From: an uncultured Alphaproteobacteria bacterium
GTDB lineage: Bacteria > Pseudomonadota > Alphaproteobacteria > Kiloniellales > JACOMY01
NCBI GenBank assembly: GCA_942492185.1
Contig: CALOEA010000062.1
Coordinates: 33,459-97,458, forward strand
Direction of reading: 5' to 3'
Length of the DNA: 64,000 nucleotides
Of this stretch, positions 1 to 64,000 are shown piece by piece (the stretch's first letter is position 1; every line of letters begins with the position of its first letter). The position numbers were made by a program, and so were the translations under genes. The notes under the pieces were generated by a model that saw only the letters and a program-made list of their open reading frames with translations, had not been told where the DNA came from and made no database searches.

Positions 1-73
1 CGCCGTCTCGTTCTGCCGGCTTGGCGTGGACGGCTCCGCAGCCTATATCGCCAGGGACTGAAGGAGAAAGTCC

Positions 74-1884
74 ATGGCAGACGGTAGCGGCAAGACGGCG
101 GAACAGGACGGCAGCATCACTTTGGCAGGTCTCCCGGAATGGGACCTGAGCGATCTCTATGGCGGGCCGGAGGCGCCGGAACTCAAGACCGACCTGGCCG
201 AAGCCGATCGCCAGGCCAAGGCCTTTCGCGCCGATTACGAAGGCAAGCTCGCCGGCCTCCCCGGCAGCACGCTCGCCGAGGCCATCGGCCGCTACGAGCA
301 GGTGCAGGAGCTGCTCGGCCGGCTGATGAGCTATGGCCAGCTGCTGCAGTCCGGCAATGTCAGCGATGCGAAGATCGCCGGCTTCTACCAGGGTCTGCAG
401 GAGCAGGCGACGCGGATCTCCACCAACCTGCTGTTCTTCACGTTGGAACTGAATCGCCTGGAAGACGAGGTGCTCGAGCCGAAGCTGGCGGACCCGGCGA
501 TGGCCCACTGGCTGCCCTGGCTGCGCGACCTGCGGGTCTATCGGCCGCACCAGCTCTCCGACGAGCTGGAGCGCCTGTTGCACGAGAAGTACGTGGTCGG
601 GCGCGCCGCCTGGAACCGCCTGTTCGACGAGACCATGGCCGGCCTGCGGTTTCCGCTGGATGGCAAGCTGCTGACCTCGACCGAGATCCTGAACCGATTC
701 ACCGACCGCAGCCCCAAGGTGCGCGAGGCGGCGGCGCACGCCTTCGCCAAGGTGCTGGCGGACAACCAGCGCGGCTCTTCGCCCTCATCACCAACACGCT
801 GGCCAAGGACAAGGCGATCGAGGACGAGTGGCGCAACTTCCCGCGCCCGGTCTCCAGCCGCAATCTCGCCAACCTGGTCGAGGACGAGGTGGTCGACGCC
901 CTGACCGAAGCCGTGGTCGGCGCCTATCCCAAGCTCTCGCACCGCTACTACGCGCTGAAGGCCAAGTGGCTCGGCCGCACGACCCTGCCTTACTGGGAGC
1001 GCAATGCGCCGCTGCCGGAGGACGACGACCGCCTGATCCCCTGGCAGGAGGCCGAGACGACGGTGCTGGGCGCCTATCGCGCCTTCTCCCCCGATCTGGC
1101 GGCGGTCGGCGAGCGCTTCTTCCGCAGTGCCTGGATCGACGCTCCGGCGCGGCCGGGCAAGGCCTCCGGCGCCTTCGCCCACCCCACCGTGCCCTCGGCC
1201 CACCCCTACCTGCTGCTGAACTACCAGGGCCGCACGCGCGACGTCATGACGCTGGCGCACGAACTCGGCCACGGCGTGCACCAGGTGCTGGCCGGGCCGC
1301 AGGGCCACCTGCTGGCCGACACGCCGCTGACCCTGGCGGAGACCGCCTCGGTGTTCGGCGAGATGCTGACCTTCCAGGCCTTGCTGAAGCAGGCCAGGGA
1401 TCCCAAGCGGCGCAAGATCATGCTGGCCTCGAAGGTCGAGGACATGCTGAACACCGTGGTCCGCCAGATCGCCTTCCATCGCTTCGAGACCAAGGTCCAC
1501 GACGCGCGGCGCGAAGGCGAGCTTGCCCCCGACCGCCTCGGCGAGATCTGGATGGAGACCCAGGCCGAGTCGCTGGGGCCCGCATTCGAACTCGACCTCG
1601 AGTACCGGGCCTTCTGGAGCTACATCCCGCACTTCGTCCACGTGCCCTTCTACGTCTACGCCTATGCCTTCGGCGACTGCCTGGTGAACTCGCTCTACGC
1701 GGTCTACCAGCAGGCCGAGGCCGGCTTCGCCGAGAAGTACCTGGAGATGCTGAAGTCCGGCGGCGCCAAGCGGCACAAGGAGCTGCTGGCCCCCTTCGGG
1801 CTCGATGCCTCCGACCCGGCCTTCTGGGCCAAGGGCCTCTCGGTCGTCGCCGGCTTCATCGACGAGTTGGAGGCGCTCGAATAG
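74..1884 (+). pseudogene. pepF: Oligoendopeptidase F (M3B/PepF family), reading frame broken once near 773
   Basis: The first ~233 aa (to ...AFAKVLADNQR) lie in the frame of ORF 74..904. The rest (LFALITNTLAKDK..., including the zinc motif HELGHGVH) lies in the frame of ORF 139..1884. The junction cgc-gg-ctc at 770-777 implies a 1-nt loss or a 2-nt gain. Confidence 0.85.
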
Positions 1885-1946
1885 CTCCCGTCGCACCCGA
1901 TCAGCCTGCGGTTAGGATCTTCCCCGAAATATAAAGTTTAAGTAGC

Positions 1947-1986
1947 ATGACGCCTGTCTTGCACGTCGCATGGAGACAGGCGTCAT
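1947..1986 (+). promoter_or_regulatory. Perfect 13-bp inverted repeat (ATGACGCCTGTCT / AGACAGGCGTCAT, 14-nt loop) covering both candidate start codons of the next gene
   Basis: Read directly: arms at 1947-1959 and 1974-1986. The in-frame ATGs at 1970 and 1985 lie in the loop/right arm. An AT-rich stretch (1925-1945) lies just upstream. Confidence 0.5.
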
Positions 1987-2884
1987 GGACTTCCGCACAA
2001 CCACGTCGCTCAACCTTCGCAATGGCGCGGGGACCGACGAGGCGATCCTGCTGACCCTGCCCAAGGGTCATAAGGTAACGCTGCTCGACGACCTCGCCAG
2101 CCAGCCCGGCTGGTGGCAGGTCGCGACCACCCTCCGGGGCGGCGAGGTCACCGGCTTCGTCAGCGCCCGCTTCCTCGTCCCGCTGGACGAGGCACCGGCA
2201 CCTGTCAGCTCGGCCGCGCTCTCGCCGCTCCCCGCCGTGCACATGCCCAATCCGCGGCGACACGCGATCAAGCGGACGGGACAGAGCCGCGCTTACGCGC
2301 TGAACGAGAGCGGCCTTCCAGGCGGACCGCCGAGCGCCGCGGCGCTCTGGGGCATCGTCGACTGGCTCGATGTCGAGAAGTCGGCGCATGTCCGCTATCA
2401 GCCGATTCCGGGCGGCTCGACCTTCTGCAACATCTACGCCTACGACCTTTGCTTCCTTGCCGGGCCCTACCTGCCGCGGGTCTGGTGGACCAGGAACGCC
2501 ATCGCCAGGCTGCGCCAGGGGGTGGAGGTGCCGCCGGTCTATGACCACTCGATCCACGAGCTGAACGCCAACGCGCTGCACGACTGGCTGTCGGAATTCG
2601 GGCCGGAGTTCGGCTGGCGCGCGGCCGACTCGCTGACCGCCGCGCAGAATGCCGCCAACGACGGCAAGCTGGCGACCATCGTGGCGACGACCGGCACCGC
2701 CGCCTCCGGGCATATCACCATCCTGCTCGCCGAGCAGGGCGGCGAGCGGGTCGCCAGGCGTTCTGGCAACAGGGTCGTCGCGCCGCTGCAGAGCCAGGCC
2801 GGACGCAGGAACCAAAAGTTCCACAGCAACGACTGGTGGGACAGCTCGCACTACCAGAGCTGGGGCATCTGGATCGCCGACTGA
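1970..2884 (+). CDS. SH3b-domain protein with a putative C-terminal Cys/His (papain-fold, CHAP/NlpC-like) hydrolase domain
   Basis: The N-terminus is SH3b-like (LNLRNGAGTDEAILLTLPKGHKVTLL..WWQV..GFVSARFL). The C-terminal half carries a Cys (STFCNIYAYD) and a His (SGHITILL) spaced as in papain-fold amidases. Function is not established. Confidence 0.5.
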   Translation: METGVMDFRTTTSLNLRNGAGTDEAILLTLPKGHKVTLLDDLASQPGWWQVATTLRGGEVTGFVSARFLVPLDEAPAPVSSAALSPLPAVHMPNPRRHAIKRTGQSRAYALNESGLPGGPPSAAALWGIVDWLDVEKSAHVRYQPIPGGSTFCNIYAYDLCFLAGPYLPRVWWTRNAIARLRQGVEVPPVYDHSIHELNANALHDWLSEFGPEFGWRAADSLTAAQNAANDGKLATIVATTGTAASGHITILLAEQGGERVARRSGNRVVAPLQSQAGRRNQKFHSNDWWDSSHYQSWGIWIAD

Positions 2885-2967
2885 CTGGACAAATCCCCGC
2901 GCAGGGCCAATGTGACTCTGCAGGAATCATTCCAGAGCCCTTTCCCTTCCTTGCGCGGGTAGCCAGC

Positions 2968-4311
2968 TTGAACGAAGACGAATCCTCCCGCTTCGGCCTT
3001 CGGGCCAAGCGCTACGTCGACGTCGGCCGCCGGGTCGGCGGCTTCGCGGCCGGCTATGCGCTGCGCCGCGTGGTCGGCGGCAAGGTCGGCGACCGCGGCA
3101 AGCACGCCGACGAGCTGATGCAGGCGCTGGGCGGTCTGAAGGGACCGCTGATGAAGGCGGCGCAGATCCTCTCCACCATCCCGGACGCCCTGCCGAAGGA
3201 GTACACCGAGGCCCTGCGGCAGCTGCAGGCCAACGCGCCGCCGATGGGCTGGCCCTTCGTCAAGCGTCGCATGGCGAGCGAACTGGGCCCCGGCTGGGAG
3301 AAGCGCTTCGCCTCCTTCAGCCGCGAGGCGGTGCATGCGGCCTCGCTGGGGCAGGTGCATCGCGCCACCGACGCCGAGGGCCGCGTGCTGGCCTGCAAGC
3401 TGCAGTATCCCGATATGGCCTCGGCGGTGGCGGCCGACATCGGCCAGCTCAAGCTGGCGATGAACATCTATCGCCGCATGGATCGCACGATCGACACCCG
3501 CGAGATCCAGCAGGAGCTGGCCGAGCGCCTGCAGGAGGAGCTGGACTACCGCCGCGAGGCCAAGCACATGCGACTCTACGGCGCGATGCTGGCCAAGGAG
3601 GCGCGGGTGCACGTGCCCGAGCCGCTGGAGGAGCTCTCGACCGGCCGGCTGCTCACCATGAACTGGCTGGACGGCACCGGCTTCATGCGCTTCATCGAGG
3701 CGCACGACGACCCGGAGATGCGCCGGACCATCGCGCTCAACATGTTCCGCGCCTGGTATGTGCCCTTCTATGACTACGGCGTGATCCATGGCGACCCGCA
3801 CCTCGGCAACTACACCCTGACCGCCGCCGGCGAGGTCAACCTGCTGGATTTCGGCAGCGTGCGGGTCTTCCCGCCGGACTTCGTCTGGGGCGTGATCGAG
3901 CTCTACCGTGCCCTGCAGGACGAGGACGACACCCGTGCCATCGCCGCCTACGAGGCCTGGGGCTTCCGCGACTTCACCAAGGAAAAGCTGGAGGTGCTCA
4001 ACATCTGGGCGCGCTTCCTCTATGCGCCGCTGCTGGAGGACCGGCCGCAGCGCATCCTCGACGAGGGCGGCGTCTACGGCGCCGAGGTCGCCAACAAGGT
4101 GCATCGCGAGTTGAAGCGCATCGGCGGCATCCGCCCGCCGCGGGAGTTCGTGCTGATGGATCGCGCTGCCATCGGCCTCGGCTCGGTCTTCATGCACCTC
4201 AAGGCCGAGGTGAACTGGTACCGGCTGTTCCACGAGCTGATCGAGGGTTTCGACCGCAATAGCCTGGCGAAACGGCAAACCAAGGCGCTGAAGGCCGTTG
4301 GCCTGATCTAG
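2968..4311 (+). CDS. ABC1/UbiB-family atypical protein kinase
   Basis: Family blocks KAAQILSTIPDALPKEYTEALRQLQANAPPMGWPFV and VIHGDPHLGN are present. I set the start at TTG 2968 (MNEDESSRF...) by resemblance to family N-termini. ATG 2836 is possible but would overlap the upstream gene by 49 nt. Confidence 0.8.
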   Translation: MNEDESSRFGLRAKRYVDVGRRVGGFAAGYALRRVVGGKVGDRGKHADELMQALGGLKGPLMKAAQILSTIPDALPKEYTEALRQLQANAPPMGWPFVKRRMASELGPGWEKRFASFSREAVHAASLGQVHRATDAEGRVLACKLQYPDMASAVAADIGQLKLAMNIYRRMDRTIDTREIQQELAERLQEELDYRREAKHMRLYGAMLAKEARVHVPEPLEELSTGRLLTMNWLDGTGFMRFIEAHDDPEMRRTIALNMFRAWYVPFYDYGVIHGDPHLGNYTLTAAGEVNLLDFGSVRVFPPDFVWGVIELYRALQDEDDTRAIAAYEAWGFRDFTKEKLEVLNIWARFLYAPLLEDRPQRILDEGGVYGAEVANKVHRELKRIGGIRPPREFVLMDRAAIGLGSVFMHLKAEVNWYRLFHELIEGFDRNSLAKRQTKALKAVGLI

Positions 4312-4408
4312 GGCACCGGCGACCAATCGACGCCCAGCGCTTGCCAAGGCTGTCGCCTTCGGGTTCCTCTTGGCGGCAGGGCACAGCAGCCGGCGCGGGA
4401 CCCGAGCG

Positions 4409-5383
4409 ATGATCACTGTTTTCGTCAAGACAGCGGAGGGACTGGAACGCCACGACGGCGGCCACGACCTTACGATCCCGCGCGAAGCGACCTGGATCGA
4501 CCTTTCCAGCCCGACCCGGGCCGAGGAGGCGGCGGTCGAGGCGGTCGCAGGCGTCGACATCCCGACCCGCGAGGAAATGCAGGAGATCGAGACCTCCTCG
4601 CGGCTGCGCCAGGAGGAGGGCACGCTCTTCATGACGGTGCAGCTGGTCGCCAACATGACCTCGCCGCAGCCGCTGACCACCGCCGTCACCTTCATCCTCG
4701 CCGGCCATCGCCTGATCACGCTGCGCTATGCCGACCCGCTGCCCTTCAAGGTCTTCGGCACCTATGCCGAGACGCACCACGGCTCCTGCGCCAGCGGCGA
4801 GACAGCCCTTTCCGGCCTGCTGGAGGCCATTATCGACCGTCTGGCGGACGTGCTGGAGATGGCCGGCCAGGATGTCGAGGCGATCAGCCACGAGATCTTC
4901 GTGCGCACCCACAACCGCCGCGGCTCGAAGAACTTCCAGGCGCTGCTCGAGCGTATCGGCCGCGCCGGGGACATCGCCTCGAAGGCGCGGGAAAGCGTGA
5001 TGAGCCTCAATCGCGCCGTCACCTTCCTCGGCCTGGTGGCCCCCGAGGTCGGCGGCAAGCGCGAGAAGCGCAATCGCCTGAAGACCATGTCGCGCGACCT
5101 GCAGTCGCTGGCCGACTACGCCAACTTCATCGCTGGCAAGGTGACCTTCCTGCTCGATGCCACGCTCGGCATGCTGTCGATCGAGCAGAACAACATCATC
5201 AAGATCTTCTCGGTCGGCGCGATGATCTTCCTGCCGCCGACCATGGTGGCCACGATCTACGGCATGAACTTCAGGTTCATGCCGGAACTCGAATGGCCGC
5301 TGGGCTATCCGCTGGCGATCCTGCTGATGATCGTCTCAGCCGTGCTTCCCTGGCTCTACTTCAAACGCAAAGGCTGGCTATGA
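4409..5383 (+). CDS. corA: Magnesium/cobalt transporter CorA
   Basis: YGMNF (GMN) motif followed by two C-terminal TM helices; 324 aa; ATG at 4409. Confidence 0.9.
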   Translation: MITVFVKTAEGLERHDGGHDLTIPREATWIDLSSPTRAEEAAVEAVAGVDIPTREEMQEIETSSRLRQEEGTLFMTVQLVANMTSPQPLTTAVTFILAGHRLITLRYADPLPFKVFGTYAETHHGSCASGETALSGLLEAIIDRLADVLEMAGQDVEAISHEIFVRTHNRRGSKNFQALLERIGRAGDIASKARESVMSLNRAVTFLGLVAPEVGGKREKRNRLKTMSRDLQSLADYANFIAGKVTFLLDATLGMLSIEQNNIIKIFSVGAMIFLPPTMVATIYGMNFRFMPELEWPLGYPLAILLMIVSAVLPWLYFKRKGWL

Positions 5384-6168
5384 CCGTCTCGCCGCAGCCG
5401 TCGCCCCGCCGCGTCATCGTCACCGCCGCCGCCTCCGGCATCGGCCGGGTGATCGCCCGCTCCTTCCTCGGCCAGGGCGATCAGGTCGCCATCAGCGACC
5501 TCGACGAGACGGCCCTGGCGGCCTTCCGCGAGGAGTGGCCCGAGACCCTGGCCGAGCGCATCGACATGGCCGACGAGGCGGCGGTCGGCGGCTTCGTGCG
5601 GCGCGCCGTGGAACGGATGGGCGGACTCGACATCCTCGTGAACAACGCCGGCATCGCCGGCCCCTCGGGCCTGCTGGAGGCCGGCGATCCGTCGGCCATC
5701 CGCCAGTGCATCGAGGTCTGCCTGCTGTCGCAGTTCTGGACCCTGCGCCACGCGCTGCCGGTGATGAAGACGCAGAAGAGCGGCCTGGTGGTGAACCTCG
5801 CCTCGACCGCCGGCATTTTCGGCTATCCGCTGCGCAGCCCCTATGCGGCGGCGAAGTGGGGAGTGGTCGGACTGACCAAGTCGCTGGCCATGGAGGTCGG
5901 GCCCTTCGGCATCCGCGTCAACGCCCTCTGCCCCGGCAGCGTGACCGGCGACCGGATGGACCGCGTCATCGCCGCCGAGGCCAAGGCGCGCGGCGTCACG
6001 GCGGAGGAGATCCACCAGTCCTACCTCAAGGGCGTGTCGCTGCGGACCTTCGTGTCGCCGGAAGAGATCGCGGCGATGATCCACTACCTCGCCTCGCCCG
6101 CCGGCCGTGCCATCACCGGCCAGGCGCTGGCCATCGACGGCGGCACCGAGACCCTGGCGGCACTCTAG
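5380..6168 (+). CDS. Short-chain dehydrogenase/reductase (SDR)
   Basis: TAAASGIGRVIA (TGxxxGxG), NNAG and YAAAK (YxxxK) motifs. ATG 5380 overlaps the corA stop (ATGA). Confidence 0.85.
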   Translation: MTVSPQPSPRRVIVTAAASGIGRVIARSFLGQGDQVAISDLDETALAAFREEWPETLAERIDMADEAAVGGFVRRAVERMGGLDILVNNAGIAGPSGLLEAGDPSAIRQCIEVCLLSQFWTLRHALPVMKTQKSGLVVNLASTAGIFGYPLRSPYAAAKWGVVGLTKSLAMEVGPFGIRVNALCPGSVTGDRMDRVIAAEAKARGVTAEEIHQSYLKGVSLRTFVSPEEIAAMIHYLASPAGRAITGQALAIDGGTETLAAL

Positions 6169-6764
6169 TCCGCCGCTTCGGGCGGCAGATAGGCGGTGGC
6201 GCCGGTGATCAGCCAGTTCCAGAGGAAGCGCACACTGGCCCGCTCGCCGTGCAGGCGGAAGCGCTGCGGCGTGCCGACGTTGTAGAGCGTCACCGGCAGG
6301 CCGGCGAAGAGCGTGGGCGCGGCCTGCCCCGGACCGAAGCGGTCCGGCGAGAGATCGAGGCCGGTCCCCTGGGCCAGCAGCGCGCGTGCCCAGTCGCCCT
6401 CGATCTCGAAGACCGCCAGTCCGTCGGTGACGTCGCTGATGAGGCAGGTAAGCCCGGCGGTGGCGCCCGCCAGCCTCGCGGCGAGGCCGGCCTCCTCGTC
6501 GCCGACCACCAGCCAGCGATCCGGCGCCTGCCACAGGGCGTAGGTCAGGAGACCGCCATGGCCGCCGGGGCCCGGCAGGGCGAAGCCCAGGGCGCCCTCG
6601 ACCGCCAGCCGGAAGGCGGCATCGTCCGGCGCGCCGCTCAGCAACAGCTGGCTGGCCGGCTCGACCAGTCCGAGATTGCCGCCGAGGCGGTAGAGCGAAG
6701 GCGGCGGCGGCAGCAACGACGCCAGCGGCTGGCGCTGCAGGGTTGCAGGCGAAGCGTCAGCCAT
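6165..6764 (-). CDS. soxG: Sarcosine oxidase gamma subunit
   Basis: 199 aa. The start overlaps the soxA stop by 8 nt, and it is the last gene in the canonical soxB-D-A-G order. Confidence 0.7.
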   Translation of the reverse strand: MADASPATLQRQPLASLLPPPPSLYRLGGNLGLVEPASQLLLSGAPDDAAFRLAVEGALGFALPGPGGHGGLLTYALWQAPDRWLVVGDEEAGLAARLAGATAGLTCLISDVTDGLAVFEIEGDWARALLAQGTGLDLSPDRFGPGQAAPTLFAGLPVTLYNVGTPQRFRLHGERASVRFLWNWLITGATAYLPPEAAD

Positions 6765-9707
6765 GGAGTCGCGCTCCCTTTGGATCGAAGAAGCAGGACG
6801 CGACCGCCGTCGCCTTCAGCCAGGCACCCAGGTGATAGAGCTCCAGTTCGGCGCGCTCGGCAGCCAGCCGGCGGCCGCTCTCGACCAGCGCCAGGGCCAC
6901 CGGCCGGCCGAGCGTCGGGCTGGCGAAGGAGGAGGTGACGAAGCCGATGGAGCGCAGCCGCCCGCCGCTGCGCTGCACGACGTGGGCGCCGTTCGGCAGC
7001 GGCGCCGCCGGGTCGGCCGCGGCCAGCCCGATCAGCTGCTGGCGGTCGTCTCGCTGTGCCTCCGGCGTGAAGAGTGAGCGTCGGCCGACGTAGTCGATCT
7101 TCTTGTTCCGCAGCGGGCCGAGCAGACCCAGGTCCTGCGGCAGGGTGGTACCGTCGGTGTCGCGTCCGATCAGGATGTAGCCCTTCTCGCTCCTCAGCGT
7201 CATCAGCGACTCGATGCCATAGGGCGTGATCGAGGCGAAGCGGCCGAGCGTCATCAGCCGCTCCCACAGGTCCGCGCCGAAGCCGGCCGGCACGGAAATC
7301 TCGTAGGAGCGCTCGCCGGTGAAGGAGACGCGGGCGACGCGGGCCGCTACGCCCTCCAGCTCGCCCTCGGCCAGCGCCATGTGCGGCAGCGCGGCGTCGG
7401 AAAGGTCGATGGAGGTCCGCAGGCGCGAGACCACCTCCAGCGCCCGCGGGCCGGACACCGCCAGCGTCGCCCAGGCCTGGCTGACGTCGTGGTGGAAGAC
7501 CTTCAGCTGCGGCCACTCGGCCTGGTGCCACTCCTCGATCATCGCCCGCATGCCCTCGACGTGACTGGAGGAGGGCGACAGAAGGAAGCGGTCCTCGGCC
7601 AGGCGCGCCACCACGCCGTCGTCGAAGACGTTGCCGTTCTCGCGCAGCACCAGGCAGTAGCGCAGGCGGCCGGGCTTGAGGTTGCCCAGCTCGTTGTAGA
7701 AGAGGCGGTTGACCAGTTCGGCGGCATCGGGCCCCGCCACCTCCAGCTTGCCGAGGGAGGAACCGTCCATCAGGCCGACACTGCGGCGCACCGCCAGCAC
7801 CTCGCGCTCGACCGCCGCCGCCTCGCTCTCGCCGGCCTGCGGATAGCAGGCCGGCCGCGCCCAGAGGCCGTAGTCGCGGAAGGCGGCGCCGGCGGCCAGA
7901 TGGGCCTCGTGCAGCGGCAGATGGCGGCGGGTCTGCAGACGCGCGGCCCGCTGCAGGCCGGCGACGGCACCCATCAGCAGCGGCGTATAGGGCGGCCGGA
8001 AGGTCGTGGTGCCGACCGCGCCCGGCGCCCGGCCGGTGGCTTCCCCCATCACCGCCAGGCCGACCACGTTGGCCGTCTTGCCCTGGTCCGTTGCCATGCC
8101 GAGCGTGGTGTAGCGCTTCAGGTGCTCGACCGAGACATAGCCTTCGCGGGCCGCCAGCTCGACGTCCTTGGTGGTGACGTCGTGCTGGAAGTCGATCCAC
8201 TGCCGGGTGCCGGCGATGGGAACCCGCCAGTAGGCCTCGGCCGCATAGGGCGGATCGGCCCCCTCGGTGGCCGGGGCGTCGCCGCCGCCGCCGCCGGCGG
8301 CATGCCCTTCGGCCAGGCAGGCGGCGAGATCGAAGGCGGCGTTGGCGGCCCCGACCGAGACCTCGTCCTGGACCGAGCGCACGGGCCGGAAGCAGACCTG
8401 CGCCTCGTCCCAGCCGGCCTTGCCGCCGGACTGGCTCATCAGATGCAGCGCCGGAGACCAGCCGCCGGCCATGCAGAGCAGGTCGCAGTCGACCGTCGTG
8501 CCCTTGGTGCCGCGGTCGCGGGTGTCGGCGGGGCCCATGCGCGCACCGCCTGCGAGAGCCTCCGGCGACGCCGAGTATCGAGCGGAACCGTTGCGCCCAG
8601 CACCTCGATGCCGGCCGCCAGGGCGGCCGCCTTGATCAGCACCGCCTCGACCGGCGGGAGCGCGCATCGACGATGCCGACGCTGGCCCCGGCGGCGCGCA
8701 ACAGCAGCGCCGCGGCGTAGCCATCGTCGTTGGTGGTGAAGAGCACGATGCGCCGCCCGGGCAGCACGCCCCAGCGGCCGAGGTAGGTCGCCGCCGCCGA
8801 GGCCAGCATCACGCCCGGCCGGTCGTTGTCGGGGAAGGTCGATGGGCCGCTCCAGCGCACCGGTGGCCAGCACCACGCGTCCGGCATGCAGCAGCCAGAG
8901 CCGCTCCGGCCCCCAGCCCGGGGCCGGATCAAGGAGACGCTCGGTCAGCGCCAGCGTGTTGTGGTCGTAGTAGGCGGCGGCCTGGGTGCCCAGCTTCACC
9001 TGCACGTGGGCAGCGCGCGCAGGCGCTCGACGGCGGCCGTCGCCCAGGCGTGGCCGGGCTGGCCCTCGACCGCCTCGTCGCGCCACAGCAGCTGGCCGCC
9101 CGGCAGGCTCTCCTGCTCGACCAGCCAGACACTCTGCCCGGACGCGGCGCCAGCCAGCGCGGCGGCGAGGCCGGCCGGGCCGGCGCCCACCACCAGCAGG
9201 TCGCAGCGCGCGGCCTGCTGCTCGTAGTGCCGGCGATCCGGCGCGGGCGAGTTGCGTCCGAGGCCGGCGACCTCGCGGATGGCCTGCCCTCGAAGGTCTC
9301 CCAGTTCGGCCGGATGAAGGTCTTGTAGTAGAAGCCGGCCGGCAGGTACCTCGCGAAGCGGTCGTAGTGCCGCCGCCGGTCGCGCGCCAGGTCGGGCTCC
9401 GCGTTGATGCCGCTGAGCGCCATGCCCGCCTCCAGCGCCACGCAGGTGGCGCGCGCGTTGGGGTCGTGGCGGCCGTTGTGATGCAGGTCGAGGATGGCGT
9501 TCGGCTCCTCGACGCCGGCCGCCAGGATGCCGCGCGGGCGGTGGTACTTGAAGCTGCGCCCGACCAGCTGCACGCCGTTCGCCAGCAGCGCCGAGGCCAC
9601 GCTGTCGCCGGGATGGCCCTGGTAGCGTCGCCCCTCGAAGGTGAAGGAGAGCGTGCGTCCCGCGGTCGATGAAGCCGCCGGCTCGGCAGGCGTTGCGGCT
9701 GGCTCAT
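6757..9707 (-). pseudogene. soxA: Sarcosine oxidase alpha subunit; C-terminal 655 aa intact, N-terminal third broken by at least 7 frame changes
   Basis: Conserved segments can be followed across the three frames: MSQPQRLPS / GGFIDRG / RTLSFTFEGRRYQGHPGDS..NWETFEG / QAIREVAGLG..CDLLVVGAGPAGLAAAL..ERLRALP / VQVKLGTQAAAYYDHNT..ATGALERPI / FPDNDRPGVMLA..GIVDAR / PPVEAVLIKAAALAAGIEV / ...CDLLCMAGGWSPALHL to the end. The switches are at about 9680, 9658, 9287, 9009, 8840, 8657 and 8580. Confidence 0.85.
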
Positions 9708-10041
9708 CGGCGCACCCCCCCCGGCGCGCGGGTCTCCAGGATGGCGTGGGTGAGGGTGTCGCGCGTCATCACGAAGTGGGTGCCGTCCGCCGCATTCCCG
9801 GGTACGCGGGTCGAGGATCGCAGCTGACGGTACCCGCGCAGAGGAAGACCCGGCGGCAACCGCCGAGGTGATGCCAGATCTCCTCGTGCGGCCCCTTGGC
9901 ATTGCCGCGGTCGTGCAGATAGGCGCCCCAGGTGGCGTCGTCGACCGCCTCGGCCGGGCCGGGCCGCGGCTTCGGCTCGCCGCCGTAGTGGAACTCGCTC
10001 TCGTCACGCTCGCCGCAGAAGGGACAGGGAATACGCAGCAT
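9704..10041 (-). pseudogene. soxD: Sarcosine oxidase delta subunit interrupted by a 71-nt extra segment
   Basis: MLRIPCPFCGERDESEFHYGG...WHHLGGCRRVF (10041-9844) and VMTRDTLTHAILETRAPGGVRR* (9772-9704) are in different frames. The stop overlaps the soxA ATG (ATGA). Confidence 0.8.
9773..9843 (-). other. 71-nt segment whose exact removal restores a canonical 88-aa soxD
   Basis: 198 nt (66 codons) lie upstream and 69 nt (22 codons plus stop) downstream. It is flanked by the 4-nt direct repeat CTTC on the coding strand (GAAG at 9773-9776 and 9844-9847). It contains short inverted repeats CGCGGGT/ACCCGCG and CGGGTAC/GTACCCG. Confidence 0.55.
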
Positions 10042-10057
10042 GGGTCTCGCTCTCGTC

Positions 10058-11305
10058 CTAGTGCGCGATGCCGGCGGCGGCACCCTCGTCGATCAGGCGA
10101 CCGCGCGCGAAGCGGCCGAGATCGAAGGGCTCCGAGATGGCATGGTGACGGCCGGTTGCCAGGCAGTGCGCCAGCAGCCAGCCGCCGGCGGGGATCGCCT
10201 TGAAGCCGCCGGTGCCCCAGCCGCAGTTGAGAAAGAGGTTCTCCACCGGCGAGGGACCGAGGATCGGGCTGGAGTCGGGTGCGACGTCGACGATGCCGCC
10301 CCACTGCCGCAGGATCTTCAGGCGGGCGAAGGCGGGAAACATCTCCAGCAATCCGGCGACGATCTTCTGCGTGGTCGGGAAGTTGCCGCGCTGGGCATAG
10401 GAGGGATAGAGGTCGAGGCCGCCGCCGAAGACCAGCGAGCCCTTGTCCGACTGGCTGACGTAGGTGCCGACCGCCGGCGCCATCACCACGGTGTCCAGCA
10501 CCGGCTTGATCGGCTCGCTGACCAGGCCCTGCAGGCAGTAGGAGACCAGCGGCAGGCGGAAGCCGGCCTGCCGGGCCAGCACGCCCGAGTGGCCGGCGGC
10601 GACCATGGCGACGCGCCCGGCCGCGATCGGTCCCTGGCTGGTCTCGACGCCGACGATGCGCTCGCCCTCTTTCAGGAAGCCGGTCACCTCGCAGTTCTGG
10701 ATGATGTCGACGCCCTGGCTGTCGGCGGCCCGCGCATAGCCCCAGGCCACGGCGTCGTGGCGGGCGACGCCGCCGCGCGGCTGGCTGATGGCGCCCCAGA
10801 CCTCCCAGCGCTGCATGTCCAGCAAGGGGAGTTTCTCCTGCACCTGGGCCGGGGTCAGGATCTCGGCATCGACGCCGTTCAGCAGCATGGCGTTGGCCGA
10901 GCGCTTCATCATGTCGAGCTCGCCCTCGGAGTGCGCCAGGATCATCATGCCGCGCTGATTGAGCATGATGTTGTAGTTGAGGTCCTCGGAGAGCCCCTCG
11001 TAGAGCCTGAGCGCCAGGTCGTAGAGCGCAGCACTCTCGGGGTAGAAGTAGTTGGAGCGGATGATGGTGGTGTTGCGCCCGGTGTTGCCGCCGCCGAGCC
11101 AGCCCTTGTCGATCACCGCAACATTGGTGATGCCGTGGTTCTTGGCCAGGTAGTAGGCCGTCGCCAGGCCATGCCCGCCGCCGCCGACGATGACCGCGTC
11201 ATAGGACGGCTTCGGCTCCGGCAAGCGCCAGGCCGGCGCCCAGTCCCGGTGCCCCCGGCGACCCTGGCGCAGGAGGTTGAGGGCGTTGTAGCGGCTGACG
11301 CTCAA
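10058..11305 (-). CDS. soxB: Sarcosine oxidase beta subunit (FAD-dependent)
   Basis: 415 aa, intact. Dinucleotide-binding motif DAVIVGGGGHGLATAYYLA. First gene of the sox operon. Confidence 0.9.
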   Translation of the reverse strand: MSVSRYNALNLLRQGRRGHRDWAPAWRLPEPKPSYDAVIVGGGGHGLATAYYLAKNHGITNVAVIDKGWLGGGNTGRNTTIIRSNYFYPESAALYDLALRLYEGLSEDLNYNIMLNQRGMMILAHSEGELDMMKRSANAMLLNGVDAEILTPAQVQEKLPLLDMQRWEVWGAISQPRGGVARHDAVAWGYARAADSQGVDIIQNCEVTGFLKEGERIVGVETSQGPIAAGRVAMVAAGHSGVLARQAGFRLPLVSYCLQGLVSEPIKPVLDTVVMAPAVGTYVSQSDKGSLVFGGGLDLYPSYAQRGNFPTTQKIVAGLLEMFPAFARLKILRQWGGIVDVAPDSSPILGPSPVENLFLNCGWGTGGFKAIPAGGWLLAHCLATGRHHAISEPFDLGRFARGRLIDEGAAAGIAH

Positions 11306-11508
11306 GGAGAGTCCCCTCGGAGTTGACGGCCCGCGAGACTATCGCGCCGCGCCGCCAAGGCAAGACCGCGGCGCGACCTTCCCTGGCGCCAATCCGTCGG
11401 CGGCTCTCCCCAGCTTCCCCGCTATCCCCAGGCCGTGACGCGCTGTCGCGGCAGGGCCGCGGCGCAGGGAGGCCTGGGGGGTTTTCCGGGGACGAGAGGG
11501 GAGAACCC

Positions 11509-12843
11509 ATGAGCGTGACCACGCCCGAAGCGGTGCGCGACCGCGTGCTCGACGTCGACGAGCGACCGGCGGCGCCGACCTTCCTGCTGCTCAGCCTGCA
11601 GCACCTCTTCGCCATGTTCGGCGCCACCGTGCTGGTGCCGCTGCTGACCGGGCTCAATCCCTCGGTGGCGCTGATCTCCAGCGGCCTCGGCACGCTGCTC
11701 TTCATCGCCATCACCGGCGGGCGGGTGCCGGCCTACCTCGGCTCCTCCTTCGCCTTCATCGGGCCGATCATCGCCGCCTCGGCGCTGGGCGGGCCGGCCG
11801 GCGCGCTGCTGGGCGCGGCGGTGGCGGGGCTGGTCTACGTCACCGTCGCGGCCGCGCTGCGCGCCTTCGGTAGCGGCTGGCTGCTGCGCCTGCTGCCGCC
11901 GGTCGTCGTGGGCCCGGTGATCGTCGTCATCGGGCTCGGGCTCTCCAGCGTCGCCGTCTCCATGGCCACCAACACGGCCGCCGGCGGTCCCTACAGCCTC
12001 GGGCACTTCCTGGTCGCGCTCTTCACGCTCGGCGCCATCTTCGTCTTCACCCTGGTGCTGAAGGGATTCTTCACCGTAGTGCCGATCCTGCTGGGCATCC
12101 TCTGCGGCTATGCCCTGGCCGCCGCCGTCGGTTTCGTCGATTTCTCGCCGCTGCAGGCCGCCGAGCTCTTCGCCATGCCGGACTTCAGCCTCTTCTACGC
12201 CGGGCTGCCCGAGGGCGTCTCCGCCGGCTCGATGATCCTGCTGATCGCGCCGGTGGCCCTGGTCACCATCGCCGAACACATCGGCGACATGGTGGTCCTC
12301 TCGCGCGTCGTGGGGCGCCGATTCCTGGCCGACCCGGGGCTGCATCGCACGCTGCTGGGCGACGGCCTGGCGACCGCGCTGGCATCGCTGATCGGCGGAC
12401 CGCCGAACACCACCTACGGCGAGAACGTCGGCGTCATGGCGATCACCCGCGTCTTCAGCGCCTGGGTGGTGGGCGGCGCCGCCTGCCTCGCCAGCCTGCT
12501 GGGCTTCGTCGGCGTCCTGGCGGCCTTCCTCTCGACCATCCCGATGGCGGTGATGGGCGGCGTCGCGATCGCGCTCTTCGGCGTGATCGCGGCCTCGGGC
12601 ATCCGCACGCTGATCGAGGGCAAGGTCGACTTCGGCGACAAGCGCAACCTGCTGATCGCCTCGGTCATCCTGGTGCTGGGCATCGGCGGCGCGACGCTGC
12701 AGTTCAGTGGCGGCGAGGGCGGCGCGGCCTTTACCGTCTCCTCGATGGCGCTGGCCGCCGTGGCCGGCGTCTTCCTCAATGCCGTGCTGCCGGGCCGCAG
12801 CGAGCGCCACGAGATCGCCGGACCGACCGCCAGCCACGGCTAG
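11509..12843 (+). CDS. uraA: Uracil permease (NCS2 family)
   Basis: The blocks [33 protein letters not shown] and [17 protein letters not shown] match E. coli UraA as I remember it. RBS gaggggaga sits before ATG 11509. Confidence 0.85.
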
Positions 12844-14564
12844 GGGCCGGGCGCGCCGCCCGCCAGATCGAGACGGCGAAGCGGGCCGAGCCCCTCCGGC
12901 GCACGGTGTGCCACCAGCACAAAGGTGGTGTCCGGCAGCTCGCGCCGCAGCAGCGCGAGCACTTCCCGCTCGCGCTGCGGATCGAGGGCGCTGGTCGCCT
13001 CGTCCAGAAAGGCCCAGCGCGGCTGCTGCAGCAGCAGCCGCAACAGCACCAGGCGCTGCCGTTCGCCAAGCGACAGCTCCGCGCCCAGCGGTTCTGCGAC
13101 CGGCCGCTGCAGCAGGTGCGCCAGCCCGACCCTGCCCAGGAGGTCGGCGAGCCTCTCGTCGCCCGGCCGCGTCTCCCCCGGGTAGGCCAGGATGTCCGAC
13201 AGGCTGGCGAGCGGCAGATAGGGGCGCTGCGGCAGGTAGCAGGCCGCCTCGGCCGGGCGCAGCACCTCGCCCTGGCCATAGGGCCAGAGGCCGGCCAGGG
13301 CGCGCAGCAGCGAGGACTTGCCGAGGCCGGAGGGGCCGGTCACCAGCAGGTTCTCTCCCGGCGCCAGCGTGAGGTCGAGCGGACCGATCAGCGGCCGGCC
13401 GGACGGCGTCTCCAGCCGCAGGCCCGCCAGGTGGAAGGCCTCGTCGGCGCTGGAGCCGGTCCGCAGCGGCGACCGCCGGGCGGCCGATCCCACCCCGGCG
13501 CAAGCCGCGCGGAAGCGCTCGAGGCGCTGGGTCGTGGCCCGCAGTGCAGCGATTTCGTCGTAGGAGAATATGAAGCCGGACAGCGACCAGACGACCCGCT
13601 GGAAGGTGCTGCGCACCTGCATCAGCCCGCCCAGGGTCAGCTCGCCGGCGATATAGGCCGGCAGGGCGAGAAAGATCGGCACCTGCATGGTCGAGTGCAT
13701 GTAGGGCCAGGTGAAGGTGCCCAGGATCAGCTCGCGCCGGATCAGGCGCCGCCAGTTCCGCACGATGGCGGCGAAGCGCCCCTCCAGCATGCGCCGCTCC
13801 GCCCCCTCGCCGCCCAGCAGGGCCACGGCGTCGCCATCGTCGCGCAAGCGCACCAGGCCATAGCGGAAGTCGGCCTCCACACGCTGGCGCTCGACCTGGA
13901 TGGCCTTCAGCGGATTGCCCAGAAGATGGGCGATGCCGGAGGAGAGGGCGACGTAGAGGCCCGCGGCCCACACCAGGTAGTGCGGCACGACGATGTCGGT
14001 GCCCGCCACCGCGAGGGAGAGCGTCGGCGAAAGCGCCCAGAGCACCGTCACGAAGGAGAGCAGCCCGACGACGTCGGAGACGAACCCGAGCGAGAGGTCC
14101 AGGAGCTTGTCGACGAACAGCCGGCAGTCCTCGGAGATGCGCTGGTCCGGATTGTCGACGGCGCGGTCGCCGCCTTGCAGGCCGAGACGCCAGAAGGCCT
14201 TGTCGGCCAGCCAGCCGTCGAGCATCTGCCGCGTCAGGGCGGTTCGCCAGTGCATCTTCAAGCACTTCTGCAGATAGGTCCGCGAGAGGATCTGCAGTAC
14301 GTAGACGGCGATGATGACGCCGAAGACCCACACCTGCCGCCAGATCTCCGCCGCGTCGAGTTGCTCGAGCGCGTCGTAGAAGTCGGCGTTCCAGTCGATG
14401 ATCCGGAGATTGATGGCAATGCCGGCGCCGATCAGCGCCAGAACGCTCGCCAGATGGAGCGCGCCGACACGCCCCGCCGGAGAGAACCAATAGGGGCGCG
14501 AAAGGCGCCAGAGTGCGCGCAGGAAGGAGATCATCTTTGCCATGGGCCGGGAACGCGGGAGCAC
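12840..14564 (-). CDS. ABC transporter with an SbmA/BacA-type membrane domain fused to an ATPase (YddA/BclA-like)
   Basis: N-terminal membrane-domain blocks [13 protein letters not shown] and [13 protein letters not shown] motifs [16 protein letters not shown] (Walker A), LSLGERQRL (signature) and [10 protein letters not shown] (Walker B). The start is uncertain (GTG 14564 or ATG 14543). Confidence 0.8.
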
Positions 14565-14607
14565 CCGGCGGCCAGGCCGCCGGGCGCCTCCAGCGTCGCT
14601 GCCCCCC

Positions 14608-16911
14608 TCAGAACTTCAGCGTCAGCGACAGGGTCGCGTTGAAACCCGGCGCGATCCGCGCCTCGATCGGGTTGCCGGCGGCGACCGCGGCGCTCGGTAT
14701 CTCCGGAGTGCCATAGGTCGAGACGGCATTCGCCGGCAGGTACCGCTGATCGAAGAGATTGAAGAGCCCGAGCCGCATCACGATCCAGGGCTCCGGCGTC
14801 CAATAGCCGACGAGATCGAAGACGTGATAGCTGTCGGACGTCAGGTCGCTATCGTCGCTCACCCGCGTCAGGCCCGCCTCGTAGGTGTGGATCAGCTCCA
14901 GGCCCCACACGCCGTCGTCGTAGCGCAGGCCGGTGACCGAGCTGAAGGGCTCCGCCCCGTTGTAGGGAATCTCCTTGGCCCCTTCGCTCGGCACCTGGTC
15001 GCCGTGCTGGTAGGAGAGCGTCGTGCGCGCATAGACGTTGTCGAAGAGACGAACCTCCGCGCTGCCCTCGACACCCCAGATCTCCACCTGCGAGATGTTC
15101 TTGTTGGTGAGATAGAGGATGTTGGGGTCCGGCCCCTCGATCTCCTGGAAGGCGGCGATGAAGTCGTCGTACTTGCTGTAGAAACCGGTCAGCGAGAAGG
15201 CCATGTCGGAGAAGACGGCACGACTGCCGATCTCGAAGGAGCGCACGCTCTCCGGCTTCAGGTCGGGATTGGGGACCAGGGAGAAGAAGGTCCCGAGCGA
15301 AGAGGTATAGAGCTGCTGCGCCGTCGGCGTCTTGAAACCCTCGCTGTAGGCCGCATAGACCGACACTTGGTCCGTCACCTTGAACAGCAGCGAGGCCGCC
15401 AGCAGCAGGTCGTTGTAGGTCGTGTCGCTCGGCTCCAGACCGGGTGCGGACTGGTAGCTTGCATCGGGTTGCGGCGAGATGCCGGTGTGCGTGTAGCGCA
15501 GCCCGGGCGCGAAGACCAGGCGGTCGTCGAAGAAGCCGAACTCTGCCAGGGCGAAGCCGTCGAGGCGCAGCGTGTCGGCCGCAGCGAAGCCCGGCACGTC
15601 GTTGGTCGTCGTGCTGCCGCCGTTCAGGTTCCTGGTCACGTCGACCGAGTCGTAGGAGCCCATGGTGTAGGAGCCGTCGATGCCATAGGTCAGGCGCGTC
15701 GAGATCGCGTCGGTCAGCGCGAAGGCCTTGTCGAACTGGGCTTCGAAGTCGATGAAGTCCTCGGAGTAGTCGCGCAGTGTCGTGCGCTCCTCGAACTCGC
15801 CGCTGGACAGCTCGATCAGGCGCACCGCGGTCCGCTTCACCTCGTGCGGCTGATAGGTGACCTGCCAGGCCAGACTGTCGAACAGCAAGCTGTCGGCCTG
15901 CCAGTCGTGCTCCAGGGAGATGCGCCAGCGGGTCAGCTCCTGCTGATGGTCGTAGTCGCGGATGATGCTGGTTCCGGTCAGGCTGTTGGTCACCGACTCC
16001 TGGTCGACGGAGGTGGTCTGCCGATAGAACTCGCCGGTCAGCGTCAGGCTGTTCGCCTCGCCCTGCCAGACCAGCTTGCCGATGAGATTGTCCGAGCCGT
16101 AGTCCTGCGGGTCGAGGCGGTCGCAGGGGGTGGCGGCGGGGTCGCGCGGGCAGTCACCCCAGATGCCGCCTGCGTTGCGGCCCTTGGTCAGCGCGACCTC
16201 CTGGCCGTCCCAGCGGCTGTAACCGGCCAGCAGTTCGAACTCCTCCACCCGGCCGGCGACGAGCACCGTCTCGTTGAAGGAGTTGTCCAGGCTGCCCCAG
16301 CGCACCGCCGTCTCGCCGCCGAAGGTCTCGCCGGGCGCCAGAATGTCGGAGGGATCGATGGTCTCGTAGCTCACCACGCCGCCCATCGCGTCGCTGCCCC
16401 AGAGGATCGAAGCCGGGCCGGCGATGATCTCGACGCTTCGCAGGAAGGCCAGGTCGACGTAGTTGCGCGTGCCGTCGCCGATGCGCTCGGCGACCCGGTT
16501 GCCGTCCACCAGCGTCAGGACCCGGTTGCCGCCGACGCCGCGGATCTTGAAGGCATCGATCTGATTGAAGGGGTCGGCGCCAAAGCCGCGTGTGACCGTG
16601 ACGCCGGGCGTATAGCGGATCAGCTCCTCGATATCGTTGAAGAGATAGGTCTCCTTGTCCTCGCGGCTGATGACCACGACGCTGGCGGGCGTGTCCTTCA
16701 GCGTCTTGAGCTTGCGCGTGCCGACGACGTTCACGGCGTCGAGGAAGACCGTCCCCAGGATCGCCGCCGCCTCGTCGGGCGGCGGCGGATCGCTGCTCTG
16801 CGCTGCCGCCTGCGGCACCGCCAGGGCGGCCGTGAGCAGCGTGCAGCCGAGCGCGGCGGCGAGGCCGCACCGTCCCCTGCGCAAGGCACATTTCACCGGA
16901 AGGCTGTTCAT
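14608..16911 (-). CDS. TonB-dependent outer-membrane receptor
   Basis: Signal peptide ending AVPQAAAQ, plug blocks ([34 protein letters not shown]), a long beta-barrel, and a terminal ...LSLTLKF. Substrate unknown. Confidence 0.9.
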
Positions 16912-16931
16912 GACGTCATTCCCCTCGATCA

Positions 16932-16966
16932 GCGTAATTGCGACTGCGACTCATTCGCATTTACGC
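16932..16966 (-). promoter_or_regulatory. 12-bp imperfect palindrome (GCGTAATTGCGA-N11-TCGCATTTACGC, 1 mismatch) in the leader of the TonB-dependent receptor gene
   Basis: Read directly. It lies 21-55 nt upstream of the start codon and just 5' of the RBS (GAGGGGAA), with an AT-rich promoter-like stretch at 17020-17050. Confidence 0.4.
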
Positions 16967-17038
16967 TGCCGATGTCAAGCCGCTCCTGTCGAGCCGCGCC
17001 GTACCGCTCGGCGGCAAGGGGAATAATCTATTTTAATA

Positions 17039-18493
17039 TCAGCTAGTTATAATAGCACGCGTGACGGCGACCGCGCCGTCGTCGCGGGCCTCGAGCGTCG
17101 CCTCGCCCGCGACACGGCGGAGCTCGCTGTGGCTCTCCACGAAGAGGCCCTCGCCGGCGAGGGCGGCCAGCGCCGCCGCCGACAGCCGTGCGCCCCGCCA
17201 AAGGGTGCGACCGCGCGGCACCCGCCAGCGCGCGACCCAGTCCCGCTCGCTGGCCAGTTCGATCCTGCAGAGCCCCGGCCGGTCTCGCTCCGCGGCCAAG
17301 GCCAGCAGGATGCGGCCGAAGCCGCCTGCGGTTGCCCCCGGAGGCAGCCGCAGGCGGGCGCCTCCGGCGGGCAGCGGCAAGACTTCCAGGGCGAGCCGGC
17401 GGCGTGGGAAATGGCGGATCAGGCCCGGCAGGGGCAGGCGCGCTTCCTGCAGCCGTGCGGCGAAGAGGCTGGCCCGCCCCTGGCGGCGCGCCGCCGCCAG
17501 GCGGACGGCGGCGGCCCCCGCCAGCACCCGCCGCTCGTTGCGCCCGCGCAGATCGGTCGGCAGCAGACCCGCCGCCAGTTCCCCGCGCCAGGGCATCGGC
17601 GGCCGGGCGCCGGCCAGCGCGGCCAGCGGCAGGGGCAGCGAGCTCCCGACCTCCGCCGCCAGGAAGCGCAGCGCGAGGCCGACCTGTGCCGCCAAGCGGC
17701 GTGCCGCCACCGCGGCCAGCAGGCGATCGCAGTCGAGCGCCGGCCGGCGCAGCAGCGCGATGGCGTCGGCGGCCCAGTCCAGGGCGTTGCCGCTGGACCA
17801 CTGCACGCCCTGCGCCAGCGCCTGCAGCAGACGGTCCTCAGGCGCGGGGATCAGGAGGGCGCGGCCGACGAATGCGACCGGCTCGGCGGCCGCCCAGATT
17901 GCCGCATCGTCGCCGGCTACGCGGTTCTCCTTCAGCAAGCACCAGTGCAGGTCGATCTCGCCCTGGCCGCCATCGACCAGATTGACCGCGTGGTGCCGCG
18001 CCATCTCGCGCCCCTTCACCCGCGCCATGCGCCCGCCGCTCTGCGGCCGCCACCCGAGGCCAGCCAGCAAGTCGAGCGCCTCGTCGCAGCGGTCCGGCGG
18101 CAGCAGCAGGTCGATGTCGGCGATGTAGCGCTCGCCGGGCGCGGCCTCGCCGGCGGCCAGCGCCGCGCCGCCCTTCAGCAGCAGCAGCGGGATGCCGGCG
18201 CCCACCAGCGCGTCGAGCGCCGGCCCCGCCGCCGCCAGCTTGTGCTGGCCGTTGCTCCAGCAGTAGCGCCGGACGCCGAGCAGGCGCGGCCCGAAGGCTT
18301 CCTGCCGGCCGAGCCTCCCGAGCCGCCCGATTGCCGCCGCCGCCAGGCGCACGCTCGACCAGGGCAGCGCGTCGAGATCGACCGCCGCCTGCCACCCCCG
18401 CCAGAGCGCCGGCACCTCCGCTTCCGGCGCGGCCAGCAGGCGCAGCAGGCGCAGGTCGTCGGCGGAGACCCAGGGCAGCAGGCTTCCGGCCAT
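17039..18493 (-). CDS. Uncharacterised nucleotidyltransferase family protein (NTP_transf_5/PF14907-like)
   Basis: IPLLLLKGGAALAAGEAAPGERYIADIDLLLPPDRCDEALDLLAGLGW matches the family core as I remember it. 484 aa, 5 nt after the preceding GT2. Confidence 0.7.
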   Translation of the reverse strand: MAGSLLPWVSADDLRLLRLLAAPEAEVPALWRGWQAAVDLDALPWSSVRLAAAAIGRLGRLGRQEAFGPRLLGVRRYCWSNGQHKLAAAGPALDALVGAGIPLLLLKGGAALAAGEAAPGERYIADIDLLLPPDRCDEALDLLAGLGWRPQSGGRMARVKGREMARHHAVNLVDGGQGEIDLHWCLLKENRVAGDDAAIWAAAEPVAFVGRALLIPAPEDRLLQALAQGVQWSSGNALDWAADAIALLRRPALDCDRLLAAVAARRLAAQVGLALRFLAAEVGSSLPLPLAALAGARPPMPWRGELAAGLLPTDLRGRNERRVLAGAAAVRLAAARRQGRASLFAARLQEARLPLPGLIRHFPRRRLALEVLPLPAGGARLRLPPGATAGGFGRILLALAAERDRPGLCRIELASERDWVARWRVPRGRTLWRGARLSAAALAALAGEGLFVESHSELRRVAGEATLEARDDGAVAVTRAIITS

Positions 18494-18498
18494 CGCCG

Positions 18499-19185
18499 TC
18501 AGCCCTTGTCGGGGCGCCGGCGCTGCAGCGCACGGCGGATTGCCGCGATGTATGCGGGATGATGGCCATTGCCGCCGAAGGACAGGCTGCGCGGGTGCAG
18601 GCGACGATGCATCAGGACCTCGGGGTGGATCACCGTCTCGACGCCCGCCAGGCGGGCTCGGTCGAACCAGTCGATCATGTCGCCCATCTGCAGGCCGACC
18701 TGCAGCGGCCCGACCCGTGCGAAGACGCCACGACGGGCGAGCAGGCAGGATCGCAGCCAGCCCGCCCGGCTCTCCTGCGGCACCGCGATGGAGGCCCGCT
18801 CCGCCGGTGCCACCGAGGGGCAGAGGAAACAGTCAAAGTGGCAGAGCGCCATCCCGGCGCCCGGATGGGCGGACAGCAGCGCGGCCTGGCGGGCGAGCTT
18901 CTCCGGATGCCAGAGATCGTCGGCGTCGCAGAGGGCGACGAGTTCGCCGCCTGCCGCCGCGATCCCCCGGTTGGTCGCGGCTGCGACGCCGTCCGGCGGC
19001 TGCCGCAGCGCCCTGGCGCCGACGCTCTCCGCCAGGTCTGCCGTGCCGTCGTCGGAACCGTCGTCGACCACCAGGATCTCCAGCGGCGAAAGGCTCTGCG
19101 CGGCGATGGTGGCGAGCGTCTCCCCCAGCGTGCGCACGGCATTGCGCGCCGGGATCACGACGGAAACCTGCGCCGGCGCGGTCAT
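18499..19185 (-). CDS. Family-2 glycosyltransferase (third of three)
   Basis: VSVVIPARN...ILVVDDGSDDGT...CDADD motifs. ATG 19185 overlaps the stop of the upstream GT2 (ATGA). Confidence 0.85.
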   Translation of the reverse strand: MTAPAQVSVVIPARNAVRTLGETLATIAAQSLSPLEILVVDDGSDDGTADLAESVGARALRQPPDGVAAATNRGIAAAGGELVALCDADDLWHPEKLARQAALLSAHPGAGMALCHFDCFLCPSVAPAERASIAVPQESRAGWLRSCLLARRGVFARVGPLQVGLQMGDMIDWFDRARLAGVETVIHPEVLMHRRLHPRSLSFGGNGHHPAYIAAIRRALQRRRPDKG

Positions 19186-19883
19186 CCCTGCGCCACCGCG
19201 CGGCGACGCCGCAGCATCAGGTCGCGCACCGCGCGCAATAGTCCGGCGTAGTAGCCCTCGGCATTGCGCGACGCGTTGGCCGCATGAATGCGCCGCGTCA
19301 GCAGTACCTCCTCGGCCATCGCCGACTCCAGCCCGGCGTCCATCGCGCGGAAGAACCAATCGGTGTCGGAACCAAAGGCGAGGTCGGTGCGGAACAGGCC
19401 GGCGCGCCGAAAGGCGCTGCGGCGCGCCAGCAGGCATCCGGGGACGAAGCCCGGCAAGGGCCGCTCGAGGAAGGCTGGACGGACCCAGTCGGCGCCCGGC
19501 TCATCGAGCGCGACCAGGCGCTGGCGGGCCAGGACCCAGTCGCGGACCGGCGGCCCTGAAGCAGAGCCATCTGCCGGGCGAGCTTGTCTGGCGCCCAGAG
19601 ATCGTCCTGGTCGAGCAGCGCGATGAAATCGGAGCTTGCCGCCTCGATGCCGCGGTTCCGCGCCGCCGCCTCGCCGCGGTTTTCCTGCCGGATCAAGCGC
19701 GCCTCGGGAAAGTGCGCGGCGACCAGTGCGGCACCCTCGTCGCGCGCACCGACGTCGACCACGATGATTTCGACACTTGGCCAGGTCTGGGCCCGCCCCG
19801 AGTTACGCAGGCGATCTTGACGTTGAGAGCGCCGCCTGGTAGAGCGGGACGATGCGGCCACGCTGGGGAACGGTCACCGGCAT
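19182..19883 (-). pseudogene. Family-2 glycosyltransferase (second of three) with three frame changes
   Basis: MPVTVP..IVPLYQAA / LNVKIACVTR / AQTWPSVEIIVVD..RNRGIEAASSDFIALLDQDDLWAPDKLARQMALLQ / PPVRDWVLARQRLVAL..GCLLARRSAF...AVAQG*. The switches are at about 19832, 19795 and 19553. The first and last segments are in the same frame. Confidence 0.75.
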
Positions 19884-20622
19884 TCGCGATGCCGAGATAG
19901 CTTTCGAAGAGAGCGACATCCGCCAGGGCGCCGCCGCTGCGCCGCCGCGCGATCGAGAGCCGCAGCATCTCGAACAGCTGCAGGCGCTCCGGGGTCTGCG
20001 GCCCTCCGGTCATCGAGCCGAGGTGCCGGCGATAGTAGAGCGTTACCTGCTGCAGGATCACGAAAGGCACCCTGCGCTCGCGCATCCGCATGTAGAGGTC
20101 CATGTCCTCGCTGAAGCGCAGCGACTCGTCGAGACCGCCCAAGGCCTCCAGCGCCGCCCGGCGGTACAGCAGGGCGCCGAGATGGACATGGAACAGGGCG
20201 ATGCGGCGCGCCTCCGCGGCCGGCGCCAGCCCCTCGTCATCGGCGCGGTCGAACCAGCAGGTGAAGCCGCTGACGGCATCGAGTTCCGGCGCGGCCTTCA
20301 GTCGTGCGAGCTGCAGTGCCAGCTTGCCGGCCGGCCAGAGATCGTCGGCATCGATGAAGCCGACAACCGCCCCGCGCGCTTCGGCCAATCCCCGGTTCCG
20401 TGCGGCGGCCGGGCCGCCGTTCCGGGTGGTGATGACGCGGAGCCGTGGCTCGCGCTCCCGCCAGGCCGCCAGACGGTCCGGCGAGTCGTCGGTCGAGCCG
20501 TCGTCGACCGCGAGAATCTCGAAGTCGGTCACCTCCTGCCGCAGCACCGAGCGCAGCGCGTCGTCGAGAAAGGCACCGCCATTGAAGACGGGCAGGATGA
20601 TGCTGACCTCAGGGGCGGGCAT
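19693..20622 (-). CDS. Family-2 glycosyltransferase (first of three)
   Basis: VSIILPVFNG...ILAVDDGSTDDS...IDADD motifs. ATG 20622 overlaps the kinase-like gene by 14 nt. Similarity fades near 19870 but the frame stays open to 19693, so the 3' end is uncertain. Confidence 0.75.
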   Translation of the reverse strand: MPAPEVSIILPVFNGGAFLDDALRSVLRQEVTDFEILAVDDGSTDDSPDRLAAWREREPRLRVITTRNGGPAAARNRGLAEARGAVVGFIDADDLWPAGKLALQLARLKAAPELDAVSGFTCWFDRADDEGLAPAAEARRIALFHVHLGALLYRRAALEALGGLDESLRFSEDMDLYMRMRERRVPFVILQQVTLYYRRHLGSMTGGPQTPERLQLFEMLRLSIARRRSGGALADVALFESYLGIANAGDRSPAWPHRPALPGGALNVKIACVTRGGPRPGQVSKSSWSTSVRATRVPHWSPRTFPRRA

Positions 20623-21679
20623 CGGCCACCTCGTCGAGCAAGCGATGCAGCATGGCGGCAAGGGCGGCCGGATCGCTGCCCAGTGCCAGTTCGAAGCAGG
20701 GCAGCCGCCGGGTCAGCGCGGCCAGGTCGGCGAAGCGCCGGCTGTCGTGCCCGGGCAGCAGGAAGAGCGAGGAGGGTGCCAGCGCGCGCAGCAGCGGCGC
20801 GCCGCCGATGCGGCGGTGGCGGCTTTCAGCGCCGGCCACGACCCGCGGCAGCGCCAGCGCGGCGACCGGCAGCCAGGGCAGGTCGCGCCCGGGCAGGAGT
20901 TCGCGCTGATAGAGCCGCGCCTTCTGGCCGGCCGGACGGCCGGGATTGGCAACCGCGCCGGAGGGCACGGCCAGGCGCGCCAGCGCGTCGTCGGCAAGCT
21001 TCAGCGTCGAGAAGAGGCCGTGCGCCCGGGCGCCCTTGCGGCAGTCGAGGGCGATGAAGTCGTCGCCAACGCCGACCAGGCCGCCCTCGCGCAGGGCCAC
21101 CAGACTGGTGCTCGACTTGCCGGCACCGCCGGCGCCGGCAACCAGCAGGCCGGGTCCGGCGGGCCGGCCGAAACCGGCAGCGTGCACCATCGCCAGTCCC
21201 TGCCCTTCCAACGCCCAGGCGAGCAGCGTGCGGCACGGCGCGCCGAGGTCCCACTCGGGAATGGCGGCACGCTCGCGCGCCCAGTAGACCGCGCGCCCAC
21301 GGCGACGGTCGAGCACCTGCCAGACCGCGCCCTCCTGCCAGGAGGCCAGCGCCCAGTCGGCGTCGAGGTGGCGGCGGCGCTGGTGATCGTGGCTCAACAC
21401 CGGCAGCGGCCAGTCGGGCGGCGGCGCGAGTCCCGCCACCGCACCCACCAGGAGATCGATGCGCAGGAGGCTGCCGCCAGGCGTCGCCTCCGGCGGGTGC
21501 GCCGCCAGGCCGCGGCAGAAGGCGGCCAGCAACCCGGCATCGTGGCTGACCAGGTCCAGCGTCAACGGGCCGAGACCGAGCCGCCGCCGCGCTGTCATCG
21601 GCGCCTTATCGGCGCAGGCTAAGACGTGGCCGACGAAGTCGGCGAAAGCGGCGGCCCGACGGTTTGGCGCTCCGTCCAT
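20609..21679 (-). CDS. HPr kinase/phosphorylase-related P-loop protein (HprK-like)
   Basis: Walker-A-like LLVAGAGGAGKSSTSLVAL followed by GDDFIALD, as in the HprK C-terminal domain. 356 aa, 12 nt downstream of the PqqD-like gene. Confidence 0.65.
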   Translation of the reverse strand: MDGAPNRRAAAFADFVGHVLACADKAPMTARRRLGLGPLTLDLVSHDAGLLAAFCRGLAAHPPEATPGGSLLRIDLLVGAVAGLAPPPDWPLPVLSHDHQRRRHLDADWALASWQEGAVWQVLDRRRGRAVYWARERAAIPEWDLGAPCRTLLAWALEGQGLAMVHAAGFGRPAGPGLLVAGAGGAGKSSTSLVALREGGLVGVGDDFIALDCRKGARAHGLFSTLKLADDALARLAVPSGAVANPGRPAGQKARLYQRELLPGRDLPWLPVAALALPRVVAGAESRHRRIGGAPLLRALAPSSLFLLPGHDSRRFADLAALTRRLPCFELALGSDPAALAAMLHRLLDEVADARP

Positions 21680-21691
21680 CGCCGCGGCGTC

Positions 21692-22129
21692 TCACTCCGC
21701 CTTGGGCGTCAGCGGCGGCTTCACCGGCCAACCCTCGGCGTCGGTTACGTCGTGGACCGGGTCGAGCGCGATCAGTTCCTGCATGTCGGTGAAGCGCTCC
21801 AGACGAGGCGGCGCGAAGTCGGCCGCCGGCGCGAGATCCGGCGGCGTGCCGGAGCCGTCGCCCGCGCGCACCAGCTCCTCGGTCTCGAGCTCCTGCAGGA
21901 AGGCGAGCACGGTGGGTTCGACCGTCGCCGCCTCCGGTGCACCGGCGTAGGCGGCCGCCACCCGCGCCGCGATGGCCGCCGCGTCCAGACCGCAGCCGAT
22001 CAGGGGCCAGAGCCGCGGCGCGCTGCCGGTCAGGCTGTAGTAGATGCCGCGATCGAGGTGGATGACCACGACCTCCTCATCGAAGGCCTCGGCAACGACA
22101 TAGGGACTGTTGATGACGAGCGTGCTCAC
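21692..22129 (-). CDS. PqqD-like (RiPP recognition element-type) protein with a ~55-aa C-terminal extension
   Basis: Residues 1-88 fit the PqqD pattern (VVAEAFDEEVVVIHLDRGIYYSLTGSAPRLWPLI..LAFLQELETEELV). The tail is GDGSGTPPDLAPAADFAPPRLERFTDMQELIALDPVHDVTDAEGWPVKPPLTPKAE. Confidence 0.7.
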   Translation of the reverse strand: MSTLVINSPYVVAEAFDEEVVVIHLDRGIYYSLTGSAPRLWPLIGCGLDAAAIAARVAAAYAGAPEAATVEPTVLAFLQELETEELVRAGDGSGTPPDLAPAADFAPPRLERFTDMQELIALDPVHDVTDAEGWPVKPPLTPKAE

Positions 22130-22197
22130 GATGGCCCATCCCTAGCGCATCCGCGTTCCGCCGTCGAGCCGGCCGGGTGGAGCCGGCCAGCGCTCAT

Positions 22198-23631
22198 TCA
22201 GAGCTTCGGACGACCCTTCTTGTCGCGGTAGAAGCCGCCGACCGCGCCCTCGAAGGCCGCGCCAGCATGGAACACCGAGGCATCATCGTAGGTGCGCCCG
22301 ACGATCGAGAGGCCGGTCGGCACGCCGTTGCCGGCGAAGCCCGACGGCAGCGACATCACCGGGCAGCGCGACAGCATGTTGAAGCACATGGTCATCAGCC
22401 ACTCCTCGATACCGTCCTGCGGCTTGCCGTTGATGACGAGCTTCTCCTTGACGTAGCTCTCGCCGGCCTTGACCGAGGGCACCGGCAAGGTCGGGCAGAG
22501 GAAGACCCGGTTGCGCTCCAGCACCGGGCCCAGCGCGGCATACATCTTCGCCTCGATCTCCAGGCCCTTCACGAAGTCGGCCTTCTTTACCTTGGCAGCC
22601 TGCTCGGCAAATGCCAGCGCGTAGTCCGTCATGATGTCGCGATGCTTTTTCACGTACTGCGCGATCCAAGGGCCGAAGATCGTACCGAAGTGCGCACGGC
22701 CGGCCATGGCGATCTCGTCGCGCTTCCAGCCGAGCTTCACCTCCTCGACCTTGGCGCCGAGCGAACGGAAGACCTCCACCGCCTGCAGGGTGTTCTCGAT
22801 CACGTCGGGCTCGATGTCGTAGCAGTCGAGGTCGAGCGAGACGGCGATCTTCCAGCCCTTCACCGACTTGAAGCTCGTCGGTACCGTCACCTTGGGGCGC
22901 AGCGAGACGATGTCCTTCGGATGCGGGCCGACCATGACGTTCTGCAGCAGTGCGCAGTCCAGCACCGAACGCGCCATCGGACCGACATGGCAGTACTGGT
23001 CGAGATTGAAGGGCGCCGAATCGGGATTGCGCCCATAGGGCGGCTTGTAGCCGACCACGCCGGACATCGAGGCCGGAATGCGGATCGAGCCGCCGATGTC
23101 GGAACCGTTGGCGAGGATCGTCGAACCGGAGGCGAGCGAGGCCCCGGCGCCGCCGGACGAGCCGCCCGGCGAGTAGTCGAGGTTCCAGGGCGTGCGGGTG
23201 ACGCCCCAGATGCGCGAGTGGGTGTAGGGCGCACAGGAGAACTCCGGCGCCGCGGAGCGCGCATGCACGATTGCGCCGGCCTGCAGGACCCGCTCGATCG
23301 AATAGTTGGTCTCGGGGTCGCTCGAATCCTTGTAGATCAGCGAGCCGAAGGTGGTGTTGTAACCCTCCATCAGGGTCTCGTCCTTGACCACCAGCGGGAT
23401 GCCCTCGAGCGCACGAGGCGCGCCGCCGCGCTTGCCATAGGCGGCCTCGGCCGCCTTCGCCTGCTCCAGCGCGCGGTCGAAGTAGGTCATCGGCAGCGCG
23501 TTGACCTTGGGCTCGGTCTTCTGCGCCCGCTTCACCACCGCCTTCATCAGCTCGACCGGCGACAGCTTCTTCTTCTTGAAGAGAGCCAGCGCCTCCCCGG
23601 CGGTGATGTAGCAAAGATCGTCCGACGCCAT
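22198..23631 (-). CDS. Amidase-signature family amidase
   Basis: 477 aa with the GGSSGG signature block (DYSPGGSSGGAGASLASG). 68 nt upstream of the PqqD-like gene on the same strand. Confidence 0.85.
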   Translation of the reverse strand: MASDDLCYITAGEALALFKKKKLSPVELMKAVVKRAQKTEPKVNALPMTYFDRALEQAKAAEAAYGKRGGAPRALEGIPLVVKDETLMEGYNTTFGSLIYKDSSDPETNYSIERVLQAGAIVHARSAAPEFSCAPYTHSRIWGVTRTPWNLDYSPGGSSGGAGASLASGSTILANGSDIGGSIRIPASMSGVVGYKPPYGRNPDSAPFNLDQYCHVGPMARSVLDCALLQNVMVGPHPKDIVSLRPKVTVPTSFKSVKGWKIAVSLDLDCYDIEPDVIENTLQAVEVFRSLGAKVEEVKLGWKRDEIAMAGRAHFGTIFGPWIAQYVKKHRDIMTDYALAFAEQAAKVKKADFVKGLEIEAKMYAALGPVLERNRVFLCPTLPVPSVKAGESYVKEKLVINGKPQDGIEEWLMTMCFNMLSRCPVMSLPSGFAGNGVPTGLSIVGRTYDDASVFHAGAAFEGAVGGFYRDKKGRPKL

Positions 23632-23737
23632 CGTCCCCTCCTCCAGCGTGCAAGGCGGCGCGGATCATGGCACAAGCTCTCGGGGCGGCGCGATGGTCTG
23701 CCGCCTCGCCGCACCGCAGAATCCGGAACCACGCCCC

Positions 23738-25567
23738 ATGATCGACGCCCCGCCCCTGCCGCCCGCCGCTGCCGCCGGACTTGAGGAGGCGCTGCTGCTG
23801 CTCGCCGCCGGTCAACTGGCAGAGGCCGCAGCCGCCTACCGCCGCGCCGAAGCCGAAGCACCGGCCGCCGCCGAATTGCCGCACCGCCTGGCGCTGGCCT
23901 TGGCCGGCATCGGCCGCCAACGCGACGCCCTGGTGCAACACTTCGTCGCACTGCGCCGGGAGAATGCAGGACTCTACCGCCAGACCCTGGCGCGCGCGCT
24001 CGCCGACGGCCGCAGCGACCTCGCCGGTGCCAGTCCCGCGATCCGCGAGACCCTGATCGGGCTGCTGCGGGCCGAGGACGTCAGCCCGCTCGACATCGGG
24101 CCGGCGGCGCTCTCGGTGCTGCAGCCCCATCCCGGCCTGGAGGGACTGCTGTCCGCCGCCTCGACCCCCGGCGTCGACGAGGAGCGGATGACCGCCGCGC
24201 TCGAGACCGCAGAGGCGCAGGCGCTGCTGGGCGACCCGCTCTGGCTCTGGCTGCTGTCGCGTGCCCTGCAGACCGCCTTGCCGATGGAGGGCCTGCTGAC
24301 GGTCCTGCGCCGCCTCGCCCTGTCGCGCGGCATGCGCCCGGAGCAGCCGGCCGGCCTGCTCGCCGATGCATTGGAGCCGCTGGCGGCGCTGGCGCTGCAG
24401 GCCAATCTCGGCAGCCACGCCTGGCTGGAGCTGAAGGCCGAACGCGAGGCCGTCGAGGCGCTGCAGACGCAGTGGAGCGCCAATCCTCCCGGCGAACTGG
24501 ACGCCGCCACGCTGCTGCTCGCCTGCTACCGCGCGCTGCCGAGCGACGCTGCGGTGCCGCGGCTGCCTGCCGGTCCCACCGTGCTGCTGGCGGAAGCGCA
24601 CGACCGGCTGCTGCTGTCGCCGCGGCGACGGCGCGAGACCGCCGCCCTGCTGCCGGGCCTGACGCCGGTCGCCGAGGGCGTCTCAGCTACGGTCCAGGCG
24701 CACTACGACGCCAATCCCTATCCGCGCTGGCTGGCCACCAATCTGCCGGAACCCCGGCCGCTGCCGGCCGTCCTGGCCGGCCTCTTTCCCTGGCTCGAGG
24801 CCGCGACGCTGCCGCAGCAGCAGCCGCTGCCGCTGCTGATCGCCGGCTGCGGCACCGGCGAGCAGGCGTTGCGCAGCGCCCGTCGCTTCGCCGGTGCCGA
24901 GGTGCTGGCGATCGACCTCTCCCGCACCGCGCTGGCCTATGGCCAGGAGCGTGCGGAAGCGGCGGGCCTGACCAACGTCACCTTCGCCCAGGCCGACATC
25001 ATGACGCTGGGCGAGCTCGATCAGCGCTTCGCGGTCATCGAATGCTTCGGCGTGCTGCACCATCTGGCCGACCCCTTCGCCGGCTGGCAGGTCCTGCGCC
25101 GGCTGCTGCTGCCCGGCGGGCTGATGCGGATCGCGCTCTACCGCCGCCGCGCCCGGGCGCCGCTGGCCGAGGCGCGGCGCCTGCTGGGGGCGGACGCCGC
25201 GGCCATCGCCACGGCCGACGAGCTGCGCGCGGCCCGCGCCCGCCTGCTGCGCCTCGCCGCGACGGAGCCTTCGGCCGCCTTCGTGCTGCGCTTTCTCGAC
25301 GCCTTCGACCTCGACGGGCTGCGCGACCTGCTGTTCCACGCGCAGGAGACCGACTTCACCCTGCCGCAGATCGACGACATGCTGCAGCGCCTCGGGCTGG
25401 AGTTCCTCGGCTTCGAACTGGAGCAGGCCGAGACGCGCACGGCCTTCCGCCAGCTCCATCCCGATCCGGCCGCCGAGCGCGACCTGAGCCTCTGGGACGC
25501 CTTCGAGGCCGATGAGCCGGAGAGCTTCCTCTCGATGTACCGCTTCTGGTGCCGCGCCGCCGACTGA
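23738..25567 (+). CDS. TPR-like repeat protein fused to a class I SAM-dependent methyltransferase
   Basis: Ala/Leu-rich helical-repeat N-terminus. Methyltransferase motif I LLIAGCGTGEQAL, then VLAIDLS and ECFGVLHHL. Start ATG 23738. Confidence 0.75.
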   Translation: MIDAPPLPPAAAAGLEEALLLLAAGQLAEAAAAYRRAEAEAPAAAELPHRLALALAGIGRQRDALVQHFVALRRENAGLYRQTLARALADGRSDLAGASPAIRETLIGLLRAEDVSPLDIGPAALSVLQPHPGLEGLLSAASTPGVDEERMTAALETAEAQALLGDPLWLWLLSRALQTALPMEGLLTVLRRLALSRGMRPEQPAGLLADALEPLAALALQANLGSHAWLELKAEREAVEALQTQWSANPPGELDAATLLLACYRALPSDAAVPRLPAGPTVLLAEAHDRLLLSPRRRRETAALLPGLTPVAEGVSATVQAHYDANPYPRWLATNLPEPRPLPAVLAGLFPWLEAATLPQQQPLPLLIAGCGTGEQALRSARRFAGAEVLAIDLSRTALAYGQERAEAAGLTNVTFAQADIMTLGELDQRFAVIECFGVLHHLADPFAGWQVLRRLLLPGGLMRIALYRRRARAPLAEARRLLGADAAAIATADELRAARARLLRLAATEPSAAFVLRFLDAFDLDGLRDLLFHAQETDFTLPQIDDMLQRLGLEFLGFELEQAETRTAFRQLHPDPAAERDLSLWDAFEADEPESFLSMYRFWCRAAD

Positions 25568-25583
25568 GACGAGCCCTGCGGCG

Positions 25584-26270
25584 TCAGTCTGCCAAGGCCG
25601 ATTGCGAGGCCCGCCAGTCGCGCCGCAGCGCCTCGCCCTCGCCGACGAAGCGCCGCCGCAGCGGCCGGCAGCGCGCGATCCGATCGGGGCGGAAGTGGCG
25701 GAAATCGCGCCTGAGTTCGCACCAGGCCGCCAGCACCAGCGAGTCGGCATAGTAGACCAGGGCCAGCGGGCGCACCGTGCGGCGGGTCGCCTTGCCCGCC
25801 GCGTCGCGGTAGTCGAGTCGCAGGCAGGTCTCGCCGCCGATGGCGGCCCGCACCGCCCGCAGGTCGAGGCCGGCCGGCACCTCCGGCTGCCAGGCCGAGA
25901 CGAAGAGCGTCGCCGGCACGCCGGCCTCCCGGCCCTCCGGCAGCACGGCGCGGATCTTGCCGAGCGCACTGGCCGCGGCCGTCGTGAGGCCACGATCGGC
26001 GGTGCGGCGCAGCAGGGCGATCCCGACCAGCAGCGCCTCGATCTCGGCCTCGCTGAACATCAGCGGCGGCAGGTCGTAGCCGCGCCGCATGAGGTAGCCG
26101 ATGCCGGCGGCGCCCTCGACCGGCACCCGCAGCGACTGCAACGTGGCGATGTCGCGATAGAGCGTTCGGGTGGACACCTCCAACTCCGCCGCCATGTCCT
26201 CGGCGCGCAGCGGGCGACGCGCCGCGCGCAGCAGCTGGATCAGTTGGAAGAGACGGTCGCTTCGTTGCAT
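25584..26270 (-). CDS. YafY-family transcriptional regulator (HTH + WYL domain), copy 1
   Basis: MQRSDRLFQLIQLL..STRTLYRDIATL HTH, and a C-terminal WYL-type block (RPLALVYYADSLVLAAWCELRRDFRHFRPDRI). Confidence 0.85.
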   Translation of the reverse strand: MQRSDRLFQLIQLLRAARRPLRAEDMAAELEVSTRTLYRDIATLQSLRVPVEGAAGIGYLMRRGYDLPPLMFSEAEIEALLVGIALLRRTADRGLTTAAASALGKIRAVLPEGREAGVPATLFVSAWQPEVPAGLDLRAVRAAIGGETCLRLDYRDAAGKATRRTVRPLALVYYADSLVLAAWCELRRDFRHFRPDRIARCRPLRRRFVGEGEALRRDWRASQSALAD

Positions 26271-26290
26271 GACGCCCCCAGATTGCGACG

Positions 26291-26320
26291 GCTCTCCTGA
26301 CAGCCTGGTGTCAGGAGAGC
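26291..26320. promoter_or_regulatory. Perfect 12-bp inverted repeat GCTCTCCTGACA-N6-TGTCAGGAGAGC (core CTGACA-N6-TGTCAG)
   Basis: Read directly. It lies in the divergent region between YafY copy 1 (start 26270) and the 26362 operon. The same core recurs at 40131-40150 next to YafY copy 2. Confidence 0.6.
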
Positions 26321-26361
26321 TTCGCTAGCCTGCCCGGCCCACTCCCGGAAAGGAAGCAACG

Positions 26362-26796
26362 ATGACGCCCTTCGAGACCCGCTCGCTCAGCCTGCAGCCC
26401 TTCTGGCTGCTGACCTTCCAGGCGCCGCAGGAGGACGTCGACCGCGTGATGGCGGCGGTGACCGCCGTGACCCCGCTGGTCATGGGCGCCTATGACGGCA
26501 ACGCCTGGCAAAGCGCCCCGGGGGTCGAGCGCTACCGCCCCCGCGAAGGCGCCGCCGCCGGCGCCGAGGCGATGCCACGGCAGCGCCCCGGCGTGGTGAC
26601 CGTGAGCTTCCAGCTGCCGCGCGAACAGGCGGTGCTGGACGGCGTCATCGAGGCCATCTACGAGACCCACAGCTATCAGGAACCGGTGATCGAGCTGCGC
26701 GAGATCCTGGCCAGCCGCACCCGGGGGCGCGACGACCGCGCGAATCCCAACCGCTGGTGGAACACGACCGGCGACTGGAAGGCGCGCCAGACATGA
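26362..26796 (+). CDS. Small conserved protein, possibly Nif3/YqfO insert-domain-like (COG3323-type)
   Basis: 144 aa. The block VIEAIYETHSYQEPVI resembles the hPYEEP motif of that fold. The stop overlaps the next start (ATGA at 26793). Function unknown. Confidence 0.35.
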   Translation: MTPFETRSLSLQPFWLLTFQAPQEDVDRVMAAVTAVTPLVMGAYDGNAWQSAPGVERYRPREGAAAGAEAMPRQRPGVVTVSFQLPREQAVLDGVIEAIYETHSYQEPVIELREILASRTRGRDDRANPNRWWNTTGDWKARQT

Positions 26797-27660
26797 GCAG
26801 CGGACTGTCGCCCGCGGCGGCCGCTCCCCGCCGGCGGCGACTCGGCGTCCTGCTGGTGCTGCTCTCGGCGCTGGGCTGGAGCACTGCGGGACTGTTCACC
26901 AAGGGCGTCGAGGCGGACGGCTGGACGGTGCTCTTCTGGCGCAGCCTCTTCGCCGCGCCGCCGCTCCTGGCCTATGCCCTGCGGCGTGCTGCGGGCGGTG
27001 GCGGCGCCGCGTTCCGTCGTCTCGGCTGGCCGGGCTGGACGACCGCGCTCGTCGCCAGCGCCGCCACCGTCTGCTTCCTGCAGGCCTTCAAGCTGACGAG
27101 CGTTGCCAAGGTCACCTTGATCTACGCCACCGCGCCCTTCCTCGCCGCCGCCCTGGCCTGGCTGCTGTTCCGGGAACGACCGCGCCGCCGCACCCTGCTG
27201 GCGAGTCTCGGCGCGCTCGCCGGCGTCTTGACCATGCTCGGCGGCACCCTGCGGAGCGGCACGATGGCGGGCGACGGGCTGGCCCTGGCGATGACGCTCT
27301 GCATGGCCCTCTACCTGGTGATGCTGCGACGCTTCGCCGAGCGGCCGATGCTGCTGGCGGCCGCTCTCTCCTCGCTGCAGATCGCCCTGATCGCCTGGAT
27401 CGTCGCGCCGAGTCTCATGGCGCCGGCCGGCGAGCTCGCGCTCCTGGCGCTCTTCGGCCTGCTGCAGGCCCTGGCGGTGATCGCGCTGACCGCGGGCGCG
27501 GCCCGCCTGGCTGCGGCGGACAGCGCCCTGCTGAGTGCGTTGGAGACGCCGCTGGCCCCGCTCTGGGCCTGGCTGCTGCTGGCCGAACGGCCGGCCGCCG
27601 CCACTCTGCTCGGCGGCGCGCTGATCCTCGTGGCGCTCTTCTGGTCGCTGCGCCCGCCAG
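26793..27660 (+). CDS. EamA/DMT-family transporter (3' end undefined: no in-frame stop before 28295)
   Basis: Ten predicted TM helices, with EamA-type repeats (LLSALGWSTAGLFTK..; LSALETPLAPLWAWLLLAERP). Similarity ends near 27660 (..LILVALFWSL), but the frame runs on through the next two genes. Confidence 0.7.
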
Positions 27661-27696
27661 GCGCTAGCATGGCACCGCCCAGAGGGAGGACCGCCC

Positions 27697-27957
27697 ATGC
27701 TCGAACTGCGCCCCTGTTGCGAATGCTGCGGCACGGACCTGCCGCCCGAGAGCCCGGAAGCGCGCATCTGTTCCTACGAGTGCACCTTCTGCCGCGACTG
27801 CGCCGAAGGGGTGCTGGCCGGGCGCTGCCCGAACTGCGGCGGCGAGATGGTCCGCCGGCCGGTGCGTCCGGCGGCGCGACTGCTGACCCACCCGGCCTCC
27901 ACCCAGCGCAAGGTGAAGCCGGAGGGCTGCGTCGCCGCCGACGGCGTCGCGCGATGA
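27697..27957 (+). CDS. DUF1272 Cys-rich (zinc-ribbon-like) protein
   Basis: MLELRPCCECCGTDLPPESPEARICSYECTFCRDCAEGVLAGRCPNCGGEMVRRP matches the DUF1272 pattern. RBS gggagga sits before ATG 27697. Confidence 0.8.
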   Translation: MLELRPCCECCGTDLPPESPEARICSYECTFCRDCAEGVLAGRCPNCGGEMVRRPVRPAARLLTHPASTQRKVKPEGCVAADGVAR

Positions 27958-28295
27958 GCGGGGAACCCGTCATCGCGGGCTGGCACGCCCACATCTATTA
28001 CGACGACGAGAGTGTCGAGGCCGCCGCGGCGCTGCGCGAAGCCGCCGGCCAACGCTTTGCCGTGGAGCTCGGCCGGCTGCATCGCAAGCCGGTCGGACCG
28101 CATCCGCGCTGGAGCTGCCAGCTCGCCTTCGCGCCGGAGGTCTTTCCCCAGATCGTGCCCTGGCTGGCGCTGAACCGCGGCGAGCTGGTGATCTTCCTGC
28201 ACCCGGAGACCGGCCAGGCGGTCGAGGATCATCGCGACCGCGCGCTGTGGATGGGCACCGGCCTGGAGCTCAACCTGGCGGTGCTGCCGACCTAG
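27954..28295 (+). CDS. DOPA 4,5-dioxygenase family protein
   Basis: WHAHIYYD...GRLHRKPVGPHPRWSCQLAF...WLALNRGELVIFLHPETG..DHRDRALWMG matches the family. ATG 27954 overlaps the DUF1272 stop (ATGA). Confidence 0.8.
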   Translation: MSGEPVIAGWHAHIYYDDESVEAAAALREAAGQRFAVELGRLHRKPVGPHPRWSCQLAFAPEVFPQIVPWLALNRGELVIFLHPETGQAVEDHRDRALWMGTGLELNLAVLPT

Positions 28296-29176
28296 AAGCG
28301 CTCCTCCAGCTCGACCCACTCGGCGAAGCCGACGGCCTCCTTGAAGCCCTCGAAGGAGATGAAGTCGTCGGAGGCGAAGTCGAGCGTGCCGGCCTTCAGT
28401 TCCCCCAGCATCTCCTGCAGGGCCTTGGCGACCCGCATGATCAGCGTGGTGCCGTGCACCACCATGGCGAAGCCCATGTCGTAGAGCTCGCAGTCGGAGA
28501 GGATCGGCGTACGGCCGCCGACCAGCATGTTGCAGAACTGCGGCACGTCGAAGGCCTTGCCGATGCGCGCCAGCTCCTCGACCGTCTCCGGCGCCTCGAC
28601 GAAGATCCCGTCGGCGCCGGCGGCGATATAGCGCTCGGCGCGGCGCAGCGCATCGTCCAGGCCATGCACGGCGCGGGCATCGGTGCGGGCGATGAGGAAG
28701 AGGTCGCTGCCCTCGCGGGCGGCCGCGGCGGCACGGACCTTCTTCTCCATGACCTCGACCGGCACCACGTCCTTGCCGGCCATGTGGCCGCAGCGCTTCG
28801 GGGCCACCTGGTCCTCGATGAAGAGGGCGCCGGCGCCCATCCGCGCATAGGTCCGCACCGTGTGGGTGACGTTCTTGACGTCGCCATAGCCGTGATCGCC
28901 ATCGATCAGTACCGGCAGGGTGGTGGCGTTCAGAATGTCGCGCATGCCGGCCGCCATCTCGCCGAGCCCGACGAGCCCCACGTCGGGCAGGCCGTAGCGA
29001 GCGCCCACCAGCGGGAAGCCGCCAACCACCATGGCCTTGAAGCCGGCCTGTTCGATCAGCCGCGCGCTGAGCCCGTCGTAGGCCCCCGGGAGCACCAGCG
29101 GCCCCGCGCCGGCCAGCAGCTGGCGCCAGGTGGGTCGCTTCGGCCGGTCGGCGGGGGCGGGATTCTCAGCGGTCAT
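28292..29176 (-). CDS. Isocitrate lyase/PEP mutase superfamily enzyme (2-methylisocitrate lyase / oxaloacetate decarboxylase-like)
   Basis: LVLPGAYDGLSARLIEQAGF, LIDGDHGYG, GALFIEDQVAPKRCGHMAGK and ARTDA blocks. Start ATG 29176 (MTAENP...). Confidence 0.8.
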   Translation of the reverse strand: MTAENPAPADRPKRPTWRQLLAGAGPLVLPGAYDGLSARLIEQAGFKAMVVGGFPLVGARYGLPDVGLVGLGEMAAGMRDILNATTLPVLIDGDHGYGDVKNVTHTVRTYARMGAGALFIEDQVAPKRCGHMAGKDVVPVEVMEKKVRAAAAAREGSDLFLIARTDARAVHGLDDALRRAERYIAAGADGIFVEAPETVEELARIGKAFDVPQFCNMLVGGRTPILSDCELYDMGFAMVVHGTTLIMRVAKALQEMLGELKAGTLDFASDDFISFEGFKEAVGFAEWVELEERF

Positions 29177-29348
29177 GGGACTACCTTCTGCATCAAGAAC
29201 GGGGGTCTTCGCGGATCGGCACTTGTGGCCGAGGGAACCGTCAGCATTATTGACTCGAACAGGCGGAATAATAAACAATCGTTTGTTCGGCTTAATAACG
29301 AAACCGGCGGCGGAAACGGTCGCCTGCGTATCCTTGGGAGGACCCGTC

Positions 29349-30371
29349 ATGACACGCTCTCTGCGCACTTCGCGCATCTTTTCGACCCGCGCTGCCACCG
29401 CCGTCGGCGCCACGCTGCTGGCCGCGGCGCTGGCCAGCGGTGCTGCTGCCACCGAACTGCGGGTGACCAGCCAGCTGCCGCCGACCCATCCGGTGACCGC
29501 CAATCTCATCGAGTTCGCCGATCGCGTGAACGAGATCTCCGGCGGCGAGCTGACCTTCGAAATCTTCCACTCGGCGCAGCTCTACAAGGACAACGAGACG
29601 CCGGCGGCTGTCTCCTCCGGCGCCGTCGACATGGGCACCGCCTCGCTGACCCAGTTCGCCGGCACCATTCCGGCGGTCGACATCTTCTATGTGCCCTTCA
29701 CCTTCAAGGATGCCGCCGCGGTCGATGCCGCCACGGCGCAGGGCAGCCCGGTGCGCGGCCCGATCGACGAAGCGATCCTGGCGACCGGTTCGCGCGTCCT
29801 CTGGTGGCAGGCGGTTGGCGGTGCCGTCATCATGTCGCGCGACCCGATCATCATGCCGAGTGACATGGCCGGCAAGAAGGTCCGCGTCTTCTCCAAGACC
29901 CTCGGCACCTTCGTCGAGACCCTGGGCGGCGCCGCGGCCTCGATCAGCGGCTCCGAGCAGTTCCTCGCCTACCAGCAGGGCACGGTCGATGCCGGCATGT
30001 CCTCCGCGGCCGGTGTCACCGCGCGCAAGATCTACGAGGTGCTGGACTACATGACGGTCAGCAACCACGCCGATGTCGAGTTCGTCGTGCTGATGAACGA
30101 GGGCGTCTGGCAGGGTCTGACCCAGCAGGAGCGCGATTGGATCGACCTGGCCGGCAAGGAGGTCGAGGCTTCGCTGCGCGCCACGATCAACCAGCAGGAC
30201 GCCGAGGCCATCGAGTTCATCAAGGCCGAGACCGACATGCAGGTCATCGAGCTGACCCCCGAGCAGCGCGCGGCCTGGGTCGAGGCCAGCAAGCCGGTGC
30301 TCGAGTCCTACCTCATGTCTTCCGGCGAACTGGGCGAACGCCTGGTGAAAGGCGCCGCCGAAATCCAGTAA
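29349..30371 (+). CDS. dctP: TRAP transporter substrate-binding protein (DctP family), system 1
   Basis: Signal peptide, DctP-type fold blocks, RBS gggagga, followed by dctQ and dctM. Confidence 0.85.
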   Translation: MTRSLRTSRIFSTRAATAVGATLLAAALASGAAATELRVTSQLPPTHPVTANLIEFADRVNEISGGELTFEIFHSAQLYKDNETPAAVSSGAVDMGTASLTQFAGTIPAVDIFYVPFTFKDAAAVDAATAQGSPVRGPIDEAILATGSRVLWWQAVGGAVIMSRDPIIMPSDMAGKKVRVFSKTLGTFVETLGGAAASISGSEQFLAYQQGTVDAGMSSAAGVTARKIYEVLDYMTVSNHADVEFVVLMNEGVWQGLTQQERDWIDLAGKEVEASLRATINQQDAEAIEFIKAETDMQVIELTPEQRAAWVEASKPVLESYLMSSGELGERLVKGAAEIQ

Positions 30372-30452
30372 GCTCTTTCGACGCAACGGCAGCGGGGCGC
30401 CGGGGACCGGCGTTCCGCTGCCTTTTCTTTTCATCCTCGGCGGTGGGGACAG

Positions 30453-30989
30453 ATGCTCGGCTTCCTGCGACAGCTCGACCGTATCAGCGATGCGGCCGCC
30501 CGTCTGGGCGCCATCCTGATCTGCGTCATCGGCGCCATGCTTCTCTACGAGGTCTGCGCCCGCTATCTCTTCTTCGCCCCGACCAGCTGGGCCGAGGAGC
30601 TGTCGCGTCTGTTCCAGGCCTGGGCGATCTATCTCGCGGCGGCCTATCTGCTGAAGGGCGACCATTTCATCACCATCGACGTGCTGACCCGCCGGCTCGG
30701 GACGCGCGGCCGCAAGCTGCAGCGGCTGCTCGTTCTGCTCATCGTCCTGGCCTTCTCGGGCATTGCCATCGTCTGGGGCATCGGCATCGTCGCCGACAGC
30801 CTGCGGCTGGGACGCGCGCAGTCCGGCATGCTCGGCTCGCCGACCTGGATCGGCGAAATCTCGATTCCCATCGGTTTTGCCCTGCTTGCCGTCCAGGCGC
30901 TGGCTGAGTTGCTGCGGCTCTTCGTGCCCGGGGCCGCCCGGCAGCAGGACCAGAGCGACAGCGATCACGTGGTTGGAGACCACATATGA
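30453..30989 (+). CDS. dctQ: TRAP transporter small permease (DctQ), system 1
   Basis: 178 aa, 4 TM helices. The stop overlaps the dctM start (ATGA at 30986). Confidence 0.85.
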   Translation: MLGFLRQLDRISDAAARLGAILICVIGAMLLYEVCARYLFFAPTSWAEELSRLFQAWAIYLAAAYLLKGDHFITIDVLTRRLGTRGRKLQRLLVLLIVLAFSGIAIVWGIGIVADSLRLGRAQSGMLGSPTWIGEISIPIGFALLAVQALAELLRLFVPGAARQQDQSDSDHVVGDHI

Positions 30990-32260
30990 CCGCGATCCTG
31001 GTCTTCGCCGCGCTCTTCATCCTGCTGCTCGGCGGCCTGCCCATCGCCTTCGCTCTGGCCGGCATCGGCGCCACGCTGCTGCTGGTCGACGGCCTGCCGC
31101 TGGTGATGGTGCCGCAGGCGCTCTTCAGCGGCGTCGACAATTTCATCCTGCTGTCGGTGCCGCTCTTCCTGCTGATGTCGAACGTGCTGCTGCGCGGCGG
31201 CGTCGGCGGCGACCTCTTCGCCGCTGTGCAAAGCTGGGTCGGCCATTGGCCGGGCGGCCTGGCGGTCGCCACGGTGATCTCCTGCGCCCTCTTCTCCGCC
31301 ATGTCCGGCAGCTCGGTCGCAACCGCCGCCACCATCGCCACCGTCGCGATCCCCGAAATGGTGTCGCGCGGCTATAGCCGGCCCTTTGTCTTCGGCTTGA
31401 TCGCCGCCGGCGGCACGCTGGGAATCCTTATCCCACCCTCGATTCCGCTGATCGTCTATGGCGTGATCACCGACGCCAGCATCTCCAAGCTCTTCCTCGC
31501 CGGCGTCATCCCGGGGCTGTCGCTCTGCCTGCTCTTCATCGGCTATTCCATGATCCGGGCCTATCGCGACCCCAGCTACGTGGCGATCCCCAAGGCCCTG
31601 GCCAAGGAACGACTCCGGCTCTCGCTGCGCGCCATCCCGACGCTGCTGATCGCCGCGGCGATCTTCGCCGGCATCTACGGCGGCATCTTCACGCCAACCG
31701 AGGCCTCGGCCGCAGGGCTCTTTCTCGCCCTCGTCGTCACGGTGGTCATCCTGCGCTCGATCACCTGGGCCGGGCTGCGCCGTGCCACGATGGATTCGCT
31801 GCGCACCACGGCGACGATCTTCATGATCATCGTCGGGGCAAAGCTCTTCGCGAAGGCGCTGACCCTGCACCGCGTGCCGCAGGACGTCGCGGCCTGGGTC
31901 ACCGCCGGGATCGCCGACCCGACGCTGTTCCTGCTCGCGGTCAGCGGCGTGCTGCTGGTGCTGGGGCTCTTCCTCGAGTCGAACTCGATGCTGCTGATCG
32001 TCGTGCCGGTGCTGCTACCGACGCTGGCGGGCTACGGCATCGACCCGCTCTGGTTCGGCATCTATTTCATGATCCTGATCGAGTGCGCGCTGATCACCCC
32101 GCCGGTAGGGCTCAACCTCTTCGTGATCCAGGCGGTGGCCAAGGCCGATCCACGAGAAGTGATCGGCGGCGTGCTGCCCTTCATCTGGCTGATGCTGGGC
32201 TACGTCGTCCTGCTCTACCTGTTCCCCGGCATGGCGCTGTGGATGACCAAGCTGATCTAG
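30986..32260 (+). CDS. dctM: TRAP transporter large permease (DctM), system 1
   Basis: 424 aa polytopic protein with a typical DctM N-terminus and conserved blocks (SGSSVATAATI, LIECALITPPVGLNLFV). Confidence 0.9.
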   Translation: MTAILVFAALFILLLGGLPIAFALAGIGATLLLVDGLPLVMVPQALFSGVDNFILLSVPLFLLMSNVLLRGGVGGDLFAAVQSWVGHWPGGLAVATVISCALFSAMSGSSVATAATIATVAIPEMVSRGYSRPFVFGLIAAGGTLGILIPPSIPLIVYGVITDASISKLFLAGVIPGLSLCLLFIGYSMIRAYRDPSYVAIPKALAKERLRLSLRAIPTLLIAAAIFAGIYGGIFTPTEASAAGLFLALVVTVVILRSITWAGLRRATMDSLRTTATIFMIIVGAKLFAKALTLHRVPQDVAAWVTAGIADPTLFLLAVSGVLLVLGLFLESNSMLLIVVPVLLPTLAGYGIDPLWFGIYFMILIECALITPPVGLNLFVIQAVAKADPREVIGGVLPFIWLMLGYVVLLYLFPGMALWMTKLI

Positions 32261-32264
32261 GCGG

Positions 32265-33443
32265 TCAGATCGCCCCGGCGGCACGGATCGCGGCGATGGC
32301 GGCGGCGTCGTAGCCGAGCTCGCCGAGCAGGGCATCGCTGTCGGCGCCGAGATCGGGGGCCGGGCGCTGCGGCCCGCTGCGGCTGCCGGAGAAGGCCATC
32401 GGGCTGCCCAGCATGGTGACCGGGCCGTGGCCGGGGTGTTCCAGGGTCACCGCCAGACGCTGCTGCAGCACCTGCGGATCGGCGAAGACCTCCGCCAGGT
32501 TCAGCACCTGGCCGCAGGGCACGCCGGCCTTGTTCAGCACCTCGATCCAGTGCGCGCTGGGCTGCAGCCGCGTCTTGGCCTCGATCGCCGCGTTGATCGC
32601 CGGCCGGTTTGCCATGCGCAGGGCATTGCTGCGGAAGTCGGGATGCTCGCGCAGCTCGCCCAGCTCGAGCGCGTCGAGCAGGCGGAAATAGAAGCTGTCG
32701 TTGCTGGGCGCGATCGCCACCTCGCCGTCGGCGGTGCGGAACAGGCCATAGGGCGCGACCAGCGCATGGTCGTTGCCGGTGCGCCGCGGCAGCTGGCCGG
32801 AGCAGAGGAACTCGGTCGCCTGGAAACCCAGCATCGAGACCAGGGCGCCCAGCAGGCTGACGCTGATGGCCTCGCCGGTGCCGCTGACCCGGCGGCGCTG
32901 CAGCGCGGCGACGATGGCCAGCGCGGCATAGAGGCCGGCGATCAGGTCGCTGATCGGCGGGCCGGCGCGCAGCGGCGGATCGGCCTCGCCGCCGTTCAGG
33001 CTCATGAAGCCGCTCATCGCCTGGGCGATGAAATCGAAGGCCGGCCGGTCGCGATAGGGGCCGTCGGCGCCGAAGCCATTGATGTTGCAATAGACGATGT
33101 CCGGCTTGATCGCCTTCAGGCCCTCGTAGTCGAAGCCCATCTTGGCCATCACCCCGGGACGGAAGTTCTCCACCACCACGTCGGCGCCGGCGATCAGCCG
33201 CCGCAGCACCTCCCGCCCCTCCTCCTTGTAGAGATCGAGCGTCAGCGAGCGCTTGTTGCGATTGAAGTTGGCGAAGTACCAGCTGAAACCCTCGCGGATC
33301 TCGCCCTGGCCGCGCACCGGATCGCCCTTCCCCGGCGGCTCGATCTTGATCACCTCGGCGCCGAGGTCGCCGAGCTGGGCCGTGCAGAAGGGGCCGGAAA
33401 GAATGCGCGTGAGGTCGACGACGCGAATGCCGGTCAGCGGCAT
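32265..33443 (-). CDS. Family III CoA-transferase (CaiB/BaiF/Frc-like)
   Basis: MPLTGIRVVDLTRILSGPFCTAQLGDLGAEVIKIE... is typical of the family. Strong RBS AAGGAGAA sits before ATG 33443. Confidence 0.9.
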   Translation of the reverse strand: MPLTGIRVVDLTRILSGPFCTAQLGDLGAEVIKIEPPGKGDPVRGQGEIREGFSWYFANFNRNKRSLTLDLYKEEGREVLRRLIAGADVVVENFRPGVMAKMGFDYEGLKAIKPDIVYCNINGFGADGPYRDRPAFDFIAQAMSGFMSLNGGEADPPLRAGPPISDLIAGLYAALAIVAALQRRRVSGTGEAISVSLLGALVSMLGFQATEFLCSGQLPRRTGNDHALVAPYGLFRTADGEVAIAPSNDSFYFRLLDALELGELREHPDFRSNALRMANRPAINAAIEAKTRLQPSAHWIEVLNKAGVPCGQVLNLAEVFADPQVLQQRLAVTLEHPGHGPVTMLGSPMAFSGSRSGPQRPAPDLGADSDALLGELGYDAAAIAAIRAAGAI

Positions 33444-33453
33444 CGGGTTCTCC

Positions 33454-34740
33454 TTAGTTGCCAAAGCCGATCGAGGGAAGCCAGAGCGTCAGCCCCGGGA
33501 AGGCGGAAATCAGGACCAGGACGATCAGCGACCAGGCCAGGAAGGGCAAGACCTCCCACAGCACGGCCTGCACCTTCATGCGGCCGATGGCGGCCACCAC
33601 GAAGAGCAGCAGGCCGACCGGTGGCGTCAGCATCCCGATCATCAGGTTCATCACCATGACCATGCCGAACTGCACCGGGTCGATGCCGATCGCCTGCTGC
33701 AGCGGGATCAGCGCCGGCAGGAAGATGATCATCGCCGGCAGCGGCTCCAGGATCATGCCGACCGCGAGCAGCAGCAGGTTGACGATCAGCAGCACCAGGA
33801 AGGGGTCGGTGGTGATCGCCAGGATGCCGTCGGTCAGGCCCTGGGCGATGCGCGATTCGCTGATCAGCCAGGCAAAGGGGCCGGCGGCAGCCAGCAGGAA
33901 GAGTACGCCCGCCGCGGTGCGCCCGGCATCGTAGATCACCGCGCCGACCTCGCGGAACTTCAGGTCGCGGTAGACCAGCAGCGCGATGAGCAGGGCATAG
34001 ACCACGACGACCGCCGAAGCCTCGGTGTCGGTGACGACGCCGAAGCGGATGCCGCCCAGGATGATGACCGGCATCAGCAGGGCCCAGATCGACCGCCGCG
34101 TCGCCTGCACGCGCTCGCCCCAGCTCGAGCGTGGCCGCGCCTGCAGGTTTCGCCGCCGGGCGATCAGCGCGCAGAGCACCATGTAGCCGGCGGCCAGCAG
34201 GGCGCCCGGCACGATCCCCGCCAGGAAGAGGCGGATCACCGATTCGTTGGCGATCACCGCGTAGACCACCAGCGGGATGGAGGGCGGGATGATCGGCCCC
34301 AGCATGGCGCCGGCGGCGATGACCGCGCCGGCATAGCCCGGGCGGTAGCCCTCGCGCTTCATCGCCGGGATCAAGGCGGCGCCGGTCGCGGTGGCATCGG
34401 CGATGGCCGAGCCGCTGACACCCGCCATCACGAGATTGGTCATGATCGAGACCTGCGAGAGGCTGCCGCGCAGGTGGCCGACGATGGTCAGGGCCCAGTC
34501 GACGATGCGCTGGGTGACGCCGCCGCGATTCATCAGCTCGCCGGCCAGGATGAACATCGGCACTGCGATCAGCGCCACGGTGTCGACGCTGTTCAGCATG
34601 GTGAGCGGCACCATGACCGTGTCGATCGGGTTGCCGTCCTTGAAGAGCATGCCGAGCACGGCGGCGAGAATCATCGACCAGCCGACGTCGAAGCCGATCA
34701 GCATGAGGGCGAGGAAGACCAGAGTGATGGCGAGGATCAC
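33454..34740 (-). CDS. dctM: TRAP transporter large permease (DctM), system 2
   Basis: 428 aa. The GTG start overlaps the dctQ stop (GTGA). DctM blocks are present (SGSAIADATATGA, MLTPPVGLLLFV). Confidence 0.9.
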   Translation of the reverse strand: MILAITLVFLALMLIGFDVGWSMILAAVLGMLFKDGNPIDTVMVPLTMLNSVDTVALIAVPMFILAGELMNRGGVTQRIVDWALTIVGHLRGSLSQVSIMTNLVMAGVSGSAIADATATGAALIPAMKREGYRPGYAGAVIAAGAMLGPIIPPSIPLVVYAVIANESVIRLFLAGIVPGALLAAGYMVLCALIARRRNLQARPRSSWGERVQATRRSIWALLMPVIILGGIRFGVVTDTEASAVVVVYALLIALLVYRDLKFREVGAVIYDAGRTAAGVLFLLAAAGPFAWLISESRIAQGLTDGILAITTDPFLVLLIVNLLLLAVGMILEPLPAMIIFLPALIPLQQAIGIDPVQFGMVMVMNLMIGMLTPPVGLLLFVVAAIGRMKVQAVLWEVLPFLAWSLIVLVLISAFPGLTLWLPSIGFGN

Positions 34741-35264
34741 GTCACCGGCTCCTCGTCATCGAGCGGCCGCTCCGGCGCGCCGTCGTCGAGCGGCAGCCCG
34801 AGCGCCCGGCCGATGCGCAGCAGCACGAAGAGGCCATAGAGCAGGGTGCCGGCCAGGATCGCCGAATAGGCCATGGCGAGGGTGAAGGGCGTGCCGAGGA
34901 TGTTCTGCCGCGCGCCGACCGCCACCACCGGCCAGCCCTTGACGTGGACCAGCACCAGGATCGCCAGCACCAGCAGGTCGAAGAAGAGATTGCGCAGCCG
35001 CTTCAGCCGCGGCGACAGGCGGTCCTCGAACAGCTCGATGCGGATGGTGCGGCGGTCGCGGAAGCCGAGCGCGATGCCGATGAAGGTGGTCCAGACCAGC
35101 CCGAGCTGGCTCATCTGGTCGAAGGCGTGGAAATCGGTCGCCACCAGATAGCGGTCGAGCACCTGGCCGAAGGTGAAGACCAGGATGACCAGCAGCATGA
35201 GGACCAGCCACACGCGGGCCAGACGCTCGATCCAGCGGATCGCACAGTCCAGCCCGCGCAGCAT
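34737..35264 (-). CDS. dctQ: TRAP transporter small permease (DctQ), system 2
   Basis: 175 aa, 4 TM helices, between dctP and dctM. Confidence 0.85.
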   Translation of the reverse strand: MLRGLDCAIRWIERLARVWLVLMLLVILVFTFGQVLDRYLVATDFHAFDQMSQLGLVWTTFIGIALGFRDRRTIRIELFEDRLSPRLKRLRNLFFDLLVLAILVLVHVKGWPVVAVGARQNILGTPFTLAMAYSAILAGTLLYGLFVLLRIGRALGLPLDDGAPERPLDDEEPVT

Positions 35265-35307
35265 GGCTCTACCTCGTCGGTTCGCAGGTGGGATCGGGAT
35301 CGCCGGC

Positions 35308-36297
35308 CTACTCGGCCTGCATCGCGCGGATGCGGGCGACCGTTCCCTCTTCCCAGAGCGTCCCCTCGAACTGCTTGTAGACGTCCTTCAGGGCCTCGCG
35401 GAACGCCTCGCGGTCCGGCACCACGTAGGTCCCGCCGCTGCTCTCGATGAGGGCGATGGCATCGGCATCGAGCTCGTTGGTCAGCTCGGTAGCGACCTCG
35501 CCGCCGGCGATCGCCGCCTTGGTCAGGATCGCCTGCTCTTCCGGCGTCAGGTCCTGCCAGAACTGATCGGAGATGAACCAACCGGTCATCTCGTAGGCGT
35601 GGTCGGTGGCCGACCAGTACTTGGCGACCTCCTGGAACTTCAGCGGTACCGCGAGGTCGAAGCCATTATCCTGGCCGTCGACCATGCCGCGGCTCAACGC
35701 GTTGTAGATCTCGGTCATGCTCATCGGCGTGACCTGGGCGCCCAGGGCCTCGAAGGTGGCCTTCAGCGTCGGGATCGAGGGGATGCGCAGGCGCAGGCCC
35801 TTCACCTGGCCGGGCTCGGTGATCGGCCCGACGGTAGTCTGCAGCGCACGCGGGCTACGCGCCCCGTAGGCGCCGAGAATCCGCACGCCGGTGTTCTCGG
35901 CGATCTCGTCATAGATCGTCTTGAACTCGTCGCTGTTCAGGATCTTCGTCGCCCAGTCCTTGCTGTCGAAGATGTAGGGGACGTAGAGCAGGTTCAGCTT
36001 GTCGGCGCCGTTCAGCAGCGTCGCGGCACCGAGGCCGAAGAAGCCCATCTCCAGCGTGCCGAGCTGCATGGAGGAGTACATCTGCTTGATGTCGCCGAGC
36101 TGGCCGTCGGTGTAGACCTGGACCGTGATCTCGCCGTTCGACTCCGCGGCGGCCACCTCGGCGAAGCGCAGCATCGCCTTGTGCCAGGGGCTGTTCGCCG
36201 CCGAGATGGTGGCGATCTTCACCTCCAGCGCGGCCGCGGGAAGCGCGAAGGCGCCGAGCGTCAGCAGCGCCGCCAGCGCCGCAATCATTCTTTTCAT
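35308..36297 (-). CDS. dctP: TRAP transporter substrate-binding protein (DctP family), system 2
   Basis: Signal peptide MKRMIAALAALLTLGAFALPAAA, RBS GGAGGAGAA, 329 aa. Confidence 0.85.
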   Translation of the reverse strand: MKRMIAALAALLTLGAFALPAAALEVKIATISAANSPWHKAMLRFAEVAAAESNGEITVQVYTDGQLGDIKQMYSSMQLGTLEMGFFGLGAATLLNGADKLNLLYVPYIFDSKDWATKILNSDEFKTIYDEIAENTGVRILGAYGARSPRALQTTVGPITEPGQVKGLRLRIPSIPTLKATFEALGAQVTPMSMTEIYNALSRGMVDGQDNGFDLAVPLKFQEVAKYWSATDHAYEMTGWFISDQFWQDLTPEEQAILTKAAIAGGEVATELTNELDADAIALIESSGGTYVVPDREAFREALKDVYKQFEGTLWEEGTVARIRAMQAE

Positions 36298-36497
36298 ACC
36301 GTTTCTCCTCCCGGGTGAACGGTGACCTTGTCGGCCACCTCTTGGCAGCCGGCGACTTTAGGCAAGCCCGCGCCGCCATCCCCGACGTAATTCGCGATGC
36401 CCCCCCGCGCGGCTGGTGAAGGGGGTCTGTTGTGGCGCCGCCGGCCGCCCGATAGCATCGCCGTTCCGCCTCCTCGAACAGCTGGAAGCGCGCCGGC

Positions 36498-37403
36498 ATG
36501 CGTCTGGATCTCCTGTCATTCCGAGTTTTCCTGTCGGTCATCGAGGAAGGCAACATCGCCCGCGCGGCCGAACGCGAGCACATCGCCGCCTCGGCGATCA
36601 GCAAGCGCATCCAGGACCTGGAGACGGAATTCGGCGTCAGGCTGCTCTACCGCCACGTCAAGGGCGTGACGCCAACCGCGGCCGGCGAGGCCCTGACCCG
36701 CAACCTGCGCAGCCTCTTCGCCATCGTCGATCGCATCAAGGGCGAGCTGAGCGAGCATGCCGAGGGCAACCGCGGCCGCGTCATCGTCCATGCCAACGGC
36801 TCGGCCATCGTCGAGTTCCTGGCCGCCGACCTGAAGGCCTTCGGCATCGCCCATCCGGCGGTGCAGGTCGATCTGCACGAGCAGTTGAGCCCGGCCGTGG
36901 TCCGCGCGGTCCACGAGGGGGTCGCCGACCTGGGCATCTATGACGGCGCGCTCGAGGCGCCGGGCGACCTGGAGGTGCGGCCCTATCGCCAGGACCGGCT
37001 GCTGGCGGTGCTGCCGCTGGACCATCCGCTGGCCGGCCGCGGGAGCGTCGCCTTCGAGGACCTGCTGGACTACGACATCATCTCGACGCACGAGGGCAGC
37101 TCCATCGCCTGGCTGATGGCCCGCGCGGCACGGGAGCTGAAGCGTTCGATCCGCGCCGCGCTGGCCGTCGGCTCCAACGAGGTGGTGCGCTACATGGTCG
37201 ACGCCGGCCGCGGTGTCGCCATCCTGCCGGAGGGTTTCGTGCGCCCCTACGAGGGACTGCTGGCAATCCGCGGCGTGCCGCTCTCCGACCGCTGGGCAAA
37301 GCGGCAGCTCGCCATCTGCCTGCGCAACCCGGCCGGCCTCACCACCGCCGCCCGCCGCCTGCTGGCGCTGCTGGAAGCCGGCAACGAGCCTTCCGGGCGC
37401 TGA
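36498..37403 (+). CDS. LysR-family transcriptional regulator
   Basis: N-terminal wHTH (FRVFLSVIEEGNIARAAEREHIAASAISKRIQDLE), 301 aa, divergent from TRAP system 2. Confidence 0.9.
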   Translation: MRLDLLSFRVFLSVIEEGNIARAAEREHIAASAISKRIQDLETEFGVRLLYRHVKGVTPTAAGEALTRNLRSLFAIVDRIKGELSEHAEGNRGRVIVHANGSAIVEFLAADLKAFGIAHPAVQVDLHEQLSPAVVRAVHEGVADLGIYDGALEAPGDLEVRPYRQDRLLAVLPLDHPLAGRGSVAFEDLLDYDIISTHEGSSIAWLMARAARELKRSIRAALAVGSNEVVRYMVDAGRGVAILPEGFVRPYEGLLAIRGVPLSDRWAKRQLAICLRNPAGLTTAARRLLALLEAGNEPSGR

Positions 37404-37518
37404 CAGGGGCGCCCCGCCGCTCGCGATCCGCGAGGGGCCCCCTGCCGGATGCGCAATGGTGGGGCTGCCGGCCGCCGCGCATAGTGGCAGCGGAGGAGAC
37501 CCAAGAAGGAGACTGAAC

Positions 37519-38462
37519 ATGCTTCCAGAATCTGTCCTGGTGACCGAAGTCGGAACACGCGATGGCTTCCAGATGGAAAGCGCCGTCATTCCCAGCGCCA
37601 CCAAGGTCGAGGTGCTGCGCGGCCTCATCGCCGCCGGCCTCAAGCGGATCGAGGCCACGTCCTTCGTCTCGCCGCGCGCCGTGCCGCAGCTGGCCGACGC
37701 GGCCGAGGTGCTGGCCGCGCTCGGCCACCCCCCCGGCGTGACCCTGGCCGCCCTGGTGCCGAACGCCCGCGGCGCCGAGCGCGCCGCCGAGGCCGGAGTC
37801 GACGAGATGGTCGTCTTCGTGTCGGCTTCGGAGAGCCACAACCATGAACAACGTGAACTGGAGCGTTGACGAGTCGCTCGACGGCGTTCGAGCAGGTCGC
37901 CGAAGATCGCGGAAGGCCGCGGGCATTCCAGTTTCACGGCGCCATCGCCACGGCCTTCGGCTGTCCGTTCGAGGGCGACGTGCCGACGGCAAACGTGGTC
38001 CGGATTGCCAAGCGCTACAAGGACCTCGGCTTCACGTCCCTGGATCTCGGCGACACCACCGGCATGGCGACACCGCCGATCGTGACCCGGCTGGTCCGCG
38101 CCCTGCAGGACGAGGTGCCGGAGTTGCCGGTCGCTCTGCATTTCCACAACACCCGCGGCATCGGCCTGGTCAACGTCATGGCCGGCCTCGAAGCAAGGGA
38201 TCGACCGCTTCGATGCCTCGTTCGGCGGCATTGGCGGCTGTCCTGTTCGCGGCCGAAGGCGACCGGCAACATCTGCACCGAAGATCTGGTTTATCTGTTG
38301 AACGAGCTTGGTATCGAAACCGGCATCGATATCCGAAAGCTGATCGATCTCGCCTGCGACGTTGAAGCGGTCGTCGGCCGCGATCTGCCGGGACAGGTGA
38401 TGAAGGCCGGCCCGCGCCTGGCTCTGCACGACTGCTCCAACGTCCGCCGCGCGGTCGGTTGA
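37519..38462 (+). pseudogene. HMG-CoA lyase-like (HMGL/DRE-TIM) enzyme with at least 7 single-nt indels
   Basis: VTEVGTRDGFQ.., SASESHNH / NVNWSVDESLDG / FEQVAEDR / KAAGIPV / HGAIATAFGCPFEGDV..LHFHNTRGIGLVNVMAGLEA / GIDRFDASFGGIGGCP / ..KATGNICTEDLVYLL... The frame changes lie between 37849 and 38250. Confidence 0.8.
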
Positions 38463-38467
38463 GCCGG

Positions 38468-39445
38468 ATGGAGGGCGGTACCGCCGGGGCCTTCCGGCTC
38501 GATCTCGACGCCGTCGACTTTGTCGGCCACGATCTGCAGCGTCCGGAGTGCGTGCTGGCCACGCGCAGCGGCGATCTCTATTGCTCCGACAAGCGCGGCG
38601 GCGTCGTGCACATCGCGCCGGACGGCAGCCAGCGGCTGATCGGCGAGGATCCGCGGATCATCGCCAACGGCATCGCGCTGCGCCGCGACGGCAGCTTTCT
38701 GGTCGCCAACCTCTCCGACGAGGGCGGCGTCTGGTCGCTCGACCGCAGCGGCCGCTTCGAACCCTTCCTGCTCGAGGTTGAGGGCCGCCGGCTGCCGAGC
38801 GTCAACTTCGTCTGGCTCGACTATCAGGACCGCCTCTGGGTCTGCGTCGCCACGCCGCGCGCCGGCGACCATCAGTTCCGTCCCGACCTGGCCGATGGCT
38901 ATATCGTGCTGGTGGACGACAAGGGGGCGCGAATCGTCGCTGAGGACGTCCACTGGACCAACGAGTGCCGCCTCGACCCGGCCGGGCGCTGGCTCTACCA
39001 GAACGAGACCTTCGGACGCCGCCTGCTGCGCTTCCCGGTGGAGACCGACGGCAGCCTCGGCAAGCGCGAGATTGTCGCCGAGTTCGGCGCCGGGATGTTC
39101 CCCGACGGCTTGGCGCAGGATGCCGAGGGCGGCATCTGGGTCATCGGCGTGGCCACCAACTCCATCGTCCGCGTGCTGCCCGACGGGCGGCAGGAGCAGA
39201 TCGCTTTCGACTGCGACGCCCGGCACGCCGCCAGCATCGAGGCCGCCTTCGCCGCCAAGGAGCTGGGCCGTCCGCTGCTCTATCAGGTGCACAGCCGGGT
39301 ACTGCCCAACGTCACCAGCCTCGCCTTCGGCGGCGCGGATCTGAAGACGGCCTACATGGGCTCGGTGGCCGGCAGCAGCCTGGCGCGCTTCCGCTCGCCG
39401 GTGGCGGGCCTGCAGCCGCCCTATTGGGACTTCGGGCCCTTCTGA
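38468..39445 (+). CDS. SMP-30/gluconolactonase/LRE-like beta-propeller protein
   Basis: LECPECVLATRSGDLYCSD-type N-terminus, NGIALRRDGSFLVAN, FPDGLAQDAEGGIWV, LAFGGADLKTAYMGS. The start is ATG 38468 or TTG 38459. Confidence 0.8.
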   Translation: MEGGTAGAFRLDLDAVDFVGHDLQRPECVLATRSGDLYCSDKRGGVVHIAPDGSQRLIGEDPRIIANGIALRRDGSFLVANLSDEGGVWSLDRSGRFEPFLLEVEGRRLPSVNFVWLDYQDRLWVCVATPRAGDHQFRPDLADGYIVLVDDKGARIVAEDVHWTNECRLDPAGRWLYQNETFGRRLLRFPVETDGSLGKREIVAEFGAGMFPDGLAQDAEGGIWVIGVATNSIVRVLPDGRQEQIAFDCDARHAASIEAAFAAKELGRPLLYQVHSRVLPNVTSLAFGGADLKTAYMGSVAGSSLARFRSPVAGLQPPYWDFGPF

Positions 39446-39452
39446 GGCCGCG

Positions 39453-40127
39453 TCAGCTCCAGGGCGCCAGGGCCTCGAGATCGCCGCGGCCACGGGGGCG
39501 AAAGCGCTCCTCGCGGAGCTCGACCCGTTGCATCCGGTCGGCCCGAAAGACCCGGTAGTCGGCGCGCAGCTCGCACCAGGCGATCAGCACCCAGCTGACG
39601 CCGAGATAGCTCAGCGCGACCGGCTCGACCCGGCGGCGCGACGCTTCGCCCTTCGCGTTCTCATAGTCGAAATCGAGCTTCCGCCGTTCCCGAAGCGCCT
39701 GTCGCAGGAGCGCAATCTCGCTGGGCGCGGGCGCGCCGGGGGCCTTCGGGGAATAGAGGCGCAACGCCTCGACCTGGGCCCGGAGCGGCGGTGGCAGGGC
39801 GGCGGAGATCTTTTCTCCCAGCGACAGGGCCGCCGCCGCCAGGGCGCGATCGCCGGCACTGGCCACGGTCCTCACCCCCAGGACCAGCGCGTCGAGCTCA
39901 TCGGGTGTCAGGCCGACCGCCGGCAATGCAAAACGCTCGACCAGGCGGTAGCCGACGCCCCGCTCCCCCTCCAGCGCCAGGCCGCCCGCCCGCAAGGCCT
40001 CGACATCGCGGTAGAGCGTGCGCAGCGAGATCTCCAGGGTCTCCGCCAGATCGCCGCCCGTTACGACGCGCCCGCCGGCCGCGTTCAGCAGGCGGGTCAG
40101 CAGGAAAAGGCGGTCGGCGCGGCGCAT
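39453..40127 (-). CDS. YafY-family transcriptional regulator (HTH + WYL domain), copy 2
   Basis: MRRADRLFLLTRLL..SLRTLYRDVEAL, and a C-terminal block VALSYLGVSWVLIAWCELRADYRVFRADRM parallel to copy 1. Confidence 0.85.
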   Translation of the reverse strand: MRRADRLFLLTRLLNAAGGRVVTGGDLAETLEISLRTLYRDVEALRAGGLALEGERGVGYRLVERFALPAVGLTPDELDALVLGVRTVASAGDRALAAAALSLGEKISAALPPPLRAQVEALRLYSPKAPGAPAPSEIALLRQALRERRKLDFDYENAKGEASRRRVEPVALSYLGVSWVLIAWCELRADYRVFRADRMQRVELREERFRPRGRGDLEALAPWS

Positions 40128-40130
40128 GAT

Positions 40131-40150
40131 ACTGACAGGATGCTGTCAGT
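40131..40150. promoter_or_regulatory. Perfect inverted repeat ACTGACAG-N4-CTGTCAGT (core CTGACA-N6-TGTCAG)
   Basis: Read directly. It begins 4 nt upstream of the YafY copy 2 start codon and ends 68 nt upstream of the divergent VOC gene. Confidence 0.6.
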
Positions 40151-40217
40151 TGGGGCGCGATAAAAGGGGGGACGTCACCGCGGCGCCTTCCGCGGGAACC
40201 GCAAGAGGAGCCCCCCG

Positions 40218-40607
40218 ATGTTCAATCACATATCCGTCGGCACCAACGATCTCGAAGCGGCCGGCCGCTTCTACGACGCAACGCTCGGCGCCCTCGGCTA
40301 TCGCCGCACTCTCAGCGAGGATTCCGGACTTGCCTGGGGCCTGCGCTGGCCCGAGTTCTGGGCGACCCAGACCTTCGATCGCCGCCCGGCCAGCGTGGGC
40401 AACGGCACCCACGTCGCCTTCATCGCCCCGTCGCGGCAAGCCGTCGAGGATTTCCACGCCGCGGCGCTCGCCAACGGCGGCAGCGACGACGGCAAGCCCG
40501 GGGAGCGCTCCTATCACCCGGGGTACTACGCCGCCTTCGTGCGCGACCCGGAGGGCAACAAGCTCGAGGCCGTCTTTCTGCCGGAGGTGCCCTTTCCTGA
40601 GGAATGA
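40218..40607 (+). CDS. VOC (glyoxalase/bleomycin-resistance/dioxygenase) family protein
   Basis: 129 aa. MFNHISVGTNDLEAAGRFYDATLGALGY ... YYAAFVRDPEGNKLEAV is typical of the family. RBS agaggag. Confidence 0.85.
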   Translation: MFNHISVGTNDLEAAGRFYDATLGALGYRRTLSEDSGLAWGLRWPEFWATQTFDRRPASVGNGTHVAFIAPSRQAVEDFHAAALANGGSDDGKPGERSYHPGYYAAFVRDPEGNKLEAVFLPEVPFPEE

Positions 40608-40609
40608 GT

Positions 40610-41443
40610 TCAGGCGGCGACCCACTCGATGAAGAGACCGCCGGCCGCGCCCGCCGGCGTGATCGCTTGCGCTCCCTTGGCGGTCGCCATGCGCAGGCCG
40701 ACGAAGGCCGGGCCGGCGCCGGCCGGCGGCAAGGCATCGGGCGCGATTTCGGCCAGCCGGGCCGGAGTGAGGACCAGCAGGCTTTCGCCCTCGCCGCAGG
40801 CGACGCTGGCGCCGCCGGCGACCGGCGTCACCGCGCCGCCGGTGATCCGGCTCAGGGCCTCCGCCGCCACCGCCGGCTCCTCGGCCATGAGATAGACCGC
40901 GACGATCTTGCGCGCGCCGTTGGCGTGGTTCTGGTAGGCCGGCTTCCAGAAGGATTGCGGAACGCGGTTGTGGCAGACGAAGAAGCCGAGGCCTGGCAAC
41001 GCCGGGGCGGTGACGAAGCCGAGCGTGAAGGCGACCGTCACCTCGCTGCCGTCCGGCAGGCGCGCGGAGCGCTCGAAGTCGAAGGGCGCGTAGGTTGTCA
41101 GGCCGGCGGCGCGCCAGTCGGCCAGGTCGGCGGCCGCGTCGCCGCTCTGCAGCACCAGGAGGGACATGCCTTCGCGCCGCGCCAGGAACTCCTTGTTCGC
41201 CGCACCGAAGGAGAAGCGCGGCGGCAGCGCCGCGGGGTCGTGCGGCGTCACCCCTTGCGGCCGGTCGACCTCCAGCAGCTCGATGAAGTTGTGTCCCGGC
41301 AGCTGCGCCAGCCGGTTGGAGGTGCCCATGGGGTCCGGATGGCGCGCCAGCGGAGTCAGCACGAAGCCCAGGGCCTCGTAGCGCGCCGCCAGCGTCGCCA
41401 GGCTCTTCGCCGCCACCACCACATGATCGAGTCCGCGCGCCAT
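40610..41443 (-). CDS. Glyoxalase-like domain (VOC superfamily) protein
   Basis: LDHVVVAAKSLATLAARYEALGFVLTP..HPDPMGTSNRLAQLPGHNFIELL matches the Glyoxalase_3-type pattern. 277 aa. Confidence 0.7.
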   Translation of the reverse strand: MARGLDHVVVAAKSLATLAARYEALGFVLTPLARHPDPMGTSNRLAQLPGHNFIELLEVDRPQGVTPHDPAALPPRFSFGAANKEFLARREGMSLLVLQSGDAAADLADWRAAGLTTYAPFDFERSARLPDGSEVTVAFTLGFVTAPALPGLGFFVCHNRVPQSFWKPAYQNHANGARKIVAVYLMAEEPAVAAEALSRITGGAVTPVAGGASVACGEGESLLVLTPARLAEIAPDALPPAGAGPAFVGLRMATAKGAQAITPAGAAGGLFIEWVAA

Positions 41444-41487
41444 GCCGCCCTGCCTCCCCTGTTTCCTACTGCCCGCGCCGGCGTCCG

Positions 41488-41775
41488 TCAGCGCTTCAAC
41501 TCGATCTCGACGAAGGTGAGCGGCCGGCCGCCGGCGTTGATCACGTTGTGCTCGACGCCGGCGGGGCGCGCGTAGGACCCGCCAGCCCGCATCGACGCGT
41601 CGTGCTCGCCCTCGGCATCGACGATCAGCAGCTGGCCGTCGGTCACCGGCACGATGACGTAGGCATACTCGTGGCGGTGATGCCCGGTCTCGGCGCCCGG
41701 CGCGAAGTCGTAGCGCGTCACCCGCACCGCCTCGTCGTCCTGCTGCAGCGTTGCCTTGGCCTGTTCGCGCGCCAT
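41488..41775 (-). CDS. Cupin-domain protein
   Basis: 95 aa. GHHRHEYAYVIVPV ... PAGVEHNVINAG cupin motifs. RBS AGGGGAGG sits before ATG 41775. Confidence 0.8.
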   Translation of the reverse strand: MAREQAKATLQQDDEAVRVTRYDFAPGAETGHHRHEYAYVIVPVTDGQLLIVDAEGEHDASMRAGGSYARPAGVEHNVINAGGRPLTFVEIELKR

Positions 41776-41862
41776 CGCCACGCCTCCCCTTTCTTTTGCC
41801 ACGATCCGCCCTAGTCTAGCGTCATCGGCCGCGCCGATGGATGCCTTTCGCGGGAGTAAGCC

Positions 41863-42255
41863 ATGCTGATCACGGTCACCGCCTTCTATGCCGGCCTGCT
41901 GTCGCTGCTCTTGCTCTTCCTCAGCGCGCGGATTCCGGGGCTGCGGCGGCGCCTGCGGGTCAGCCTGGGCGACGGCGGCGACGAATCGCTGCGCCGCGCC
42001 ATCCGCATGCATGGCAACGCGGTGGAGACGATTCCCATCGGCCTGCTGCTGCTGCTGCTGATCGAGATGATGGGCTACTCGATCTACATCCTGAACGGCG
42101 TCGGCCTCTGCCTCCTGCTGGGGCGGCTGCTGCACCCCTATGGGCTCGCGGGGGCCGGGCACATGTGGGCCCGCGTGTCAGGCATGGTGCTGACCTGGAT
42201 CGCCCTCCTGGCCGCCGCGGGGCTCTGCCTGCTCTCGGCGACCAGCAACTGGTAG
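41863..42255 (+). CDS. MAPEG-family membrane protein
   Basis: 130 aa, 4 TM helices. RAIRMHGNAVETIPIGLLLLLL and LLGRLLHPYG blocks. Confidence 0.75.
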   Translation: MLITVTAFYAGLLSLLLLFLSARIPGLRRRLRVSLGDGGDESLRRAIRMHGNAVETIPIGLLLLLLIEMMGYSIYILNGVGLCLLLGRLLHPYGLAGAGHMWARVSGMVLTWIALLAAAGLCLLSATSNW

Positions 42256-42321
42256 CGGCACGACCGGCGGCCCCGGCGTCGCCGCCGGGGCCCCGGGTGC
42301 TCGGCCCCTTACGCTCTTGGC

Positions 42322-43503
42322 TCAGTGGCCGGCCGCTTCGTTCCACTCCGGCAGCAGCACCAGGCTGTTCGGGTTGAAGCCGGCGTTCTTCAGGCTGTCC
42401 ATCGAGGCGACGACCTCGCCCTTCTGCAGATCCACCACCGTCACCGCGCCGTCGCTGAGGCCGGGCAGGTTCAGGAGCGCGTTCTGCACGAAGGCATAGC
42501 GCCAGTCCTTGGTGAAGCCGACGTGGTGCGCGCCCTCGCCGGTGGCGTAGGAGGCGACCAGCGACGGCAGGCCGCGGTCGGCGGCCAGGTCGAAGACATG
42601 CAGCTCTCCCGGCGAGCCGGTGGTTACGAAGAGACGGCTGCCGTCCGGCGTGAAGTAAAGCTCCAGCGGCACCCCGGCGCCGACCGTGGCGAAATCGAAG
42701 ACCTGTGCCGCATCGAAATCCTGGCTGCCTTCGTTCCAGGTCAAGGTCCAGAGCGTGCCGCCGAACATGTTGGTGACGTAGGCGACCGGCGGACTGGCGC
42801 CCGGCACGAAGAGGACCTCGACCGGCGCCTCACCGGAACCCTCGGGCTTCAGGGACAGGCGCTTGCTTCCAAGCACCATGAGCGTTGTCGCATCGAGGAT
42901 CGTGACGCTCTCGCGCGCATCCTGCAGGTCGCCGCTCACCGTGCTGGTGGTAATGAGCCGGTTGATCGCGCTGTCGACCGCGATGCCGTGCGGATAGGTG
43001 TCGGTCACCTCGGAGACCGCAACCAGGGTGTCGTCGCCAACCCGTCCCTTGAAGACATGGCCGGACTGCATGCAGGTCAGGAACCAGTGCTCATTGCTCT
43101 CGTCGAAGATCACGTCCTCGGCCATGACGCAGCCTTCGGTCGCCACGGTCCGCAGCCGATAGGGGAATTGCGTCAGATCGAGGACCTGCAGCGACGGCTG
43201 GCCCAGTGAGGTGACGTAAGCCTTGGTCATGGTGCGATCATAGAAGATGTGGTGGACGATCTGGCTCGCCGGCATGGGGATGTCCATCAGCATCCGGCCG
43301 AACGCCGGTGACTGCGGATCGACATCGAAGATGGCGATGCCCTCGCGGCGTTCCTGCTCGCCACCGAGCTTCAAGGCCTTCAGCGAGTCCGGCGTCTTGG
43401 TCTCGTAGTTCATCATGGCGAGAATCTCGGCCTGGGCGGCACCACCGCCGGCCAAGAACAAGGTCAAGAACAGAGATGCAACCATAGCTCCACGCGGACG
43501 CAT
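42322..43503 (-). CDS. Secreted beta-propeller protein, selenium-binding-protein (SBP56)/methanethiol-oxidase-like N-terminal signature
   Basis: Signal peptide ..GGGAAQA. FDVDPQSPAFGRMLMDIPMPASQIVHH parallels the SBP56 block DVDPKSPQY..LPMP...LHH. The rest looks like YVTN-type blades. At 393 aa it is shorter than canonical SBP56. RBS GGGAGGA. Confidence 0.45.
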   Translation of the reverse strand: MRPRGAMVASLFLTLFLAGGGAAQAEILAMMNYETKTPDSLKALKLGGEQERREGIAIFDVDPQSPAFGRMLMDIPMPASQIVHHIFYDRTMTKAYVTSLGQPSLQVLDLTQFPYRLRTVATEGCVMAEDVIFDESNEHWFLTCMQSGHVFKGRVGDDTLVAVSEVTDTYPHGIAVDSAINRLITTSTVSGDLQDARESVTILDATTLMVLGSKRLSLKPEGSGEAPVEVLFVPGASPPVAYVTNMFGGTLWTLTWNEGSQDFDAAQVFDFATVGAGVPLELYFTPDGSRLFVTTGSPGELHVFDLAADRGLPSLVASYATGEGAHHVGFTKDWRYAFVQNALLNLPGLSDGAVTVVDLQKGEVVASMDSLKNAGFNPNSLVLLPEWNEAAGH

Positions 43504-43588
43504 TTTCTGATCCTCCCAATATATGCCCATGATAGGGGCTTCCGAATACTCGACCGCCAATGCGCAATCGGCAAGATAATTAGTGTTT

Positions 43589-43606
43589 CTGTCATGTTTC
43601 TGTTCG
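43589..43606 (+). promoter_or_regulatory. Pho-box-like direct repeat CTGTCAT-GTTT-CTGTTCG inside two tandem 11-mers (43584-43605)
   Basis: Read directly in the AT-rich divergent region. The first half-site is identical to the PhoB half-site consensus CTGTCAT, and the spacing is 11 bp. Confidence 0.3.
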
Positions 43607-43686
43607 ATCATTTGTTTCAGCGCTATCGCTCGCCGTGAATTCTCCTAAGATGAGGCGGTCATGGATTCATTTTCGGATCACCCTCC

Positions 43687-44079
43687 ATGAGATCGGCCCC
43701 CATGAGATCATCCCTCGCGCGCGCCCTAGGCCGCCTGTGGCTTCTGCTGGTCCTCTTGGCCCCGCCGGCCGCCGGCGCCGCGGCCGAGGAGCTGCAGTTC
43801 AAGCTGGTCCTGCACGAGGGCGCCTTGCAGGATGAGAGCCAGAAGACCCTCAGGGTGGTCGAGGGCGACCACCTGACGCTGGAGTTCCTCAGCGACCGTC
43901 CGGCGACGCTGCACCTGCACGCCTACGATCTCGAGCTGGAGCTCCGCGCCGGCGAGGTCGGCACCATGGCTTTCGTGGCCGCGATCGCCGGGCGCTTCCC
44001 CCTGGAGGCGCACCAGGACCAGCAGGGTCACGGCCATGGCCACGGTCCGCTGCTCTATCTCGAGGTCTATCCTGACTAG
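43687..44079 (+). CDS. Small secreted protein, cupredoxin-like fold suspected, His/Gly-rich segment
   Basis: Signal peptide. GDHLTLEFLSDRPATLHLHAYDLELELRAGE..FVAAIAGRFPLEAHQDQQGHGHGHGP. There are two in-frame ATGs (43687 and 43702) within a CCATGAGATC direct repeat. Confidence 0.4.
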   Translation: MRSAPMRSSLARALGRLWLLLVLLAPPAAGAAAEELQFKLVLHEGALQDESQKTLRVVEGDHLTLEFLSDRPATLHLHAYDLELELRAGEVGTMAFVAAIAGRFPLEAHQDQQGHGHGHGPLLYLEVYPD

Positions 44080-45556
44080 CGGGGGCCGGGGCCGGTGGCG
44101 TCGCTGCGGCCGGGCGCTGCTGTCGGCAATGGCAATCGCCGTTGCCGGCGCGCGCACGGCTGACGCCCATGCTTTCGGGGCCCGCTATGATCTGCCACTG
44201 CCCCTGCAGCTCTATCTGCTCGGCGCCGGCGGCATCGTGCTGCTCAGCTTCGTCGTCCTCGCGTTCCTGCCGCGCACGCAGGCTTTGCCGGGGCACTGGA
44301 CACTGCCACTGCCGGCGTGGCTGCCGCCGCGATGGCGTCGGTCGCTGCGGCGAGCCGCCGCCGCCTTCGCCATCGGCATCTTCCTGCTGGTGCTGGTTGC
44401 CGGCCTGGCCGGCCAGCAGTCCGCCACCGGCAACATCGCGCCGTTGATCGTCTGGGTCCTCTGGTGGATCGGCTTCCTCTTCCTCTGCGTCCTGCTCGGC
44501 AACCTCTGGCCGCTGTTCAATCCCTGGAACGCGCTCTATCGGCTGGGCCGCTCCCTCTGCCGCCGGGCGCGGCCAGTGGAAGAGTCCGGCCCGCCGGCTG
44601 GCGGCGAGCGCGGCGGCTGGCTGGCGGCGCTGCTGTTCTTCCTCTTCGCCTGGCTCGAGCTGGTGAGCCACATCGCCGATTCGCCGCGCCAGCTGGCCAT
44701 CGCGATCCTCTGCTTCTCCGCCCTGACCTGGGCCGGCATGGCCTGGCTCGGACCGCAGCGCTGGCTGGCTGGGTTCGACCCCTTCCACCGGGTCTTCGCC
44801 CTGATCGGGCGCTTCGCGCCGCTGGGGCGCGACTGCGCCGGCCGCCTGGTGCTGCGCCCGCCGGGCGCCGGGCTGCTCGCCCACCATCCCGACAGCCTGG
44901 GGGGCGTTGCCTTCATCGTGCTGCTGCTGGCCAGCGTGACCTTCGACGGCTTCTCGGAGACGCCGCTCTGGCTGGCCGCGCTCGACTTCGTGGCGAACAG
45001 CCAGACGCTGCGGCCGGCGCTGCTGTGGCTCCAGGGCCAGGGTCTCGATCTGCTGGTCGTGGTCAAGACCCTCGGCCTGCTGGCGGCCGCCAGCCTCTTC
45101 CTGCTGCTTTTCGCCGGCGTCTGCCGCCTCAGCCTATGGGCCGGCGGCGGCGGCGTCAGCACCGCGCAGGCGATGCGCCGCTTCGCGCCCTCGCTGCTGC
45201 CGATCGCCATCGCCTACCACCTGTCGCACTATCTCTCTTACCTGCTGCTGGCCGGCCAGCTTGCGCTGCCCCTGGCGTCCGACCCGCTGGGTCTGGGCTG
45301 GGACCTCTTCGGCACCCGCGGCACCGGGATCGACGTCAGCGTCATCGGTGCCAGGACGGTCTGGTACGTCGCCGTGGTGGCGATCGTCACCGGCCACGTG
45401 CTGTCGGTCGTCCTGGCGCATCTGGAGGCGCAGCGGCTGTTCAGGCACCGACGGGCGGCCGTGGCCAGCCAGCTGCCGATGCTGGCGCTGATGATCGGCT
45501 TCACCATGTGCAGCCTCTGGATCCTGTCGCAGCCGATCGTCCAGGACGGCGGATGA
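44036..45556 (+). CDS. Polytopic integral membrane protein of unknown function
   Basis: About 12 hydrophobic segments. The predicted mature N-terminus is ..ADA/HAFGARYDLPLPL. The start is uncertain: ATG 44036 overlaps the upstream gene by 44 nt. Confidence 0.5.
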   Translation: MATVRCSISRSILTSGGRGRWRRCGRALLSAMAIAVAGARTADAHAFGARYDLPLPLQLYLLGAGGIVLLSFVVLAFLPRTQALPGHWTLPLPAWLPPRWRRSLRRAAAAFAIGIFLLVLVAGLAGQQSATGNIAPLIVWVLWWIGFLFLCVLLGNLWPLFNPWNALYRLGRSLCRRARPVEESGPPAGGERGGWLAALLFFLFAWLELVSHIADSPRQLAIAILCFSALTWAGMAWLGPQRWLAGFDPFHRVFALIGRFAPLGRDCAGRLVLRPPGAGLLAHHPDSLGGVAFIVLLLASVTFDGFSETPLWLAALDFVANSQTLRPALLWLQGQGLDLLVVVKTLGLLAAASLFLLLFAGVCRLSLWAGGGGVSTAQAMRRFAPSLLPIAIAYHLSHYLSYLLLAGQLALPLASDPLGLGWDLFGTRGTGIDVSVIGARTVWYVAVVAIVTGHVLSVVLAHLEAQRLFRHRRAAVASQLPMLALMIGFTMCSLWILSQPIVQDGG

Positions 45557-45733
45557 ACCTCGGCCGTGCTCGCCACAGCCCGCCGCTTGCCCGCTAGGGG
45601 CCGGCTGCCCTGCCGCTTCCGGCCGCTCGCCTTGTCACGCCCTTCGCCCCCCCTCTACAGTGGCGGCGATCACCTGCCCGCGACCCCGTCTTGCGTTTTG
45701 CCGACGCAGCACCGCCCAAGCAGGAGAAGGGGG

Positions 45734-47698
45734 ATGGTCGAAGACACGCCGGCCAGCAGAGCGGCCGCCGAGTTCTTTCGCGTCGCGCGCCGGCAGCCGG
45801 TCCGCAATCGCGCCCTGGCCCTGGTTCTCAACGGCCTCTTCTTCGGCTGTCTGGCGGCTGCGGTTGGCGGCGCGCTCTATATCACGACGCAGAGCGACCT
45901 GGCGGGCGGTGCCGACAGGTTCGTGCTCAGCTTCGCCGTCTTCATCGCCGCCCTGCTGGTCTTTCCCCTCCACCACCTGGCCAACAGGCTCGGGGCGGCC
46001 TCGGCCGCCGATGTGCTGCGCGACGATCCGCGCTCGCCCGTCCTGTTCCTGCGTGGTTTCGCCGCCGACCGCGACGACTTTCTGTCGCGCTGGATCAAAC
46101 GGCCTGCCTCCTTGGCTGGCTGGCGCAAGGACGACGGCGTAACGCACGAGGAGAAGCTGGTGCATGCCCTGCGCAGCGTCGGCCCGGTCGTCGCCATCGG
46201 CCGACCCGGCGAGACGCTGCAAACGCTCGGCGCGTCGCGGCTCTACGTCAACGACGCCGACTGGCGAGTGACCGTGGAGCGCCTGGCCTCGGACGCCGCG
46301 CTGACCGTCATCCAGCTCGGCGACTCTCCCGGGCTCTGGTGGGAGCTCGAACATGCCCTGAAGACCCTCCCGCCCGAACGTCTCCTGCTCTATCTACCGG
46401 CATCGCATGAGAACCGGGCGGGGGAGGCCTATCGGGCATTCCGCCACCGCGCGCAGTCCCTGCTTCCGCGCCCGCTGCCACCCGATTGCGCTCACGCGGC
46501 CTTCATTGCCTTCGGCCCAGACTGGCGGCCGGTCTTCCTGCGTCGCGAGAGCCCGCTGCTCTTCGATGCGCGCGCACCGGTCCTGCTGTTCGCCCCCGGG
46601 CCGGCGAGCCTGAAGCAACGCCAGACGCAACGAGACATCGAAGCGCTGGCGACGGTGTTCTCACAGGTCGGTCCGGTGATCATGCTTGGCGATAGTGGCC
46701 TGCAGCCCAGCGGCGCGATTGAGAGCTGGATGCCCGTGCCGGCCGCGGAACGCGCCGCGATCCTCGAGGACGAATGCTGGGGCAGCGGTCCGGTCATCCT
46801 CTACGGCGGCACCGAGCCGGACGATCTCGATCTCCTCTCGTCGATCATCGGCAGGGGCGATCCGCAACGGCTGCTGGTCTTCGTGCCGCCCTTCTCCGGC
46901 GCCGACAAAACGGAGCAGCACGCCCGCCTGCGCCGGGCGATCTGCGCCTCGGCACGCTGCCAGGAGCGATTCGAGACTGCGGCCGCGGCCTATCTCCTCT
47001 TTGACCGGACCTGGCGCCCGCAAACCATCCGGCGGCGCTGGTTCGCCTCGCCCGGCTGGCTGGCTTGGCTTCGCCGACGCGGGCGCGCCGTACGGCGCGT
47101 CCATGCGCTGCTGCTGAAGCCCCTGTTCCGGCGGCACGGGCGACACCCTCCCGGACGCTGGACCCGGCGCTTCAGCTGGCTGCTGCCGGCAATCCTTCTT
47201 CTCCTCATCGTCCTCGCAGCCGTGGGATCGAAGAGGCCGATCTACAGCCTGAGGCTGACTGCTGAGCACGACATCACGACGAACTGGCAGGGGCTTGTCT
47301 GGGGCCTGCCGGCCGACCAGGTCACGTCGCTGATGACGGGCCTCGACATCGCAAAGCTCGAGACCGCGGGTAGCGAGCTGCGCAGCCTCGAGACCGGCCG
47401 GTCGATGGCGGTGGCCGGCCACGACCTGGTGATGCTGTTGACCTTCCTGCGCAAGCGGCTGGTCGGCGCCGGGCTTTACACCGCGCTGCGGCCGGAAGAG
47501 AGGGCCGAGAGCATCGGTGCCGAACTGACTCGGCTCTACGGGCCTCCAGCGCGTAGCGGCCGGGACCTTCGGTGGATCCGCGGCCCCGTCGTGGTTCAGA
47601 TGCAGCTGCTGGACGTCGAGACCGCGAAGGGACCGCGGACGACGCTCTACGTCATTGTCCAGAACACGACGCTGATCCGAGAGCTCTTGCGCGAGTAA
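45734..47698 (+). CDS. Orphan membrane protein with an internally duplicated soluble module
   Basis: RBS ggagaaggggg before ATG 45734. Two N-terminal TM helices, two similar ~120-aa modules, a third TM helix (WLLPAILLLLIVLAAV) and a ~150-aa C-terminal domain. I recognise no family with confidence. Confidence 0.5.
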   Translation: MVEDTPASRAAAEFFRVARRQPVRNRALALVLNGLFFGCLAAAVGGALYITTQSDLAGGADRFVLSFAVFIAALLVFPLHHLANRLGAASAADVLRDDPRSPVLFLRGFAADRDDFLSRWIKRPASLAGWRKDDGVTHEEKLVHALRSVGPVVAIGRPGETLQTLGASRLYVNDADWRVTVERLASDAALTVIQLGDSPGLWWELEHALKTLPPERLLLYLPASHENRAGEAYRAFRHRAQSLLPRPLPPDCAHAAFIAFGPDWRPVFLRRESPLLFDARAPVLLFAPGPASLKQRQTQRDIEALATVFSQVGPVIMLGDSGLQPSGAIESWMPVPAAERAAILEDECWGSGPVILYGGTEPDDLDLLSSIIGRGDPQRLLVFVPPFSGADKTEQHARLRRAICASARCQERFETAAAAYLLFDRTWRPQTIRRRWFASPGWLAWLRRRGRAVRRVHALLLKPLFRRHGRHPPGRWTRRFSWLLPAILLLLIVLAAVGSKRPIYSLRLTAEHDITTNWQGLVWGLPADQVTSLMTGLDIAKLETAGSELRSLETGRSMAVAGHDLVMLLTFLRKRLVGAGLYTALRPEERAESIGAELTRLYGPPARSGRDLRWIRGPVVVQMQLLDVETAKGPRTTLYVIVQNTTLIRELLRE

Positions 47699-47751
47699 AG
47701 CGTCCGCGTGGGGCTCGGAGGAGCCCCACGCGCAAGACCGAGGCCGCCGCC

Positions 47752-48801
47752 TTAGCTGTAGCGATAGGGCGGGCCGGCCTTCTTCATCACGTTGTTGTAG
47801 GTCTTGAAGATCTCGATCACCCGTGCGTTACGCGGGCTCTCCGCCGCGATCTCGTCCCAGAACTTGAGCGCCTCGGCCTCGACCGTCTGCCACTCGGCGT
47901 CGGGGATCGTGGTCAGCTCCATCTTGGCGCCGTTCACCCGCAGGCTCGCCTCGCCACCCCAGTACCAATGCTGGCGGTAGTAGTGGGAGGAATCCATGCA
48001 GAGCCGGAAGAGCTCCTTCAGATGCTCCGGCAGCTCGTCCCAGCGCTCCGAGTTCGCGAAGTAGGAGCCGCACCAGGCGCCGGAGATGTTGTTGGTGAGG
48101 AAGTACTTGGTCACGTCGGCCCAGCCGACCGTGTAGTCCTCGGTGATGCCTGACCAGGCGATGCCGTCCAGCTCGCCGGTCTGCACCGCCACCTCGACGT
48201 CCTCCCACGGCAGCGTCACCGGCACCACGCCGAAGCGCTGCAGGAAGCGGCCGGCAGTCGGGAAGGTGAAGACCCGCTTGCCCTCGAGATCCTTCAGGCT
48301 GTGGATCGGCTCCTTGGTGTTGAAGTGGCAGGGGTCCCAGGCGCCGGCCGAGAGCCAGGTGACGTTGTCCACCTCGCCGTAAGCCTCCTCCCAGATCTCC
48401 TTCAGGCCGTACTGGTTGAACAGTACCGGCACGTCCAGGGAATAGCGCGTGGCGAAGGGGAAGTAGCCGCCGAAGACCGAGATGTCGACCGGCGCGGCGA
48501 TGGAATCGTCGTCGCTCTGCACCGCGTCGATCGTGCCGCTCTGCATGGCGCGGAACAGCTCTCCGGTCGGCACCAGCTGGTCGGCAAAGTAGAGTTCGAT
48601 CTCCATCTCGCCGTTCGCCACCTTGTTGAAGGCGTCGATCGAGGGCTTGATCACGTGCTCGCCCAGCGCCGGCCCGGCGTAGGTCTGCAGGCGCCAACGG
48701 ATCTTCGACTGCGCCTTGACGTAGGGCGCCGCCACGGCGCTGGCGCCGACCGCCGCGGTGGTCAGGGCCGCGGTCCTCAGGAAATCGCGTCTCTTTGTCA
48801 T
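47752..48801 (-). CDS. dctP: TRAP transporter substrate-binding protein (DctP-type) with a Tat signal, system 3
   Basis: MTKRRDFLRTAALTTAAVGASAVAAPYVKA twin-arginine signal. 349 aa. Downstream of dctQ-dctM. Confidence 0.8.
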   Translation of the reverse strand: MTKRRDFLRTAALTTAAVGASAVAAPYVKAQSKIRWRLQTYAGPALGEHVIKPSIDAFNKVANGEMEIELYFADQLVPTGELFRAMQSGTIDAVQSDDDSIAAPVDISVFGGYFPFATRYSLDVPVLFNQYGLKEIWEEAYGEVDNVTWLSAGAWDPCHFNTKEPIHSLKDLEGKRVFTFPTAGRFLQRFGVVPVTLPWEDVEVAVQTGELDGIAWSGITEDYTVGWADVTKYFLTNNISGAWCGSYFANSERWDELPEHLKELFRLCMDSSHYYRQHWYWGGEASLRVNGAKMELTTIPDAEWQTVEAEALKFWDEIAAESPRNARVIEIFKTYNNVMKKAGPPYRYS

Positions 48802-48925
48802 TCTATGTCTCCCTGTTTCTGCACTATCCACTACACAAATCGTGGCCCGCATTCCGCGGCTGCGCCGCGGGGGCAGGCGGCTCTCGAACAGGTCGTCGCA
48901 CCGGCAGTATCGCGCCCTGCCGGCG

Positions 48926-50251
48926 TCACTTGCCAGAGTAGAGGTTCGGCAGCCAAAGCGCGATTTCCGGGAAGATCATGATCAGCGCCAGCCCCAGCGT
49001 CATGATGAATACGAAGGGCACGATGGAGCGGTAGATGTCGCCCAGCGAGACCTCTGGCGGTGCCATGGCGCGCATCAGGAAGAGGTTGTAGCCGAAGGGC
49101 GGCGTCATGTAGGCGATCTGGCAGGTGATGGTGTAGAGCACGCCGTACCAGATCAGATCGAAGCCGAGGGCGATCACCAGCGGCACGTAGAGCGGCGCGA
49201 CGATCACCAGCATCGCGGTGTCGTCGAGGAACATGCCCATCACGATGTAGGAGAGCTGCATCATGATGAGGATTTCCCAGGGCGTCAGCTCCCAGCGCTC
49301 GATGAAGAGGTCCTGCAGCGCCTTGCCGGCGCCCAGGCCATCGAAGACGGCGCCGAAGGAGAGCGCCGCGAGGATGATCCAGAGGAACATCGAGCTGATG
49401 GAGAGCGTCTTGCGCACGGTCTCCTCCATCACCGACTTGGTCAGGCGGCGCTTCACCAGCGCCGCCAGCGTCGCCGCCGCGGCGCCGACCGCCGAGCTCT
49501 CGACCAGGCTGGTGACGCCGAGCAGGAAGAGGCCGGTCATGGCGAAGAAGATCAGCAGCGGCAGCAGGCCGCCCTGCAGCAGCCGGAAGCGCTCGCCCCA
49601 GGTGATCATGCGCCGCTCCTCCTGCGGCAGGGCCGGCCCGAGGCTCGGCTGCAGCCAGCAGCGCACCACGATGTAGAGCACGAAGAGCGAGGCCAGCAGC
49701 AGGCCGGGCAGCGCGCCGGCGAGCCAGAGCTGGCCGACCGGCTGGCGGGCGATCATGCCGTAGAGCACCAGCACCACCGAGGGCGGAATCAGGATTCCCA
49801 GCGACGAGCCGGCCTGGATGACGCCGGTCACCATCACCTTGTCGTAGCCGCGCCGGAGCATCTCCGGCAAGGCGATCGAGGCGCCGATCGCCATGCCGGC
49901 GACGCTGAGGCCGTTCATCGCCGAGATCACCACCATGAGGCCGATGGTGCCGATGGCGAGGCCGCCGCGCACCGGGCCGAACCAGACGTGGAACATGCGG
50001 TAGAGGTCATCGGCGATGCCCGATTCCGAGAGCATGTAGCCCATGTAGATGAAGAGCGGCAGCGTGAGCAGCGGATACCAGTTCAGCAGCACGAAGCTGG
50101 CGTTGAAGGGCATCTCGAAGCCGCCGTCGCCCCACAGCAGAAGCGCCGCGGCGCTGGCCACGAAGCCGATGGCGCCGAAGACCCGCTGCCCGGTCAGCAG
50201 CATGAGCATCATGGTCGAGAACATCAGCAGCGCGATGACGTCGTAGCTCAT
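48926..50251 (-). CDS. dctM: TRAP transporter large permease (DctM), system 3
   Basis: 441 aa polytopic protein. ATG 50251 overlaps the dctQ stop (ATGA). Confidence 0.9.
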   Translation of the reverse strand: MSYDVIALLMFSTMMLMLLTGQRVFGAIGFVASAAALLLWGDGGFEMPFNASFVLLNWYPLLTLPLFIYMGYMLSESGIADDLYRMFHVWFGPVRGGLAIGTIGLMVVISAMNGLSVAGMAIGASIALPEMLRRGYDKVMVTGVIQAGSSLGILIPPSVVLVLYGMIARQPVGQLWLAGALPGLLLASLFVLYIVVRCWLQPSLGPALPQEERRMITWGERFRLLQGGLLPLLIFFAMTGLFLLGVTSLVESSAVGAAAATLAALVKRRLTKSVMEETVRKTLSISSMFLWIILAALSFGAVFDGLGAGKALQDLFIERWELTPWEILIMMQLSYIVMGMFLDDTAMLVIVAPLYVPLVIALGFDLIWYGVLYTITCQIAYMTPPFGYNLFLMRAMAPPEVSLGDIYRSIVPFVFIMTLGLALIMIFPEIALWLPNLYSGK

Positions 50252-50760
50252 GACAACGTCTTTCCGCGCGCCCGCGCCAGGTCCTTGAAGAAGGTGGCGA
50301 TGGCCTGCAGCAGCATCAGCGCCACGCCGAAGGTCATGACGATCTTGATCGGCCAGAGCGGCGGTGCCCAGGTGCTGTAGTTCTTCTGATTGTACTCCAG
50401 GGCGTACTGCGTGCTGGAGATGCCGCCGCGCAGCAGCAGGACCAGGTAGAAAATCAGGAAGAAGATGGTGAAGACATCGGTCCAGGCCTGGCGCTTCGGC
50501 GACCAGCGGCCGTAGAGCAGGTCCATGCGGACGTGGCTGTCCAGCTGGATGGAGTAGGCGCCGCCCAGCAGGTAGTAGGCCGTCAGCAGGAACTGCGCGA
50601 TCTCCACCACCCAGATCAGCGGCACGTCGAAGACGGCGCGCGAGATCGAGGAATAGAGCATCACCGCGATCATCACGTAGATCAGGTACATGGCGAAGCG
50701 GCCGACCCTGTAGCTCAGGCGGTCGACGTACCTGACATAGAGCCTGACAGCCTTCGGCAA
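50248..50760 (-). CDS. dctQ: TRAP transporter small permease (DctQ), system 3
   Basis: 170 aa, 4 TM helices. TTG start at 50760 preceded by GGGGGAGA. Confidence 0.8.
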   Translation of the reverse strand: MPKAVRLYVRYVDRLSYRVGRFAMYLIYVMIAVMLYSSISRAVFDVPLIWVVEIAQFLLTAYYLLGGAYSIQLDSHVRMDLLYGRWSPKRQAWTDVFTIFFLIFYLVLLLRGGISSTQYALEYNQKNYSTWAPPLWPIKIVMTFGVALMLLQAIATFFKDLARARGKTLS

Positions 50761-51009
50761 AGAGTCTCCCCCGCTACGGACGCCGCAGACACCCTCCGGC
50801 CGCCTCCGCGAACGCTGCGGCCGGTCCGTCCTCCCCTGTCCCGCGGCGCCGACCTCTTGCGGGCGGCCACCGGAGCCGCAGGAACCCTAACAAAGCCTCT
50901 GGAGCCCGCCTATCGGGATTTCGCCGCCATAGGGGCCCGGGGTCGCCCGCGGTTGCCTTTGCCGCCCGCATCTGCTTCCACTCTGGCGCCGCTTTCCGAA
51001 GGAGCCGAG

Positions 51010-52368
51010 ATGACCGCTGCCAGCCGTGACGACGAGAATGCCATGTTGAGCCGCCTGGAGACCCTGCTGAAGCGCGCCCGGGGACTGGGGGCGGAGGCGG
51101 CCGACGCGGTGCTGGTCGCCTCGCAGGGGCTGAGCCAGGCGGTCAGGCTGGGCAAGCCGGAGAACCTGGAACGCGAGGAGAGCGAGGAGGTCGGCCTGCG
51201 TGTGCTGATCGGCAAGCGGCAGGCCGTGGTCTCCTCCAGCGATCTCTCCGACCGGGCCCTGGAGGAGCTGGCGGAGCGTGCCGTCGCCATGGCCAAGGTG
51301 GTGCCGGAAGACCCCTGGTGCGGCCTGGCCGATCCCGGGCAGTTGGCGCGCGACTGGCCCGATCTCGATCTCGCCGACCCGCTCGAGCCCTCGCCGGAGC
51401 AGCTTCAGGAGCGCGCCAAGATCGCCGAGGATGCCGCCCGCTCGGTGGCCGGCATCACCAATTCCGAGGGTGCCGAGACCTACTGGGGCCGCAGCGAGGT
51501 CGCGGTGGTGGCGAGCAACGGCTTCGCCGGCCGCTATGCCGTCACCGGTCAGGGTCTCTCGGTGGCGGTGATCGCCGGCAGCGGCGACGGCATGGAGCGC
51601 GACTACGACTACGACCGGGCGGCCTACGGCAGCGACCTCAAGGACCCAGCCACGCTCGGTCGTCTCGCCGCGGAACGCACCCTGAAGCGGCTGGGGCCGC
51701 AGAAGGCCAAGACCGCCCGCCTGCCGGTGGTCTTCGAGCCGCGCGTGGCGGCCAGCCTGATGGGTCATCTGCTGGGCGCGATCAACGGCCTCTCGGTCGC
51801 GCGCGGCACCTCCTTCCTGAAGGACAAGCTGGGGCAGCAGGTCTTCGCCCCCGGAGTCGCCATCCTTGAGGAGCCATTGCGCCCGCGCGGCCACCGCTCC
51901 CGCCCCTTCGACGGCGAGGGGCTGCCGACCGTCCGGCGCGCCTGGGTGGACGACGGCCGCCTGACCGGCTGGATCCTCGACCTGGCGACCGCCCGCCAGC
52001 TGGACATGGCGCCCAGCGGCAATGCCGGGCGCGGCACCTCCGGCCCGCCCTCGCCCAGCACCTCGAACCTCTCGCTGGCACCGGGCGGACAGAGCCCGCA
52101 GGCAATGATCGGCGCCATCGACCAGGGCTTCTACGTCACCGAACTGATGGGCATGGGGGTCAATGGCATCACCGGCGACTACAGCCGCGGCGCCTCCGGC
52201 TTCTGGATCGAGAAGGGCGAGCTCGCCTTTCCCGTCGCCGAGATCACCATCGCCGGCAATCTCAAGGAGATGTTCGCCAGCCTGACGCCGGCCGACGACC
52301 TGGAGTACCGCACCGGCATGGACAGCCCGACCCTGCTGGTCGAAGGAATGACCATCGCCGGGCGCTGA
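51010..52368 (+). CDS. pmbA: Metalloprotease PmbA (TldE; TldD/PmbA family)
   Basis: 452 aa. RBS gaaggag. Family blocks (GLRVLIGKRQAVVSSSDLS, FDGEGLPT, GFYVTELMGMGVNGITGDYSRGASGFWIEKGE). Confidence 0.9.
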   Translation: MTAASRDDENAMLSRLETLLKRARGLGAEAADAVLVASQGLSQAVRLGKPENLEREESEEVGLRVLIGKRQAVVSSSDLSDRALEELAERAVAMAKVVPEDPWCGLADPGQLARDWPDLDLADPLEPSPEQLQERAKIAEDAARSVAGITNSEGAETYWGRSEVAVVASNGFAGRYAVTGQGLSVAVIAGSGDGMERDYDYDRAAYGSDLKDPATLGRLAAERTLKRLGPQKAKTARLPVVFEPRVAASLMGHLLGAINGLSVARGTSFLKDKLGQQVFAPGVAILEEPLRPRGHRSRPFDGEGLPTVRRAWVDDGRLTGWILDLATARQLDMAPSGNAGRGTSGPPSPSTSNLSLAPGGQSPQAMIGAIDQGFYVTELMGMGVNGITGDYSRGASGFWIEKGELAFPVAEITIAGNLKEMFASLTPADDLEYRTGMDSPTLLVEGMTIAGR

Positions 52369-52430
52369 AGCAGCGGCTAGACTGCTGCCTCTTCGGGCGC
52401 CTGCGCCCGCCTCTCGCTGCGGAGTCCATC

Positions 52431-52949
52431 ATGTCCTCTCGTCGTGTCGGCCTCGCCGCTCTGCTGCTCGCCACTCTCCTCGGCGCCCCGTCCGTCCAGG
52501 CCGGCCCGCCGGAAATTGTCAGCGCCCTGAAAGCCGCCCCCGCGACGCTGTTCGATCTCTCATTGGTGCGACTGGAGGCGCTGGTGCAGGCCGACGGCAT
52601 CCAGGGCGACTATTTCGGCTGGGTCTACTACCAGGACGAGGCGATCGTCGTGGCGACCTGGTCGCTCTCGGCGCCGGCGACCGACGAGGCCTGCAAGACG
52701 ATCATCGATCGCCTCAAGCGCCTGGCGGCAGTCGACCCGGCGACCGGCTTCCCCGACGATCCGGCCTCCCGCTTCGCCGCCTTCTTCAACTACCCGGCGC
52801 TCGATGCCGCCTCGATCGACCCGACCTACGCCGAGACGGTCGACAGCATGTTCCTGGTGAAGTCGGTCATCGGGATCGGCGGCGACGGCCAGGCCGTGAT
52901 CTGCCAGGGACCGCTGCTCTCCGGCGAGGTCCGCTACAGCCGGGAATAG
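52431..52949 (+). CDS. Secreted hypothetical protein
   Basis: 172 aa with signal peptide MSSRRVGLAALLLATLLGAPSVQA. No family recognised. Confidence 0.5.
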   Translation: MSSRRVGLAALLLATLLGAPSVQAGPPEIVSALKAAPATLFDLSLVRLEALVQADGIQGDYFGWVYYQDEAIVVATWSLSAPATDEACKTIIDRLKRLAAVDPATGFPDDPASRFAAFFNYPALDAASIDPTYAETVDSMFLVKSVIGIGGDGQAVICQGPLLSGEVRYSRE

Positions 52950-53068
52950 GCGCTGTCCCTTTCGGCCTGATCGCTCATCCCGGGCCTCCCCAGCCGCCCT
53001 GCGGGCGGCAAGGAGGGGGGACGCAGCCCCGGCCCAGTCGGCATCGGTTGGACGCGCCCTAAACGAAC

Positions 53069-54028
53069 CTAGGCGGCGCACGGCGGCGCGAGGACCTGCA
53101 GCGGCGTCGCCCGCAGGCCCAGTACCAGCGGCAGGCTGGCGATCACGTCGCCGTCGCCCTGCACCACCTCGGGGACACCCTCCGCCGCCTCGCCCTCCAC
53201 CAGCGAGATCCGCGCCGCGTTGGCCTCCAGCAGCCGTACGCCGCGGCAGCGCGCGACGCGCCCCAGCAGCAGGGCAAGACCGAAGCGCGCGACGGCCAGC
53301 GGCCCGCCGCGTTCGAACAGGACCAGGGTCAGCAGCGCCCGCTCCGGCGCGGCATCGCGGGCCAGCACGAAGGGCCCGCCGTAGTGCCGCGCCTTGCAGG
53401 CGATCACGCTGCGCGCCGCATGGCCGACCCCCTCGACCTCGACCAGATAGCGGGGGAAGCGGAAGCGGAAGGCCTGGCGCAGGGTCTCCCAGACGTAGGC
53501 GCCCTGGCGCAGGCGGCGCTTCAGGCCAGGGTCGATGTTGGCCACCACCGCCGCATCGAACCCGACACCGGCCATCAGCGAGAAGGCGCGGCCATCGGCC
53601 TCGCCGAGCACGATCGAACGGCGCTGCCCGGCCAGCACGATCGCCGCCGCCCGGCGGGGATCGCGCGGGATCGCCAGTTCGCGCGCCAGGACATTGGCGG
53701 TGCCGAGCGGCAGGATGCCGAGCGCCACCGGCGCCTCGCCGGCGCCCAGGGGCTGGGTCAGGCCGTCCACCACCTCGTTGATCGTGCCGTCGCCGCCGGC
53801 CACCACCAGGGCGTAGCAACCGGCCGCCCGCGCCGCGAGGGCGAAGGCGCGCGCATCGCCCGGCGCCGTGGTCTCCCAGAGCTGCGGACTGGCCCCGGCG
53901 GCCCGCAGCGCCGCCAGGAAGCCGTCGAGGCGCCGGCGGCGCCGGTTGCCCGCGGTCGGGTTGAAGACCACCACAAGGCGCGTCTCCGCTTCTGCTGCGC
54001 GAATCGGCGCCGTTGCTGTCGAATTCAT
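53069..54028 (-). CDS. Diacylglycerol kinase catalytic-domain lipid kinase (YegS/LCB5-like)
   Basis: VVFNPTAGNRR.., LVVAGGDGTINEVVDGL and GILPLGTANVLAREL motifs. Start ATG 54028. Confidence 0.85.
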   Translation of the reverse strand: MNSTATAPIRAAEAETRLVVVFNPTAGNRRRRRLDGFLAALRAAGASPQLWETTAPGDARAFALAARAAGCYALVVAGGDGTINEVVDGLTQPLGAGEAPVALGILPLGTANVLARELAIPRDPRRAAAIVLAGQRRSIVLGEADGRAFSLMAGVGFDAAVVANIDPGLKRRLRQGAYVWETLRQAFRFRFPRYLVEVEGVGHAARSVIACKARHYGGPFVLARDAAPERALLTLVLFERGGPLAVARFGLALLLGRVARCRGVRLLEANAARISLVEGEAAEGVPEVVQGDGDVIASLPLVLGLRATPLQVLAPPCAA

Positions 54029-54183
54029 TACGACAGTCGAATAAAACCTCTGTTGCAACGACATGACGCCCCGTGAACCTTCAGTAAAACGCCGTGTTTT
54101 ACACAAGTTTCATTTACGAGGCTCGCGATAATTTTGTTATCAGCCTTGCAGGAACGCGGCCGCATGAAAGGGCCCCGGGCGCT

Positions 54184-55056
54184 ATGCAGGCTGGCAGGAC
54201 ATCGCAGGGAAGCGCGCCGCCGGAGCGGGCTGGGCAGGAGCCCGAGGAGCCGGAGGCGGAGATCGCCGTGCGCCACTTCCGCACGATCTTCATCTCCGAC
54301 ATCCACCTTGGCAGCCGCGGCTGCAAGGCGGAGTTCCTGCTGGACTTCCTGAAGTACACCGAATGCGAGACGCTGTTCCTGGTCGGCGATATCGTCGACG
54401 GCTGGCGCTTGAAGAAGTCCTGGTACTGGCCGCAGGCGCACAACGACGTGGTGCAGAAGCTGCTGCGCAAGGCGCGCAAGGGCACCCGGCTGCTCTACGT
54501 CCCGGGAAACCACGACGAGGCCTTCCGCGACTACTGCGGGGTGCATTTCGGCGGGGTCGAGGTGGTGCAGGACTTCGTCTACGAAACGCCGGAGGGCAAG
54601 CGCTACCTGGTGATCCACGGCGATGCCTTCGACGGGATCGTGAAGTACCACCGCTGGCTCGCGCTGCTGGGCGACTGGGCCTACAACGCGGCGCTGGCGA
54701 TGAACGACTGGTACAACCGCCTGCGCCGCCGGCTCGGCTTCGGCTACTGGTCGCTCTCGGCTTTCCTCAAGCTGAAGGTGAAGAATGCCGTGCAGTTCAT
54801 CGCCGACTTCGAGCGCGCGGTGGCCGAGGAGGCGCGCCGGCGCGGCGTCGACGGCGTGATCTGCGGCCACATCCACCATGCCGAGATCCGCCAGATCGAC
54901 GGCCTCACCTACTGCAACGACGGCGACTGGGTGGAAAGCTGCACGGCGCTGGTCGAGCACCACGACGGCCGGCTGGAGATCCTGCACTGGGCCGAGGAGC
55001 GGGCCTTTTCCATGTTGGCGCCGCGGACGCCAGCCGACGTGCGCGCCGCGGCGTGA
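54184..55056 (+). CDS. LpxH-like calcineurin-type metallophosphoesterase (UDP-2,3-diacylglucosamine diphosphatase family)
   Basis: RTIFISDIHLG, FLVGDIVDGW, VPGNHDE, VIHGDAFD and CGHIHH metallophosphoesterase motifs in LpxH order. Confidence 0.75.
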   Translation: MQAGRTSQGSAPPERAGQEPEEPEAEIAVRHFRTIFISDIHLGSRGCKAEFLLDFLKYTECETLFLVGDIVDGWRLKKSWYWPQAHNDVVQKLLRKARKGTRLLYVPGNHDEAFRDYCGVHFGGVEVVQDFVYETPEGKRYLVIHGDAFDGIVKYHRWLALLGDWAYNAALAMNDWYNRLRRRLGFGYWSLSAFLKLKVKNAVQFIADFERAVAEEARRRGVDGVICGHIHHAEIRQIDGLTYCNDGDWVESCTALVEHHDGRLEILHWAEERAFSMLAPRTPADVRAAA

Positions 55057-55069
55057 ACAGGAGACAGCC

Positions 55070-56116
55070 TTGAAGATCGCCCTCGTCACCGACGCCTGGT
55101 TCCCGCAGATCAACGGGGTGGTGCGCACGCTCTCGCGGGTGAAGAGCGAGCTCGAGGCGCTGGGCCACGAGATGGCCGTCATCGCGCCCTCCGATTTCCG
55201 CACCCTGCCCTGCCCGACCTATCCGGAGATCCGCCTGGCGGTCCTGCCGGGGCGCGGCGTGCGGCGGCGGCTGGAGGCGCTTGCGCCCGATGCCATCCAC
55301 ATCGCCACCGAGGCGCCGCTCGGCAATGCCGCCCGGCGCTACTGCCTCGCCCGCGGCCTGCCCTTCACCACCAGCTATCACACCCGCTTCCCGGAGTATC
55401 TCAGCGCCCGCTTCCCGCTGCCGCTGTCCTGGGGCTACGCGGCCATGCGCCGCTTCCATCGCCCTTCGGCCGGCGTGATGGTCGCCACGGCCTCGCTGGC
55501 GGAGGAACTCCGGCGGCGCGGCTTCGCCAACCTGAAGCCCTGGACCCGGGGCGTCGATCTCGCGCTCTTTCGCCCCCGGCCCGGCGAGGCGCCGCCCTAC
55601 GACCTGCCCCGTCCCGTCTTTCTCTATGTCGGCCGCGTCGCGGTGGAGAAGAACATCGCCGCCTTCCTCGAGCTCGATCTGCCGGGTTCCAAGCTGGTGG
55701 TGGGCGGCGGGCCGCAGCTCGAACAGCTGCGACGCCGCTTTCCGGCGGTGAGCTTCGCCGGCCCGAAGCAGGGCGAGGAGCTGGCGCGCCACTACGCCGC
55801 CGCCGATGTCTTCGTCTTCCCTTCACTGACCGATACCTTCGGGCTGGTGGTGCTGGAGGCGCTGGCCAGCGGCCTGCCGGTCGCCGCCTTTCCCGTGACC
55901 GGCCCCAAGGACATCCTGGCCGGCAGCGCCGCCGGCGCCCTCGAGGAGGACCTGGGCGCGGCGGCCATCGCGGCCCTGGCCCTCGACCCGGCCGCCGCCC
56001 GGGTCCATGCCGAGCGCTTCTCCTGGCCGGCGACCGCCCGGCTCTTCCTGGAGAACCTCGCGCCCTTCCGCCGCGAGGGAACGGCCGTGGTGCCGCTTGC
56101 GGCCCCGGCCGCCTGA
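55070..56116 (+). CDS. GT4-family (GT-B) glycosyltransferase
   Basis: KIALVTDAWFPQINGVVRTL.. N-terminus and a C-terminal E..FG.V.LEA.ASG.PV block (TDTFGLVVLEALASGLPVAAF). TTG start 55070 after aggagac. Confidence 0.8.
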   Translation: MKIALVTDAWFPQINGVVRTLSRVKSELEALGHEMAVIAPSDFRTLPCPTYPEIRLAVLPGRGVRRRLEALAPDAIHIATEAPLGNAARRYCLARGLPFTTSYHTRFPEYLSARFPLPLSWGYAAMRRFHRPSAGVMVATASLAEELRRRGFANLKPWTRGVDLALFRPRPGEAPPYDLPRPVFLYVGRVAVEKNIAAFLELDLPGSKLVVGGGPQLEQLRRRFPAVSFAGPKQGEELARHYAAADVFVFPSLTDTFGLVVLEALASGLPVAAFPVTGPKDILAGSAAGALEEDLGAAAIAALALDPAAARVHAERFSWPATARLFLENLAPFRREGTAVVPLAAPAA

Positions 56117-56249
56117 GGCCCGCGGGCAAGATTTCCGTTGGTTTCTAGGCTCGTGGCGGCTAGGAAGCGGCCGGTCGGCTCGGCGCCGGCCGGCATGCTA
56201 GACTGCCGCTGGCCGTCGCCGGTGCGGCGATGCGGCGAAAAGGGCCCCA

Positions 56250-58058
56250 ATGGCGAAGAAGTCGAAGAAGATCCGTCTGGATGCCCATACCTGGTCGCTG
56301 GTGAAGCGCCTGGTGCGCGGCTACGTGCGGCCGCACGTCTGGCGCATCGTCGCGGCCCTGGCCTGCATGGCGGTGGTCGCGGCGGCCACGGCATCGATGG
56401 CGCAGGTGATGAAGCCGCTGATCGACGAGGTCTTCGCCGAGCGCAATCCCGACACCATCTACCTGATCGCCGGCGTCGTGCTGGCGATCTTCATCGCCAA
56501 GGGCTTCGCCTCCTTCGGCGAGTCGGTGCTGATGAACTACACCGGCAATAAGGTGGTCGCGACGCTGCAGGGCGATCTCTACCGGCGCCTGATCGGCTCC
56601 GACCTCGCCTTCTTCAACAACACCTCGCCGGGCACGCTGGTCTCCCGCTTTCTCAACGACGTCGGGCTGCTGCGCAACGCCGTCTCGACCACGCTGACCG
56701 GCTTCGGCCGCGACCTGCTGACCGCGATCGCGTTGATCGGCTTGATGTTCTACCAGGACTGGCTGCTGGCCTCGATCGCCTTCTTCGCCTTCCCGACGGC
56801 GATCCTGCCGATGGTTCGCATCGGCCGGCGGATGCGCAAGGTTTCCAACACGACGCAGGAGCAGATGGGGCAGCTCACCACGCTGCTCGACGAGACTTTC
56901 CAGGGCGTGCGCCACGTCAAGGCCTACGGCATGGAGAACTACGAGATCCGCCGCGCCGACCAGGCGATCGACACGATCTTCCGGCTGGCGCAGAAGGCCG
57001 CCATCACGCGGAACCTGCTGGGCCCGATCATGGAAACGCTCGGCGGCCTCGCCATCGTCGCGGTGCTGATCTACGGCACCGGCCAGGTGCTGGACCGCGG
57101 CCAGACCCCGGGCTCCTTCTTCGCCTTCATCACCGCCCTGCTGCTGGCCTATGACCCGATCAAGCGGCTGGCGCGCCTGAACGCCAACCTGCAGGAGGGC
57201 CTGGCGGCGGCCGAGCGCATCTTCCGGATCCTCGACCAGAAGCCGATGATCGTCGACCGGCCGGACGCCCGGCCGCTCGAGATCGTCGCCGGCGAGGTCC
57301 GCCTCTCCGGCGTCTCCTTCTCCTACGACAGCAATGCGCCGGCGCTGAACGACGTGGATCTGCTGGCCCCCGGCGGCCGCACGGTGGCGCTGGTCGGGCC
57401 CTCCGGTGCCGGCAAGACGACGATCCTGAACCTGCTGCCGCGCTTCTACGACGTGACCGCCGGACAGGTCCTGATCGACGGCCAGGACGTCAGGCAGGTG
57501 ACGATGGACAGCCTGCGCGATGCCATAGCCCTGGTCTCCCAGGAGGTCGTGCTCTTCGACGACACGGTGCGGGCCAACATCGCCTACGGCCGCACCAATG
57601 CCAGCGACGCGGAGATCGAGGAGGCGGCGCGCCATGCCGGCGCGCACGACTTCATCGAGGAACTGCCGCAGGGCTACGACACGCAGGTGGGCCCGCGCGG
57701 CGTCAAGCTCTCCGGTGGCCAGCGGCAGCGGGTCGCCATCGCGCGGGCCATGTTGAAGAACGCGCCGATCCTGCTGCTGGACGAGGCGACCAGCGCGCTC
57801 GATACCGAATCGGAAAGGCACGTCCAGCGCGCCCTCAACTTCCTCATGAAGGGCCGCACCACCTTGGTGATCGCCCACCGCCTCTCCACCGTGGTCGATG
57901 CCGACCTGATCTACGTGCTGCGCGACGGCGAGGTCGCCGAGCGCGGCACCCATGCCGAGCTGCTCGCGGCCGGCGGCCTCTACGCCAAGCTCTACGCCCA
58001 GCAGTTCGCGTCGCAGGAGCGGGAGGAAGAAGCCCCGGTCCTGCAGCAACGCGCCTGA
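56250..58058 (+). CDS. msbA: Lipid A export ABC transporter MsbA-like (fused permease/ATPase)
   Basis: 602 aa, 6-TM domain plus NBD. GPSGAGKTT (Walker A), LSGGQRQRVAIARA (signature), [11 protein letters not shown] (Walker B). Lipid A gene context. Confidence 0.8.
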   Translation: MAKKSKKIRLDAHTWSLVKRLVRGYVRPHVWRIVAALACMAVVAAATASMAQVMKPLIDEVFAERNPDTIYLIAGVVLAIFIAKGFASFGESVLMNYTGNKVVATLQGDLYRRLIGSDLAFFNNTSPGTLVSRFLNDVGLLRNAVSTTLTGFGRDLLTAIALIGLMFYQDWLLASIAFFAFPTAILPMVRIGRRMRKVSNTTQEQMGQLTTLLDETFQGVRHVKAYGMENYEIRRADQAIDTIFRLAQKAAITRNLLGPIMETLGGLAIVAVLIYGTGQVLDRGQTPGSFFAFITALLLAYDPIKRLARLNANLQEGLAAAERIFRILDQKPMIVDRPDARPLEIVAGEVRLSGVSFSYDSNAPALNDVDLLAPGGRTVALVGPSGAGKTTILNLLPRFYDVTAGQVLIDGQDVRQVTMDSLRDAIALVSQEVVLFDDTVRANIAYGRTNASDAEIEEAARHAGAHDFIEELPQGYDTQVGPRGVKLSGGQRQRVAIARAMLKNAPILLLDEATSALDTESERHVQRALNFLMKGRTTLVIAHRLSTVVDADLIYVLRDGEVAERGTHAELLAAGGLYAKLYAQQFASQEREEEAPVLQQRA

Positions 58059-58064
58059 GCTCAG

Positions 58065-58931
58065 ATGGCGATGTCGCTCAGCAAGCGCGCCTTGAAGACC
58101 CCGGCCCTGCAGGCGACCCTGGCCTGGCTGGCGGCGCGCTATCTCGGGCTGGTGCGGCGCACCACCCGCTGGCAGCGCGAGATGCCGCCCGAGACCGCCG
58201 CGATCTTCGCCGCCCGCCAGCCTGCCATTGCCTGCTTCTGGCATGGCCGCATGCTGGTGATGCGCGAGGCCTGGCAGGACGAGCCACGGCGCTTCCACAT
58301 GCTGATTTCCGGTCATCGCGACGGTGCCTTCATCGCCCGCGCCATGCGCCTGATCGGCTGCTCCGTCATCACCGGCTCGGGCACCGCGCCCGACAAGGGC
58401 GGCCGCCAGGCGCTGAAGGCGATGGGCGACGTGCTGGACGCCGGACAGGTCGTCGGCATCACGCCGGACGGCCCGCGCGGCCCGCTGATGCGCGCCAAGG
58501 GCGGCGCCATCGCGGTGGCGCAGGCAACCGGGGCGCCGATCGTGCCGGTATCCGGGGCGGTGCGCCGCGGCCGGCTGCTCGGCTCCTGGGACCGCTTCCT
58601 GCTGCCCTGGCCGGTCAATCGCGGGGTCCTGCTGTTCGGCCCGCCGATCGCGGTCGCTGCCGATGCCCGCCTGGAAGACCTGGAGTTGGCCCGGCGCCGG
58701 CTCGAGGCCGAACTGATCCGGCTGACGCAGGAGGCCGATCGCCGCTGCGGCCGCCGGCCCGTGGAACCCGATGTCGACAGCGGCCGCCGGCCGAAGAGCC
58801 GCAAGCGCCTGCGGCGCCGGCTGGTCCCGCCGCCCGCCGCCGAGACGAGCGCGCTTGGGCCGCCGGGCGACGCGGAGGGAAGCACCGACGCCACGACCGC
58901 GGATGCAGCTGCCCTCGGCCCGCCGCGCTGA
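58065..58931 (+). CDS. DUF374 (lysophospholipid acyltransferase-like) protein with an Arg-rich C-terminal extension
   Basis: CFWHGRML..ISGHRDGAFIARAM...GITPDGPRGP...GAIAVAQATGAPIVPV core. The last ~70 aa are low complexity (RRCGRRPVEPD..RKRLRRRL..). Confidence 0.75.
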   Translation: MAMSLSKRALKTPALQATLAWLAARYLGLVRRTTRWQREMPPETAAIFAARQPAIACFWHGRMLVMREAWQDEPRRFHMLISGHRDGAFIARAMRLIGCSVITGSGTAPDKGGRQALKAMGDVLDAGQVVGITPDGPRGPLMRAKGGAIAVAQATGAPIVPVSGAVRRGRLLGSWDRFLLPWPVNRGVLLFGPPIAVAADARLEDLELARRRLEAELIRLTQEADRRCGRRPVEPDVDSGRRPKSRKRLRRRLVPPPAAETSALGPPGDAEGSTDATTADAAALGPPR

Positions 58932-58932
58932 C

Positions 58933-59928
58933 ATGCAGGCGCCGGGATTCTGGCAGCGCGATGACTGGCTGGGACGGGCCCTGTCGGGTTGTCTTGCTCC
59001 CGCCGCCTGGCTCTACGGCACGCTCGCCGCCCGGCGACAGCGCCGCGCTCGGCCGGCGCGCCTGGCGCTGCCGCTGGTCTGCCTCGGCAACCTGGTCTCG
59101 GGCGGCGCCGGCAAGACGCCGGCCGCCCTGGCGGTTGCCCGGCGCCTGATCGAGCGTGGCCACCGGCCGGTGTTCCTGACCCGCGGCTACGGCGGTCGGG
59201 AGGCCGGCCCGCTGCTGGTCGACCCGGCCCGCCACGACGCGGCGGCGGTCGGCGACGAGCCGCTGCTGCTCGCCCGCCTGGCACCGGTCGTGGTGGCCCG
59301 CGACCGCGTGGCCGGCGCCGCCACCGCCCTGGCCGCGGGCGCCGACGTCGTCGTGATGGACGACGGCTACCAGAACCCCTCCCTCGCCAAGGACCTCTCG
59401 ATCCTGGTGTTCGACGGCGCCCAGGGACTGGGCAACGGTCGCGTGTTGCCCGCCGGGCCGCTGCGCGAACGGCCGGCCGAGGGCCTGGCGCGGGCCGATG
59501 CGATCCTGGTGATCGGCGCGCGCGGGCCCAACCTCGCCGATCGCCTTCTGGCGTTGGGCGGCCCGCGCCCGCTGCTGAGCGCGGAACTGGTCGCCAGCGG
59601 CCCGCTGCCCGCAGGTCGCCGCCTGCTTGCCTTCGCCGGCATCGGCCGGCCGCAGAAGTTCTTCGACACGCTGCGCGCCGCCGGCGCCCAACTGGCCGCG
59701 ACCCGCGCCTTTCCCGACCACCATCCCTACCGCCCGGCGGAACTGGCGGCGCTGCGAGCCGAGGCACAGCGCCTCGGGGCGGCGCTGATCACCACCGAAA
59801 AGGACCTGATGCGCCTGCCTCCAGCCGCGCGCAGCGACATCGAGGCCCTTGCGGTGACGCTGGCCTTCGACGATAGGGAGGCCCTGGATCGGCTGCTCGA
59901 TCCCCTCTTCGCCCCTCCCGCCGCCTGA
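58933..59928 (+). CDS. lpxK: Tetraacyldisaccharide 4'-kinase
   Basis: P-loop VCLGNLVSGGAGKTP, SRGYGG-type block (LTRGYGG) and DDGYQN. 331 aa. Confidence 0.9.
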   Translation: MQAPGFWQRDDWLGRALSGCLAPAAWLYGTLAARRQRRARPARLALPLVCLGNLVSGGAGKTPAALAVARRLIERGHRPVFLTRGYGGREAGPLLVDPARHDAAAVGDEPLLLARLAPVVVARDRVAGAATALAAGADVVVMDDGYQNPSLAKDLSILVFDGAQGLGNGRVLPAGPLRERPAEGLARADAILVIGARGPNLADRLLALGGPRPLLSAELVASGPLPAGRRLLAFAGIGRPQKFFDTLRAAGAQLAATRAFPDHHPYRPAELAALRAEAQRLGAALITTEKDLMRLPPAARSDIEALAVTLAFDDREALDRLLDPLFAPPAA

Positions 59929-59939
59929 GTTCTGATCCC

Positions 59940-60854
59940 GTGCCCAAACGCCCCTGGTACCAGCGCTACCTGCGCCATCCGCTCGAAGCCGCCGCGCTCT
60001 TCCTGCTGCTCGGCATTGTCCGCCTGATTCCGGCCGACTGGGCCTCGGCCACCGGCGGCTGGATTGCCCGCACCCTGGGACCGCGCGTGAGGATCTCGGA
60101 GCGCGCGCGGGCCAATCTACGGCTGGCCTTCCCCGGGATTGCCGAGGCCGAGGTCGAGCGCATCCTGCGCGGCATGTGGGACAATCTCGGCCGCACGCTC
60201 TTCGAGTACCCCCATCTCGGCCGCCTGAGCCATCCCGACAGCGGCCGCGTCGAGGTGGTGAACGAAAAGCCCATTGCCGAAGCCTTTGAGGCCGGCCGGC
60301 CGGGTGTCTACTTCGGCGCCCACCTCGGCAATTTCGAGGTGGTCCCGCTCTATGCGGCGCGGCGCGGGCTGGTGCTCAATGCCTTCGCCCGCGCGCCCAA
60401 CAATCCTCTGATCGACAAAGTGGTCCGCGCCATCCGCGGCATCGGCGGCGCGCAGATCCTGGCGAAGGGCGCCAGCGGCGCCCTGGGCGCCATCGACGTG
60501 ATGCGGCGCAAGGGCTATCTCGCGGTACTGATCGACCAGAAGCAGAACCGCGGCGTGCCGATTCCATTCTTCGGCCATGACGCGATGACCGCGATCGCGC
60601 CGGCGAAGCTGGCACTGCGGTTCCAGGCCGTGGTGGTGCTCTGCCGCATAGAGCGCCTGAAGGGCGCGCGTTTCCGCTTCACCTGCTCCGACCCGCTGCC
60701 GCTGCCCGACAGCGGCGACCCGGACGCCGACGCCATTGCCCTGACCCGGCAGGTCACCGCCGAGGTCGAGCGCTGGGTCCGCGAGAAGCCGGAGGACTGG
60801 CTGTGGCTGCACCGCCGCTGGCCGAAGGCGCTCTACGCACAGGCGGCTGGCTGA
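59940..60854 (+). CDS. lpxL: Lipid A biosynthesis lauroyl/myristoyl acyltransferase (LpxL/HtrB family)
   Basis: 304 aa. GTG start. N-terminal TM helix, HLGNFE catalytic block (GAHLGNFEV) and LIDQK block. Confidence 0.8.
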   Translation: MPKRPWYQRYLRHPLEAAALFLLLGIVRLIPADWASATGGWIARTLGPRVRISERARANLRLAFPGIAEAEVERILRGMWDNLGRTLFEYPHLGRLSHPDSGRVEVVNEKPIAEAFEAGRPGVYFGAHLGNFEVVPLYAARRGLVLNAFARAPNNPLIDKVVRAIRGIGGAQILAKGASGALGAIDVMRRKGYLAVLIDQKQNRGVPIPFFGHDAMTAIAPAKLALRFQAVVVLCRIERLKGARFRFTCSDPLPLPDSGDPDADAIALTRQVTAEVERWVREKPEDWLWLHRRWPKALYAQAAG

Positions 60855-61048
60855 CGACAGCGGGATCAGCGCCTCTGCGGCTCACGCCGTGGCCGACGCC
60901 GCACCGGCCGGTTCGAGAGAGAACCGCCTTGCCGCGATCGAACGCGCCGCAGGGCTGCCCCCCCGAGGGACCGAAACGCCGAGGGGCGGGGTGCGGCGGC
61001 GATGCCGGCGCCCCCCGCCCCAGCGGCGGAGTCGTGGAAGGAGGTCGT

Positions 61049-64000
61049 CTAGAAGCTGGTGCCGACGTTGAGGCTCAGGGCGTGGCTGTTGAAGCCGCCG
61101 CCAAAGTCGCCGTCGTAGCGCACGCCGACACTGAGCGAACCGCTGCGCACCTGCAGCCCGGCGCCGACCTCCGCCCAGTCGGTCCCGTACTCGGGGCCGT
61201 AGACATCGAAGGTCGAGGACCCGGAGACGTAGGAGAGGTCGGCATTGGTCGCGTCATCGCCGAAGCGGTGGCGCCACTTGGCGTCGAGCTCCCAGGCCGC
61301 CGACATGGAGCCGTCCTCGGCAAAGACGCCACTCAGCCGGCCGCCGAGCGCGGTGGTGTAGCTGGCATAGTCGTTGCCATCGCTCTGCAGCGCCGGGCCG
61401 GCCCCGGACTCGGTGAAGCCGTCCTGCGACACCCAGGTCGCATCGAAACCGGCCAGCGGTCCGACGGTGAACATCTCCGAAACCGCGATCCCGTAGCTCG
61501 CCTCGAAGGAGGTCGAGAAGACATTGCTGTCGACATCGGCCTGGGTCTCGCCCAGCCCGAAGGGCAGGGTCCGGGTCACGTCGCTGGCGATGAAGGCGTA
61601 GCTGACCGCGCCGGAGAGGCTGAAGCCGCCGGTGCCCACCGTGCCGTAGAGGCCGACGTGGTAGCCGTTGCTGTCGACATCGCTGTCGCGCCCTTCGCCG
61701 ATGTCGCCCGAGCTGCGGCTGTAGCCGAAGCCGATGCCGGCCGATCCGGAGACGCCGTCACCGTGCCATCCGGTCTCCAGGCCGGCGGCGGCGCCGGCGA
61801 CCCAGTGGTCCACGTCGGTGGCGTTGCCGTCCTCGTCGAAGGAATTCACCTGCCCGAAGAAGCCGACCCAGCCGGTGATGCCGCCCGACTCTTCCATGGC
61901 GCCGGACGCGGCGACCTGGCTGAAGGGGCTGGTGTCATCGTCGAGGGCGGCGGCGGCAAGCTGCGTGCCGCCGCTGTCGGCCATCATCATCGCCGGCGTG
62001 CCGTTCGCACCCTGCACCCGGCCGCGGTGGCGGATCGCCTGGGTGAAGAGCGCGCCGGTCTGCGCCGACAGCAGCTGGTTGGTGGCGTAGATCTCACCGG
62101 AGAGCCCATTCAGCAACAGCTTGGCGTCGGTGAGATTGTCGATCAGCGGCAGGAGCGCCTGCAGATCGGCGAGCGCGGGGTCGTCGAGATCGGCGGTCTC
62201 GATGCCGCGGGCCGATCCCATCTCGTTCGGGGTCATCGCCACCGTGCTGGAGAGGTTCAGGTCGGCGCGCAGCTGCACCAGCCCGGCGCCCGGCGTGTAG
62301 AGCGCCGTGAAGTCGTAGAGGAAGAGATTGTCGAAGACGACCGGATCGAACGCGCCGGCCCCGCCCAGCGTGTCGACATCGATGATGGTAAAGATCTCGC
62401 CATTGCTGTAGGGCCCGGCAAAGGCGTTCACCTGGATGACGCCGCCATTCAGCGTGGCCACCCCCGAACCCTCGATCAGGTCGCTGACCGGCGTGCCATC
62501 GAGATCGACCATAAAGGTGGAGCCGGCCTCGAAGTCGAGCCCCTGGGTCACCGTCAGGGTCGCAATGTCGCCGAAGAAGTTGCCCGGCAGGACCGTCGCG
62601 CCCTCGTCGGCAAAGAAGGACCCGATCGTTCCGGCGCCGCCGAGGAGGGCCGGATCCACGCCGGGCGAGAGGTTGAAGTGCGAGTCCACCAGGACGCCGT
62701 TGGCGAGGATGCCGCCGGCGACGACATCCCAGTTGAAGGTCTCGTCGTTGGTCCCGATCAGGGTCCAGATCGAGCCGTCCTCCTTCAGGTAGGTCTCGAA
62801 GCCGAGGAACTGCTCGCCCTCGTCGACGCCGTCGCCATCCAGCGACGCCATGTCGAAGGTGCCGTTCAGGTCGCCGCCGAGCACGAAGAGGTCGGTGCCG
62901 TCGCCGCCCAGCACGTCGCCGACGATGGCGAAGGTGTTGTGCAGCTCCAGGCGGTCGTCGCCGGAGAAGAGATCGACGGCAACGCCGCCGCCCACACCGG
63001 TCGAGACCGTTCCGGCGACCGTCAGGCTGGTCAGCGCCAGGCCGCCGGCGATGCCATTGGGATCCTCGATGATGGCCGCGTTGTTCAGCGAGCTCACCAC
63101 GCCGCCGTCGGCGACGAAGATGTCATGGGTGGTCGGCGGCGGCATGGCGCCGGGCGCGCCCGGCCGCTCGATGATGATGGCTTGCGAGTTGGCGCCCTCG
63201 ACCATCACGCTGCCGGTGCTGCCGATGACGATGGTGTTGTGCAGCGGCGTCGCGGAGTTCGCCTGGCCGATGCGGATGCCGTCGGCGCCGGTGCCACCGG
63301 TTCCCTGGGCGAAGACACTGCCGTTGATGGTGATGTTGGCGCCGCCGCCCTGCGCCTCGATCGCCGCCCCCGGTGCGGCCGCGTTGGCGACGTAGCCGGT
63401 GACCGAGATCGTCGCGCCTTCGTGCATCATCACCGTCAGGTTCTCGCCGCCGATCACCGCCTGGGCCTTGCGGCTGACGAAGATGTCGCCGGAGAGATCG
63501 ACGACGGCGTCGTTGCCCACGGAGATGGCGTCGGCCACGGCGCCGGCGGAGCTGGAGTCGCCCCGGGTGGTGATGGTGGAGCCGGCCTCCGTGACGATCA
63601 GGGCGTTGTTGCCGGCGACGATGCCGCGCCCCGGGTTCGCCAGGCCGGCGATGAGGCCGCCGCTCCGCAGGATGACCTGACTGTCGTCGCCGACCGAGAG
63701 CACGTCGTGGTCGGCGTTGAGGGTACCGGCGACGGAGACGAAGGCGCGGTCGCCGGTGAAGATCGCCGAGTCGTTGGCGCCCATCGCCGTGATCTCGCTG
63801 CCGGTCTGCGTCGTGATGACGGCGTCGTCGCCGATGTTGATGGCGTCCGGTCCATTCACGTCGATCACCGCGCCGGTCAGCACGTCGATGGTGACATTGT
63901 CGTTGCCGCCCGAGATGCCGGTGGTGTCGACCGGCGCCGTGCAGGTCACGGTGGTGCCGGCGGCTGGCGTGTTGTCGTCGCAGTCGGCGCGCGCGGCGCC
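61049..64000 (-). CDS. Autotransporter (type Va) adhesin-like protein, 5' end beyond the window
   Basis: C-terminal beta-barrel domain ending ..HALSLNVGTSF. The passenger is a Gly/Asp/Val-rich repeat series typical of a beta-helix. The frame is open with no stop from 63949 to 64000. Confidence 0.85.
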   Translation of the reverse strand, partial: GAARADCDDNTPAAGTTVTCTAPVDTTGISGGNDNVTIDVLTGAVIDVNGPDAINIGDDAVITTQTGSEITAMGANDSAIFTGDRAFVSVAGTLNADHDVLSVGDDSQVILRSGGLIAGLANPGRGIVAGNNALIVTEAGSTITTRGDSSSAGAVADAISVGNDAVVDLSGDIFVSRKAQAVIGGENLTVMMHEGATISVTGYVANAAAPGAAIEAQGGGANITINGSVFAQGTGGTGADGIRIGQANSATPLHNTIVIGSTGSVMVEGANSQAIIIERPGAPGAMPPPTTHDIFVADGGVVSSLNNAAIIEDPNGIAGGLALTSLTVAGTVSTGVGGGVAVDLFSGDDRLELHNTFAIVGDVLGGDGTDLFVLGGDLNGTFDMASLDGDGVDEGEQFLGFETYLKEDGSIWTLIGTNDETFNWDVVAGGILANGVLVDSHFNLSPGVDPALLGGAGTIGSFFADEGATVLPGNFFGDIATLTVTQGLDFEAGSTFMVDLDGTPVSDLIEGSGVATLNGGVIQVNAFAGPYSNGEIFTIIDVDTLGGAGAFDPVVFDNLFLYDFTALYTPGAGLVQLRADLNLSSTVAMTPNEMGSARGIETADLDDPALADLQALLPLIDNLTDAKLLLNGLSGEIYATNQLLSAQTGALFTQAIRHRGRVQGANGTPAMMMADSGGTQLAAAALDDDTSPFSQVAASGAMEESGGITGWVGFFGQVNSFDEDGNATDVDHWVAGAAAGLETGWHGDGVSGSAGIGFGYSRSSGDIGEGRDSDVDSNGYHVGLYGTVGTGGFSLSGAVSYAFIASDVTRTLPFGLGETQADVDSNVFSTSFEASYGIAVSEMFTVGPLAGFDATWVSQDGFTESGAGPALQSDGNDYASYTTALGGRLSGVFAEDGSMSAAWELDAKWRHRFGDDATNADLSYVSGSSTFDVYGPEYGTDWAEVGAGLQVRSGSLSVGVRYDGDFGGGFNSHALSLNVGTSF

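Follow-up and report, generated by a model that had tools for sequence, protein, structure and literature searches.

The six-gene operon analyzed here, which lies on the minus strand of a window of 64,000 nucleotides (the whole stretch of DNA under study) from an uncultured alphaproteobacterium, is one copy of a widespread, uncharacterized cassette encoding a PqqD-like protein (P), a kinase (K), one to three soluble family-2 glycosyltransferases (GT2) and a nucleotidyltransferase-fold protein (N). Our new finding is that P of this cassette fuses a lasso-B1-type RRE, a linker, a leader-like motif and a conserved tail in a single chain. P is probably a substrate or scaffold for the neighboring kinase, sugar transferases and nucleotidyltransferase, and by analogy with known pathways we assign a probability of roughly 50% to the reading that it holds its own pseudo-leader and offers its tail to be phosphorylated and (phospho)glycosylated. 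A preliminary description of this DNA had proposed a distinct, uncharacterized peptide- or glycoconjugate-modifying cassette made from parts of some lasso clusters, which our analysis supports, while its statement that no precursor was in sight overlooked the [F/Y/W]xxPxL motif and the invariant tail of P itself.

Operon Organization and Decay of the Middle Glycosyltransferase Gene

The coordinates and junctions previously given for six packed genes were confirmed (Table 1), with five of the six genes intact and GC3 values of 0.88-0.92. P and K are separated by a 12-nt gap, K and GT2a share 14 nt, GT2b and GT2c meet in an ATGA overlap, and 5 nt lie between GT2c and N. Pfam searches upheld the assignments to PqqD, Glycos_transf_2 (GT2a and GT2c) and NTP_transf_5, and the motifs quoted earlier, GAGGAGKSSTSLVAL and LLLKGGAAL..YIADIDLLLPPD, are present in the sequence.

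Table 1. Features of the operon (window positions).
Feature	Position	Strand	Basis
P: PqqD-like protein, 145 aa; RRE + linker + leader-like motif + conserved tail	21692..22129	-	Pfam PqqD E = 8.6e-11
RRE (winged-helix peptide-binding) domain of P, residues 1-89	21863..22129	-	AlphaFold, homologue conservation
Leader-like motif FAPPRLERF, P residues 105-113	21791..21817	-	matches [F/Y/W]xxPx[L/V]xx[Y/F]
Conserved tail of P, TDMQELIALDPVHDVTDAEGWP, residues 114-135; predicted short helix, then flexible DPxH...GWP	21725..21790	-	conservation, AlphaFold
K: remote HprK-like / PEPCK-like P-loop kinase, 356 aa	20609..21679	-	family profile, AlphaFold/Foldseek
GT2a: family-2 glycosyltransferase	19693..20622	-	Pfam Glycos_transf_2 E = 1.6e-29
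GT2b: second GT2 remnant, pseudogene in this assembly	19182..19883	-	three-frame translation, tblastn
GT2c: family-2 glycosyltransferase, 228 aa, intact	18499..19185	-	Pfam Glycos_transf_2 E = 6.7e-26
N: NTP_transf_5 (PF14907) nucleotidyltransferase-fold protein, 484 aa	17039..18493	-	Pfam E = 3.2e-26, residues 93-279

Of the three GT2 genes originally counted, however, the middle one is, judging from its reading frames, a pseudogene in this window. GT2b carries two frameshifts (near 19816-19830 and 19550-19559), its single-frame reading meets a stop at codon 27 in the three-frame translation, and the intact orthologues of two related loci (L001 and L002) are split over two frames when aligned to the window with tblastn. 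A fragment at 19298-19861 retains a Glycos_transf_2 match (Pfam, E = 1.8e-19), but the motifs IPxxN, DDGSxD and DADD that had been attributed to each GT2 read IVPLYQ, DVGARD and DQDD in this copy, which includes a change from DDG to DVG. The ATGA junction that joins GT2a and GT2b in L001 and L002 is also altered: homology of GT2a to its relatives stops near 19886, there is no stop at 19883 and, its native stop being lost, the ORF continues to 19693. Since the middle copy has decayed, at most two GT2 steps would be left in this genome.

Recurrence of the Cassette across Phyla

The gene order P, K, GT2 (one to three copies) and N recurs, commonly with 4-nt gene overlaps, in approximately 140 independent loci from at least 10 phyla, including Pseudomonadota, Actinomycetota, Cyanobacteriota, Chloroflexota, Bacteroidota, Planctomycetota and Verrucomicrobiota, which is far above chance. 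The cassette was recovered from either starting query, K or P. In the 63 K-seeded loci, P and GT2 were each present in 58 and N in 49, and in the P-seeded search K lay next to P in 57 of the 62 metagenome loci whose flanks were long enough, and K, GT2 and N were all present in 21 of the 25 loci that had at least 5 kb downstream. Only these four families are conserved between loci, while the genomic contexts vary, the most constant of the four being P and K.

This pattern bears on the view that the locus is a lasso-cluster remnant, or an ordinary EPS/LPS locus that merely happens to include P and K. The occurrence of K, N and PqqD in some lasso clusters (PMC6993621, PMC10368454), the GT2 pseudogene in the window and the sugar-nucleotide genes near some relatives would fit this view, but it is already largely refuted, and highly improbable in our judgment, given a self-contained four-family cassette that is kept in at least 10 phyla through shifting contexts and of which P and K are anything but dispensable. 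Moreover, the flanks in the window encode a sarcosine oxidase, a xanthine permease, a TonB receptor, an amidase and a methyltransferase, with neither an Asn-synthetase-like cyclase nor a protease among them, and neither Asn_synthase nor any other family recurs among the neighbors, the former being absent from all neighbor families that matched at least two members. Among 71 large neighboring ORFs of related loci, the sole confirmed Asn_synthase came from L066, the only genuine lasso cluster recovered, in which it represents the cyclase. L066 serves as an internal control: its PqqD protein has 94 aa and lacks the tail, and a candidate separate leader, WSAPRLTAYGDVRQLT, was read there by eye, without statistical support. 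The earlier conclusion that the lasso core is missing stands, and the locus is neither a lasso-cluster fragment nor an ordinary EPS/LPS locus.

A Leader-like Motif and Conserved Tail Fused to the RRE

The AlphaFold model of P (mean pLDDT 88.7) has as its top Foldseek match the lasso RRE TbiB1 with its leader (5v1v_A; E = 1.7e-4, target TM 0.79, 32-33% identity). The RRE is predicted to comprise strands at residues 4-6, 11-15, 20-24 and 29-34 and helices at 37-43, 50-60 and 67-83 (pLDDT 92-98), and its residues E19, G28 and Y30 are invariant among 128 homologues. In all cassette P proteins the lasso-B1-type RRE is followed by a variable linker and a conserved tail with the C-terminal consensus [F/Y/W]xxPxL..[Y/F]TDMQELLLLDPIHDVD..GWP, which makes P more than a simple chaperone. 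Across 182 sequences, the motif is conserved at the aromatic anchor (95%), P108 (97%), L110 (81%) and the aromatic position 113 (98%), and the tail at D115 (98%), M116 (93%), D123 (100%), P124 (99%), H126 (99%), G133 (98%), W134 (100%) and P135 (99%). Position 114 is T/S in 87% and D/E in 10% of them, and no Ser or Thr is invariant where related kinases act. The start of the tail matches [Y/W]xxPx[L/V/I/A/F/Y], the sequence that is bound by lasso, PQQ and LPP RREs (PMC13381572; PMC10368454), and the register set by the aromatic anchor places the invariant D123-P124 at core positions +2/+3.

The model is confident for the RRE, for the linker and for a β-strand at residues 109-113, with pLDDT dropping along the strand from ~96 to 84; a helix at 116-122 and a flexible segment at 121-145 (pLDDT 54-58) follow. 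Within one chain of 145 aa, a strand assigned by DSSP needs a second strand to pair with, and nearly all other strands lie in the RRE; residues 109-113 would therefore pair with this domain, presumably with its β-3.

A profile of the tail alone, searched against 1.84 billion representatives, matched 3,119 representative proteins, mostly of 140-160 aa, in which the tail almost always forms the C-terminus of a PqqD protein. Only this fused form was found, and short matches resemble contig-edge or frameshift fragments. Within loci, the tail occurs once, always at the C-terminus of P. Likewise, no conserved small ORF was found in related loci, and a leader-like profile matched nothing outside P among the ORFs of the approximately 140 loci: its 137 tail-context matches all fell in P proteins, as did the two best remaining ones, which are variant tails, and the next match reached only 8.4 bits (E = 3.4). 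In a low-GC Ekhidna locus there is no space for a small precursor ORF.

These searches weigh on an alternative that we regard as unlikely, in which a conventional, separate precursor is encoded elsewhere in the genome and its true leader displaces the cis pseudo-leader, which would act as an autoinhibitor or placeholder. Certain RiPP precursors are indeed unlinked to their clusters, and at the position of the Tyr that high-affinity lasso and LPP leaders use with a hydrogen bond (PMC13381572), the pseudo-leader mostly carries Phe, so that it could be a weak, displaceable ligand. However, a free-standing motif ORF is missing from the approximately 140 loci as well as from the representatives, and the residues that follow the pseudo-leader are invariant, which would be needless for a mere placeholder.

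The Kinase and Sugar-Transferring Enzymes

K carries the Walker A motif GAGGAGKS at 21113-21136, followed by GDD. The earlier call of this protein as HprK-like finds no backing from the window protein alone, which had no match at E ≤ 0.01 in Pfam or NCBIfam and none among PDB sequences, but it holds at the level of the family profile and the predicted fold. The K family profile matches the HprK structures 1ko7, 1jb1 and 2qmh (E = 1.9e-4 for 1ko7 to 1.7e-3) in an alignment spanning the His, Walker A and (A/G)DD segment. In addition, 15 of 16 family members show weak Hpr_kinase_C matches, and HprK_rel_A/B match 15-16 of the 16, all under cut-off. The best Foldseek matches of the AlphaFold model (pLDDT 88.4) are PEP carboxykinases (E ~3e-9). 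In summary, the family profile, the weak family-wide matches and the PEPCK-like predicted fold point to a remote relationship of K with HprK.

Among solved structures, GT2a is closest to GT-A enzymes that extend glycans, for example chondroitin synthase. N carries the DxD motif DIDLLL, and a PDB search returned no sequence relative. PsmN, described likewise as an NTP transferase, is needed for hexose addition to phospho-Ser (PMC6993621), and LppN and BsfN are described in the same way as N.

Proposed Role of the Cassette

In the proposed mechanism, the pseudo-leader of P would be bound in cis by the RRE, to which it would add a β-strand, and P would thus be a single-chain RRE:leader complex that extends a flexible conserved tail. 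This tail would be phosphorylated by K, N would put a sugar or sugar-phosphate on the tail phosphate, as PsmN does, and the GT2 enzymes would lengthen the glycan, giving a phospho-glycosylated small protein or something cut from it afterwards. The chemistry is suggested by analogy with LppK, BsfK and PsmN, core residue 3 being the site that HprK-like kinases phosphorylate with the help of an RRE (BsfK, PMC10368454; LppK, PMC13381572).

Several observations speak against this mechanism. A "core" that hardly varies across phyla departs from what is usual among RiPP cores and would suit a docking or structural motif equally well. LppK takes Ser only and BsfK takes Ser or Thr, but the tail has no invariant Ser or Thr where these related kinases act, and T114, the best hydroxyl candidate, could merely cap the helix. 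The predicted fold of K matches small-molecule kinases (PEPCK) too, and LppN was without activity in the one LPP study. Moreover, no protease is conserved across the cassette loci and an ABC exporter occurs in only ~12 of 61, and the mechanism therefore leaves release and export unexplained.

Some of these points would be accommodated if P were an adapter for a non-peptide product. Its tail would then be a docking motif that brings K, the GT2s and N together, the resulting complex would attach a phosphorylated glycan or glycoconjugate to a small molecule, lipid or sugar, and the cis pseudo-leader would merely stabilize P. We consider this possible, if rather doubtful. The near-invariance of the tail, as seen in interaction motifs, its lack of an invariant Ser/Thr acceptor, the resemblance of K to PEP carboxykinases and of the GT2s to glycan-extending enzymes, and the GT1, NDP-sugar epimerase/dehydratase, SDR or sulfotransferase genes added in some loci are consistent with an adapter. 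On the other hand, RRE domains are known to bind peptides, the tail begins with the exact RRE-bound motif and should, according to the prediction, dock as a strand, the cassette neighbors include no conserved priming phosphoglycosyltransferase, flippase or polymerase, and the pair of K and N is so far known solely from peptide pathways (PMC6993621, PMC10368454, PMC13381572).

Comparison with Known Systems

The preliminary description had named, as the only catalogued case of a PqqD/HprK-related pairing, the HPr-rel-A system, which comprises TIGR04352 (HprK_rel_A), TIGR04355 (HprK_rel_B) and TIGR04353 (PqqD_rel_X) (TIGRFAM/NCBIfam). Similar to the cassette, this system combines HprK-related kinase(s) with a protein of the PqqD family and has no known precursor. 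Its kinases are distant relatives of K (best E = 1.4e-12 for HprK_rel_A and 8e-6 for HprK_rel_B), but cassette kinases score far under the 200-bit cut-offs (12.9 bits for K of the window), and P did not match TIGR04353 at E ≤ 0.01; the cassette thus does not belong to this system. The HPr-rel-A system has two kinases and, to our knowledge, no core GT2 genes.

A closer published relative, and the closest known system, are the gene clusters for linear polyphosphorylated peptides (LPP) of Bacillota (Popov et al., Nat Commun 2026; PMC13381572). Both systems have a discrete RRE of the lasso type, a kinase resembling HprK, an NTP transferase that is uncharacterized, glycosyltransferases nearby and a [Y/W]xxPx[L/V]-type leader motif, and both are free of a macrolactam cyclase. 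In LPP clusters, however, the leader (YxxPxVLxHQxIxFETxxS) belongs to a separate precursor of 35-200 aa, whereas the cassette loci, in which the RRE itself carries the motif, yielded no separate precursor. LPP clusters also include a SipW-like signal-peptidase leader peptidase, for which no counterpart was found in the cassette, and an MsbA-like exporter as a core component, in contrast to the sporadic exporters of cassette loci. Conversely, GT2 genes are core members only in the cassette, which extends from Pseudomonadota to Verrucomicrobiota while LPP is described as restricted to Bacillota.

The clusters for phosphorylated or glycosylated lasso peptides (paeninodin, pseudomycoidin psm and Bradymonas bsf) share with the cassette a B1-type RRE, an HprK-like kinase (its activity raised by the RRE), a PsmN/BsfN-type nucleotidyltransferase and the leader register Y(-17)xxP(-14)xL(-12), but the cassette has no cyclase, B2 protease or separate precursor. 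In the borosin OphMA, whose core is fused to the modifying enzyme, and in the carrier-tail protein LysW, modification takes place on a C-terminal tail that belongs to a folded protein of the pathway. The cassette would share with them the concept of a tail on a folded protein instead of a free peptide, although folds and chemistry are unrelated and the fusion partner here is not an enzyme but an RRE recognition domain.

Composition and Integrity of the Operon

Since the window has a G+C content of ~70%, long spurious open reading frames are plentiful, and its genes were called by third-position GC together with homology. The preliminary description had read a six-gene operon on the minus strand, and five of these genes were indeed found intact with tight junctions, whereas the middle glycosyltransferase gene, GT2b, is a pseudogene. 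The motifs that it had quoted for the kinase and the nucleotidyltransferase are present. When compared with the intact orthologues of two relatives, the frame of homology in GT2b switches near 19816-19830 and again near 19550-19559, a stop codon lies in frame at codon 27, and the nucleotide-binding DDG is changed to DVG. The preceding gene, GT2a, was counted as intact but has lost the TGA that in the relatives overlaps the GT2b start as ATGA (CCATGACC in the relatives, AATGCCGGTGACC in the window), and reads through to 19693, adding ~63 codons over the decayed 5' end of GT2b (window 19693-19890, minus strand). The occurrence of several lesions within 350 bp, beside otherwise intact genes, suggests real decay of GT2b, with an assembly error as the alternative. 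Promoter/terminator and Rfam scans of the operon region gave no match.

Genes of the operon and neighboring genes in the window
Gene	Coordinates	Strand	Assignment	State
SbmA/BacA-like ABC protein	12840-14564	minus	ABC_membrane_2 + SbmA_BacA + ABC_tran	
TonB-dependent receptor	14608-16911	minus	haem/haemoglobin type	
N	17039-18493	minus	NTP_transf_5 (PF14907), E = 3.2e-26	intact
GT2c	18499-19185	minus	Glycos_transf_2, E = 6.7e-26	intact
GT2b	19182-19883	minus	Glycos_transf_2 match as fragment	frame not open
GT2a	starts 20622	minus	Glycos_transf_2, E = 1.6e-29	counted intact, stop lost
K	20609-21679	minus	HprK-like kinase	intact
P	21692-22129	minus	PqqD-like; Pfam PqqD, E = 8.6e-11	intact
Amidase-signature enzyme	22198-23631	minus		
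639-aa protein	23648-25567	plus	C-terminal methyltransferase domain	
PEP mutase family protein	28292-29581	minus	Pfam PEP_mutase, E = 6.7e-48	

Identity of the Kinase, Glycosyltransferases and Nucleotidyltransferase

The earlier designation of K as HprK-like was upheld by the family profile, by weak family-wide matches and by the predicted fold, although K as a single sequence found no match in Pfam, NCBIfam or the PDB sequences and a family profile was needed. Only 16 word-indexed homologues of K were available, and in their alignment a His, a GAGGxGKS[ST] segment and a GDD follow one another as invariant elements (H166, G182-S189 and G205-D207 of K) that align with HprK structures. The best PDB matches of the family profile were the HPr kinases 1ko7, 1jb1 and 2qmh (E = 1.9e-4 to 1.7e-3), and the match spans exactly this His, Walker A and GDD segment. 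Hpr_kinase_C was matched below threshold by 15 of the 16 family members (best E = 3.8e-5; 12.6 bits for the window K against a gathering score of 33.3). NCBIfam models were likewise matched far below their cut-offs, namely HprK_rel_B by all 16 members (best E = 8.2e-6; window K 12.9 bits), HprK_rel_A by 15 (best E = 1.4e-12), HPr(Ser) kinase by 11 and ScmC by six. The AlphaFold model of K (pLDDT 88.4) has PEP carboxykinases as its top Foldseek matches (E ~3e-9), and the C-terminal catalytic domain of HprK belongs to the PEPCK fold class. With the HprK core of His, Walker A GxxGxGK[ST] and (A/G)DD placed on a PEPCK-like P-loop fold, K is therefore a divergent HprK/PEPCK-like P-loop kinase that has kept its catalytic core, an assignment that is remote but sound.

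GT2a and GT2c pass the Glycos_transf_2 cut-off and carry a DxD motif; the GT2 enzymes are ordinary soluble GT-A enzymes, nearest to glycan-extending transferases. Membership in the SunS type fails, as the sole match to TIGR04195 (S_glycosyl_SunS, cut-off 350 bits) was the GT2b fragment with 16.3 bits. N reached 92.8 bits with NTP_transf_5 (gathering score 31.2) and has no solved relative by sequence. A PADLOC scan of P, K, GT2a, GT2c and N returned no defence-family match.

Conservation and Context of the Cassette

In the two nearest relatives, MAGs of Rhodospirillales and Pseudomonadota, the gene order is identical and all three GT2 genes are intact. A K-based scan with one genome per species yielded 64 loci, and K-anchored ORF clustering, window included, left just four broadly conserved families, K (63), GT2 (58), PqqD (58) and NTP_transf_5 (49); neither a transglutaminase-like B2 protein nor any other conserved family beyond these was found in 63 loci. 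The commonest order is P, K, one to three GT2 genes and N, frequently with 4-nt overlaps, in hosts from the Pseudomonadota, Actinomycetota, Chloroflexota, Cyanobacteriota, Bacteroidota, Planctomycetota, Verrucomicrobiota, Acidobacteriota, Myxococcota and Neomarinimicrobiota. Similar results were obtained when the search was anchored on P, which gave 80 metagenome loci: K adjoins P in 57 of the 62 with sufficient flank, and K, GT2 and N were all found in 21 of the 25 with at least 5 kb downstream. The arrangement is thus strongly conserved from two independent starting points, K and P, and we found no published description of it in the literature. Accessory genes for GT1 enzymes, NDP-sugar epimerases/dehydratases, an SDR protein and a sulfotransferase occur in subsets of loci only, and half-transporters (ABC_membrane + ABC_tran) adjoin only ~12 of 61 related loci and are absent from the window cassette.

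The number of GT2 genes per locus varies between none and four or more. In the metagenome locus L069 (38-2450), of the order P-K-N, and in three further metagenome loci (L096, L098 and L133), N directly follows K or P with no GT2 gene between them. A low-GC variant on the chromosome of an Ekhidna sp. (L014, 8067-13619) has the order GT2-K-P-GT2-GT2-N and is preceded by a sulfotransferase gene (Sulfotransfer_1, E = 1.1e-10). A complete P-K-G-G-N cassette is present in a cultured, public strain, Yoonia tamlensis DSM 26879 (L024; NZ_FOYP01000001.1, 679718-700665).

The genes flanking the cassette in the window, encoding a sarcosine oxidase, a xanthine permease, the SbmA-like ABC protein, the TonB haem receptor, the amidase, the large methyltransferase and a WYL regulator, are unrelated to it or syntenic in the closest relatives only. 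The genes for the SbmA/BacA-like ABC protein and the TonB receptor separate the cassette from the xanthine permease gene; because the permease gene directly follows the cassette in one close relative (L002), the pair looks like an insertion in the window. SbmA-type proteins import peptide antibiotics; the gene in the window is of another type than the half-transporter genes of the relatives, and is neither syntenic nor conserved with the cassette. The amidase gene shares the strand of P and lies 68 nt upstream of it, and the divergent gene for the 639-aa methyltransferase protein, which has a weak PADLOC match to 'mad2' (E = 1.6e-12), is 16 nt away from the amidase gene; both were rejected as cassette members, since synteny is confined to L001 and L002, the two closest relatives. 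PEP mutase is a hallmark of phosphonate biosynthesis, and the flanks of L001 and L002 showed no counterpart of the PEP_mutase gene of the window, which lies ~6 kb from the cassette. A PEP-mutase gene neighborhood with a PF14907 nucleotidyltransferase has been noted in one survey (PMC8942020).

A Leader-Like Motif and Conserved Tail Fused to the RRE

Canonical lasso RREs comprise ~85-95 aa. The cassette P proteins, all of them, have ~145 aa and consist of a ~90-aa RRE, a variable linker rich in Pro, Ala, Glu and Ser, and a strongly conserved C-terminal block, as seen in alignments of 55 proteins from genome loci, of 128 database homologues and of 182 combined sequences. This block contains an [F/Y/W]xxPxL motif, here called the pseudo-leader, followed by a conserved tail. 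The motif [F/Y/W]xxPx[L/V] is the leader motif that discrete lasso RREs recognise and is common to the precursors of PQQ and of linear polyphosphorylated peptides (LPP; PMC13381572); in lasso leaders it lies at -17 to -12 (PMC10368454). In the P of the Ekhidna locus, the Pro of xxPxL is replaced (FKDLTY).

Conservation of the C-terminal block of P (182-sequence alignment, window residue numbering)
Residue	Conservation
F105	F 70%, Y 18%, W 7%
P108	97%
L110	81%
Y/F113	98%
T114	T 81%, D 8%, S 6%
D115	98%
M116	93%
D123	100%
P124	99%
H126	99%
G133	98%
W134	100%
P135	99%

In the AlphaFold model of P (128-sequence alignment, mean pLDDT 88.7), confidence is high for the RRE, for the linker (pLDDT ~96) and for a beta-strand at 109-113. 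Residues 116-122 then form a short helix, and the DPxH...GWP segment, with pLDDT 54-58, is flexible in the monomer model. Since a DSSP strand in a lone 145-residue chain needs a partner, and nearly all other strands lie in the RRE, the pseudo-leader is predicted to dock on the RRE and to pair with it as leaders do, the exact partner strand being inferred. The best PDB matches of P in Foldseek were complexes of the lasso RRE TbiB1 with its leader (5v1v and 5v1u; target TM 0.75-0.79, 32-34% identity) and 6jx3.

Each locus has exactly one copy of the tail, which in every case lies at the C-terminus of P. A tail-only profile of 43 positions, run against 1.84 billion representative proteins, matched 3,119 of them at E <= 1e-3, of which 1,835 stayed within E <= 1e-10. 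Most of the top 150 were 140-160 aa long and had the tail near residues 110-150, and many of the shorter matches begin inside the last (third) RRE helix. Peptides of 47-90 aa in the representative library that seemed to be stand-alone tails were treated as fragments, as their N-termini often continue this third helix; among the short matches, L069 lies at a contig edge, and the locus L068 is on a contig of 2.4x coverage and has a frameshifted, truncated RRE. No PDB chain matched the tail profile, and tailed P proteins are named only 'PqqD family protein' or 'hypothetical' in databases. Mean-field DCA with 351 P sequences yielded mostly gap artefacts and no couplings between RRE and tail that could be used. 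The tail varies too little for covariation.

Search for a Separate Precursor

The operon had been described as having no precursor in sight. A leader-only profile run over six-frame segments of ~140 loci recovered 137 P tails and two variant tails, the best match outside P reaching 8.4 bits. What seemed a missing precursor is probably the tail that the PqqD protein itself carries. No separate lasso-type precursor with a Y/WxxPxL...T(-2) leader was found, and the motif occurs in cis on P. Clustering of 12-90 aa ORFs around 61 loci revealed no conserved small ORF, only clusters of low complexity and of shadow ORFs such as high-GC DNA typically yields, and the low-GC Ekhidna locus has no room for a small precursor ORF. 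With the leader-like profile finding P tails only in these loci, we regard a precursor that is encoded elsewhere and acts in trans as improbable.

Possible Function of the Tail

The target of HprK-like kinases in RRE pathways is a defined Ser, which they often phosphorylate more than once (PMC10368454; PMC13381572). BsfK, from a lasso cluster, phosphorylates core Ser3, boosted by the RRE (PMC10368454), and LppK of the LPP clusters likewise acts on core Ser3 (PMC13381572), while the phosphate receives one or two hexoses in a step that needs the NTP-transferase PsmN (PMC6993621). If the pseudo-leader of P is read in the lasso register, with the aromatic residue at -17, D123 and P124 fall at core +2 and +3, and the phospho-Ser of LPP, 18 residues after the motif Tyr, corresponds to the position of D123; this register places the invariant DPxH where the related kinases act. 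By analogy, P may be a self-substrate or scaffold for K, N and the GT2 enzymes, a reading to which we assign a probability of roughly one half. P would bind its own pseudo-leader as a single-chain RRE:leader complex and present its tail to K, and N and the GT2 enzymes would then add and extend a (phospho)glycan.

This proposal has weak points. There is no invariant Ser/Thr in the kinase register of the P tail, so an Asp or a His might serve as a non-canonical acceptor, and no protease or constant exporter explains a release. T114 (T/S in 87%, D/E in 10%) could be the acceptor, and could equally be a helix N-cap. The invariance of the tail fits a docking motif equally well, as would be expected if P were an adapter for a non-peptide glycoconjugate; with the leader-like motif on P, we consider the adapter reading rather doubtful. 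Should P indeed be modified on its own tail, it might, somewhat more tentatively, represent a large unrecognised class of 'self-leadered' RREs, 15 kDa in size and found in >3,000 sequence clusters and at least ten bacterial phyla, and the first natural case of recognition domain, leader and modified segment in one polypeptide, the cassette converting the invariant DPxH...GWP tail to a phospho-glycosylated form, or to a cofactor-like piece cleaved out of it.

In research on ribosomal natural products, the RRE-guided modification of peptides is a central theme, and genome mining for RRE pathways assumes a separate short precursor gene. A leader-like motif in cis and an invariant tail on the RRE would explain the absent precursor, expose a blind spot of current mining tools and surprise specialists. 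In addition, the compact set of kinase, NTP_transf_5 and GT2 enzymes could reveal the role of NTP_transf_5 enzymes such as PsmN, LppN and BsfN. As a substrate candidate and all enzymes are encoded in one 5-kb operon, the proposal is directly testable, with Yoonia tamlensis DSM 26879 as a practical entry point. The P family is large (3,119 representative clusters), phylogenetically broad, unannotated and experimentally tractable, and the chemistry proposed for it is inferred throughout.

Comparison with Known Systems

Its fold and its 32-33% identity to TbiB1 speak for P as a B1-type RRE, but P reaches only 29 bits with the NCBIfam model lasso_PqqD_Bac, against a cut-off of 80. The lasso core had been reported as missing, and when every flanking gene of the window was scanned with Pfam, neither an Asn-synthetase-like cyclase nor a transglutaminase-like B2 protein or other peptidase was found. 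Likewise, of the families seen in 71 large ORFs lying at most 3 kb from related cassettes, none occurred in more than four, and Asn_synthase was not among the families found twice or more. The same method detects the cyclase in L066 (900-4513 on an acidobacterial MAG contig), a genuine kinase-containing lasso cluster with a PqqD of only 94 aa, an Asn_synthase-type cyclase of 587 aa (E = 6e-22) and the most distant K homologue; with its cyclase found and its PqqD lacking the tail, L066 is both a positive control and a contrast to the cassette. A candidate separate leader-like ORF upstream of its K, WSAPRLTAYGDVRQLT, has the canonical -17 to -2 register; the leader-only profile gave no significant match to it, and its resemblance by eye to FAPPRLERFTDMQELI is a lead only. 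Lasso membership therefore fails on cyclase, protease and precursor. Given the recurrent four-family cassette, we consider a lasso remnant or an ordinary EPS locus extremely unlikely.

Membership in the 'HPr-rel-A system', previously cited as the catalogued PqqD/HprK-related pairing, fails on all model cut-offs: no member of the K family reaches the 200 bits set for TIGR04352/TIGR04355, and P had no match to TIGR04353 (PqqD_rel_X) at E <= 0.01, only lasso_PqqD models appearing.

The closest published system to the cassette is LPP. Both combine a discrete RRE with a kinase resembling HprK and with an NTP transferase (LppB, LppK and LppN, matched by description), lack a cyclase and lie in glycosyltransferase-rich surroundings. 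However, LPP clusters encode a SipW-like signal peptidase I, whereas no peptidase was found in the window flanks or the conserved neighbor families of the cassette; they have a core MsbA-like exporter, compared with an exporter at ~12 of 61 cassette loci; and they are restricted to Bacillota, which the cassette is not. Moreover, LPP has a separate precursor with an N-terminal YxxPxVLxHQxIxFETxxS, while the cis motif of the cassette differs after PxL and has no separate precursor beside it. The view that the operon represents a distinct, uncharacterised pathway is borne out in part, with LPP as a closer published relative than had been recognised, and we class the cassette with RRE-guided kinase/NTP-transferase modification, as a case in which a leader-like motif is fused in cis to the RRE.
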